32,000 nt of DNA. It comes from Bellilinea caldifistulae. Its GTDB lineage: Bacteria; Chloroflexota; Anaerolineae; Anaerolineales; Anaerolineaceae. A program made the translations under genes and the position numbers. Where the stretch lies: contig NZ_LGHJ01000013.1 in assembly GCF_001306055.1 (NCBI RefSeq), forward strand, positions 150,001 to 182,000, in the 5' to 3' direction. The notes under the pieces are model-generated. The model made no database searches. It was not told where the DNA came from and worked only from the letters and a program-made list of their open reading frames with translations. Below are positions 1-32,000 of the stretch, piece after piece; the stretch's first letter is position 1, and each line of letters opens with the position of its first letter.

Positions 1-167
1 AAAGCATCATGGATGCCGACTTGATTCTTGTATTGGACAAGGGCCGCATCGTCCAGCGCGGACGACATGCCGACCTGGTACGACAGGACGGTATTTACCG
101 CCAGATTTACGAAATTCAGACCCGTATTGATGACGAACTGGAAAAGGAGATCGCCAGTGTCAGTTGA
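1..167 (+). CDS. ABC exporter ATP-binding/permease subunit, C-terminal fragment (5' end outside window)
   Basis: The frame starting at nt 3 is open from the window edge to TGA 165-167. It reads ...ILVLDKGRIVQRGRHADLVRQDGIYRQIYEIQTRIDDELEKEIASVS, a typical tail of a type-I ABC exporter NBD. The stop overlaps the GTG start of the next ABC gene. Confidence 0.75.
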   Translation, partial: SIMDADLILVLDKGRIVQRGRHADLVRQDGIYRQIYEIQTRIDDELEKEIASVS

Positions 168-1986
168 ATACTTTGAAGAAGAAGAATTTAAGACCCAATT
201 CAACGGTCAAACTTTACGGCGCATTCTTGCGTTGACCCGTCCACACTGGCGCTGGGTGGTCGGCTTTCTGGTCACAATTGCGCTGGTGAGCTCGTTGGAT
301 TCAATTTTCACGTACCTCAGCAAACTGATTATTGACAACGGTATTCTCGCTCAAAACCGCAGTGAATTGTACCGCTTGTTAATTATCTACGGTTCGCTGG
401 GTTTCGTTCAGGCAAGCGGTGTGTTTGGTTTTATCTACCTTGCCGGCGTATTGGGTGAGCGGGTTCGCTACGATCTGCGCCAGAAGATGTTCAACCACCT
501 GCAGGGACTTTCGCTTTCCTACTTCAGTCGCACGCCGGTTGGCTGGATCATGTCACGCGTCACTTCGGACAGCGAAAGAGTTGCCGATCTGGTCACGTGG
601 GGATTACTGGATGTAACCTGGGGGATGATGAATATCATCACCGCCATGGGTTTCATGCTGTTCATCAATTGGAAACTGGCGCTGATCGTTTTGGGAATTC
701 TGCCAATATTATTTTACGTTGCCTATGAGTTTCGCAAACGGATTTTGGGAGAATTCCGCAACGTGCGCAAAGTCAACTCAAAAATCACTGGGGCGTTCAA
801 CGAAAATATCACCGGCGTCCGGGTGGTTAAAGCCCTTTGCCGCGAGGATGCCAATCTGGAGGAATTTAAAGCGCTTACGGCGGATATGTACCGTTCTTCC
901 TACCGTGCAGCATGGCTCAGTGCGCTCTTCCTTCCCAGCGTTCAGCTGGTTTCAGCCATTGCGTTGGCTGCAATTGTCTGGTATGGCGGCTGGCAGGTGC
1001 AGGTTGGCGGCATGACCGTAGGCGGTATTCAGGCATTCGTTTCTTACGTCACCTTCATGATGTGGCCAATTCAGGATTTGGCGCGGGTATTTGCCGAGAT
1101 GCAGCATGCAATTGCCTCCGGCGAACGCATCTTCTCCATGATTGATGCCGTGCCGGATGTCAAAGATTTACCGGGGGCTTACGACCCCGGCACCATTCAG
1201 GGCGATATCGAGTTTGACAACGTCACGTTCTACTACGATGAAGGTGACAAAAAGCCTGTTTTGGAAAACTTCTCGCTGCATGTCAAACGTGGCGAAACCA
1301 TTGCGCTGGTCGGCGAAACTGGCGGGGGAAAGACCACCATTGTCAACCTGATCTGCCGTTTTTACGAACCTAAATCGGGTAGTATTCGGATTGGTGGGAA
1401 AGATTACCGCGAATATTCTTTACACGCCATTCAATCCCGCATTGGCATGGTGCTGCAAACCCCGCATCTCTTTTCCGGTACCATTCGCGAGAATATCCGT
1501 TATGGCCGGCTGGACGCCACCGATGAAGAAATTGTGGAAGCGGCTAAACTGGCTGGCGCTCACGATTTCATCATCAAGTTGAAAAAAGGTTATGATGAAG
1601 AGGTAGGCGAGGGCGGTAATCTCCTCTCGGTCGGCCAAAAGCAGTTGATCAGCCTGGCGCGGGCCGTCCTGGCCAAACCAGAGGTGTTCATCATGGACGA
1701 AGCCACCAGCTCGGTGGACACCCTCACCGAAGCCCTGATTCAACGCGGCATGGAGATGATGATGAAAGGGCGGACCAGCTTCGTCATTGCCCACCGTCTT
1801 TCCACCATCAAACGCGCTGACCGCATTCTGGTCATTGAGCAGGGAAAAATCGCCGAGATGGGCTCTCATGCTGAATTACTCCGCAAGCGCGGAAAGTACT
1901 ACTCACTCTACACCAAGCAGTTCCGTCATCAAATGGAGCAGGATCTCGATCCCTTCTCTCAACCGGAACAACTGGCAGCGGCCTGA
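157..1986 (+). CDS. ABC exporter fused permease/ATP-binding subunit (second half of a heterodimeric MsbA/BmrCD/TM288-like pair)
   Basis: ORF track 28..1986, but residues before nt 157 overlap the upstream gene tail. AAGGAG at 144-149 lies 7 nt before GTG 157. An N-terminal multi-TM domain is followed by Walker A GETGGGKTT, signature LSVGQKQ, Walker B VFIMDEATS and H-loop IAHRL. Confidence 0.9.
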   Translation: MSVEYFEEEEFKTQFNGQTLRRILALTRPHWRWVVGFLVTIALVSSLDSIFTYLSKLIIDNGILAQNRSELYRLLIIYGSLGFVQASGVFGFIYLAGVLGERVRYDLRQKMFNHLQGLSLSYFSRTPVGWIMSRVTSDSERVADLVTWGLLDVTWGMMNIITAMGFMLFINWKLALIVLGILPILFYVAYEFRKRILGEFRNVRKVNSKITGAFNENITGVRVVKALCREDANLEEFKALTADMYRSSYRAAWLSALFLPSVQLVSAIALAAIVWYGGWQVQVGGMTVGGIQAFVSYVTFMMWPIQDLARVFAEMQHAIASGERIFSMIDAVPDVKDLPGAYDPGTIQGDIEFDNVTFYYDEGDKKPVLENFSLHVKRGETIALVGETGGGKTTIVNLICRFYEPKSGSIRIGGKDYREYSLHAIQSRIGMVLQTPHLFSGTIRENIRYGRLDATDEEIVEAAKLAGAHDFIIKLKKGYDEEVGEGGNLLSVGQKQLISLARAVLAKPEVFIMDEATSSVDTLTEALIQRGMEMMMKGRTSFVIAHRLSTIKRADRILVIEQGKIAEMGSHAELLRKRGKYYSLYTKQFRHQMEQDLDPFSQPEQLAAA

Positions 1987-1992
1987 TAAACA

Positions 1993-2033
1993 CAATCCCC
2001 GCACGGCAGAAAACCGGCGGGGATTGTTTTTTT
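1993..2033 (+). terminator. Rho-independent terminator after the ABC gene
   Basis: caatccccgc (1993-2002) pairs with gcggggattg (2017-2026). Inner cgg/ccg pairs extend the stem. Seven T follow at 2027-2033, and the hairpin starts 7 nt after stop 1984-1986. Confidence 0.85.
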
Positions 2034-2056
2034 ATACCTGCAATCTCAGGGCTACT

Positions 2057-3268
2057 TTACGGCGTAACTGTCTGTATTGAAGGGACAAACCACACCGCAT
2101 CTACCGGCCCCTTACTGTTCTTGTTGGTAACTCCCAGGATGAACTGGACATTCTTACCAACAAACGCGCTCAGGTCAAGGTCAATCTGTGTCCATTTACC
2201 ATCGAGGGTTTCGCTCCACTTGCCCAGATTTTCAATGTTACCGTTGTCAATCCGGTAATCGAGACTGAACTGCACCTCGCAGGTGGTGTTACCATCCAGA
2301 CAGGCAACCCACGCTTTGAAACGGTCACCACTCTGAATATTGCGCGCCGGGTAGAACCCCTGCATCCAATCGTTCGGGTTGGCAAGGTGGATCCAAAGCG
2401 CCCGTTCATTTTCCTGACGTCCACCTTCAATCTTCGGGTTGAGCAATACGGCTGCCCATTGAGCCTCGCTCTGGCTGACATTGGCACACGGGCGGGCTAC
2501 CTTACCGGCATTGCTTGACCAATCGGCCTGACAAATGCTGGCGACAAAGTCCAACGGATAGATAGCGGATGGAACGTCATCGCTTTTGTAACCGGAAACC
2601 TTAATGCTCACCCAGAAGGGTTTATCCTGATTCGGGCCCAATCCAAAGGTGCGGCCAGAAGCATCGCGTAGCATCCAGTTAGCCTTGTAAGAGCCGGCTT
2701 TGGTCGGGGCAACCAGTTCCACCGAGAGATCCACCGTTTCACCCGGCCGTACATCACCCTTCAATGAGACCGATGCCGGTGCACTCATCGAGGCACCATC
2801 CACAAACACCAGTGCGTAATCTTTTGTCCAGGTACAGGTGCCCTCGTTTTTCAAACGCCAGGTCTTGGTAAACTTCTGACCGCCGATCAATTCGCTGCCA
2901 TCCGGAATGGTTACATCCTTCACGAAGGAAGCCGCATTACAGGGTATCGGTTTCGGTGTGGGTGTGGCGGTAGGCAGCACAACCGTGGGCGTAGGCTGAA
3001 CAGGTGTATTCTGCGCCTCCGTGGCAACCGCTGTGGGTTGCTGGGGCGTGGGTGTATTCTGCTGGCTGGCGATTTGAGTCGCCTGCGCAATCAGCGTTTC
3101 AAACGCTTGTTGGGTCATCACAGCCGCAACCGTCTGCATGACGGCCGTCTGCTGTACGCTTTGAGCGTCTTTCCCGCCATCTTGCGGTCCCAGCAGCAAT
3201 CCGCAGGCAGACAGCAGAACTGCCAGCAGGCTCAAAGCCATCATCAAAGGAAACACTTTCTTAAACAT
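2057..3268 (-). CDS. Secreted lipoprotein with Pro/Thr-rich linker and NBR1-like Ig-fold domain
   Basis: Signal peptide with lipobox LLSAC (MFKKVFPLMMALSLLAVLLSAC). Low-complexity linker PTPQQPTAVATEAQNTPVQPTPTVVLPTATPTPKP. The segment FTKTWRLKNEGTCTWTKDYALVFVDG...PGETVDLSVELVAPTKAGSYKANWMLRDASGRTFG resembles the NBR1/FW-type beta-sandwich as I recall it. GGAG lies 8 nt upstream of the ATG. Confidence 0.75.
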   Translation of the reverse strand: MFKKVFPLMMALSLLAVLLSACGLLLGPQDGGKDAQSVQQTAVMQTVAAVMTQQAFETLIAQATQIASQQNTPTPQQPTAVATEAQNTPVQPTPTVVLPTATPTPKPIPCNAASFVKDVTIPDGSELIGGQKFTKTWRLKNEGTCTWTKDYALVFVDGASMSAPASVSLKGDVRPGETVDLSVELVAPTKAGSYKANWMLRDASGRTFGLGPNQDKPFWVSIKVSGYKSDDVPSAIYPLDFVASICQADWSSNAGKVARPCANVSQSEAQWAAVLLNPKIEGGRQENERALWIHLANPNDWMQGFYPARNIQSGDRFKAWVACLDGNTTCEVQFSLDYRIDNGNIENLGKWSETLDGKWTQIDLDLSAFVGKNVQFILGVTNKNSKGPVDAVWFVPSIQTVTP

Positions 3269-3364
3269 GGTTTTTTACTCCTACATCCAAAAAATGCTGC
3301 ATTTATTATGCATCATCAGGACGAAGGAGATAATGAAATAGTTCCCCCCAAAGGAACTGGAATA

Positions 3365-3904
3365 TCAGTCGGTTTGATCCTCCTCTGAACGGTCGTTAAA
3401 GATGCGCCCCGCGCGAGCGCGGTTGAGCGTGCCAGTCCAGCAGAAGGCTTCGGTTGCATTGTGAATTAATTCTGCCCCGCCAATGGCTGCTGTCATGACC
3501 AGAAAAGCATGCGTAGGACCGGGAAAGTAATACATCAGTACAACCAGCCCCGCTGCCACCCAGGTACCGGCACAAATCGGGCAGGAGATGAGCTGACCAA
3601 AGGCACGTTGCACTCCCCGGCCTTTTGGAACAACGGTATTTCCGGCACCGGTTATATCCCTGACCGTTCGGGTAAATGGTGCTCGGAAAGGTTCGGCAAC
3701 CCGGTCATAAGCAATCAGGCGTCCCAGCCGAAAAGTCGCAAAGGAAAGCAAGGCCCAGTCGAGCCAGTCTATCCGAAAGTTTTCGATCCCCCCACCACCC
3801 AGGTTTGCTCCAACCGTAACAAACCAGAAAATTCCGCCCAGGAAAATAACCGTCAGTAGAACTTTGGTAATTGCTTCAGCCAGTTGGGAATTGGGGCTTT
3901 GCAT
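3365..3904 (-). CDS. Small integral membrane protein, DUF1360-like
   Basis: ORF track 3365..3982 starts at an RBS-less TTG. An internal ATG at 3904 is preceded by GGAGG (3916-3920). The product has about 4 TM segments and the motif FATFRLGRLIAYDRVAEPFRAPF. The DUF1360 assignment is from recall only. Confidence 0.6.
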   Translation of the reverse strand: MQSPNSQLAEAITKVLLTVIFLGGIFWFVTVGANLGGGGIENFRIDWLDWALLSFATFRLGRLIAYDRVAEPFRAPFTRTVRDITGAGNTVVPKGRGVQRAFGQLISCPICAGTWVAAGLVVLMYYFPGPTHAFLVMTAAIGGAELIHNATEAFCWTGTLNRARAGRIFNDRSEEDQTD

Positions 3905-4016
3905 AGTACAGGAAACCTCCGCCAACGAAAATGGACTGCCCCTGCTGGAAAAGATGCACGGCAAAGGGAATGTTTGAGGCAATTTTACTTCAATTTTGGA
4001 AAAAAAATAAAAAAGG

Positions 4017-4088
4017 TGGCAAGGGTGGGGGTCGAACCCACGACCAAGGGCTTATGAGTCCCCTGCTCTACCACTGAGCTACCTTGCC
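4017..4088 (-). tRNA. tRNA with CAU anticodon (elongator Met or lysidine-type Ile2)
   Basis: The reverse complement reads GGCAAGG TA GCTC AGTGGTA GAGC A GGGGA CTCATAA GCCCT TGGTC GTGGG TTCGACC CCCAC CCTTGCC A, a full 72-nt cloverleaf. The anticodon CAT is at 4054-4056. G1-C72 is paired and position 11:24 is C:G, so it is not an initiator. CC, but not the final A of CCA, is encoded at 4015-4016. A T-run follows at 4000-4014. Confidence 0.93.
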
Positions 4089-4098
4089 AGCGCACGAA

Positions 4099-4127
4099 AG
4101 TTTACTATGAAGTTTTTCTTTTGTCAA
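4099..4127 (-). promoter_or_regulatory. Sigma70-type promoter of the tRNA gene
   Basis: On the minus strand: TTGACA (4127-4122), a 17-nt spacer, then TAAACT (4104-4099). The -10 ends 10 nt before tRNA position 1. Confidence 0.6.
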
Positions 4128-4213
4128 CAAAAATTTTTGCTCCACCATCAAACCAGCGGTTAAAGCACCCGGCATTCCAATCAACCTCTGCTCGATTAAA
4201 TAATTTTTAATCC

Positions 4214-4243
4214 TTGAAATTGCCCCCCCAAATTCGTTAAACT
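4214..4243 (+). promoter_or_regulatory. Candidate promoter of the acyl-CoA synthetase gene
   Basis: TTGAAA (4214-4219), an 18-nt spacer, then TAAACT (4238-4243). This leaves a 5' UTR of about 65 nt ending in the AGGAGA ribosome-binding site. Confidence 0.35.
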
Positions 4244-4315
4244 AAACATATCTTTCACGCCTCGTCCTCCCCTTGGCCAGTCCCCCATCATTCAATCTAT
4301 ATCCAGGAGAACAAG

Positions 4316-5845
4316 ATGAATTTTTTAACTTTTAACGATATGTTGCGTCGTATGGCATGGCGGCTTCCGGAACACCCGTTCGTTTACTGGAGTGACCGCA
4401 ACCGCTCCATCACATACGCCGAAGGCGAATTGATCAGCGATGCTGTGGCCGGGGCATTGGCCGACCTGGGCGTGCAGAAAGGCGACCGGGTTGGCATTTT
4501 TGCTCACAACGGTTTAGACTATGTCATGGCTATGTTTGGGGCGTGGAAACTGGGCGCCATTTCAGATCACATCAATGTTTTGCAGGCCGAAAATCTGGCC
4601 TGGTTTGTTCAGGATTCTACTCCCAGTGTTTTGATTTACACCGGCGACTTGCACGAAGTAGTCGAACGTAACCGCTCGCAGATGCCCTCGGTGCACCATT
4701 ATATTTGTCTGGATGGCGAACACCCCGGCTCGTTGGATTGGAATGCGCTGGTGGCAGCCGAGCTCAAACCACCCGCAGTTCGGGTGGATGGAGAGGATGC
4801 TGCTCATCTTTCTTACACCTCCGGCTCATCCGGTAAACCCAAAGGCGCCATACTTGCCCATGGTTACACTGCCCGCGCCACTCACTGCATCGCCGAGCGG
4901 TTGCAACTGAGCAAGGAAGATGTGTCCTTCGGGCCGACTTCGTTGGCCAGTTCGTATCATCTGGTGGGCAATTTGCTACCCGGCATTCACCGCGGCGTGT
5001 ATATCGGTGTGCGCACCCGTTGGAATGTCGAAACAGCCTGGAATGAAATGGAGCAGCGCGGGGTTACGTTTATGGTGGCAAATCCCCTGCTTTTGAACGA
5101 CCTTCTGTTGCATTGTAGAAAGGTGGGACGCAAACCGGCTGCTTTGCGTTTTGTGGTTTCAGGCGGTGCGCCGGTTCCTCCCGAGTTGAAAAAGGCCTAT
5201 CAAGAAGAATTGGGTGCCCCGCTGGTCGAGTCCTACGGTCAATCCGAGCTGGGTGGGTTTGTTGCCCTGGGCTACCCGCGTCCCGAACAGGGATCGAAAT
5301 TCGCCGCCATCGGGCCGGAGCTGCCCGATCGCGAGGTTCGCATCGCTGACGAGCAGGATAATGAAGTCCCCATCGGAACACCCGGCGAGATTCTCATCCG
5401 CGGGGGTGTGATGATCGGCTACCACAACCTGCCCGAAAAAACCGCCGAAGCCCTGCGAAACGGCTGGCTGCACACCGGCGATATGGGGGTGATGGACGAG
5501 GACGGCTATATCCGTCTGGTGGGACGCTGGAGTGAGCGGATTTTGATGCACGGCAAAGTCATCTTCCCCCGCCCCCTGGAAGAGGCCCTCCTGCGCCACC
5601 CTGCCGTCCGCTATGCCTGTGTCATTGCCAAAAAAGATCCGCAGGCCGGCCAGGTGCCGAAAGCAATCGTTGAACTGTACCCTGATGCCAGCGCCACGCC
5701 GGAAGAATTGATGGAACACTGCAATGCCGTATTGGGTGAAGAGAACACCATACGAGTGATTGAGATCATCCCTCAAATGCCCATGACCCCAACCGGCAAA
5801 ATTGGGCGGGCCGATTTACAGGTGCGCGAAGACCAGTTAGCCTGA
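4316..5845 (+). CDS. AMP-dependent synthetase/ligase (acyl-CoA synthetase family)
   Basis: AMP-binding motif LSYTSGSSGKPKGAILAH, GWLHTGDMG, and the C-terminal PTGKIGR lysine motif. AGGAGA lies 6 nt upstream of the ATG. Confidence 0.9.
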   Translation: MNFLTFNDMLRRMAWRLPEHPFVYWSDRNRSITYAEGELISDAVAGALADLGVQKGDRVGIFAHNGLDYVMAMFGAWKLGAISDHINVLQAENLAWFVQDSTPSVLIYTGDLHEVVERNRSQMPSVHHYICLDGEHPGSLDWNALVAAELKPPAVRVDGEDAAHLSYTSGSSGKPKGAILAHGYTARATHCIAERLQLSKEDVSFGPTSLASSYHLVGNLLPGIHRGVYIGVRTRWNVETAWNEMEQRGVTFMVANPLLLNDLLLHCRKVGRKPAALRFVVSGGAPVPPELKKAYQEELGAPLVESYGQSELGGFVALGYPRPEQGSKFAAIGPELPDREVRIADEQDNEVPIGTPGEILIRGGVMIGYHNLPEKTAEALRNGWLHTGDMGVMDEDGYIRLVGRWSERILMHGKVIFPRPLEEALLRHPAVRYACVIAKKDPQAGQVPKAIVELYPDASATPEELMEHCNAVLGEENTIRVIEIIPQMPMTPTGKIGRADLQVREDQLA

Positions 5846-5868
5846 GCATTGAACACAGGATTTAGCCG

Positions 5869-5910
5869 CCCCTGCTGAAAAACCATTCAGCAGGGGTTGG
5901 ATTATAATTT
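5869..5910 (+). terminator. Probable intrinsic terminator or attenuator after the acyl-CoA synthetase gene
   Basis: An 11-bp perfect stem: cccctgctgaa (5869-5879) pairs with ttcagcagggg (5886-5896). The T-rich tract that follows, ttggattataattt, is interrupted, so efficiency is uncertain. Confidence 0.5.
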
Positions 5911-5926
5911 GCTCAGGAGGTAACCC

Positions 5927-7033
5927 GTGACCAATGATCGCCTTGCCCGCCTGATTGCTTTGATGAACGCCGCCAGTCTGGATGCAATTGCGCTAAACCC
6001 CAGCCCCTCGCTGGTTTACCTGACCGGCCTGCATTTCCATTTGAGTGAACGCCCAACCACGCTGATCATTGCACCGCCCTATCCCCCGTTGCTGATTGTG
6101 CCTGAATTAGAGTTCGAAAAGGGACGGCAATCCAGACTGCCCCTTCAGCTCATTCCCTTTGGAGAGAACCCCGCTGAATGGGAAAAGGCTTTTCAGCAGG
6201 CTGCCGAGACCTGCCGGTTGGACGGCAAAGTGGTCGGCGTAGAACCAGCTCGCTTCCGTTTTCTGGAATGGCAGTTCATCAGCAACGCAGCCCGCGAGGT
6301 GCGTGTGGTATCGGCTGAACCGGCTTTAAGCGTGCTTCGTCTACGTAAAGATGAACAGGAACTGGCTGCCATGCGCCGTGCCGTGCAGATTGCCGAGCAG
6401 GCTTTTGAACAAACCCTGCCGCTGATTAAGCCAGGTATTACCGAGCGCGAACTGGCAGCCGAGTTAACCGTTGCGCTGCTGCGTTGTGGTTCCGCGCCCG
6501 AATTGCCTTTTGCACCCATCGTCGCATTTGGCGCCAACAGCGCAAACCCCCACGCTGTTCCGGGCGATACGCCGCTGAAACCCGGTGAGCTGGTTCTGTT
6601 TGATTGGGGCGCTTCGTATCAGGATTACTTTTCGGATATTACCCGCACCCTGGCACTGGGCGACCCCGGCGAGGAACTTCGCCGGATTTATCAGGTGGTA
6701 CTGCAGGCCAATCAGCAGGGACGAGCCACCGGGAAACCGGGCGTACCGGCAGGTGCAATTGACCGGGCTGCCCGGCAGGTGATTGAGCAAGCCGGCTACG
6801 GCGAGTTTTTCATCCACCGTACCGGCCACGGTTTAGGAATGGAAAGCCACGAACCACCCTACCTCTATGCCGAAAACCCGCTCTCGCTAGAAAGCGGAAT
6901 GGTCTATACCGTGGAACCGGGTATTTACCTGCCCGGCAAGGGTGGGGTGCGGATCGAAGATGACGTGGTCATCACCTCCGATGGCTGCCAATCCTTGACC
7001 ACCCTTCCCCGTGAATTAATCCTTCTGGATTAA
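5927..7033 (+). CDS. M24 family metallopeptidase (Xaa-Pro aminopeptidase/dipeptidase-like)
   Basis: GTG start preceded by AGGAGG. Pita-bread metal-ligand motifs are present: FDWGASYQDYFSDITRT, HRTGHGLGMESHEPP, VEPGIY, GGVRIEDDVVIT. Confidence 0.9.
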   Translation: MTNDRLARLIALMNAASLDAIALNPSPSLVYLTGLHFHLSERPTTLIIAPPYPPLLIVPELEFEKGRQSRLPLQLIPFGENPAEWEKAFQQAAETCRLDGKVVGVEPARFRFLEWQFISNAAREVRVVSAEPALSVLRLRKDEQELAAMRRAVQIAEQAFEQTLPLIKPGITERELAAELTVALLRCGSAPELPFAPIVAFGANSANPHAVPGDTPLKPGELVLFDWGASYQDYFSDITRTLALGDPGEELRRIYQVVLQANQQGRATGKPGVPAGAIDRAARQVIEQAGYGEFFIHRTGHGLGMESHEPPYLYAENPLSLESGMVYTVEPGIYLPGKGGVRIEDDVVITSDGCQSLTTLPRELILLD

Positions 7034-7036
7034 GCC

Positions 7037-7804
7037 ATGCAGAAATCAACCATCACGATGACCGGCGCAGAACCATTCTTTTTTCCATCTGGTAAGGTGG
7101 GTTGCCTGCTGGTGCATGGCCTGACCGGCACACCCAAAGAGATGCGCTGGATGGGAGAATACCTGCATCAGCGCGGCATCAGTGTCATGGGCATTCGTCT
7201 GGCTGGTCATGCCACTGACCCAGCCGACCTGCCGCGCACCCGCTGGCGGGACTGGCTGGCCAGCGTGGAGGATGGATTTCATCTGCTAAGCGGTGCATGT
7301 GAGCAAATTTTTCTGGCAGGTTTATCGCTGGGCGGGGCGCTGAGCCTTTATGCAGCTTCCTATTTACCGGCACAGGGGGTCATTTCCATCTCCGCACCTT
7401 ATCAACTCCCGCCGGACTGGCGTTTGAACTTCATTCATCTCATCAAGCATCTTCAGCCGCGCGTCCCCAAAGGCCCACCGGACTGGCACAATCCTCAGGC
7501 CGCCGCCGATCATCTTGAATACCCCGATTACCCCACCGCCTCCATCGCCGAACTACGCGATTTGCTGGCCGAGCTCCGGCAAATCTTGCCTCATGTCAAC
7601 CTTCCGGCGCTGATCGTCCATTCCCGCGCCGACCAGGGTGTATCGCCGGAAAATGCCATTAAAATCCTTAATGCGCTGGGCAGCCCGCAAAAAGAAATCC
7701 TGTGGGTGGAAAACAGCGGACATGTGGTGGTACGCGAGCCAGACCGTCAGATGGTGTTTGAACGGGTATGCCGGTTCATTCAATCCCATACCCCTTCCGA
7801 ATAA
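7037..7804 (+). CDS. Alpha/beta hydrolase (carboxylesterase/lipase-like)
   Basis: Nucleophile elbow GLSLGG, acid region HSRADQGV and histidine in ENSGHVV. The start lies 3 nt after the preceding stop. Confidence 0.85.
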   Translation: MQKSTITMTGAEPFFFPSGKVGCLLVHGLTGTPKEMRWMGEYLHQRGISVMGIRLAGHATDPADLPRTRWRDWLASVEDGFHLLSGACEQIFLAGLSLGGALSLYAASYLPAQGVISISAPYQLPPDWRLNFIHLIKHLQPRVPKGPPDWHNPQAAADHLEYPDYPTASIAELRDLLAELRQILPHVNLPALIVHSRADQGVSPENAIKILNALGSPQKEILWVENSGHVVVREPDRQMVFERVCRFIQSHTPSE

Positions 7805-7822
7805 AATCAAAGGAGCAGCCCC

Positions 7823-8458
7823 TTGACACTCGAAATCCTCACTTTTTCATTAGGCCCTCTGGACAACAACACGTATTTACTGGTGGATACAGCCACAAAC
7901 CAGGCCGTCATTGTTGACCCGACTTTTGACAGCCATCGAATCGCCGAAATCATCCTGGATCGTCGGATAGACCTGACCCAGATCTGGTTGACCCACGCCC
8001 ATTTTGATCATATCGCCGGCGCGAAACTGTTTTCGCAATTCCGCGAACCGCCTTTGCCGATTGGCATTCACCCGGACGATCTGGAACTTTACCGCTCCGG
8101 CGGCGGAGCCGGCTTGTTTGGCATTCAAATGCCGGAAATGCCTCAGCCCAGCCTGTTTTTTGAACATGGACAAATCCTGCAGGTGGGAGAAGAGGAAATC
8201 GAAGTGCGCCACACCCCCGGTCACAGCCGCGGACATGTCATTTTTTATGCTGCCCAGGCTAATGCAGCCATCGTCGGCGACCTGATTTTTCAAAACGCAG
8301 TCGGGCGAACCGACTTACCCGGTGGCAGCAGCACCCAATTACTAAAGTCTATTTACCAGCAGGTCTTGAGCCTTCCGCCCGAAACCCGCTTGCTGCCCGG
8401 CCACGGCCCGGAAACCACCGTTCAAGAAGAAGCCGACAATAATCCGTATTTGAATTGA
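7823..8458 (+). CDS. MBL-fold metallo-hydrolase (glyoxalase II-like)
   Basis: HxHxDH motif THAHFDHIAG, plus TPGHSRGH and LLPGHGP. TTG start with AAGGAG 8 nt upstream. Confidence 0.85.
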   Translation: MTLEILTFSLGPLDNNTYLLVDTATNQAVIVDPTFDSHRIAEIILDRRIDLTQIWLTHAHFDHIAGAKLFSQFREPPLPIGIHPDDLELYRSGGGAGLFGIQMPEMPQPSLFFEHGQILQVGEEEIEVRHTPGHSRGHVIFYAAQANAAIVGDLIFQNAVGRTDLPGGSSTQLLKSIYQQVLSLPPETRLLPGHGPETTVQEEADNNPYLN

Positions 8459-8460
8459 AG

Positions 8461-9648
8461 ATGGCCTCCGATCAGGAATGGATTAAGGAGAACAAGCATT
8501 ACCTTTTACCTTTTCTTTTCTTTTTTTCGCGAATTATTCTGTTCCTTACACTCGTCCCTTATGGGTATTATGGAATCGGCGACTTAGACGTATACCGGGA
8601 ATGGACTGCTCTTCCGGGTTGGCCGTACCTGGATTACTGGGTAGAATATCCGCCTTTGTTTCCTTTCCTCAGTGAAATCCTTTTCCGTGTAGTTGGGGAA
8701 CAGAGTTTTTTATATGATTTCCTCATGGCACTGGTGTTGGCATTTGCCGGTGCTGTTACCCTGTTCCTGTTTCAAAAAATCGCCTCACGGCTTTACGATG
8801 ATAGGGTGAGCCAGATTCGCAGCCTTATTTTATTCGGAATTCTGGTCGTTCTTCCCTATACATGGTGGTATGCTGACTTAATTACTTTAGCATTGATGAT
8901 GGCCGGTATCTGGTCAATTCTAGAAAAAAAGGACAAATTCGCTGGCTTATGGATTGGATTGGGAATGCTGGCAAAGTGGTTTCCCGTATTTTTGTTACCA
9001 GCGCTAATCCGCCAGCGCTCACTCAAGAATATATTTCAGTTGACGAGCATTGCTTTGGTAGTCGTTCTCATAGTATTCGCCATTCTCTACGTGGTTTCCC
9101 CGGAAATGACCACGGCTTCGTTGATGGCACAACCGGCAAGATCCTCGTGGCAAACCATTTGGGCACTGATGGATAGAAACCTGACTACCGGCGCTTACCT
9201 GACAACCGAACAACGCTTGGACCCCGTCCAAAGCACTATCCCGACTCGAAACCCGCCAGTCGTACCCCCTTTGCTTACCCTCCCGATTTTCTGCGGCATT
9301 GGGATTATTCTTTTAGCCCAACAATCTCAAACCAGTGATTTCAATTATCTTATGAATATTGGGGTCGTATGGATACTCTTTTTGCTCTGGTCGCCGGGCT
9401 GGAGTTCGCAGTGGGTTTTGTATATTTTACCTTTGTTGCTGTTGACGCTCCCGCTAAGCACAGGGGTATTACTTTCATTGCTTCTCGTCACAATCAATTT
9501 GATTGAGTTTCCTTTCTTGCTGGGAAGAAACGTACCAGCATCCCTATGGGTTTTAGTCCCAATCCGTACCCTGATGCTCATCATAATGTTAATTCTGTGG
9601 TTAATGATGCCTAAATATATTCCGGAGCAATTCCAGCACACAAGATAA
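8461..9648 (+). CDS. Polytopic membrane protein, probable GT-C-fold glycosyltransferase (DUF2029/GT87-like)
   Basis: At least 9 hydrophobic segments. The first extracytoplasmic loop carries YLDYWVEYPPLFPFL, the YPP-type motif I associate with DUF2029 mannosyl/arabinosyltransferase-like proteins. ATG 8461 is preferred over the TTG 8455 of the ORF track. Confidence 0.55.
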   Translation: MASDQEWIKENKHYLLPFLFFFSRIILFLTLVPYGYYGIGDLDVYREWTALPGWPYLDYWVEYPPLFPFLSEILFRVVGEQSFLYDFLMALVLAFAGAVTLFLFQKIASRLYDDRVSQIRSLILFGILVVLPYTWWYADLITLALMMAGIWSILEKKDKFAGLWIGLGMLAKWFPVFLLPALIRQRSLKNIFQLTSIALVVVLIVFAILYVVSPEMTTASLMAQPARSSWQTIWALMDRNLTTGAYLTTEQRLDPVQSTIPTRNPPVVPPLLTLPIFCGIGIILLAQQSQTSDFNYLMNIGVVWILFLLWSPGWSSQWVLYILPLLLLTLPLSTGVLLSLLLVTINLIEFPFLLGRNVPASLWVLVPIRTLMLIIMLILWLMMPKYIPEQFQHTR

Positions 9649-9756
9649 TCCATTAGACAACAAGACTTTTAGGATTGTCTAGAAATAAGACCTTTTGTTA
9701 TGATTGGATATGTTTAATCTTTTAGATAAATTTTTGCACTAAAAAGTGAGATCCTC

Positions 9757-11814
9757 ATGAACACCTCCTCCCGTACCTTACTGATCGTCCTTCTGGTTAT
9801 CATTGTCCTGTGTATATGCCTGTGCGGCGCAGCCGTGCTGACCGGCGCTGTGGGCTTTCTGATTTTCAATTCCGAATCGAACAGCCCAGATAATTCACCT
9901 GTCTTTGAATTCACACCCCCTTTCGAGGACTGGCGCGAGATCATCCCCACCCTGCCGGATATTGATCCTCCCCCGCTGGTTGCTACCCCGTCCGGTCAAC
10001 CGGCCGGCGACGGCGCTTATGAGACCCTGCGCAGCCTCCAACAGGCTTTGGTCCCGGTCAATGACCCGCGAGAACTGGCCCAGCGGCTGGGCGGCAAAGG
10101 CGAAATTCCCGAAACCGTCCCCTATGGCGGTCCCTTTCAGGTTGGCGATCGCAAGAAGTTCTGGGTCACCAATGTGGATACCACCGAGAACTTTCAGGTC
10201 GAAGCCGTGCTGCGCTATGTAACGGATAGCGCCTATTTCTGGATCGAGGACGGTGTATCCTACAACCAATCTGCCCTGCGCCGTCTTGCCGAAACCTTCA
10301 ATGATCAAATTGTGCCGACCAATCGCGAATTTTTCGGGATGGAGTGGAACCCGGGCGTAGATAACGACCCACGTTTATTCGTACTCTACACGCGCGGCGC
10401 CGGCCGGAACATTGCCGGTTACTTTTCCTCGGCCGATTCTGTGCATCCCCTGGCGCACCAGTACTCCAATGCCCACGAAATGTTCATCCTCAGCGCCGAT
10501 AACGCCGGACTGGAGGAGGAATTCACCTACGGTGTGTTGGCGCATGAATTTCAGCACATGATTCACTGGTACCGCGACCGCAACGAAGAAACCTGGCTGA
10601 ACGAAGGTTTCTCCGAACTGGCTGCTTTTCTCAACGGATACGACCCCGGTGGTTTTGATTTCATCTTCTCGACGAATCCCGATCACCAGCTCAACGACTG
10701 GCCAACCGACTCAAGCGCCACCACCCCTTATTATGGCGCATCCTTCCTGTTCGTCAATTACTTCCTTGAAAGATTTGGCGAAGAAGCCACCAAATCGTTG
10801 GTTGCCCATCCCGATAACGGGCTGGACAGCATAGATACCGTGCTGGCCAATTTGAATGAGATTGACCCGCTGACCGGTCAACTCATTCAGGCCGACGATG
10901 TCTTTGTGGATTGGACACTGACCAATTACCTGAATGACCCCCAAATTGGCGACGGCCGCTTTGCCTACACCCAATACCGCAGCGCTCCAACCGTCAACGA
11001 TACCGAAGTATTCACCGCCTGCGACGGACGCAGCCAGAGCCGCACAGTCCGTCAATATGGAGCGGATTACATCCGCTTCAACTGTCAGGGCAGTTTCACA
11101 CTCGAATTTCAGGGCAGCAGCGAGGTCGGAGTTCTTCCAACCGATGCCTATTCGGGTGATTACGCTTTCTGGTCAAATAAAGGCGATGAATCAAACATGA
11201 CCCTGACCCGTGAGTTTGATTTTACCGGGGTCAGCGCACCCATTCAACTTTCCTACCGAACCTGGTATGATCTTGAGGAGGATTACGACTACCTGTACCT
11301 GGTCGCCTCTGAGGATAACGGCCAGACCTGGCAAATCCTGACCACGCCTTCCTGCACCACCGAAAACCCCTCCGGAAACAGTTATGGCTGCGGCTACAAC
11401 GGTAAAACCAACGGCTACATCCAGGAGATAGTTGATCTTTCCCGTTTTGCTGGTCAGAAAGTTTTACTGCGCTTTGAATACGTAACCGATGCAGCCGTGA
11501 ACGGCGAGGGATTGCTGCTGGACGATGTGTCCATTCCGGCAATCAACTACTTCACCGATTTTGAGACCGATGAAGGCGGCTGGCAGGCCAACGGCTTTGT
11601 GCGCATTCAAAACCGTCTACCGCAGACCTTCCGCCTTTCGCTGATTTACCTCGGTTCAAACCCGCGAGTGGAGTACCTGACGGTCGCTCCCAGTCAGTCC
11701 TTGCGTCACACGGTTGATCTGGAAACCCCAACTGAACCGGTGGTTCTGGTGGTCAGCGGGACAACCCGCTTTACCCGCCAACCAGCCTCCTACACCTTCA
11801 GCGCTCAACGGTAA
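9757..11814 (+). CDS. Membrane-anchored extracellular zinc metalloprotease (gluzincin, MA clan) with C-terminal beta-sandwich domain
   Basis: N-terminal TM anchor LLIVLLVIIVLCICLCGAAVLTGAVGFLIF. HEFQH at 10543-10557 is followed by WLNEGF, with its Glu codon at 10603-10605. The C-terminal segment YDYLYLVASEDNGQTWQIL...VLLRFEYVTDAAVNGEGLLLDDVSI resembles the InhA/MAM-like domains of secreted proteases. Confidence 0.8.
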   Translation: MNTSSRTLLIVLLVIIVLCICLCGAAVLTGAVGFLIFNSESNSPDNSPVFEFTPPFEDWREIIPTLPDIDPPPLVATPSGQPAGDGAYETLRSLQQALVPVNDPRELAQRLGGKGEIPETVPYGGPFQVGDRKKFWVTNVDTTENFQVEAVLRYVTDSAYFWIEDGVSYNQSALRRLAETFNDQIVPTNREFFGMEWNPGVDNDPRLFVLYTRGAGRNIAGYFSSADSVHPLAHQYSNAHEMFILSADNAGLEEEFTYGVLAHEFQHMIHWYRDRNEETWLNEGFSELAAFLNGYDPGGFDFIFSTNPDHQLNDWPTDSSATTPYYGASFLFVNYFLERFGEEATKSLVAHPDNGLDSIDTVLANLNEIDPLTGQLIQADDVFVDWTLTNYLNDPQIGDGRFAYTQYRSAPTVNDTEVFTACDGRSQSRTVRQYGADYIRFNCQGSFTLEFQGSSEVGVLPTDAYSGDYAFWSNKGDESNMTLTREFDFTGVSAPIQLSYRTWYDLEEDYDYLYLVASEDNGQTWQILTTPSCTTENPSGNSYGCGYNGKTNGYIQEIVDLSRFAGQKVLLRFEYVTDAAVNGEGLLLDDVSIPAINYFTDFETDEGGWQANGFVRIQNRLPQTFRLSLIYLGSNPRVEYLTVAPSQSLRHTVDLETPTEPVVLVVSGTTRFTRQPASYTFSAQR

Positions 11815-11820
11815 AAACAA

Positions 11821-11851
11821 AAAGGACTGCCGGAAACCGCGGCAGTCCTTT
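11821..11851. terminator. Bidirectional intrinsic terminator between convergent genes
   Basis: A 12-bp perfect stem: aaaggactgccg (11821-11832) pairs with cggcagtccttt (11840-11851). An A-run lies upstream and a T-rich tract downstream, so a U-tract is available on both strands. Confidence 0.8.
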
Positions 11852-11871
11852 ATCGTTTAATGCCCTTTACT

Positions 11872-12096
11872 CTACTCCAGTTGAATCCTTCCCTGTCGCA
11901 GGCGGTTCAACTCTTCCTCCAATTCTTTGCGGCGTTGTTCCGCTGCTGTACGCACCTCACCGCTCAGCCGGTCAATCGTTTCACTGAGTTGCTGCTGAAA
12001 TTGCCTGCCGGATGCCGGCGCAAAGAGCAAAGCCAGTGTACCCCCGACCAAACCGCCGATCAACACACCAACCAAAAAACTGACCAGACGACGCAT
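11872..12096 (-). CDS. YtxH domain protein (small membrane-anchored stress protein)
   Basis: N-terminal GxxxG-rich helix and LFAPASGRQ motif (VGVLIGGLVGGTLALLFAPASGRQFQQQL), followed by a charged coiled-coil tail. AAGGAGGA ribosome-binding site. Confidence 0.8.
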   Translation of the reverse strand: MRRLVSFLVGVLIGGLVGGTLALLFAPASGRQFQQQLSETIDRLSGEVRTAAEQRRKELEEELNRLRQGRIQLE

Positions 12097-12135
12097 CGTT
12101 TCCTCCTTTTTTACTTAATTCCTCAATCTTCTTCG

Positions 12136-12163
12136 ATTATAACTGGAACTGTGATCTTTTCAA
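12136..12163 (-). promoter_or_regulatory. Sigma70-type promoter of the ytxH-like gene
   Basis: On the minus strand: TTGAAA (12163-12158), a 16-nt spacer, then consensus TATAAT (12141-12136). This sits about 40 nt upstream of ATG 12096. Confidence 0.6.
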
Positions 12164-13146
12164 ATTCGCCTTGCCAGATTCAGCCGTAAAAACAAAAAGG
12201 GAGCAGCCGCTGAAATCCAAAATCCAATCAGGCTATATCGCAAGAAACGGAAACCATAGCCGACCATCTCCGGCTCACGCGGAAACAGCGCACCCAGGCC
12301 GGCGTACAAAACCAGCACGCCCGCAATCCCGATCAAAAAACGCCCACTGAGCTGAAGTGGACTGCCGGTGACATTCATCAATCCGCCGCTACGCAGCATC
12401 AAAATCAGGCCGGTGAGAAAACCCAGCCAGGTACCGCCTACCGTAAAAAAGGGCGCCAGCGTGAGAGGATTAATTGGATCCTGCGGGGCGGCCAGCAGAG
12501 CAGTCTGACCCCATTCTGGCGGCAACGACCAACGGCTTACCCCCAATAAGACCAGAAAGCCGCTCAGCAAAATCACCAGGGAACTGGCCAGCGCCACCGT
12601 GAATTGACGGCTGGGGTTAAGACCATTGAACCAGCGAATAACCGGCTTTTCCAGTTGAAGATAAGCCGTCAACAACAAACCACCCACCCCCCAGCCGACC
12701 AAAACATCACTGGGGAAATGCACCCCTAACACCATTCGCGAAAGTCCAATCAACAGGATGAGAAGAACCGCCAGCCAGCGGAACCACGTTTTGCGGATCT
12801 TAACCGCTGCCAACCCCCACAAACTGGCGGCATTTTGAGCATGACCGGAAGGCATCCCAAAGGAGGTTTCACTGCTGAAGGCTCGCACGGTTGAATCTAT
12901 CCAGTAAGGCCGCGGCGAATGAAACGCCAGTTTCAAAGCGGAATTGAAGACATTACTGAAAATCAGCATTACCCCAATTCGCAGCCCCAACCCGGCGTCC
13001 ACACACCAGTACAGAAGGGGAATGATCAAAAGGTAAAATTCTTCATTGCCCAAAAAAGTGATACCCTTAAAAAGTGAGACCAATCCGCCTAACCCGCCTT
13101 GAAGGCTTTGTATAAAATCAAGTTCACTCAAGAGAAATGGGTCCAT
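12160..13146 (-). CDS. PAP2 superfamily membrane phosphatase
   Basis: All three acid-phosphatase motifs are present: KLAFHSPRP, PSGH and SRMVLGVHFPSDV. They are embedded in a polytopic membrane protein. Confidence 0.88.
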   Translation of the reverse strand: MDPFLLSELDFIQSLQGGLGGLVSLFKGITFLGNEEFYLLIIPLLYWCVDAGLGLRIGVMLIFSNVFNSALKLAFHSPRPYWIDSTVRAFSSETSFGMPSGHAQNAASLWGLAAVKIRKTWFRWLAVLLILLIGLSRMVLGVHFPSDVLVGWGVGGLLLTAYLQLEKPVIRWFNGLNPSRQFTVALASSLVILLSGFLVLLGVSRWSLPPEWGQTALLAAPQDPINPLTLAPFFTVGGTWLGFLTGLILMLRSGGLMNVTGSPLQLSGRFLIGIAGVLVLYAGLGALFPREPEMVGYGFRFLRYSLIGFWISAAAPFLFLRLNLARRI

Positions 13147-13207
13147 TGTCTTAATTCCTGCAATGAAGTGATTGACTTATCCAAACATGCAACCTTAAAC
13201 CCCGCCA

Positions 13208-13237
13208 TTGACGGATAAAGCAAAAGTATTGTACACT
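13208..13237 (+). promoter_or_regulatory. Candidate promoter abutting the transglutaminase start codon
   Basis: TTGACG (13208-13213), an 18-nt spacer, TACACT (13232-13237), then 6 nt to ATG 13244. The TTG used as ORF start in the track is the -35 hexamer. Confidence 0.45.
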
Positions 13238-13243
13238 AAAATC

Positions 13244-15595
13244 ATGCTCAACAACTCAAAACGCTGGTGGGATCTTTTATCGGTATCCCTTTTCCTGGCA
13301 GCGTTAATTACCGTTACCTACCGATTAGCGGATACCCGCTGGACCGATCATCTTGAAATTGTGATTGGACTGGCTTTTATCGGTGCGTTATTGGGTCTGG
13401 CTCTGGGGTACAGCCGGTTCAGCCCTCAAACAGTCGGGGTTTTCGGCCTGATATTCACCCTCTTTTTTGTCACCTGGCAATTGGGGGAACTGACTCCCAG
13501 CAACTACATCTGGTTAGAGCGTTTGTGGCTGCTGGGTGACCGGATGTGGCAAAATCTGGTTCTCTTTTTACGAAACCAGCCGCTCAACGACTCCATCCTC
13601 TTCCTTGCCAACATGGCGCTGCTTTTTTGGCTGGTCGGCATATCCACTGGTTACCAGCTCACCCGCTATGGAAAGCCATGGCAGGGATTGATTGTTTTAG
13701 GAATTGCGCTGGTAGTCATTGATCTCTATCATCCTCCGCTGGCACAGAGCGGTGTGGCGACCGGCGTATTTGCGGTTTTGGCGTTGCTCCTGTTCAGCCG
13801 CCTGAATTACCTCAAAAACGCCCGCCAATGGGAAGATGAACAAATTGGCGTGGACACCGACACCGGATTCAATCTGATTCGCAGCAGTTTGATCATTCTG
13901 ATCGTGGTGGTGTTTTTCGCCTGGAACGCTCCCCGGATCGTGCGCGCCGTGGTACCCAACACCCCCGAACGGCAGCGAATGATTCAATCCCTGCAATCCC
14001 TGCGGGAACGTTTTCAAAACGTGACTAACCCGTTGAGAGGTTCGGTTGCCGTGCCGGATGAATTTTATGCGGATGAGTATGCCCTTGGAACCGGCAGCCA
14101 GTTGACCGACGCAACCGTCTTTACCGTTCAAGCCAGTATCACTCAAAGAATTGGAGTGCCTTACTACTGGCGAATTCGCAGTTATGATACCTATGAGAAT
14201 GGACGTTGGGAAAGCACCGTAACGAACCGACAGCCGTTGCGGGTCGGCTCACCCCCGCTGGATTATCCCCAATATAGTCGGCGACTTAACGTACGTTTCG
14301 ACTTCCGTCCGGTACGCAACCTGAGCATGGTCTACGTGCCGGGTTTGCCCGTTGGGATTAACCACAATGTTGAACTGATTTATGACGGCTCAGAGCTCGG
14401 AAAGATTGAAGATGTAGTGACCGTCCTGGCTGACCCCGATATCCCACCCGGCAGCACGTATCAGGTAACCTCTTCGATTGCTTCTCCAACCATTGCTGCC
14501 ATGCGCGAAGCCGGCGAGGAATACCCTCAATGGGTAACCGACCGCTATCTGCAATTACCTCCGGATTTACCCCAAAGTATCCGCGACCTTGCTGCGGAAA
14601 TCACCGCTGGGCTGGAAACACCCTACGATAAAGCCGCCGCCATCACTCTCTGGTTGAGAGAAAATATCGCCTATTCGGCAACCATCCCCAATCCCCCAGC
14701 CGGAAGAGACCCGGTGGAATGGGTGTTGTTCGAGCATAAACAGGCTTTTTGTAATTACTACGCATCGGCCGAGGTGCTGATGCTGCGTTCATTGGGTATT
14801 CCAGCCCGTTGGGTCATCGGCTACGCGCAAGGTTTTTTGGATGAAGAGGAAGACCTTTATTGGGTTCGGGACCTGGACCGCCACGCCTGGCCGGAGGTTT
14901 TCTTTCCGGGAATTGGGTGGGTGGAGTTTGAACCAACCGCTTTTCAGGCCGCGATTGAACGCCCCAGCGGTTCAAATGCCGAGGACCGCACTCCCTTGCC
15001 TCAGCCCAATCCTAATCAACCGCAACTACTGGATGATTTCGAAGAAGCCACCCAACCGGAAGAAAATCAGGCTTCTTCCCCGATCAATTTGCAGACCACC
15101 CCCCTGGTCAGCGCCACACTGATCATCTTGGGTCTTCTCATCGCAGGAATAATCATTTTCTTGCTAGCAGCCAATGGCCGTCGCCGGCGCTGGTTTCCTC
15201 AACAGAGTTTGCCGCTATTTTTGGAAACCAACCTGCGTAAACGAGGCTGGCGCATTCCTCGCTGGTTACAACAATGGTCTTATTACAGCCAGTTATCCCC
15301 CATCCAACGCTCCTTTTACAGCATCCATTGGCTCTGCCGATTGTTGAAAATTCCCATTTCCCCCGCTCAAACGCCAGCAGAACAAGTCCAAACCCTGATG
15401 CACTACTTACCGGAATGTGAGCCGGCTGCTCTTCAGTTGCTGCAAGAGTACCAGAAAATTGCCTACAGCCCTTACCCGGCGGATGCGGGCACCGCCCAAC
15501 AATCTGCCCGCCTGATTTGGAAACTTGCATTCCAAAAACGCGGTAAAATCATTCTGGCAAAGCTGAGAGGGAGGCCACTCGAAAGCAGCGCTTAA
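13244..15595 (+). CDS. TgpA-like membrane transglutaminase-domain protein
   Basis: An N-terminal block of about 6 TM helices. Transglutaminase core with Cys in QAFCNYYASAEVLMLRSLGIPARWVIGY and His in DRHAWPEVFFPGIGWVEFEPT. A late TM helix and a C-terminal cytoplasmic domain follow. The start could alternatively be TTG 13208. Confidence 0.85.
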   Translation: MLNNSKRWWDLLSVSLFLAALITVTYRLADTRWTDHLEIVIGLAFIGALLGLALGYSRFSPQTVGVFGLIFTLFFVTWQLGELTPSNYIWLERLWLLGDRMWQNLVLFLRNQPLNDSILFLANMALLFWLVGISTGYQLTRYGKPWQGLIVLGIALVVIDLYHPPLAQSGVATGVFAVLALLLFSRLNYLKNARQWEDEQIGVDTDTGFNLIRSSLIILIVVVFFAWNAPRIVRAVVPNTPERQRMIQSLQSLRERFQNVTNPLRGSVAVPDEFYADEYALGTGSQLTDATVFTVQASITQRIGVPYYWRIRSYDTYENGRWESTVTNRQPLRVGSPPLDYPQYSRRLNVRFDFRPVRNLSMVYVPGLPVGINHNVELIYDGSELGKIEDVVTVLADPDIPPGSTYQVTSSIASPTIAAMREAGEEYPQWVTDRYLQLPPDLPQSIRDLAAEITAGLETPYDKAAAITLWLRENIAYSATIPNPPAGRDPVEWVLFEHKQAFCNYYASAEVLMLRSLGIPARWVIGYAQGFLDEEEDLYWVRDLDRHAWPEVFFPGIGWVEFEPTAFQAAIERPSGSNAEDRTPLPQPNPNQPQLLDDFEEATQPEENQASSPINLQTTPLVSATLIILGLLIAGIIIFLLAANGRRRRWFPQQSLPLFLETNLRKRGWRIPRWLQQWSYYSQLSPIQRSFYSIHWLCRLLKIPISPAQTPAEQVQTLMHYLPECEPAALQLLQEYQKIAYSPYPADAGTAQQSARLIWKLAFQKRGKIILAKLRGRPLESSA

Positions 15596-15617
15596 ATTTC
15601 TGTTCAGGAAGTAGAAA

Positions 15618-17339
15618 TTGAGTGAAATCAAATCTGCTGTGCGGGGCGATCAACTGGCAGCAAATTTAGAAAATCTGCGGTCAGCCTGTTACGCCATTTA
15701 CAACTACCTCCAGGTCAATCGTCCTGCCGCCCTTCCACCGTCATTTTTTGAAACCGTATTTGGGATTACCGCCCTGGTCAAGAAAATTACGGCACAGTTT
15801 GAAGAGCTGGAGGAAGAACGCCGTAGTCTGACCGCGCTGGCCGGCATGGGGCAGGTGATCAACACCTCACTGGAATTGAACACCGTCCTCCAAATTGTTA
15901 TGGATACCATCATTCGGTTAACCGGCGCAGAACGCGGATTTCTGATGTTGAAGGATGACACGGGCAATCTGGTCACCCGGATTGCTCGCAACTGGGTTCA
16001 GGAATCGCTGAACACCACCGAATTGCACATCAGTTTTACGGTGATTGACCGCGTAGCCAGCGAAGGCTTACCCGTGCTGACCACCAACGCTCAGGAAGAC
16101 CCGCGTTTTGGAAAACAGGACTCGGTCATTGCCCACAACCTGCGCTCGATCATGTGTGTGCCGTTGAGAGTCAAAAGTGAGGTGACCGGTGTCATTTATG
16201 TGGATAATCGCATCCGCAGCGGCTTGTTCACTGCAAAACAGCTGGATTTACTGGCCGCTTTCGCCAATCAGGCAGCAGTTGCCATTGAAAATGCCCGCCT
16301 GTTTGCCTCGGTACAACGCAGCCTTGCCGAAGTAACCGAATTGAAAAGTTTGATGGACAAGGTGTTTGCCTCCATTGCCAGTGGAGTCATCACCGCGGAT
16401 ATTGACGGGAACATCTTGTTGTGTAACCGGGCAGCCGAACAAATCCTCAATCAGAGTGCCACGGGACTCGGCAGTCAAAAGCTGCAGCAAATTCTCACCT
16501 CGCTTTCCCCTGCCCTGATTCCAGAATTGCAACAAGTCCTTCAAACCGATCAGCCGGTATTGGGTCTGGAAATTTCACCGGCCATTGCCGGGCGTGGACG
16601 GATTGATTTGCGAATCAGCATCACTCCGGTCAAGGATGGTCAGCAACAGACACAGGGAGTTGCTCTTGTACTGGATGATATGACCGAGAAAAAATTATTG
16701 GAAGCCCAACGCCGATTGTTTGAAAAAATGGTTTCGCCGGCCGTCATCCGTCAGTTAAACCCGGATAGCCTGATTTTAGGAGGTCAGCGCAAAGAAATTA
16801 CCGTTTTATTTGCGGATATTCGCGGATTTACAGGCATCAGTGAGAAGTTATCTCCCGAAGAGCTCGTCTCCATTCTCAACCGCCACCTGGCCGCCGCTGC
16901 CGAGGCCATCCTGCAGGAAGAGGGCACGATTGATAAATTCCTCGGAGATGCCGTCATGGCCTGGTTCAATGCACCTGTGCGCCAGCCCGATCACGCTCTC
17001 CGGGCTGTACGGGCTGCCCTGCACATCCGCGATTCTCTTAAATCCCTTCATCAGGAATTACCACCCGAACAGCGGCTTTCCTTTGGAATTGGGATCCACA
17101 CCGGCGAAGCAGTTTTGGGACTTATCGGCAGCGAAAAACGCCTTGAATATACCGCCATTGGAGATTGTATCAACACCGCCAAACGGATTCAGGAAAATGC
17201 ACGCCCCAATCAAATCCTGGTCACGCAGGAAGTGATTGATCGTCTGGCTGGTTATGCGGCCTATCAACCGGTGGAAGCCATTCGGGCAAAAGGCAAACGT
17301 GAACCGGTTCAGGTTTACGAGATCAACTTCCTGGTTTAA
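15618..17339 (+). CDS. GAF-PAS sensor class III adenylate/guanylate cyclase
   Basis: GAF region (ERGFLMLKDDTGNL...VIYVDN). PAS region (ASIASGVITADIDGNILLCNRAAEQIL). Cyclase homology domain with metal Asp residues in VLFADIRGFT and KFLGDAVMAWF, and YTAIGDCINTAKRIQ. TTG start with AGGAAG upstream. Confidence 0.88.
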   Translation: MSEIKSAVRGDQLAANLENLRSACYAIYNYLQVNRPAALPPSFFETVFGITALVKKITAQFEELEEERRSLTALAGMGQVINTSLELNTVLQIVMDTIIRLTGAERGFLMLKDDTGNLVTRIARNWVQESLNTTELHISFTVIDRVASEGLPVLTTNAQEDPRFGKQDSVIAHNLRSIMCVPLRVKSEVTGVIYVDNRIRSGLFTAKQLDLLAAFANQAAVAIENARLFASVQRSLAEVTELKSLMDKVFASIASGVITADIDGNILLCNRAAEQILNQSATGLGSQKLQQILTSLSPALIPELQQVLQTDQPVLGLEISPAIAGRGRIDLRISITPVKDGQQQTQGVALVLDDMTEKKLLEAQRRLFEKMVSPAVIRQLNPDSLILGGQRKEITVLFADIRGFTGISEKLSPEELVSILNRHLAAAAEAILQEEGTIDKFLGDAVMAWFNAPVRQPDHALRAVRAALHIRDSLKSLHQELPPEQRLSFGIGIHTGEAVLGLIGSEKRLEYTAIGDCINTAKRIQENARPNQILVTQEVIDRLAGYAAYQPVEAIRAKGKREPVQVYEINFLV

Positions 17340-18463
17340 CCCCCACCGCCCCCATTCTTTTGCCAGATCCGCTCAATCACCATTAACACTTGCTGAAGAC
17401 CCAGACGGATTGGGGGAATTTCAAGGTATTCGCTGAAGGTGTGGGGAGCGCCTCCGCGCGTCAGACCCAAACATACCGCAGGTATGCCCTGACTGAGGGG
17501 AATATTCGCATCGGTTGAGCCAATCTCCAGCACCGCCGGTACATGCAATTCCGCCAGACATTCCAGCGCCAGTTTGACCAGTGGATGAGATGGACGGATA
17601 CTCCCTGCCGGGCGGACGCCAATTAATTCCATTTCAAAGTGTACCCCTTTGCGTTCTCTGCCCGCAACAATCCGTTTGACCCGTTGGACAAGGCGGTTCA
17701 AGCCGTTTTGATCCTCCGAACGCAGGTCAACTTCACAAAATGCACTGGCAGCAAGCGTATTAATGGAAGTGCCTCCCTGCACAATGCCTACATTCAGGCT
17801 GGAGCGCGGTTTTTGGGGCAAGATGATTTCTGCCATGGTATGAATGACCGCCGCCAGTTCGTGAATGGCAGAAGGTTCACCCTGATTAACCCACGCATGG
17901 CCGCCCTGACATTGAGCCGTGATCCGGTAGCGCGCAACACCCAATCCCCGATGGCAAACCTGTCCCAGACCCAAACCCTCCAAAACCACGTAAGCCTGCA
18001 CAGCCCCACCAAACCGCTCCACCACTGCCCTCATGCCGGCCAGGTTGCCAAGACCTTCCTCACACACATCCGCTACCAACCAGATATCCCCTTCAAACCG
18101 TGCACCCTGTTGCACCAGACACTTGCCAATCGTCAACAAAGCTGCCAGTCCCAGCGCATTATCGGCTGCACCGGGGCCGGTGATTTTTCCGGTGGTGACT
18201 TCCAGCGGTAAAGGTAAATCGGCGGGATGAACCGAATCAAGATGAGCCGAGAGAATCAAAGGCGGCGCCTTGCCCCCTTTCCATCTGGCAAACACATTAT
18301 TTTGCTCATCCAGGAAAACCTCATCTATCCCCATTCGCAAAAATTCATCGCGCAGGTAGATCGCCCGGCGGCCTTCCTGAAAAGTCGGCGCCGGAATCTG
18401 TTGAATTCGAGCAGTCTGCTCAACAATATAATCCAGCAGTTCGGCGGGTAATGCGATCATCAA
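17336..18463 (-). CDS. M20 family metallopeptidase/deacylase (ArgE/DapE/PepT-like)
   Basis: Motifs LILSAHLDSVH, PGAADNALG and CEEGLGNLAG, plus an inserted dimerisation-type domain. The start overlaps the upstream gene stop (ATGA). Confidence 0.8.
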   Translation of the reverse strand: MMIALPAELLDYIVEQTARIQQIPAPTFQEGRRAIYLRDEFLRMGIDEVFLDEQNNVFARWKGGKAPPLILSAHLDSVHPADLPLPLEVTTGKITGPGAADNALGLAALLTIGKCLVQQGARFEGDIWLVADVCEEGLGNLAGMRAVVERFGGAVQAYVVLEGLGLGQVCHRGLGVARYRITAQCQGGHAWVNQGEPSAIHELAAVIHTMAEIILPQKPRSSLNVGIVQGGTSINTLAASAFCEVDLRSEDQNGLNRLVQRVKRIVAGRERKGVHFEMELIGVRPAGSIRPSHPLVKLALECLAELHVPAVLEIGSTDANIPLSQGIPAVCLGLTRGGAPHTFSEYLEIPPIRLGLQQVLMVIERIWQKNGGGGG

Positions 18464-19476
18464 ATTTTACTCACCATCTCGCGCAGTTTTTCCAATCGCA
18501 TTTTGGGTAAACCGGGCAACACATCCAGCGCATAAAAGGGGCCGCTGCCTTCCACCACAATAGACGCTGAGATGTTACCCCACAAAGCAGCTTCCAGCGG
18601 GTCGTAAGTCTGACGCAGACCGGCCAGAAAACCTCCGCAAAAGGCATCCCCCGCTCCGGTTGGATCAACCACGCGGGCAGGATAAGCAGGAATCACCCAG
18701 CGTTGATGACCCGACCGCGAGTAAACCCATTGACCCTGACTTCCGCGCTTAATCACCACAATTTCACAGTCAAATGAGCTTAGCCGCTCGGCCATTTCCC
18801 ACAGGTCATCCGTTAAACCTTCGTACAAACGGCGTAATTTCCTTTCTGAACATACAATGGCGCTAACCCCTCTCAACATCGCCGGGATGTCGTCCCGAAA
18901 AGTCGGATTCATGCTGCCCTCGGAAGGATCCATGGTCAAAGTAGTAATTTGTCCTCGCCGAAAGAGGGAAGGTAGCAAAGCCTGCGTCAGATAATCAATC
19001 GGGGCTATATGGGCAGCCGTGGCATCCAGAAAATCCGGCGGAAAATCGCCGGCGCGAATTGTCCAATCGGTTGGTTGCACCCGGCTGTCAACCTGACTGG
19101 CCGGCAGAGAATAACCCAGCAGCGCTTTCGGAAAAGGAAGCCCCAGTCTTGAAAAGTGCGCCAGAGGGGCATCCGATACCTCTTCATCGCCATTCGGATA
19201 GGCTGCAAAATAACGCGTTTCCAGCGCTGAGGGCAGGATTTTAATTCCCCGACAATCAAAACCCCGTGCGGTAAACTGATCGAGCCAATCGTGCGGATAA
19301 TCTTCACCTACCCGTCCAATCAACCCGATTCCCTGATCCCACAACCTGACACCGACTGCCGTATAAATCAGACTGCCGCCGGGAATATCCAGCGCTGGTT
19401 TACCGTTCAAAGGAAGGATAAAATCCCGCCTTAACTTTCCGGCAATCAAATAGCGAATAAAAGGAGCGCTTTCCAA
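18460..19476 (-). CDS. PfkB family carbohydrate/nucleoside kinase
   Basis: C-terminal signature DPTGAGDAFCGGFLAG and the N-terminal GG motif IPGGSLIY. TTG start. Confidence 0.85.
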   Translation of the reverse strand: MESAPFIRYLIAGKLRRDFILPLNGKPALDIPGGSLIYTAVGVRLWDQGIGLIGRVGEDYPHDWLDQFTARGFDCRGIKILPSALETRYFAAYPNGDEEVSDAPLAHFSRLGLPFPKALLGYSLPASQVDSRVQPTDWTIRAGDFPPDFLDATAAHIAPIDYLTQALLPSLFRRGQITTLTMDPSEGSMNPTFRDDIPAMLRGVSAIVCSERKLRRLYEGLTDDLWEMAERLSSFDCEIVVIKRGSQGQWVYSRSGHQRWVIPAYPARVVDPTGAGDAFCGGFLAGLRQTYDPLEAALWGNISASIVVEGSGPFYALDVLPGLPKMRLEKLREMVSKI

Positions 19477-19508
19477 AAGACCCCCGCCCGGCGCAATCGT
19501 TTATTGAA

Positions 19509-19712
19509 TTACTTTTTCGAACCGGCTATATCGGCAATCAACCGCAGTAATCCCAATACGCCTACACCGACTTTCACCCCATCTCCGGCAGTTAAACGAG
19601 GCATCTGTTGGGTCTCTTCTGCCCGTTGAATGAGGAGAAGCGCGGCAATGATCCCGGCAGCTGCCCCAAGTAAGCCCCCAATCACGATTATTTTGGTTTT
19701 CCAGTTATCCAT
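19509..19712 (-). CDS. Small hypothetical membrane protein (67 aa)
   Basis: Two hydrophobic Gly/Ala-rich helices (IIVIGGLLGAAAGIIAALLLI and VGVGVLGLLRLIADIAG). AGAGGA ribosome-binding site upstream of the ATG. It lies in an operon position between two same-strand genes. Confidence 0.6.
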   Translation of the reverse strand: MDNWKTKIIVIGGLLGAAAGIIAALLLIQRAEETQQMPRLTAGDGVKVGVGVLGLLRLIADIAGSKK

Positions 19713-19752
19713 CAGAAATCCTCTTGGAATGAAGTGAGATTAAGGCTGAAAC

Positions 19753-20181
19753 TCAACGGCGGATGACTCTGGAACGCAGGTAACGGAAACCAGCTACCCA
19801 TCCACCCCAGCGGATGAAAGGCCGGGCAAGCCGATCACAGAAGGCTCGCACCTGCAACACCATCACCTGTGAATACACCTGACCAACCCGCAAGTAAGGA
19901 GGAAGCACCTTCAGGAGCTTATTCATTAGATAAATCAGACCGATATTCAACGCCAGAAACAGGACAGCGAAGAGAATCAGCGGACTGATCAGCCAGATAA
20001 TGGAAATGGCTGCCCAATGACCGGTACGCGAAGTCCCCAGCGTGGGGGTGAGTACCATAAGCAGTCCCAAACCCAAAAACATCAGTCCCGCCAATATTAC
20101 CGGCATGAAGATCTGCCAGATAACCTCGCGGCGATGTTTTTGGAAAGAAGGTGAAGGAGGAGTTTTACTTTCCAATCCCAT
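19753..20181 (-). CDS. Hypothetical integral membrane protein (142 aa)
   Basis: Three hydrophobic helices and a basic C-terminal tail. The ATG is directly preceded by an extended -10 element. Confidence 0.6.
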   Translation of the reverse strand: MGLESKTPPSPSFQKHRREVIWQIFMPVILAGLMFLGLGLLMVLTPTLGTSRTGHWAAISIIWLISPLILFAVLFLALNIGLIYLMNKLLKVLPPYLRVGQVYSQVMVLQVRAFCDRLARPFIRWGGWVAGFRYLRSRVIRR

Positions 20182-20187
20182 GCAATT

Positions 20188-20196
20188 ATTGTAGCA
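20188..20196 (-). promoter_or_regulatory. Extended -10 promoter 6 nt from ATG 20181 (leaderless-type)
   Basis: The minus strand reads TGcTACAAT-AATTGC-ATG. A 10-nt direct repeat GTGTTTTTCA occurs twice at 20197-20218 and covers the -35 region. Confidence 0.5.
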
Positions 20197-20244
20197 TGAA
20201 AAACACGCTGAAAAACACCCGGATAAGCGATTGAAAAATGTGAC

Positions 20245-21105
20245 TTATGACGAAAGCCGTGTCTCCGCCCAAACCACGCGGGGCAATCCCTGTAAATCGT
20301 GGATGATTTGAACTTGAGCGGTCGGCAACCATCTGGTGGCAAGCTGGGTCACCGCTTCAGCCTGACTCGCTTCAATCTCCAACAGCAGCAATCCGCCTTT
20401 TGCGAGCCACCGCTCTGAATCCCGGAGCAAAGCAGCAATCCAATCCAAGCCTTCCGAACCGCCATCCAGGGCAAGTTGCGGTTCAAACCGGCCGACCGGC
20501 AAATGCGCCAGTTCGCCCGTGGGAATATACGGCAAATTCGCACAAACCAGATCAAACAGCCCCCCCAAGGCATCCAGCAAGTTACCGATAACAGGAAAGA
20601 TGCGCGGTGAAACGCCCAAACCCTCAAAATTACGACGGGCAATCAGCATCGCCTGCCACGAACGCTCCACCGCGACGCATTTCAAATCCGGCACATGATA
20701 AGCCAGCGAAGCGGCAATACAACCCGAGCCTGTCCCCACATCGGCTGCCATACGACGATTTGGGTGTGATTTCAACCAGTCCAGCGCTTTTTCGACCAGT
20801 ATTTCGGTTTCAGGACGCGGAATTAAGACTTCCGGTGAAACGTTGAAAGTCAGCCCAAAAAATTCACGGTGACCGGTCAGGTAAGCCAGCGGCTCACCCT
20901 GCTCAAAGCGGGTCAGCAGACTTGCCAGTTGTTCTTGCTGTTCATTTTCCAGCCTGTATTCGGGGTGGGCCAGTACAAATTCGCGGCTTTTCCCAAGCAC
21001 GTGAGCCAGGATCACCTGGGCTGCTAGCCCCCCATCTTCTATATTTTTCAACCTCCGCCGCGCAGACTTCAGCCAATCACCGGCATCACAGCTGGGCAGT
21101 TTCAT
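20245..21105 (-). CDS. prmC: Release factor glutamine N5-methyltransferase
   Basis: SAM-binding motif [10 protein letters not shown] and catalytic-loop motif CANLPYIP (a variant of NPPY). Located immediately downstream of prfA, overlapping it by 20 nt. Confidence 0.88.
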
Positions 21106-22156
21106 GGGCAGTCAGCCGCTCGGTTTCATCCCGCAAAGCCAGCTCTTCAATGAATTCGTCCAATTCGCCATCCATCACCGCTGGCAGATTGAAGGATGAA
21201 AGATTGATACGGTGATCCGTAACGCGGTTTTGCGGGTAATTGTAGGTGCGTATTTTTTCCGAACGCTCACCCGTGCCAACTTGCGACCGGCGCGTTTCAT
21301 CCAGTTCCTGCTGACGGCGATTTTCTTCAATTTCGTATAATTTGGCTCGTAAAATACTCATCGCCCGCAGGCGGTTTTGTAATTGAGAGCGCTCATCTTG
21401 ACACGCCACCACAATCCCGGTGGGGATGTGGGTGATGCGTACGGCTGTCGAGTTTTTCTGAACATTTTGTCCACCAGCACCCGCCGAGCGATAAATATCA
21501 ATCCGGATATCTGATTCCGGAATATCAATGTCCACTTCTTCCACCTCCGCCAGTACGGCCACGGTGACGGTGGACGTGTGAATCCGGCCGGAAGCTTCGG
21601 TTGCCGGCACCCGCTGGACGCGGTGAACGCCGGACTCGTATTTCAGGCGGGAGTACGCGCCTTTTCCTTTGACCATAAAGATAATCTCTTTGAAGCCGCC
21701 GATGCCGGTTTCGTTTTGAGAAAGAATTTCCACCGTCCAGTTGCGCCGTTCGGCATAACGGCTGTACATGCGAAACAGATCGGCTGCAAACAGAGCGGCT
21801 TCTTCACCGCCGGTTCCGGCGCGGATTTCCATAATCACATTGCGTTCGTCGCGTTTATCTTTGGGCAGCAAAAGCGCTTTGATTTCCCGTTCAAGTGCTT
21901 CCTGACGCGGCTCCAGTTCTTCTAAATCCTGCCGGGCAAGCAGACTGAGTTCTTCATCCTCACCATCCACCAGTTGACGGGCTTCCTCAATGCGTTTTAA
22001 TACCTGCCGGTATTCACGCCCTTTTTCGACAATTTCCTCCAAATCAGCGCGCTCCTTAGCCAGTTCAGCTGCCCGCTGATAATCATCACCCGCTTCTTCC
22101 AACAGCCGATTCAATTCTTCGTATCGTTCTTCGATCTTGGTAATTTTTTCCAGCAT
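21086..22156 (-). CDS. prfA: Peptide chain release factor 1
   Basis: PAT tripeptide anticodon in [15 protein letters not shown], and GGQ in [11 protein letters not shown]. The length and coiled N-terminus are typical of RF1. Confidence 0.95.
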
Positions 22157-22193
22157 ACAGTTGACTTCCAGTCATTCAATTTGCAAGCATATT

Positions 22194-22202
22194 ATTATAC
22201 CA
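22194..22202 (-). promoter_or_regulatory. Extended -10 promoter of prfA
   Basis: The minus strand reads TGgTATAAT (consensus -10 with TGn) 37 nt upstream of ATG 22156. GGAAG ribosome-binding site lies in between. No good -35 at 17 nt; TTGACA sits at 23 nt. Confidence 0.5.
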
Positions 22203-22249
22203 GCCTGTGGCACCTGAACAAATGTCAATTATCCAAAGCAGCCGAGTAA

Positions 22250-23086
22250 TTAGATCTTGCTGATCAATTCAATGTTAATCGCCTGAATGCCTCCACCACG
22301 TTCAGAGCGCGCCAGTTCCATTTCGAATATATAACTTCGGCTGGGCAGCACCGTTGGACGCACCGCTTCGGGTAAATTCGAGTCATGAAAAAAGGCGGTT
22401 GCGTAGGGTGAATCCGGGTGGCGTGTATCGGTGAGCCATAAGCCGGGAGCTATGGATTTCAGGTAACGCATAAACCCATAACCCTGTTCGCTGTGCCAGT
22501 AACACCATCCTCGTACCCGTGACCCAACCTCGCCCCACTCCGGTTGATCGGTTTTGTAATTGTTGACCGGGATCAAATTTGGAATCAGGTAACCGGAGAT
22601 GAAAAAATCTGCTTCATGGCGCAGTTTGCTGGAAACATTGTCCAGCGCCATGACTTCTACCCTGCAGCCCTTATCCTGCAAGGCGCGCACCACCTGAACA
22701 AAATCGCCATCACCGCTGGCAAGCAGTACCCGATCAAGTTTGGCAGATTGCAGAAGCGCGTCCACAGCCAGATCTAAATCTGCGTTGGCTTTACCATAAC
22801 GGTTGCCGCTTTCATCCTCAAACCATTGGATTTCCTTGACAATCACCTTATAGCCCATATCCCGCAAGGCTGAATGAAAATTTTGAGTGCCTTTGCGGTA
22901 CACTTCATCCCATTCCGCCCGCTCGCGATCATAACTTACATAGGCATTCATACGCACAGGCTCGGCAAAATCACGACAGGCAAATTCTCGCAGTACATCG
23001 TACTGCATTTTCGATCCCCCGTTATTATAGATATAGGCTACATCCACATAAATACCGACTTTACTGCCACCACCTGATATGGGCAT
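22250..23086 (-). CDS. NYN (LabA/DUF88-like) nuclease domain fused to a cold-shock-like OB domain
   Basis: NYN motifs VGIYVDVAYIY and LLASGDGDFVQVV. The C-terminal region RVRGWCYWHSEQGYGFMRYL...TAFFHDSNL...YIFEMELARSERGGGIQAINIELI resembles a CSD with an insertion. ATG 23086 has AGGAGA 5 nt upstream, so the ORF-track start 23131 was rejected. Confidence 0.75.
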   Translation of the reverse strand: MPISGGGSKVGIYVDVAYIYNNGGSKMQYDVLREFACRDFAEPVRMNAYVSYDRERAEWDEVYRKGTQNFHSALRDMGYKVIVKEIQWFEDESGNRYGKANADLDLAVDALLQSAKLDRVLLASGDGDFVQVVRALQDKGCRVEVMALDNVSSKLRHEADFFISGYLIPNLIPVNNYKTDQPEWGEVGSRVRGWCYWHSEQGYGFMRYLKSIAPGLWLTDTRHPDSPYATAFFHDSNLPEAVRPTVLPSRSYIFEMELARSERGGGIQAINIELISKI

Positions 23087-23202
23087 ATATTCTCCTGAAC
23101 ACAGATATCTACGGAAAGTTTCATCCCCCAATAGGGGGGATTAATCACACCAAAATTTTATAATTTTTACACAGTTCAAAGGTATATTTTTTAGTTGCTC
23201 AA

Positions 23203-23231
23203 ATTCTATACCGCAATGCTAATTAAATCAA
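23203..23231 (-). promoter_or_regulatory. Candidate promoter of the NYN-CSD gene
   Basis: On the minus strand: TTGATT (23231-23226), a 17-nt spacer, then TAGAAT (23208-23203), within an AT-rich intergenic region. It predicts a 5' UTR of about 110 nt. Confidence 0.45.
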
Positions 23232-23263
23232 TAGTTGTACATCTTCTAATTTTCGCATTTCTT

Positions 23264-23304
23264 TAACAAAAACGGTGTGTCTCTGCTGGCAGAGGCACAC
23301 CGTT
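23264..23304 (-). terminator. Intrinsic terminator of the P-type ATPase gene
   Basis: The minus strand reads AACGGTGTGCCTCTGC-CA-GCAGAGACACACCGTT, a 16-position stem with one C-A mismatch, followed by TTTTGTT. The hairpin starts 22 nt after the stop. Confidence 0.7.
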
Positions 23305-23325
23305 TGGTTCAGATCACCCTCGTGT

Positions 23326-26082
23326 TTAAATTGATTCTTTTCTGCGCTGCACCCCCTTGAAAATTTCCACCGCAATAAAAACGAGCGTACTCAACCCAAA
23401 GCTTACCAGCAAATCCTCTGCCGGCAGCGCACGGGTATTGAACACATTCTGCAAAAATGGAACGTACACCACCGCCATTTGCAAGGCGAATGTCAACAAG
23501 ACCGCTCCCAGAAGAGACTTGTTTGAGAACAAGCCGATTTGAAACAGCGAATAGCGATTGGACCGGGTCGCCAGGACGTTCCCCATTTGCGCCAGAGTGA
23601 GGGTAGTGAATACCATCGTCTGCCAGGTTTCCGTCCTGCCGGTATTCAAAGCCCACAAGCCTGCCGCCAGTGAAACCAACCCCATCCACAGTCCAATCCA
23701 TAAAATATCCCGCGCCATCCCTCTCGCAAAGACATTCTCCTTCGGGGGGAAAGGCTTGCGCTTCATTGCATCCCGCTCAGCCGGTTCCACCGTTAGCGCC
23801 AGCCCCGGTAAACCGTCGGTCACAAGGTTGACCCATAAAATCTGAATCGGGGTCAGCGGGAGGGGCATTCCCAAAAACGGCCCGGCCAGCATCACCCAGA
23901 TTTCACCGGCATTGGAGGTCAATGTGTACTTGATAAATTTACGGATATTGTCGTAAATCCGCCGACCTTCCTCGATGGCGGCTACGATGGTTGCAAAGTT
24001 ATCGTCCAGCAAGACCATATCCGCCGCTTCTTTGGAAACATCGGTACCGGTGATTCCCATGGCAACCCCAATATCGGCTTTCTTTAGCGCCGGCGCATCG
24101 TTGACCCCATCTCCGGTCATTGCAACAATTTCACCTTTTTCTTGCAGTGCCTGCACGATTTTCAACTTATGTTCTGGAGAAACGCGCGCAAATACCGAAA
24201 CATGATCCAGCGCTTTTTTCAACTCTTCGAGGCTCATATTGGCCAGTTGCTGACCGGTAATCGCTTCGCCGTCAGGGGTGGTGATGCCCAGCTCGCGCGC
24301 AATGTGGAGTGCGGTCAAGGGATGATCTCCGGTAATCATGATTGGACGGACACCTGCCGATTTGGCGGTTGCCACGGCATCCTTAACCTCTGGACGGGCC
24401 GGGTCAATCATCCCCACCATCCCGATGAAAATTAAATTTTCTTCTTGAGGTTTTTCACATCCTTCCACCTGCTCCGGCGGACAAAGCCGGAAAGCCACTC
24501 CCAGCACCCGCATTCCCTTCATCGCCATTTCTTCATTGGCTTTTTCGATCCGCCGGCGCCATTCTGCATCGAGAGGCACACTCCGATCTTCAACCCACAC
24601 ACGGTTACATACTTCCAACAGGCTGTCCACCGCTCCCTTGGTGATGGAAATATATGGCTGCCAGATTTCGCTGGAAAGCACTCGCTCAGCCGTTTTTAAT
24701 ATCTGCGGTAACTCGTCTTGATTCAGGCGGTGAACAGTGGTCATCCGCTTGCGTTCCGAGTCGAAAGGCAATTCAGCCACGCGTGGCAGGGCTTTTTCCA
24801 GTTCATCCTTCCACAAACCCGCCCGTGCACCGGCGATTACCAGGGCACCTTCGGTCGGGTCGCCGACCGAAACAAAACCGCCGCGCGCACTTTCGTTGAC
24901 TTCGATGACCGCATCGTTGCACAATGTACCCCCAACCAGTAACAAAGCCACGGCTGGGTGTTCTACCAGCACCGGTTCAACTTTCCGCCGCTCGGGTATT
25001 GTCGGTGAATAATTTTGAACCTCCTCCAGAAAGTCAATCCGATTTCCAGCCACATCCACCACGGTAACCGTCATGCGGTTTTCGGTGAGGGTGCCGGTTT
25101 TGTCGGAACAAATCGTGGTTACCGAACCGAGGGTTTCCACAGCCGGTAATTTGCGAATCAACGCCCGGCGCTGGAGCATACGCTGAGCGCCAAGCGCCAG
25201 CGCAATGGTCACCACTGCCGGCAATCCTTCCGGTACGGCAGCAACCGCCATGCTGATGGCCGTCTGGAACATGATTCGGATCGGCTCACCGCGCAGGACT
25301 CCCAGTGCAAAGACAATCCCAACGATGACGAGGGCGGCCACAGCCAGCCCTTTACCCAGTTGTTCCAGACGTTTCTGGAGCGGCGTGGCTTCCTGCCCCA
25401 CCCCCTGAATCATATCGGCAATCCGTCCCAGTTCGGTTTGCATGCCGGTTTGCACCACCACTGCCGAACCACGTCCGTAGGTGGTCACCGTTCCCATGAA
25501 AACCATGTTGTGCTGGTCGGCCACCGGGATGTTCTCTCCCTTGATCACTTCAGTATTTTTTTCTACCGGCTCCGATTCACCGGTGAGAACTGCTTCCTGA
25601 ACCCGCAGGTTAACGGCTTCAATCAGTCGGCAATCAGCCGGAACCGCATCTCCCGCATCCAGCTGAATGACATCTCCCGGCACCAATTCACGGGAAGAAA
25701 TTTCAATCAAATGCCCATCCCGGTGAACTTTGACCTTTGGCGCCGCCATCTTTTTCAAAGCCGCCATCGCCCTTTCTGCACGGTATTCCTGCGTGAACCC
25801 CAACAACGCATTCAGCACCACGATGATCAGGATCACAATCGCATCGGTTACTTCGTGAAGCAGAATCGAAATGACCGCCGAGATAATCAGGATGACCACC
25901 ATGATCTCGGTTAATTGTTCCAGCAGTATTTTCCACGGGCTTTTCAAGCCCCGTTCAATCAATTCATTTGGGCCGTATTTTGCCCGCCTTTTTTCGACTT
26001 CTGCAGTGGTCAGACCATGCTTCAGGTCGGTTGAGAGTTCCGACTCAATTTCGTCGAGAGATTTCGAGTACCAGTTTTTCAT
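23326..26082 (-). CDS. P2A-type (SERCA/PMR1-like) cation-transporting ATPase, probable Mn2+ or Ca2+/Mn2+ exporter
   Basis: Motifs TGES (LTGESEPV), phosphorylation site [15 protein letters not shown] and [13 protein letters not shown]4 has VPEGLPAV and TM6 has [17 protein letters not shown] ribosome-binding site. The gene is preceded by a Mn2+ riboswitch. Confidence 0.92.
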
Positions 26083-26110
26083 TGCATCATTGCTCCCGGT
26101 TAAGGATTAT

Positions 26111-26143
26111 AAAAAAAGACCATCACCAAATTGTGATGGTCTT
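26111..26143 (-). terminator. Riboswitch expression-platform terminator
   Basis: On the minus strand: AAGACCATCAC (26143-26133), loop AATTTG, GTGATGGTCTT (26126-26116), then TTTTT. The 5' arm overlaps the aptamer P1 3' strand. Confidence 0.8.
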
Positions 26144-26236
26144 GCCAAACGCCGTTTTCAGCGTCCGGGTTGCCGGAAGCATCTCGCTTCGTTTTGACGA
26201 CAGCCCGTCCTTCGAAAGGAGGCTACTCCCCATTAC
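26133..26236 (-). promoter_or_regulatory. yybP-ykoY: yybP-ykoY family Mn2+ riboswitch aptamer
   Basis: The minus strand reads GUAAUGGGGAGUAGCCUCCUUUCGAAGGACGGGCUGUCGUCAAAACGAAGCGAGAUGCUUCCGGCAACCCGGACGCUGAAAACGGCGUUUGGCAAGACCAUCAC. It matches the conserved blocks GGGGAGUAG, GUCGUCAA, CCGGC and UUUxGCAAGACC of the Lactococcus lactis yybP-ykoY aptamer as I recall it. It folds into the expected four-helix arrangement: P1 GUAAUGG/CCAUCAC, GGGCUGUC/GGCAACCC, GAAGC/GCUUC and ACGCU/GGCGU. Confidence 0.88.
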
Positions 26237-26242
26237 GGATTT

Positions 26243-26271
26243 ATCCTACCGCAACCCATTCAGGCTGTCAA
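26243..26271 (-). promoter_or_regulatory. Sigma70-type promoter driving the riboswitch-ATPase transcript
   Basis: On the minus strand: consensus TTGACA (26271-26266), a 17-nt spacer, then TAGGAT (26248-26243). The predicted start site is at about 26236, exactly at the start of aptamer P1. Confidence 0.7.
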
Positions 26272-26279
26272 GCACTTTT

Positions 26280-26588
26280 TCACGGAACCCATTTACCGAT
26301 TTCCGACCAGGCATAAGCAAGATGGTTGGCCAGTGTCTCACCCAAACGCCGGCGCACTTTTTTCAAAACATACTCCATCAGAGCAACACCACCAACCCGA
26401 TCCAATTGAATGCCGATTTCACGCGCACGAACATGCCGGCACTGGGCATTGAAGGATCCACCAGAGCGTTCGGATAGAAAATCTTCTTTTTGACCAATGC
26501 GGACAAGTTCATCAATCAATCGGTCAATTTCAGCCTGCATGTTTGTCGGATACGGTTTCTTTTCAAACAGAAAATCAAACCAGCCCAC
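26280..26588 (-). CDS. Hypothetical protein (about 102 aa)
   Basis: ORF track 26280..26615. An in-frame GTG at 26588 has GGAGG (26599-26595) 6 nt upstream, whereas ATG 26615 has no ribosome-binding site. I recognise no motif (FDFLFEKKPYPTNMQAEIDRLIDELVRIGQKEDF...). Confidence 0.5.
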   Translation of the reverse strand: MGWFDFLFEKKPYPTNMQAEIDRLIDELVRIGQKEDFLSERSGGSFNAQCRHVRAREIGIQLDRVGGVALMEYVLKKVRRRLGETLANHLAYAWSEIGKWVP

Positions 26589-26628
26589 AGTGCACCTCCG
26601 CTTTGATTGTATCATGCCCGGCGGCTAA

Positions 26629-26637
26629 TGGTACAAT
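26629..26637 (+). promoter_or_regulatory. Extended -10 promoter 8 nt from ATG 26646 (leaderless-type)
   Basis: TGgTACAAT at 26629-26637, followed by agaatgtc and then ATG. No Shine-Dalgarno sequence. Confidence 0.45.
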
Positions 26638-26645
26638 AGAATGTC

Positions 26646-27389
26646 ATGAATTGGGTGTTTCTCTCCCCCCATCTGGATGATGCCGTACTTTCGTGCGGCG
26701 GGTTGATTTACGAACTCATCCAAAACGGGGAGAAGGTGGAAATTTGCACAATTTGCGCGGGAGATCCCCCTCCGGGAGAACTTTCTCCCCTGGCCGAGAT
26801 GTTACATCAACGATGGGGGGTCACTGCCGCTCAATCTCAGGCCACTCGCCGGAACGAAGACCTGGCCGCCTGTCAGGTGCTCGGTGCAACGCCATTTCAT
26901 CTGGATATCCCCGATTGTATTTACCGCCGAAATCCGAACACCGGTGAGCCCCTCATCACCGCCAACGAGGCTCTCTTCCAACCCTTGCCGGCGGTGGAGT
27001 ATCCCCTTGCGGCTCAACTGGCACAGCAGTTAGCCGGTCACATTCCCACTGCCAGTCGGATCGTTTGCCCGTTGACCCTCGGCGGACATGTGGATCACCA
27101 CCTGACCCGCACCGCTGCTGAACAACTTGGCAGACCGCTTTGGTATTATGCCGACTACCCCTATTTACTGCAAGAATCCGGAAAACTGCACGAATATTTA
27201 TCCCCCGCATGGCGAAACCATGAAATTGCCATATCTTTATGCGGCTGTCGGGCGTGGCAGGATGCAATTGCCTGCTACCAATCCCAAATCAGTACTTTCT
27301 GGTCAGGCACCGAGGAAATGAGAAAAGCCATCTCTCATTACTGGCAAAAAGGCGGAGGAAGCACCCTCTGGGAAGCGTCATCATCCTGA
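26646..27389 (+). CDS. PIG-L/LmbE family N-acetylglucosaminyl deacetylase
   Basis: N-terminal motif LSPHLDDAVLSCGG (PHxDD...GG) and zinc-ligand motif GGHVDHH. Confidence 0.85.
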   Translation: MNWVFLSPHLDDAVLSCGGLIYELIQNGEKVEICTICAGDPPPGELSPLAEMLHQRWGVTAAQSQATRRNEDLAACQVLGATPFHLDIPDCIYRRNPNTGEPLITANEALFQPLPAVEYPLAAQLAQQLAGHIPTASRIVCPLTLGGHVDHHLTRTAAEQLGRPLWYYADYPYLLQESGKLHEYLSPAWRNHEIAISLCGCRAWQDAIACYQSQISTFWSGTEEMRKAISHYWQKGGGSTLWEASSS

Positions 27390-27442
27390 AATTGCTTCCT
27401 CATAGAGGATATCACCTCTAAAAAATTGCATTTAAAAAATTA

Positions 27443-27451
27443 TGCTATACT
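27443..27451 (+). promoter_or_regulatory. Extended -10 promoter 6 nt from ATG 27458 (leaderless-type), head of the uncharacterised operon
   Basis: TGcTATACT at 27443-27451, followed by gatacc and then ATG. No Shine-Dalgarno sequence. An AT-rich tract lies upstream. Confidence 0.5.
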
Positions 27452-27457
27452 GATACC

Positions 27458-27715
27458 ATGCAAGAGGTACAATCCTGCTGGCAAAAATGGGCAAATTTCC
27501 TTAAGGAAAGAAACCTTGAGGAAATTACAATCACCTTACTGGAAGCCGCCGGTCCGCTGAAAGTCCTTGCCGCCCAGTTTGTTTATGCCGGAATGCCGCT
27601 TCTTGAAACTTTTTCTCCCTCTAAAAGAGTCTGGTTCGAACTGGCTAACCTGTTGGAAGACAATCAGCGCAGCCAGAGTTTCATCGCGTACCTGCGCGGG
27701 GAGGTTGATGAATAA
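27458..27715 (+). CDS. Hypothetical small protein (85 aa), first gene of the uncharacterised operon
   Basis: An ORF with one central hydrophobic stretch (GPLKVLAAQFVYAGMPLL). Its stop TAA overlaps the next ATG by 1 nt (TAATG). Confidence 0.55.
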   Translation: MQEVQSCWQKWANFLKERNLEEITITLLEAAGPLKVLAAQFVYAGMPLLETFSPSKRVWFELANLLEDNQRSQSFIAYLRGEVDE

Positions 27716-28458
27716 TGGTTGATGCGATCATCGCACTGACGTTGATTGCGGTCACTGCCGGATTAATCCTGTTGTTGACCATCCAGCGCAATATCCTACG
27801 CAGTGAACTGCGTCAACTGCTGGCCTTTGAACGCCTTCGACAGGCAATTGGACTGGCAGTGGAAAACGGCACCCGCATTCACATCACCCTCGGCAAAGCC
27901 GGTCTGCCTGCTTCGACCAGCGCTGCCGGATTGACCGGTCTCACTACCCTGGAGCGGATTGCCCGGGTAAGCAGTATCAGCGACCGTCCTCCACTGGCTA
28001 CCAGCGGAGATGGCACGCTGGCGCTGCTCAGTCAGGATACACTGCGGGCGGCTTACCGTCAAATCAATCAGCTGGAATTGTATGACCCCAGTCGCGGCCG
28101 ATTGACCGGCCCCACCTCATTTTCTTACATTGCCGGAGCCTTGCCGGTTGCTGACAGCGAAAACGTTTCCACTCATCTGGCAATTGGCAATTTTGGTCCT
28201 GAAATTGCTTTGTTGATGGAAGCCGGAGAACAGCAAGAATCCTTTACACTGGCCGCCACCGACTCGCTTAGCGCACAGGCTGCACTATTCACCAGCAGCC
28301 AGGAAACCCTGATTGGTGAAGAATTATTTGCCATCCCAGCTTATCTCAACAGTGGGCCGGTTTATACCGCCAGCCTGCAAGTCCAGGATATTCTTCGCTG
28401 GGGGGTGATTGTAACCATCATCGCAGGTTCCATTTTGAAATTGTTAGGGATTGTATGA
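27715..28458 (+). CDS. Hypothetical bitopic membrane protein (247 aa)
   Basis: N-terminal TM IIALTLIAVTAGLILLLTI and C-terminal TM WGVIVTIIAGSILKLLGI flank a Gly/Ala/Ser/Thr/Leu-rich domain of about 190 aa. GGGGAGG lies 11 nt upstream. I recognise no catalytic motif. Confidence 0.65.
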   Translation: MVDAIIALTLIAVTAGLILLLTIQRNILRSELRQLLAFERLRQAIGLAVENGTRIHITLGKAGLPASTSAAGLTGLTTLERIARVSSISDRPPLATSGDGTLALLSQDTLRAAYRQINQLELYDPSRGRLTGPTSFSYIAGALPVADSENVSTHLAIGNFGPEIALLMEAGEQQESFTLAATDSLSAQAALFTSSQETLIGEELFAIPAYLNSGPVYTASLQVQDILRWGVIVTIIAGSILKLLGIV

Positions 28459-29072
28459 GAGCGCCAATCTCCACTGCGATTGCAATTGCTACCGGGCTTC
28501 TGATTTTATTGGGGGCTTTTCTGCCCATACCCGTGTTGCTTCCCATCCGTCAAATCCTGCTGTCCTGGACAATCCCGGTAGCAGCCACAGCTGGCTTGAT
28601 CGCCATCCTCAACCTTCTGAGCGTTCACTGGCGTAAATTAAACTCCGCCCGCGAACGCGATTATTACAGCATCTTCCTTTTACTGGCTTTTGCGGCAACT
28701 TTTGCAGCCGGCCTGATCCTCGGCCCAACCGACCCCGACTTTCAAAAGATTGTCACCCACATCCAGTTTCCCGTAGAAGCCAGCTTAATGGGTGTGCTAA
28801 CCGTTACTCTGACTTATGCCAGCATTCGTCTTTTTCAACGAAAACGTGGATGGTTGGCGGTCTTATTCACGGCTAGCACCATCCTGTTCCTGATTTTGTT
28901 GAGCGGCTTTTTGAATATCTCCGAAAATATCCCCTTTGTAAAGGATTTTTTGGCCGCACTCAACACCCTGCCGATTGCCGGGGCAAGGGGTATTTTGCTG
29001 GGCATTGCCCTGGGTAGCATCACAACCGGTTTGCGTATCCTCATTGGTGCAGACCGGCCTTACAGTGGATAG
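28455..29072 (+). CDS. Hypothetical polytopic membrane protein (205 aa, about 6 TM)
   Basis: ATGA overlap with the preceding gene, with an AGGGA ribosome-binding site. There are six hydrophobic helices. Confidence 0.65.
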   Translation: MRAPISTAIAIATGLLILLGAFLPIPVLLPIRQILLSWTIPVAATAGLIAILNLLSVHWRKLNSARERDYYSIFLLLAFAATFAAGLILGPTDPDFQKIVTHIQFPVEASLMGVLTVTLTYASIRLFQRKRGWLAVLFTASTILFLILLSGFLNISENIPFVKDFLAALNTLPIAGARGILLGIALGSITTGLRILIGADRPYSG

Positions 29073-29076
29073 TCAT

Positions 29077-31470
29077 ATGAGCGAGATCATTTGTCCACAT
29101 TGCGGGGCTTCAAACCCAACCGATGCGATTGAATGTAAAAAATGTCATCGCTTTCTTTTCGAAACCCCCTCTTCCAGCGCTTTTCCGTTTTCCGGGGATG
29201 ATGATGACTGGTTGAAAAACCTGAGGGAAGACACCGAACCTCTACCCGAATCCGAAAGCGATGAAGCAAAATCAACCGAAACGCCTCCTTTCTCCGAAGA
29301 AGTTCCGGACTGGCTGGCACGCATCCGCCAGCGTTCACAAGAAGAGCTTGGGAGTGAAGAGGGACAGCCGGATGAAGCAGCCCAGGAAGAAGAACTACCC
29401 GACTGGTTGAAGGATGTGGAAATCAGTGCGGGTCATTCTGGGCCAGCCTCCGTTGAAAGCAGTGACGAGGAAGAACTCCCCCTGCCGGATTGGCTTTCAC
29501 TGGTCAGTTCAGAGGAAGAAAGCGAGACACCACCCTCGCCGCCCGCCCCAGCCGGTGAGGAAGAACTGGATATCAGCCAGGAGCAGTTACCGGACTGGTT
29601 GAAGGGTATTGAACAACCCGAAGAAACCGCCGAGGAAAGCCCCATTGCCCCGCAAGAAACCGCCGACTGGCTGACGGGTTTGAGCCTGTTCAAAGAAGAT
29701 GAGGAAGTTACCGAGCAACCCCCCTTCCCCGCCCCGGCGGAGGAAGAACCGGACTGGCTGCAATCTTTTGAAACATTTGAGACAACCCCAGCCGCCTTTA
29801 CAGAGGAACAACCATCCCCCGCCGAAGCGGACGAGGACTGGCTGAAGGCTTTTGAGTCCTTTGAAGGAACTTCCGAACCCACCTCGATTGAAAGCGAACC
29901 GCCGGGCACCCTCCCAGACGAAGCGTGGCTGCAAACCGCCGAAGAACTCCCCGCCGAATCCGCATTTCAGGAAGCCGGCGTTCAGGAATTGGAAAATTTG
30001 GCGGAAACCATTCCTGAAGAATTTTCCGCCGCAGAAGACCAGCTGACATCTCTCCCACCTTTTGAAGAGGGTCTTGCGGCGCTTTCCGATGAACTTCACG
30101 GCGTTTCAGCCGGGGAACAACCGGTAGAGCCAGAAGATTTCAGATCCTTCCTGGAGGAAATTCCCTCGCTAGGCGAAGGCGCTTCATCTGCTTTCATTTT
30201 GGAAACACCATCTGACCAACCTGCGGTTGAACAAGAATTTGAGGTCTCTCCCTTTATCAGCGAGGAGCTGCCCGAATGGTTCGATGAACAGGTCCTCGAA
30301 TCTTCCGTTGAACCTACCGGCGCTGCTCCCGAAGGTGAAGAGAGCCTCGAACCGGCCGAATTACCCGGCTGGCTGGAAGCCATGCGCCCCATCGAAGCGG
30401 TTGCACCGGGGCGGGTCGGTACCGATGAAGATCAGCGCATTGAAACCAGCGGTCCCCTTTCCGGTTTTCAGGGTGTGCTTCCGGCTGAAGCATTGATCAC
30501 CCAATACAGCAAACCTTCCATTTATTCCGCTCGTTTACAGGTCAACGAGAAACAGCGCAACTACGCCAATCTTCTGGAATCGATACTTCAACAGGAAAAA
30601 CAAGGCCATCCTTCCAGCGGGGTGAAAAGCGCAGGACCGCAGATCCTTGCTCGCATGTTGATCGGAATTTTGCTGGCAGTAACGATTTTATTCGTCCTGG
30701 TAGGCGGAGTTAGCCTTGCCTCACCGCCGGCTTTGTTTGCCCCAGAAAATGTGGCCTTCTTTTCTCAAATTCGTTCCCTAACTTCTTCCGCAGAATCGAA
30801 CGCCCCGATACTTCTCGCCGTGGATTTCGAACCAGCCCTGGCAGGCGAGATTTCCACGGTTGCCTCACCGGTGATGGACGATTTGATCCAATCCGGAAAA
30901 AGCATGGTGGTTGTCTCGATCAATCCCACCGGTGCTGTGCTGGCAGAAGAACTTTTGCTGAACAACGCTTCCGATGGACAAGTACTCAATTTGGGATATC
31001 TGCCCGGGGGAGTTTCTTCCATTGCGGCTCTGGCAAGCCAGCCCGCACTGGCTGCTTCGCGCGACCGGTTTGGAACCTACGCCTGGGATCGCCAACCCTT
31101 CCAGACCGTCCAACACATTACAGACTTTGCGGCGATACTGCTGGTTACCGACAACACCGACACCAGTCGTTTGTGGATTGAACAACTCACGCCGTTATTG
31201 GACAAAACCCCCCTGTTGGTCATCGCCAGCAATCAAGCCGCACCGATGATTCAACCTTACGTCCAAAACGGGCAGTCAGCGGGTATGCTGGCCGGGTTGC
31301 CCGGACTGGCTGCCTATCAGCAATTGAACGGACGAACCGTCGGGCTTTCTGCCGGCTATCTGGATGCCTACCAGGCCGGGTTGATGGTCATTGTCGTGCT
31401 GGTCCTCCTTTTTAGCCTGTATTATCTGGTGATGCAATTATTCAAGAAGCCCGAAATAAAGGGGAAATAA
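29077..31470 (+). CDS. Zinc-ribbon protein with long acidic PDWL-repeat region, two TM helices and an intervening domain of about 230 aa
   Basis: ATG 29077 lies 4 nt after the preceding stop; the ORF-track start 28975 overlaps the previous gene. It has a CPHC...CKKC zinc ribbon at the N-terminus, an acidic low-complexity region of about 400 aa with repeated DWL motifs, TM ILARMLIGILLAVTILFVLVGGV, a globular region, and a terminal TM GLMVIVVLVLLFSLYYLVMQLF followed by KKPEIKGK. Confidence 0.75.
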   Translation: MSEIICPHCGASNPTDAIECKKCHRFLFETPSSSAFPFSGDDDDWLKNLREDTEPLPESESDEAKSTETPPFSEEVPDWLARIRQRSQEELGSEEGQPDEAAQEEELPDWLKDVEISAGHSGPASVESSDEEELPLPDWLSLVSSEEESETPPSPPAPAGEEELDISQEQLPDWLKGIEQPEETAEESPIAPQETADWLTGLSLFKEDEEVTEQPPFPAPAEEEPDWLQSFETFETTPAAFTEEQPSPAEADEDWLKAFESFEGTSEPTSIESEPPGTLPDEAWLQTAEELPAESAFQEAGVQELENLAETIPEEFSAAEDQLTSLPPFEEGLAALSDELHGVSAGEQPVEPEDFRSFLEEIPSLGEGASSAFILETPSDQPAVEQEFEVSPFISEELPEWFDEQVLESSVEPTGAAPEGEESLEPAELPGWLEAMRPIEAVAPGRVGTDEDQRIETSGPLSGFQGVLPAEALITQYSKPSIYSARLQVNEKQRNYANLLESILQQEKQGHPSSGVKSAGPQILARMLIGILLAVTILFVLVGGVSLASPPALFAPENVAFFSQIRSLTSSAESNAPILLAVDFEPALAGEISTVASPVMDDLIQSGKSMVVVSINPTGAVLAEELLLNNASDGQVLNLGYLPGGVSSIAALASQPALAASRDRFGTYAWDRQPFQTVQHITDFAAILLVTDNTDTSRLWIEQLTPLLDKTPLLVIASNQAAPMIQPYVQNGQSAGMLAGLPGLAAYQQLNGRTVGLSAGYLDAYQAGLMVIVVLVLLFSLYYLVMQLFKKPEIKGK
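29197..30390 (+). repeat. Array of about 11 degenerate acidic (L)PDWL peptide motifs, coding repeat
   Basis: Strict Asp-Trp-Leu codons occur at 29206, 29308, 29401, 29488, 29593, 29665, 29752 and 29836. Degenerate copies are AWL (Trp codon at 29926), EWF (Trp 30277) and GWL (Trp 30370). The eight strict copies and the adjoining AWL copy are spaced 72-105 nt apart. Confidence 0.8.
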
Positions 31471-31475
31471 GCATC

Positions 31476-32000
31476 ATGGATGTTGATTTTGCCTGGACCG
31501 CGGTTGCTTTCATTCTCACCCTGTTAACCCTCAGTTATATTCTTGGGGATAATCCCCTCTTCCGTTTGGCTGCCTATTTATTTGTAGGTGTCTCTGCCGG
31601 ATACGTGGCCGTCATCCTGTTATTCGAGGTCATCGTTCCCCGTCTGGTTTCGCCGCTCATATTTGGCAGCCCTGCGGAAAAAATGCTCGCACTGGTACCG
31701 GCCGTGTTGAGCCTGTTGCTGCTTTTCAAATTATCTCCCCGGCTGACCACGCTGGGCAATCCCTCAATGGCGTTTCTGGTCGGCAGCGGTGCGGCGGTCA
31801 TCGTCGGCGGAGCGGTCAGCGGCACCCTTTTTGGACAAATCCGCGGCGCAATTCAGCCATTTGCGCTCTCCCAAAGCGGCAGCGGTTTGCAGACAGGCGG
31901 TCAGTTATTCGGTGGACTCATCCTGTTAATCGGTACAATCTCTACATTGGTTTACTTTCAATTCAGCGCCCGCCGAAAAGCCAATCAACAAACCAGGCGG
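31476..32000 (+). CDS. Hypothetical polytopic membrane protein, N-terminal part (3' end outside window)
   Basis: Not in the ORF track because no stop is reached. ATG 31476 lies 5 nt after the previous stop, with AAGGGGA upstream. The frame is open to nt 32000 and reads MDVDFAWTAVAFILTLLTLSYILGDNPLFRLAAYLFVGVSAGYVAVILLFEVIVPRL..., with at least 4 hydrophobic helices. Confidence 0.7.
   Translation, partial: MDVDFAWTAVAFILTLLTLSYILGDNPLFRLAAYLFVGVSAGYVAVILLFEVIVPRLVSPLIFGSPAEKMLALVPAVLSLLLLFKLSPRLTTLGNPSMAFLVGSGAAVIVGGAVSGTLFGQIRGAIQPFALSQSGSGLQTGGQLFGGLILLIGTISTLVYFQFSARRKANQQTRR

Follow-up and report, generated by a model that had tools for sequence, protein, structure and literature searches.

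An eight-gene operon conserved across filamentous Anaerolineales encodes membrane proteins, a GlmL/MutL-family ATPase and a predicted wall-anchored protein

FtsA is the receptor for the C-terminal tail of FtsZ, and in the magnetosome chain the acidic repetitive protein MamJ joins a membrane structure to the actin-fold ATPase MamK. The bitopic protein RodZ binds MreB through its cytoplasmic domain. In the Agl-Glt gliding system of Myxococcus, GltJ has a zinc ribbon at its N-terminus, peptide-binding or peptide-motif elements on a flexible linker, one transmembrane (TM) segment and an extracytoplasmic part, and belongs to a trans-envelope complex that is linked to the cytoskeleton. GlmL-family proteins that have been characterised are generally regarded as chaperones of B12-dependent mutases and not as ATPases of membrane complexes. 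To our knowledge, the only context of GlmL-type proteins is a metabolic one, and we know of no polymerisation by them. Digesters, sediments and subsurface habitats harbour abundant Anaerolineales, whose cell biology has hardly been studied; the described Anaerolineae are non-motile. Here, we compare these systems with a membrane-protein operon of this order.

Extent and conservation of the operon

The window (the whole stretch of DNA analysed, 32,000 nt) ends in five consecutive, tightly packed ORFs (Table 1), and all the positions, overlaps and gaps given for them by an earlier sequence-only reading were reproduced. That reading had regarded them as an operon of at least five genes and had proposed to follow the contig past nt 32000, where an ATPase partner might lie. 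The five packed genes are real, but the full unit has eight genes, and the extension revealed a PF13941 ASKHA ATPase gene downstream. The genes 3' of the truncated ORF5 were read from the source contig (genome GCA_001050215.2, a Bellilinea-like Anaerolineae), on which ORF5 is complete at 225 aa and ORF5-8 are consecutive, directly past the window. The three added genes encode a GlmL/MutL-family ASKHA ATPase (ORF6), a barrel-sandwich-hybrid/KOW protein (ORF7) and an LPxTG membrane protein (ORF8). The five packed ORFs make up the promoter-proximal end of this eight-gene operon, which is conserved in filamentous Anaerolineales.

Across 80 species-representative Anaerolineales genomes, every locus of sufficient length has all eight genes in collinear order on a single strand, and DUF6754, the family of ORF2, is carried by 310 species-representative genomes of the order. 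The same gene order was found in three more distant metagenome loci, in which ORF2 is 42-51% identical and the flanking genes vary. The median intergenic gaps from ORF1/2 to ORF5/6 (-4, -4, +4, +5 and +9 nt) are conserved across up to 78 orthologous loci, so the packing is not due to chance. This conserved synteny supports the earlier proposal of co-translated, functionally linked and mostly membrane-bound proteins. A phosphoglucomutase gene is located downstream of the cluster on the opposite strand.

A multi-gene cluster with an NTPase-like component might also be a mobile or anti-phage defence island, which we consider barely conceivable here. The GC content is uniform, which argues against an island, and the cluster is present in one copy per locus with identities declining gradually from close to distant relatives. 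Comparison with PADLOC-DB gave no match for ORF1-7 and, for ORF8, two weak matches within its TM/low-complexity region. Neither an integrase nor repeats were found in the flanks, nor was a patchy distribution among close strains or a phage-resistance phenotype seen. The operon is vertically inherited across Anaerolineales. Profile, structure, defence-system and literature searches linked no characterised system to the gene set, and four of the eight proteins have no family match of any kind. As the sequence-only reading had held, none of the five proteins has a confident match to a characterised family, and the loss of synteny in related genomes that would have counted against it was not observed, gene order being strongly conserved. 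The apparent newness of the operon rests on this absence of matches and not on a demonstrated new mechanism.

Just 5' of ORF1 lies a T-R-TGCTATACT element. The 9-mer TGCTATACT has a single copy in the window (0.04 expected). In 76 of 81 loci there is likewise one copy, in each case just 5' of ORF1, and the 1.38 Mb of locus DNA contains no others. Its distance from the start codon is 6 nt in 56 of these 76 loci and 7 nt in eight. One element per locus, at a fixed site and 6 nt from the ATG in most loci, points to an extended -10 promoter, with a leaderless mRNA that would start at the ORF1 ATG. No conserved -35 was seen upstream of ORF1 across the loci, the element and the ATG leave no space for a Shine-Dalgarno sequence, and other genes in the loci display the same TGnTAnAAT-N6-9-ATG layout. 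The previously suggested transcript start at about 27458 is plausible given this promoter-like element. The PIG-L/LmbE-family gene upstream of the cluster was found in most loci by tblastn (callable ORF in 46 of 80, with a median gap to ORF1 of 77 nt) and was not detected adjoining the cluster in about one-third of them. This gene is probably transcribed separately from ORF1-8, because it has a promoter-like element of its own.

Table 1. Features of the locus, numbered from the first letter of the window
Feature	Position	Strand	Description
Promoter-like element of PIG-L gene	26629-26637		TGGTACAAT
PIG-L/LmbE-family deacetylase gene	26646-27389	+	Pfam PF02585, E = 1e-17
T-R-TGCTATACT element	27441-27451	+	Extended -10 (TRTGn-TATAcT), candidate promoter
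ORF1	27458-27715	+	85 aa
ORF2	27715-28458	+	247 aa; 1-nt TAATG overlap with ORF1
ORF3	28455-29072	+	205 aa; 4-nt ATGA overlap with ORF2
ORF4	29077-31470	+	797 aa counted from ATG; 4-nt gap after ORF3
ORF4 candidate zinc ribbon	29092-29145	+	CPHCG-x9-CKKC, residues 6-23
ORF4 acidic array	29179-30411	+	11 short motifs; consensus E-E-[ED]-L-P-D-W-L-x-x-[LF]-R
ORF4 C-terminal module	30448-31467	+	Conserved in orthologue alignment
ORF4 TM1	30655-30711	+	Residues 527-545
ORF4 Rossmann-like domain, predicted outward	30712-31377	+	AF2 pLDDT ~90
ORF4 TM2	31378-31434	+	Residues 768-786; basic tail after
ORF5	31476-32000 (window end)	+	5-nt gap after ORF4; window stops at residue 175

Proteins encoded within the window

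ORF1, present in 77 of 80 loci, has invariant residues at W8, W11, L15, L28, P47 and F75 and no match in Pfam or NCBIfam. It had been counted among the membrane proteins, but no segment exceeds the TM threshold in hydropathy analysis. For ORF2, hydropathy agrees with the proposed TM helix at either end. The claim that these proteins lack any recognisable family does not extend to ORF2, which belongs to Pfam DUF6754 (PF20539; 92.1 bits against a cut-off of 27, E = 4e-26), with residues 7-245 aligning to profile positions 14-249 of 257. We know of no function for this family. ORF2 has 2105 homologues, with PF20539 in all 120 of the matches listed, and its conserved motifs are SDRPPxATSGDG, LSQD, GNFGPE, IGEE and QDxLRW. 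An AF2 model (pLDDT 87.5) has a Rossmann-like alpha/beta domain between the N- and C-terminal TM helices, and Foldseek returned generic Rossmann-like matches only (E ≥ 5e-3). The positive-inside rule was the sole basis for topologies in the operon; by this rule the ORF2 domain is probably cytoplasmic, since the Arg-rich stretch that follows TM1 suggests an inward orientation.

ORF3 and ORF5 are both polytopic. Hydropathy of ORF3 revealed five strong segments and one carrying the invariant, intramembrane Glu108, in agreement with the six or so TM helices described earlier, and that of the Gly-rich ORF5 about six, confirming that the protein cut by the window end is polytopic. The C-terminus of ORF3 is conserved (GARGILLGIALGS...RPYSG). 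No significant Pfam family was found in any of 36 ORF3 orthologues, and none in any of 37 ORF5 orthologues. The two proteins had been thought possible paralogues, but hhalign gave a probability of 1.4%, and by this comparison they are unrelated orphans.

Such proteins could serve the export or assembly of an envelope polymer or lipid-linked glycan, with ORF3 and ORF5 as the conduit, the two Rossmann-like domains binding a nucleotide-sugar or lipid-linked substrate on either side of the membrane, ORF6 supplying energy and PIG-L modifying a GlcNAc-containing product. The invariance of Glu108 within the membrane is consistent with this reading, as are the PIG-L gene directly upstream in most loci, the phosphoglucomutase gene downstream on the opposite strand, and the conserved acidic, His and Ser residues of ORF2, which the alignment and AF2 model would place in post-strand loops, the usual ligand sites of Rossmann-like domains. 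We nevertheless regard it as unlikely: no transporter, flippase or glycosyltransferase family was found in any orthologue, and no ASKHA ATPase is known to power a transporter. In addition, PIG-L has its own promoter-like element and escapes detection beside the cluster in about one-third of loci, and the flanking genes vary in distant loci.

In ORF4, a candidate zinc ribbon and an acidic repeat array precede the first TM segment, which is followed by an alpha/beta domain predicted to face outwards and a second TM segment. The acidic repeats (25% Asp+Glu) and two TM helices noted earlier were recovered. The family spans at least 144 clusters at 50% identity, and every one of them has this C-terminal module. 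The N-terminus matches Pfam Zn_Ribbon_1 (PF13240 and relatives) below the cut-off (E = 4e-4, 20.4 bits against 25), and 121 of 144 family representatives retain the four-Cys pattern. The ATG start is supported by 40 of 68 orthologues, in which a CPxCG...CxxC motif lies at residue 6-7; most of the others look like start mis-calls. The C-terminal module, for which no Pfam or PDB sequence match was found, includes a cytoplasmic juxtamembrane segment (GPLxGxxGVLPxE...YSxxLxVxExQ). The best Foldseek match of the outward domain was a generic one to an RCK domain (E = 1e-3, TM 0.28/0.53). The domains of ORF2 and ORF4 give no functional lead, because their matches are generic Rossmann-like folds. ORF4 had been proposed to provide the cytoplasmic face of the complex; this would still apply to its inner candidate zinc ribbon and repeats, but the ORF2 domain is also predicted to lie inside by the positive-inside rule, which in turn places a folded domain of ~220 aa of ORF4 outside.

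The motif logo of the array combines 714 copies drawn from 68 orthologues. Per 1000 aa, the core [LVI]P.[FW][LM] is found 6.3 times in ORF4 and 0.18 times in other ORFs, and the last copy in the array is ELPGWLEAMRPIE. The FtsZ tail of Thermanaerothrix (...EDLNVPAFLRKRIQR) has the core common to the ORF4 motifs and resembles repeat 2 of the window (EEVPDWLARIRQR). In four Thermanaerothrix loci, ftsZ is located ~9 kb upstream of the cluster. These observations, with the rarity of the core elsewhere, would suit a divisome-linked module, in which the LPDWL array would mimic the FtsZ tail, bind receptors of the FtsA or SepF type and not ORF6, and recruit FtsZ to septa or compete with it there, while the other proteins couple the septal membrane to the wall. 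We find this rather improbable, as the window and most loci lack an ftsZ gene close to the cluster, the cluster has no FtsA or SepF gene, and the likeness is confined to the 5-residue core, outside which the ORF4 motifs and the FtsZ tail differ. The resemblance could be convergent or irrelevant.

Proteins encoded beyond the window

The sequence-only reading had noted no nucleotide-binding signature in its five proteins; an ATPase is encoded just beyond the window end. ORF6 belongs to PF13941 (GlmL/MutL; E = 1e-55, 189.7 bits against a cut-off of 27), covering 441 of 450 profile positions. The ASKHA phosphate-binding motifs DIGSxxTR, GGTExGA and GVDLGA are conserved, with the phosphate-1 Asp replaced by Glu in the window organism (IEIGS). 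Profiles of Pfam and NCBIfam for the FtsA, SHS2, PilM, MreB and MutL families returned MutL-family matches only, and no sequence relative was found in the PDB.

Membership of PF13941 and the database label 'glutamate mutase L' of its orthologues would agree with a metabolic role, in which ORF6 reactivates a coenzyme-B12-dependent mutase and the membrane genes are unrelated neighbours. This is highly improbable in our view. ORF6 scores far below the NCBIfam equivalogs for GlmL and Or-4 (NF040745 and NF040744; 83 bits versus 475 and 78 versus 600), no B12-mutase subunit genes were found in any of the 20-kb loci, and in at least 80 genomes ORF6 keeps an unchanging place among seven non-metabolic genes. 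Moreover, it has an additional conserved C-terminal domain of 125 aa.

ORF7 orthologues match the RnfC_N barrel-sandwich hybrid domain in 26 of 35 cases (best 4.5e-9) and also contain a KOW motif; the protein is probably cytoplasmic. ORF8 has an N-terminal acidic tail followed by a strong TM segment in hydropathy analysis. Its C-terminal region carries [LMIV]PxTG-FADEVGLPG, a hydrophobic stretch and RRLR in every one of the 65 orthologues compared, and the match to the LPXTG anchor profile TIGR01167 (18.8 bits) exceeds the cut-off of 15.9. ORF8 thus carries the signal of a sortase substrate, and its anchoring to the cell wall is predicted.

A possible envelope complex and its relation to known systems

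The reading that we prefer, while giving it slightly less than an even chance, is that the operon encodes a membrane complex associated with an ATPase and tethered to the wall, which would serve envelope morphogenesis or maintenance. Transcription would begin at the invariant extended -10 and yield a leaderless mRNA. ORF3 and ORF5 would form the membrane core, with ORF2 presenting its highly conserved Rossmann-like domain to the cytoplasm. ORF4 would expose a second such domain on the outer face and, on the inner face, the candidate zinc ribbon and an acidic tail with ~10 LPDWL motifs. This array may be a multivalent docking site for the ORF6 ATPase and ORF7, the presumed soluble cytoplasmic partners, as the FtsZ tail docks on FtsA, and ATP turnover by ORF6 may remodel or position the membrane complex. 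ORF8, held in the membrane by its N-terminal anchor, would be joined to peptidoglycan by sortase through the C-terminal LPxTG, fixing the complex to the wall. The role would be housekeeping morphogenesis or maintenance of the envelope in monoderm filaments, and we know of no Anaerolineae phenotype that the operon would explain. In a bolder form, which seems to us quite unlikely, the operon would encode an undescribed order-wide trans-envelope device of filamentous monoderm Chloroflexota, with the ORF4 peptide array capturing the GlmL-type ATPase or the divisome and ORF8 riveting it to peptidoglycan, a new cytoplasm-membrane-wall coupling with Rossmann-like domains on both faces.

These results point to a housekeeping envelope machine specific to the Anaerolineales lineage, preserved whole in all of the order's genomes that were examined and equipped with a dedicated candidate promoter and a predicted membrane-wall bridging protein. 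They place an actin-fold ATPase outside its only known metabolic context, mark 'glutamate mutase L' as a misleading annotation for hundreds of genes, and give DUF6754 a genomic and structural context. The FtsZ-tail-like peptide array may offer a testable handle on the envelope organisation of Anaerolineales filaments.

The Rnf/Nqr complexes are approached by the match of ORF7 orthologues to the RnfC_N/NqrA_N barrel-sandwich domain, and by ORF3 and ORF5, which with six TM segments and ~200 aa are similar in size to RnfA and RnfE. In contrast to RnfA and RnfE, which are paralogues, ORF3 and ORF5 are not paralogous, and no Rnf-Nqr, RnfD, FMN-binding or Fe-S family matched any of their orthologues. 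An Rnf/Nqr complex was considered and rejected, with matches confined to the N-terminal domain of ORF7 and none to RnfA/E, RnfD, RnfG, RnfB or full-length RnfC. The resemblance is at the fold level only.

The layout of GltJ resembles the one predicted for ORF4. In profile searches, GltJ is matched weakly by ORF8 and not by ORF4 (E = 7e-5; score 22 bits, cut-off 450), over a TM/low-complexity stretch. Unlike the Agl-Glt system, the operon encodes no Agl motor or other Glt homologues, and its Anaerolineae hosts are monoderm and described as non-motile. The proposed arrangement of ORF4 and ORF6 is similar in outline to those of MamJ-MamK and RodZ-MreB, and no protein of the operon has sequence or profile similarity to MamJ, MamK, RodZ or MreB. 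ORF6 shares PF13941 and the ASKHA phosphate motifs with the GlmL/MutL accessory proteins, but differs from them in its scores below the equivalog cut-offs, its lack of nearby mutase genes, its extra 125-aa C-terminal domain and its place in a membrane-protein operon.

Compared with the FtsZ-FtsA pair, about ten copies of the peptide are carried by the membrane protein ORF4 versus one copy on a tubulin homologue, and the ATPase is of the GlmL/MutL family, with no FtsA or SHS2 match in Pfam. As in that pair, an acidic hydrophobic-Pro-x-aromatic-Leu peptide is displayed on a flexible linker and an actin-fold ATPase is encoded alongside, and one core is common to the tail of the local FtsZ (NVPAFLRKRIQR) and to repeat 2 of ORF4 (EVPDWLARIRQR).

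An eight-gene unit cut by the window end

Re-reading of the window sequence confirmed the positions, overlaps and gaps that a sequence-only reading had given for five tightly packed + strand ORFs. For ORF4, the mechanical ORF list contains an alternative longer TTG start at 28975. A CPxCG...CxxC zinc ribbon is located at residue 6-7 in 40 of the 68 ORF4 orthologues examined, the remainder being mostly apparent start mis-calls of this analysis, and the ATG at 29077 is therefore the right start.

The unit consists of eight genes and is cut by the window. The genes downstream were read from contig DF967971.1 (GCA_001050215.2), which was placed by an exact match of the ORF2 sequence. The sequence-only reading had noted the absence of a nucleotide-binding protein and had proposed extending the contig past nt 32000. 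An ATPase gene, ORF6, is found there, and the apparent lack is thus explained by where the window ends. Between the stop codon of ORF8 and a phosphoglucomutase gene encoded on the other strand there is a GC-rich hairpin (CCCCGGCGAAAACCGTCGGGG), which the consensus terminator scan does not list; it probably acts as a terminator in both directions and marks the end of the operon.

Coordinates of the cluster and neighbouring features (L001, the organism's own locus, extends past the window), with protein identity across orthologous loci (tblastn)
Feature	Position	Strand	Length	Description	Identity
tRNA-Met (CAT)	4015-4088	-		Only RNA family match in the window (Rfam, tRNA scans)	
Housekeeping genes	17336-23131	-			
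Housekeeping genes	23326-26082	-			
TGGTACAAT	26629-26637			8 nt ahead of the ATG of a PIG-L gene (start 26646)	
T-R-TGCTATACT	27441-27451			Invariant element upstream of ORF1	
ORF1	27458-27715	+	85 aa		
ORF2	27715-28458	+	247 aa	1-nt overlap (TAATG) with ORF1	47-92%
ORF3	28455-29072	+	205 aa	4-nt overlap (ATGA) with ORF2	37-96%
ORF4	29077-31470	+	797 aa	4-nt gap after ORF3	26-77%
ORF5	31476 to past window end	+	225 aa in full	Polytopic membrane protein, truncated by the window; 5-nt gap after ORF4	43-92%
ORF6	L001 14449-16170		573 aa	Pfam PF13941 'MutL', GlmL family actin-fold/ASKHA ATPase	39-93%
ORF7	Past window end		349 aa	Cytoplasmic; RnfC_N barrel-sandwich hybrid and KOW-like motif	40-95%
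ORF8	Past window end		210 aa	LPNTG protein, TIGR01167 match	31-95%
Hairpin	L001 17998-18018			GC-rich, 3' of ORF8	

The DUF6754 family, to which ORF2 belongs, has 2105 homologues in a set of 5.8 billion proteins and 310 species-representative genomes carry it. Anaerolineae account for all of the best 80 among these 310 (Bellilinea, Anaerolinea, Levilinea, Longilinea and Thermanaerothrix), with Bellilinea genomes as the closest relatives. Conserved gene neighbourhood, a check put forward with the sequence-only reading, was borne out by tblastn: among these 80 genomes, the eight proteins keep a common order and strand in all loci whose length permits a judgement. The close packing is also retained: taken in order from ORF1/2 to ORF7/8, the median gaps in the orthologous loci are -4, -4, +4, +5, +9, about 38 and about 29 nt. 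All eight genes also occur in order in three metagenome loci that are more distant (42-51% identity in ORF2) and have different flanks and a shorter ORF4 (436-555 aa). One distant locus (L085) carries an additional 171-aa ORF between ORF3 and ORF4 (3704-4219), and in another (L082) the DUF6754 and MutL genes are in fragments (7817-8092 and 12030-13353), which could be assembly-error frameshifts or pseudogenes.

The ordinary housekeeping genes on the - strand of the window encode a P-type cation ATPase, an NYN-domain protein, RF-1, PrmC, a PfkB kinase and an M20/M28 peptidase, and none of these neighbours accompanies the cluster in distant loci. The cluster region has a uniform GC content, and PADLOC gave no defence-system match for the cluster proteins. 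The cluster is a vertically inherited, housekeeping set of genes and not an island.

The promoter element upstream of ORF1

Alignment of the DNA upstream of ORF1 revealed the invariant element T-R-TGCTATACT; 0.04 copies of its 9-mer would be expected in the window, where there is one. Of the 81 loci, 76 carry a single copy, always at the ORF1 site, and there is no other copy on either strand of the 1.38 Mb covered; with several chance copies being expected, it may be avoided elsewhere in the loci. The distance from the element to the start codon is 6 nt in 56 of the 76 loci and 7 nt in eight. TRTGn followed by TATAcT is the extended -10 form of Gram-positive bacteria. The aligned upstream DNA contains no conserved -35, and for this reason the strict sigma-70 consensus scanner missed the ORF1 promoter, whereas the comparative approach detected it. 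With 6-7 nt before the ATG, too few for a ribosome-binding site, the mRNA would be leaderless, with its predicted start at 27458.

The layout is shared with other genes: in the loci, no fewer than 29 of them have a TGnTAnAAT motif 4-9 nt before the start codon. These extended -10-like elements precede several unrelated genes, among them the PIG-L gene of the window (TGGTACAAT) and a gene near position 2482 of L001 (- strand), with about 27 further sites in the loci. Transcripts with no leader, or almost none, may be widespread in Anaerolineales. The unusual feature of the ORF1 element is that it stays unchanged although the more divergent ORF1 orthologues retain 30-40% identity.

Proteins encoded by the cluster

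Family membership holds for only three of the proteins, namely ORF2 (DUF6754, PF20539), ORF6 (the broad GlmL/MutL Pfam family) and ORF8 (LPXTG substrates). From hydropathy, the description of the first five as membrane proteins stands for ORF2-ORF5, including one TM segment at each end of ORF2, about six in ORF3, two in ORF4 and a polytopic ORF5; it fails for ORF1, which has no segment above the TM threshold. ORF1 has no family match in profile searches, and its invariant residues are W8, W11, L15, L28, P47 and F75. Neither ORF3 nor ORF5 has a Pfam match in any of 36-37 orthologues. ORF3 retains a Glu (E108) within a TM segment, and ORF5 has many invariant Gly residues. The suggestion that these two are paralogues was rejected (hhalign probability 1.4%).

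ORF2 contains the conserved motifs SDRPPxATSGDG, LSQD, GNFGPE, IGEE and QDxLRW. In its AF2 model (pLDDT 87.5, pTM 0.83), a six-stranded Rossmann-like domain is preceded by one TM helix and followed by a long C-terminal one, and an Arg-rich segment after the first TM suggests that the domain is cytoplasmic. Foldseek searches of the PDB with this model returned only generic Rossmann-like folds (E>=5e-3, TM<=0.52).

ORF4 is composed of four parts: the zinc ribbon, an acidic array, a conserved juxtamembrane segment and a TM-alpha/beta-TM module with TM segments at 527-545 and 768-786. The repeat region is 25% Asp+Glu and has 11 motif copies in the window protein; 714 copies give the consensus E-E-[ED]-L-P-D-W-L-x-x-[LF]-R. 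The alpha/beta domain of about 220 aa is predicted to face outward, as the TM flanks on its N- and C-terminal sides are both basic. It was modelled by AF2 with a pLDDT of about 90 and gave only generic Foldseek matches in the PDB (best an RCK domain, E=1e-3; TM<=0.55), and the C-terminal module has no Pfam match in 34-37 orthologues. This module shares the TM/Rossmann-like/TM layout of ORF2, but sequence paralogy of the two is not supported, the hhalign probability being only 6%. Sequence and profile searches of the PDB with ORF2, the ORF4 module, ORF6 and ORF7 gave nothing meaningful. A phmmer search that used the repeat region as query gave 679 clusters, and the best 150 comprise 144 with the C-terminal module and six fragments; the array occurs on no other protein among these 150, and the architecture is thus specific to the ORF4 family.

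ORF6 matches PF13941 with E=1e-55 over 441 of 450 profile positions and falls below the equivalog cut-offs (GlmL, 83 vs 475; Or-4, 78 vs 600). No mutase genes were found near ORF6, and the database name 'glutamate mutase L' of its orthologues is misleading. In the orthologue alignment the phosphate motifs are intact and an extra C-terminal domain is conserved. ORF6 of the window organism has Glu for the consensus Asp in the ASKHA phosphate-1 motif (IEIGS vs IDIGS). The RnfC_N match of ORF7 was obtained for 26 of 35 orthologues (best 4.5e-9), and its KOW-like motif is near the C-terminus.

ORF8 consists, in order, of an acidic N-terminal tail, a strong TM, a Pro/Thr-rich region, LPNTG, a hydrophobic stretch and RRLR, and scores 18.8 against the TIGR01167 cut-off of 15.9. 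All 65 orthologues end with [LMIV]PxTG-FADEVGLPG, a hydrophobic stretch and RRLR, and all have the acidic tail before the TM, often with a DNQFEEF-like motif. If processed by sortase, ORF8 would keep its N-terminus in the membrane and have its C-terminus joined to peptidoglycan, and from these sequence features it may act as a membrane-to-wall rivet.

A possible docking mechanism and likeness to known systems

Four Thermanaerothrix loci (L025, L027, L028 and L038) begin inside ftsZ; the 3' end of the gene occupies positions 1 to about 590, some 9.3 kb upstream of the cluster, a linkage that the window and most loci lack. The FtsZ tail in these four loci reads ...EDLNVPAFLRKRIQR (also given as ...INTEDLNVPAFLRKRIQR), and repeat 2 of ORF4 in the window reads EEVPDWLARIRQR. 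Their common core, [LVI]-P-x-[FW]-[LM], has a density of 6.3 per 1000 aa in ORF4 versus 0.18 in other ORFs of the loci (36-fold higher). FtsA, the docking partner of the FtsZ tail in other bacteria, is an actin-fold ATPase. Because ORF4 carries an FtsZ-like core and FtsA and ORF6 are both actin-fold ATPases, the array may serve ORF6, perhaps together with ORF7, as a multivalent docking site, a proposal based on a short motif. The divisome would be the alternative receptor of the array. Profiles gave no link of the set to the divisome, elongasome, type IV pili/T2SS, T7SS, Rnf/Nqr or defence systems.

The literature searches yielded neither a description of the eight-gene cluster nor anything relevant on its parts. 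The observation behind the sequence-only reading is confirmed and extended, and there is partial support for its interpretation. The cluster is a genuine envelope-associated system that spans the order, has an ATPase partner and is uncharacterised; its function is what we infer. We give a little less than even chances to the general model, in which a membrane complex tethered to the wall and associated with an ATPase acts in envelope morphogenesis; any specific role is less likely than this. In architecture only, the cluster has functional analogy to FtsZ-tail/FtsA, MamJ/MamK, RodZ/MreB and GltJ.

Follow-up and report, generated by a model that had tools for sequence, protein, structure and literature searches.

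An acidic disordered arm with eleven PDWL-type motifs in a membrane protein encoded by a conserved operon of Anaerolineae

Genetic organization of the locus

We analyzed a 32,000-nt stretch of the Bellilinea caldifistulae genome, hereafter the window (contig NZ_LGHJ01000013.1 of RefSeq assembly GCF_001306055.1, positions 150,001 to 182,000). The window contains a gene for a 797-residue protein, termed here the PDWL protein, which is the fourth gene of an eight-gene operon (Table 1). The reading frame runs from the ATG at 29077, which lies 4 nt past the stop codon of the preceding gene, to 31470, and the same 797-aa protein was called independently on the source contig, DF967971.1 of GCA_001050215.2. 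Most junctions of the operon overlap, such as the start of gene 3 with the stop of the gene upstream (by 4 nt), or have gaps of 4–9 nt, which implies co-translation. Downstream of gene 5 and beyond the window, gene calls on the source contig place three more genes, which encode a MutL/GlmL-like ATPase of 573 aa, a protein of 349 aa, and an LPXTG protein of 210 aa.

Table 1. Features of the operon and of the PDWL protein (window coordinates; percentages give conservation among homologues; AF2, AlphaFold2).
Feature	Position	Strand	Evidence or remarks
Operon gene 1, 85-aa protein	27458..27715	+	Gene call; no Pfam match
Operon gene 2, DUF6754 protein (TM, 200-aa domain, TM)	27715..28458	+	Pfam PF20539; synteny
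Operon gene 3, 205-aa polytopic membrane protein	28455..29072	+	5 predicted TM helices
Operon gene 4, PDWL protein (zinc ribbon, acidic PDWL arm, TM, alpha/beta domain, TM)	29077..31470	+	797 aa; ORF, translation
N-terminal 4-Cys zinc ribbon	29077..29166	+	Residues 1–30; C6, C9, C20, C23
Polyanionic disordered arm with 11 W-L motifs	29197..30390	+	~410 residues
Motif 1, DDDDWLKNLR	29197..29226	+	W45; W 97%, L 94%, +4 L 80%, +5 R 88%; AF2 helix 45–50
Motif 2, EEVPDWLARIR	29299..29328	+	W79; best-conserved copy; W and L invariant, P 92%, D 88%, R 84%, I 85%, R 98%; AF2 helix 78–91 (pLDDT ~77)
Motif 3, EELPDWLKDV	29392..29421	+	W110; W 93%; AF2 helix 109–112
Motif 4, LPLPDWLSLV	29479..29508	+	W139; W 90%; AF2 helix 141–144
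Motif 5, EQLPDWLKGI	29584..29613	+	W174; W 89%
Motif 6, QETADWLTGL	29656..29685	+	W198; W 67%, least conserved copy
Motif 7, EEEPDWLQSF	29743..29772	+	W227; W 88%; AF2 helix 226–229
Motif 8, EADEDWLKAF	29827..29856	+	W255; W 81%
Motif 9, LPDEAWLQTA	29914..29943	+	W284; W 94%, upstream P 93%
Motif 10, EELPEWFDEQ	30265..30294	+	W401; W invariant, P 90%
Motif 11, AELPGWLEAMR	30358..30387	+	W432; leads into juxtamembrane segment; P430, W432, P438 invariant, M 90%, R 92%; AF2 helix 431–435
Conserved cytoplasmic juxtamembrane segment	30391..30633	+	Residues 439–519
TM helix 1, in to out	30634..30711	+	~Residues 520–545; hydropathy; AF2 helix 520–543
Extracytoplasmic alpha/beta (Rossmann-like) domain	30712..31341	+	Residues ~546–755; AF2
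TM helix 2 and basic cytoplasmic tail KKPEIKGK	31342..31467	+	Hydropathy; AF2 helix 759–789
Operon gene 5, 225-aa polytopic membrane protein	31476..32000	+	6 TM helices; cut by window end

In each of the 86 loci, the eight genes follow the same order as far as the contig extends. Gene 5 and the genes downstream of it were syntenic in 86 of 86 loci and gene 1 in 69, each of its absences falling at a contig end. The product of gene 2 matches PF20539 (E = 4e-26; 92.1 bits, cutoff 27), and the positive-inside rule puts its 200-aa domain in the cytoplasm. No ftsZ or dcw genes were found near the operon in the 86 loci, nor any ftsZ gene in the window. Seven of the eight operon proteins had no match among the PADLOC defence models; the 210-aa protein gave two weak low-complexity matches, the only ones in the operon.

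Domains and topology of the PDWL protein

All the parts of the protein named in the sequence-only reading were present, namely a CPHC/CKKC zinc ribbon, a region dominated by Glu, Asp, Pro, Ser, and Ala, two transmembrane (TM) helices (~520–545 and 759–789), and a KKPEIKGK tail. The zinc ribbon (CPHC...CKKC, residues 6–23) forms strands in the AlphaFold2 (AF2) model with pLDDT values of 84–94, and its four cysteines are at least 90% conserved across homologues. It has the two CxxC knuckles of the Zn_Ribbon_1/DZR type but stays below the Pfam gathering threshold, scoring 20.4 bits against Zn_Ribbon_1 (PF13240; cutoff 25). Likewise, the zinc ribbons of the homologues scored 17–24 bits against Zn_Ribbon_1, DZR, and DUF7577, all under the cutoffs. 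Residues 41–440 contain 90 Glu, 47 Pro, 40 Ser, 37 Leu, 36 Ala, and 25 Asp in 400 positions.

Topology rules support the earlier prediction that this acidic arm is cytoplasmic: it follows the N-terminal zinc ribbon, the protein has no signal peptide, Lys and Arg residues precede TM1 and follow TM2, and the residues facing the inter-TM domain are neutral or acidic. Two further elements were absent from the sequence-only reading, i.e., a conserved juxtamembrane segment and a folded alpha/beta domain between the TM helices. The former has the family consensus D-R-E--GPLAG--GVLP-E ... Y-KPP-YS--L-VSEKQR--A-LLE, with G459, P460, L461, and G463 invariant, a mean identity of 48%, and a helix at 491–508 in the AF2 model. 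The latter (~200 residues) was modeled as five parallel strands alternating with helices at a pLDDT mostly above 90. It had no sequence match in Pfam, NCBIfam, or the PDB, and a Foldseek search of the PDB gave generic Rossmann-like matches only (best E = 2e-3).

A non-random motif array in a disordered arm

All eleven tryptophans within the first 440 residues of the protein sit in [DE/A/G]-W-[LF] motifs, and translation placed each of them in exactly the context listed for it previously. Successive tryptophans are separated by 34, 31, 29, 35, 24, 29, 28, 29, 117, and 31 residues; the spacing of 24–35 residues originally noted thus holds for motifs 1–9, with 117 residues between motifs 9 and 10. 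In 20000 shuffles of residues 29–445, the patterns W[LF], [DE]W[LF], and P[DE]W[LF] occurred on average 1.46, 0.40, and 0.05 times, compared to 11, 9, and 6 observed, and none of the three observed counts was reached in any shuffle. These results confirm that the array is real and non-random. Tandem Repeats Finder detected no DNA repeat between 29000 and 30600 and codon usage differs from one motif copy to the next, indicating that the array is kept at the protein level rather than being a recent duplication.

AF2 modeling with a 78-sequence alignment assigned a pLDDT below 50 to most of residues 31–487, as expected for a disordered region. Short helices of 4–14 residues were modeled at or beside six of the eleven motifs (Table 1). 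The arm showed no tertiary packing in this model, and neither the query nor its homologues contained a Pfam repeat. This bears out the proposal that the region is not a folded repeat. An ordinary folded repeat domain, which the ~30-residue periodicity might suggest by its likeness to some solenoid repeats, or a low-complexity artefact, is also at odds with spacers that vary in both length and sequence and with the shuffles, which exclude chance; this explanation is already disfavored, and we give it the slimmest chance of all those considered here.

Conservation of the motif across the family

We found 1430 homologues of the PDWL protein. Clustering at 50% identity divides the family into ~2900 groups, and its members come from at least 376 GTDB species, virtually all of them Anaerolineae; beyond the family, the motif search covered the operon neighbourhoods. 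The family consensus of the motif is [DE][DE]-[LVI]-P-D-W-L-x-x-[LFIM]-(R). Among 1842 Trp sites from 120 homologues, Pro occupies position -2 in 63%, Asp position -1 in 61%, and Leu position +1 in 73%, while position -4 is acidic in 57% and position +4 is Leu, Phe, Ile, or Met in ~60%. Identity to the query, compared over 77 homologues, reached 61% in the motif cores (positions -3 to +1) and 19% in the spacers, in agreement with the initial claim that only the core is conserved. The cores are also better conserved than the protein's own folded extracytoplasmic domain (43%).

The array varies between members of the family in a structured way. In 177 full-length members, copy number ranged from 5 to 25 (median 15), with a spacing mode of 20–35 residues, and motifs 1, 2, 10, and 11 were conserved as anchor copies. 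Arm length (235 to 889 residues) scales with the number of tryptophans (r = 0.78). Throughout the family, the arm is strongly acidic and rich in proline (13%), with medians of 25% Asp plus Glu and 3.7% Lys plus Arg and a net charge of -96. The sequence-only reading had made its case depend on homologues conserving both the W-L core and the copy number: the former was upheld, with 89% of the arm tryptophans in the full-length members followed by Leu, Met, Ile, Phe, or Val, whereas the latter was not. We do not take the varying copy number as a refutation, since the spacing mode and the anchor copies are conserved. Short-linear-motif arrays usually evolve in this manner, with conserved spacing and anchor copies and a changing number of repeats. 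In its disorder, its conserved motif and drifting spacers, and its variable copy number, the array is like short-linear-motif scaffolds of the CsoS2 kind.

The operon-encoded ATPase

The ATPase belongs to the GlmL/MutL family by sequence, matching PF13941 over residues 11–448 (189.7 bits, cutoff 27), but reached only 83 bits against the NCBIfam GlmL equivalog (cutoff 475). No mutase genes (glmS/glmE) lie beside it in six annotated loci, where its neighbors are membrane proteins. It is much more conserved than the PDWL protein: of 120 relatives, all except the five closest share 49–64% identity, compared to 30–35% for most PDWL proteins. Its C-terminal tail, DAARRRD-LKKW---LGG, is conserved and forms a basic amphipathic helix.

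Foldseek searches with the AF2 model of the ATPase (pLDDT 91.5) placed among its neighbors FtsA of Thermotoga maritima, the complex of FtsA with the FtsZ peptide (4a2a), PilM:PilN(1–12) (5eou), and FtsA bound to an FtsN peptide (7q6i). E-values for the FtsA and PilM structures were 8e-8 to 1e-6, with TM-scores of just 0.40–0.48, and the top structural match was a hydantoinase-type ASKHA subunit (5l9w_B). No sequence match to FtsA or PilM was found in Pfam, NCBIfam, or the PDB. Given the low TM-scores and the hydantoinase-type top match, the fold evidence supports assignment as an ASKHA ATPase but does not extend to an FtsA-like peptide binder.

Proposed function and alternative explanations

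In every respect open to computation, the sequence-only reading of a cytoplasmic platform of multivalent short linear motifs was supported. We propose that a folded partner docks multivalently on the array, a reading that we give about an even chance of being correct. The PDWL protein would have a bitopic-like membrane topology and a cytoplasmic N-terminus, where the zinc ribbon would lead into a disordered, strongly negative arm. Each motif copy could form a Pro/Asp-capped amphipathic helical turn with Trp, Leu, and the hydrophobic residue at +4 exposed along one side. As a whole, the arm would then be a membrane-tethered array on which a single kind of cytoplasmic partner is caught in many copies and concentrated beside the membrane complex encoded by the same operon, and the two TM helices and the outward alpha/beta domain would couple this cytoplasmic assembly to the cell envelope. 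We infer protein binding by the motifs, and likewise the choice of partner and the role of the system.

The most likely partner, and our best guess, is the operon's GlmL/MutL-family ASKHA ATPase. FtsA and PilM, which capture short peptides of membrane or cytoskeletal partners, are among its closest solved folds, and its C-terminus carries the conserved basic amphipathic helix noted above; even if the docking-site reading holds, this assignment is tentative and falls well short of an even chance. A partner encoded outside the operon is equally possible. Other cytoplasmic candidates within it are the 85-aa protein, the 349-aa protein, and the DUF6754 domain. A more far-reaching version, which we consider unlikely, is that the operon encodes an unrecognized membrane-cytoskeletal machine found throughout the Anaerolineales, in which the FtsZ-tail-like hooks of the arm nucleate or cluster an FtsA/PilM-like ATPase. 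Up to ~25 copies of the ATPase might be clustered under the membrane, and the TM-linked outer domain together with a sortase-anchored partner could couple the assembly to the wall. Such a machine might serve the septal junctions, filament integrity, or envelope growth of multicellular filaments and, if real, would give bacteria their first endogenous counterpart of WH2 arrays as tandem-motif nucleators.

Two alternatives keep the motifs as binding elements. The FtsZ C-terminal peptide, or 'grappling hook', has the consensus D-I-P-x-F-L-R, and the acidic(-4)-aliphatic(-3)-P(-2)-x(-1)-aromatic(0)-L(+1) consensus of the array aligns with it position by position. The arm might therefore mimic FtsZ tails and bind their receptors (FtsA, SepF, MinC, or ZapD-like proteins) instead of an operon protein, so as to tether or titrate divisome components and perhaps hold them at particular membrane sites of the filament. 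FtsA is indeed among the nearest folds of the operon ATPase. However, the aromatic residue is always Trp (100%) and never Phe, the conserved Asp at -1 is absent from FtsZ of the model organisms used for comparison, the 86 loci lack neighboring ftsZ or dcw genes, and chance convergence is possible for motifs as short as these; we regard such mimicry as improbable. We think it similarly improbable that the Trp-Leu motifs act as stickers within a polyanionic spacer, through which the arm would condense or gel without 1:1 docking, possibly with the aid of its own zinc ribbon, a polycationic partner, or divalent cations. Regularly placed aromatic motifs in a low-complexity arm, together with their variable copy number, fit such behavior; the zinc ribbon, as one small folded domain per chain, could serve as a receptor, and the tail of the operon ATPase is strongly basic and conserved. 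Yet a net charge of about -96 with 3.7% Lys plus Arg should oppose homotypic condensation, and the sequence specificity of the motif, which extends over 8–10 positions with Pro, Asp, and a hydrophobic residue at +4 among them, exceeds what a generic sticker needs.

Two further explanations were considered. As a passive polyanionic spacer or cation buffer, the arm would act mainly as an entropic bristle, as a ruler, or as a brush that binds cations, and its W-L motifs would make just intramolecular or membrane-proximal contacts. The extreme acidic, Pro-rich composition, conserved family-wide in arms of such different lengths, suits this role, but a spacer would not keep 8–10-residue motifs so far above the identity of the sequence around them, nor an invariant Trp at four sites, and we find it a poor explanation that is hardly likely to be right. 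Still less probable, with a very slight chance, is that the W-L-x-x-hydrophobic turns enter the cytoplasmic leaflet as amphipathic helices and zip the arm onto the membrane. Trp residues typically occur at membrane interfaces and the i, i+1, i+4 hydrophobic pattern is amphipathic, but the modeled helices are just one to two turns long, and the anionic membranes of bacteria would repel motifs that are flanked by Asp and Glu and nearly devoid of Lys and Arg.

Relation to known systems

The motif, the protein family, and the eight-gene operon appear to be undescribed. A sharply defined motif is under selection here in thousands of sequences and across a whole bacterial order, and its array stands on a membrane tether, in a rigidly conserved operon, with an actin-fold ATPase nearby. 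This combination offers a testable entry to an apparently order-wide cell-envelope system of Anaerolineae, which are filamentous bacteria abundant in digesters and sediments, and a second one to the use of multivalency and disorder at bacterial membranes. If the resemblance to FtsZ tails proves true, it would also bear on division or septal organization in filamentous Chloroflexota. To our knowledge, very few endogenous bacterial proteins work via tandem arrays of one short linear motif, CsoS2 being the best-studied, and the known bacterial motif arrays are mostly effectors that mimic host motifs.

CsoS2, the scaffold of the alpha-carboxysome, is a largely disordered bacterial protein, with a short conserved motif repeated between non-conserved spacers and with repeats that bind folded partners (Rubisco and shell proteins) multivalently to drive assembly (bioRxiv 10.1101/708164; PMC11365436). 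The PDWL arm resembles it in its repeated short motif, non-conserved spacers, and disorder. However, CsoS2 is soluble and basic, whereas the PDWL arm is polyanionic and membrane-tethered, is accompanied by a zinc ribbon, and has a putative partner; the motifs and partners of the two are unrelated, and we found no sequence relationship between them.

The FtsZ peptide comprises eight residues with invariant Asp, Pro, and Phe, comes after a disordered linker, and has FtsA, ZipA, SepF, ZapD, and SlmA as binding partners (PMC9939409; PMC3418248). It shares with the PDWL motif an acidic-aliphatic-Pro-x-aromatic-Leu pattern at the end of or within such a linker, and becomes helical on binding the ASKHA ATPase FtsA. 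FtsZ carries one peptide with Phe per subunit and gains multivalency by polymerization, while the PDWL protein carries eleven copies with Trp per chain and gains it by tandem repetition. Unlike FtsZ, the PDWL protein has no tubulin/FtsZ domain, its motifs are internal and repeated, and it is itself membrane-anchored. The relationship is a resemblance of pattern only.

A possible parallel is suggested by the PilN-PilM and FtsN-FtsA pairs, in which the short cytoplasmic peptide of a membrane protein is bound by an actin-fold ATPase from the same operon. PilN and FtsN have one peptide each beside a TM helix, in contrast to the array on a 400-residue arm, and the operon ATPase falls by sequence outside the PilM and FtsA families. 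MamJ of magnetotactic bacteria is an acidic, Glu/Pro-rich repetitive protein that links a membrane organelle to the actin-like MamK; it is not integral to the membrane, and each of its long repeats spans tens of residues. Its likeness to the PDWL protein is one of description. Finally, EspF(U)/TccP and the WH2 arrays of VopL and Spire carry tandem short amphipathic-helix motifs ~30–47 residues apart that act multivalently on an actin-related target, and these systems are host-directed or eukaryotic. By contrast, the PDWL protein is endogenous to a free-living bacterium, inherited vertically, and embedded in the membrane.

The PDWL motif array and its conservation

The first 440 residues of the PDWL protein contain 11 tryptophans, and all of them match the 11 motif contexts listed in the sequence-only reading of this DNA. 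Motifs 1–9 are spaced 24–35 residues apart, followed by a gap of 117 residues and two further copies; motif 2 (W79) lies within PFSEEVPDWLARIRQRSQ (residues 70-92) and motif 11 (W432) within EPAELPGWLEAMRPIE (residues 424-442). We compared these counts with 20000 shuffles of residues 29-445. There were 11 W[LF], 9 [DE]W[LF], and 6 P[DE]W[LF] sites, compared to shuffle means of 1.46, 0.40, and 0.05, respectively, and the observed counts were matched in 0/20000 shuffles. The array first described by eye is thus confirmed in its contexts and in its spacing across motifs 1–9. Tandem Repeats Finder detected no DNA repeat at the array and the codons vary from motif copy to motif copy, indicating that the array is maintained at the protein level. 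The ATG of the gene lies 4 nt past the stop codon of the preceding gene, and the same gene call is present on the 3.7-Mb source contig DF967971.1 (GCA_001050215.2).

In the stretch without Trp that separates motif 9 from motif 10, four sequences resemble the motif but are built on Phe (PEEFSAAE, PEDFRSFLEE, SSAFILE, EVSPFISEE); they may be degenerate or alternative motif copies. Two long antisense ORFs overlie the acidic arm, and the AT skew reaches a maximum nearby (see table); the ORFs appear to be a side effect of the GAR/CCN richness of the coding strand, and we do not count them as genes.

A word-indexed search recovered 1430 homologues of the PDWL protein, and an exhaustive search with its C-terminal 368 residues recovered 2941 clusters at 50% identity (951 with E ≤ 1e-30). 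Relatives were found in at least 376 species when one genome per GTDB species was scanned; the locus search used a 6-sequence C-terminal alignment, the 78-sequence alignment being too divergent. The best 80 of the 376 species are Anaerolineae-type (Bellilinea, Longilinea, Levilinea, Ornatilinea, Thermanaerothrix daxensis, and many MAGs), apart from one 2.4-kb "Pseudomonadota" contig and a few MAGs that carry the label Chloroflexus sp. or Candidatus Aquidulcis. The Pseudomonadota-labelled member (L049, MAG contig JAZDOA010000025.1, 2369 bp) was most likely misbinned and not acquired by horizontal transfer, since nearly all other matches are labelled Anaerolineae or generic Chloroflexota.

The consensus around the arm tryptophans is [DE][DE]-[LVI/T]-P(63%)-D(61%)-W-L(73%)-x-x-[LFIM]-(R 23%) (1842 sites, 120 homologues). 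Among 77 homologues, identity to the query was 61% in the motif cores compared to 19% in the spacers, in agreement with the earlier claim that the cores are conserved and the spacers are not; it was 45% in the zinc ribbon, 48% in the juxtamembrane segment, and 43% in the outer domain. W79-L80, W401, and W432 are invariant in homologues, and W45, W110, W139, and W284 are conserved at 90% or above. The 177 full-length members carry 5–25 motif copies (median 15) with a spacing mode of 20–35 residues, and their Trp count correlates with arm length (r = 0.78). L, M, I, F, or V follows 89% of their arm tryptophans; hence the W-L core is kept across homologues, but copy number varies. Polyanionic character is shared by all arms in the family: D+E make up a median of 25% and K+R 3.7%, and the net charge is about -96. 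Conserved islands of 8–10 residues amid spacers that drift, a copy number that varies, and predicted disorder with local helicity together mark the arm as a short-linear-motif array. Judging from sequence and model, the Pro-Asp preceding the tryptophan would form a typical helix N-cap, with W(0), L(+1), and the hydrophobic residue at +4 sharing one face.

Short members of the family (368–600 aa) were considered as natural arm-less variants and rejected: all lack the zinc ribbon and start within the arm, and therefore look like truncated gene calls. Six-frame ORFs of the 86 related loci (1.39 million residues) contained no ORF with two or more PDWL copies beyond the PDWL gene itself.

Architecture and membrane topology

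We modelled the PDWL protein with AlphaFold2 using the 78-sequence alignment. The arm was assigned low confidence along most of its length, consistent with the disorder anticipated from the sequence, and short helices were predicted at or beside 6 of the 11 motifs (residues 45-50, 78-91, 109-112, 141-144, 226-229, and 431-435). Lys and Arg residues immediately precede the first transmembrane (TM) helix and follow the second (KKPEIKGK), and the protein has no signal peptide; by the positive-inside rule, the zinc ribbon and acidic arm would therefore be cytoplasmic and the alpha/beta domain outside. This topology supports the cytoplasmic location previously proposed for the arm.

A Foldseek search of the outer domain against the PDB returned only generic Rossmann-like folds (e.g., RCK domains; best E 2e-3), and homology to the neighbouring DUF6754 domain was rejected, BLASTP giving no match. 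Neither the arm nor the outer domain is covered by a Pfam or NCBIfam model or belongs to a PADLOC family, the sole match being a sub-threshold zinc ribbon. Sequence searches of the PDB, with the single sequence and with a profile, gave nothing meaningful for the PDWL protein.

The operon and its surroundings

The operon consists of eight closely packed genes in the same orientation, with the PDWL gene in fourth place; at most junctions, neighbouring genes overlap or are 4–9 nt apart. This eight-gene order recurs in six annotated loci and, by tblastn, in 86/86 loci as far as each contig extends. The operon proteins are not paralogous to one another, and none of them matches a PADLOC defence-system model.

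Features of the PDWL protein, its operon, and the surrounding window (nucleotide positions are those of the window unless L002, the source-contig locus, is named)
Feature	Position	Strand	Description
Gene 1			85-aa protein; no family match
Gene 2	27715-28458		DUF6754 protein; TM, ~200-aa domain predicted cytoplasmic, TM
Gene 3			205-aa protein; 5 predicted TM helices
Gene 4 (PDWL gene)	29077-31470	+	797-aa zinc-ribbon/PDWL protein
Zinc ribbon	residues 1-30		AlphaFold2 confident, pLDDT 84-94
Acidic arm	residues 31-487		pLDDT mostly <50
Trp-free gap, motifs 9-10	residues 290-396 (29943-30265)		Phe look-alikes
Juxtamembrane helix	residues 491-508		AlphaFold2 helix, pLDDT ~80
TM helix 1	residues 520-543		AlphaFold2 helix
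Alpha/beta (outer) domain	residues 556-751		AlphaFold2 very confident, pLDDT mostly >90
TM helix 2	residues 759-789		AlphaFold2 helix
Antisense ORFs	29433-30099	-	158 and 170 aa
AT skew maximum	29001-30000		0.18
Gene 5			225-aa protein; 6 predicted TM helices; cut by window end
Gene 6 (operon ATPase)	L002:13087-14808		573-aa GlmL/MutL-family ATPase (PF13941); outside window
Gene 7			349-aa soluble protein; weak barrel-sandwich and KOW matches
Gene 8	L002:15922-16554		210-aa protein; N-terminal TM helix and LPXTG wall-anchor signal
PIG-L deacetylase	26646-27389		directly upstream of operon
Ca2+ P-type ATPase	23326-26082	-	PMR1/SERCA-type
NYN-domain protein	22250-23131	-	adjoins Ca2+ P-type ATPase
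GAF-PAS adenylate/guanylate cyclase	15618-17339	+	seems unconnected to operon
Transglutaminase-like/DUF4129 protein	13208-15595	+	seems unconnected to operon
InhA-like MAM-domain protein	9757-11814	+	seems unconnected to operon
N_BRCA1_IG Ig-like domain protein	2057-3268	-	seems unconnected to operon

The TM helices of the DUF6754 protein lie at its extreme ends, with Arg25, Arg29, and Arg33 after the first. Its 200-residue domain is probably cytoplasmic and membrane-pinned at both ends, judging from this layout, which makes it another candidate PDWL receptor. Gene 8, the last of the operon, lies ~4.4 kb beyond the window end; its product has an acidic tail at the N-terminus, then a TM helix and a linker rich in Thr and Pro, and carries at its C-terminus a sorting signal made up of LPNTG, a TM helix, and RRLR. 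It scores 18.8 bits against TIGR01167 LPXTG_anchor (cutoff 15.9). That an operon of Chloroflexota encodes such a sortase substrate suggests that the system extends to the cell wall.

The upstream PIG-L gene is similarly placed in 31/86 loci and is not a fixed member of the operon; phosphoglucomutase/phosphomannomutase, DUF389, and Bac_transf sugar-transferase genes recur downstream on the source contigs. Together, these genes suggest a link to envelope glycan metabolism. The Ca2+ P-type ATPase (TIGR01522, 774 bits; equivalog cutoff 798) and the NYN-domain protein look ordinary and unrelated to the array.

The operon ATPase

Among the 120 matches listed, the operon ATPase shares 49–64% identity with its relatives, the five closest excepted, compared to 30–35% between the PDWL protein and most of its relatives; at the sequence level, the ATPase is much the better conserved. 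It was rejected as a true GlmL: its score is 83 bits where the equivalog cutoff is 475, and its neighbourhood lacks mutase genes. Its AlphaFold2 model is confident (pLDDT 91.5) and Foldseek places it nearest to ASKHA ATPases among solved folds, with an acetophenone-carboxylase subunit at the top, many FtsA/PilM entries next, and Hsp70 and glycerol kinase after these. The FtsA/PilM entries include FtsA:FtsZ-peptide, FtsA:FtsN-peptide, and PilM:PilN(1-12) complexes. With TM-scores of only 0.4–0.48, these matches establish a fold class and a precedent, not FtsA/PilM family membership.

At its C-terminus, the ATPase has a basic amphipathic helix with the conserved sequence DAARRRD-[LM]-L-K-K-W-x-x-x-L-G-G, in which RRR is kept at 83–94% and W at 91% (~118 homologues). 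The tail is similar to the helices that direct FtsA and MinD to the membrane; alternatively, it could provide a counter-charge for the acidic motifs. Past the part of the protein covered by the Pfam GlmL model, the ATPase has a beta-rich C-terminal extension of ~120 residues.

Interpretation of the array

The anatomy of the PDWL protein is clean and its conservation strong; its function and partner we infer as follows. The arm most likely works as a multivalent docking array for a cytoplasmic partner. The large negative charge of the arm argues against its self-association through aromatic stickers, and the acidic flanks of the motifs argue against their inserting into the membrane as helices. 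Conservation specific to the motifs speaks against the arm being a passive polyanionic spacer. The AlphaFold2 model disfavours a folded repeat; both this and a recent duplication were rejected on the model and the absence of a DNA tandem repeat.

One lead may prove either a rival to the docking-array reading or a refinement of it, namely that the motifs resemble the C-terminal conserved peptide of FtsZ. The consensus of this peptide is D-I-P-x-F-L-R, and the PDWL register (acidic-aliphatic-Pro-x-aromatic-Leu) appears to coincide with it; however, the aromatic residue is always Trp in the PDWL motif, compared to Phe in FtsZ. A tblastn search with an approximate B. subtilis FtsZ query gave no FtsZ match in the window or the loci. 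The FtsZ peptide comprises 8 residues with invariant Asp, Pro, and Phe past a disordered linker, and its receptors are FtsA, ZipA, SepF, ZapD, and SlmA (PMC9939409; PMC3418248).

As for the partner of a docking array, the operon ATPase is the most likely candidate because of the analogy with peptide capture in PilN-PilM, FtsN-FtsA, and FtsZ-FtsA. We propose that the arm would be a membrane-tethered multivalent docking array for one cytoplasmic partner, concentrating many copies of it beside the operon-encoded membrane complex. The juxtamembrane segment, TM helices, and outer domain would link this assembly to the envelope side, which would include the sortase-anchored gene 8 product.

Comparison with known systems

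In public databases, family members are annotated as "hypothetical protein" or "zinc ribbon domain-containing protein"; the label "ICP22 family protein" also occurs and is spurious. Searches of the full-text literature returned nothing relevant on PDWL, "DWL motif", or DUF6754, and literature searches gave nothing relevant on GlmL as actin-like. The motif, family, membrane tether, and operon appear to be undescribed. Assignment to the LC3-interacting (W-x-x-L) or kinesin "W-acidic" type was rejected, as the hydrophobic positions of the PDWL motif are +1/+4 and not +3; those motifs also belong to eukaryotic systems. The general principle of a disordered scaffold with repeated short motifs has a known bacterial case in CsoS2.
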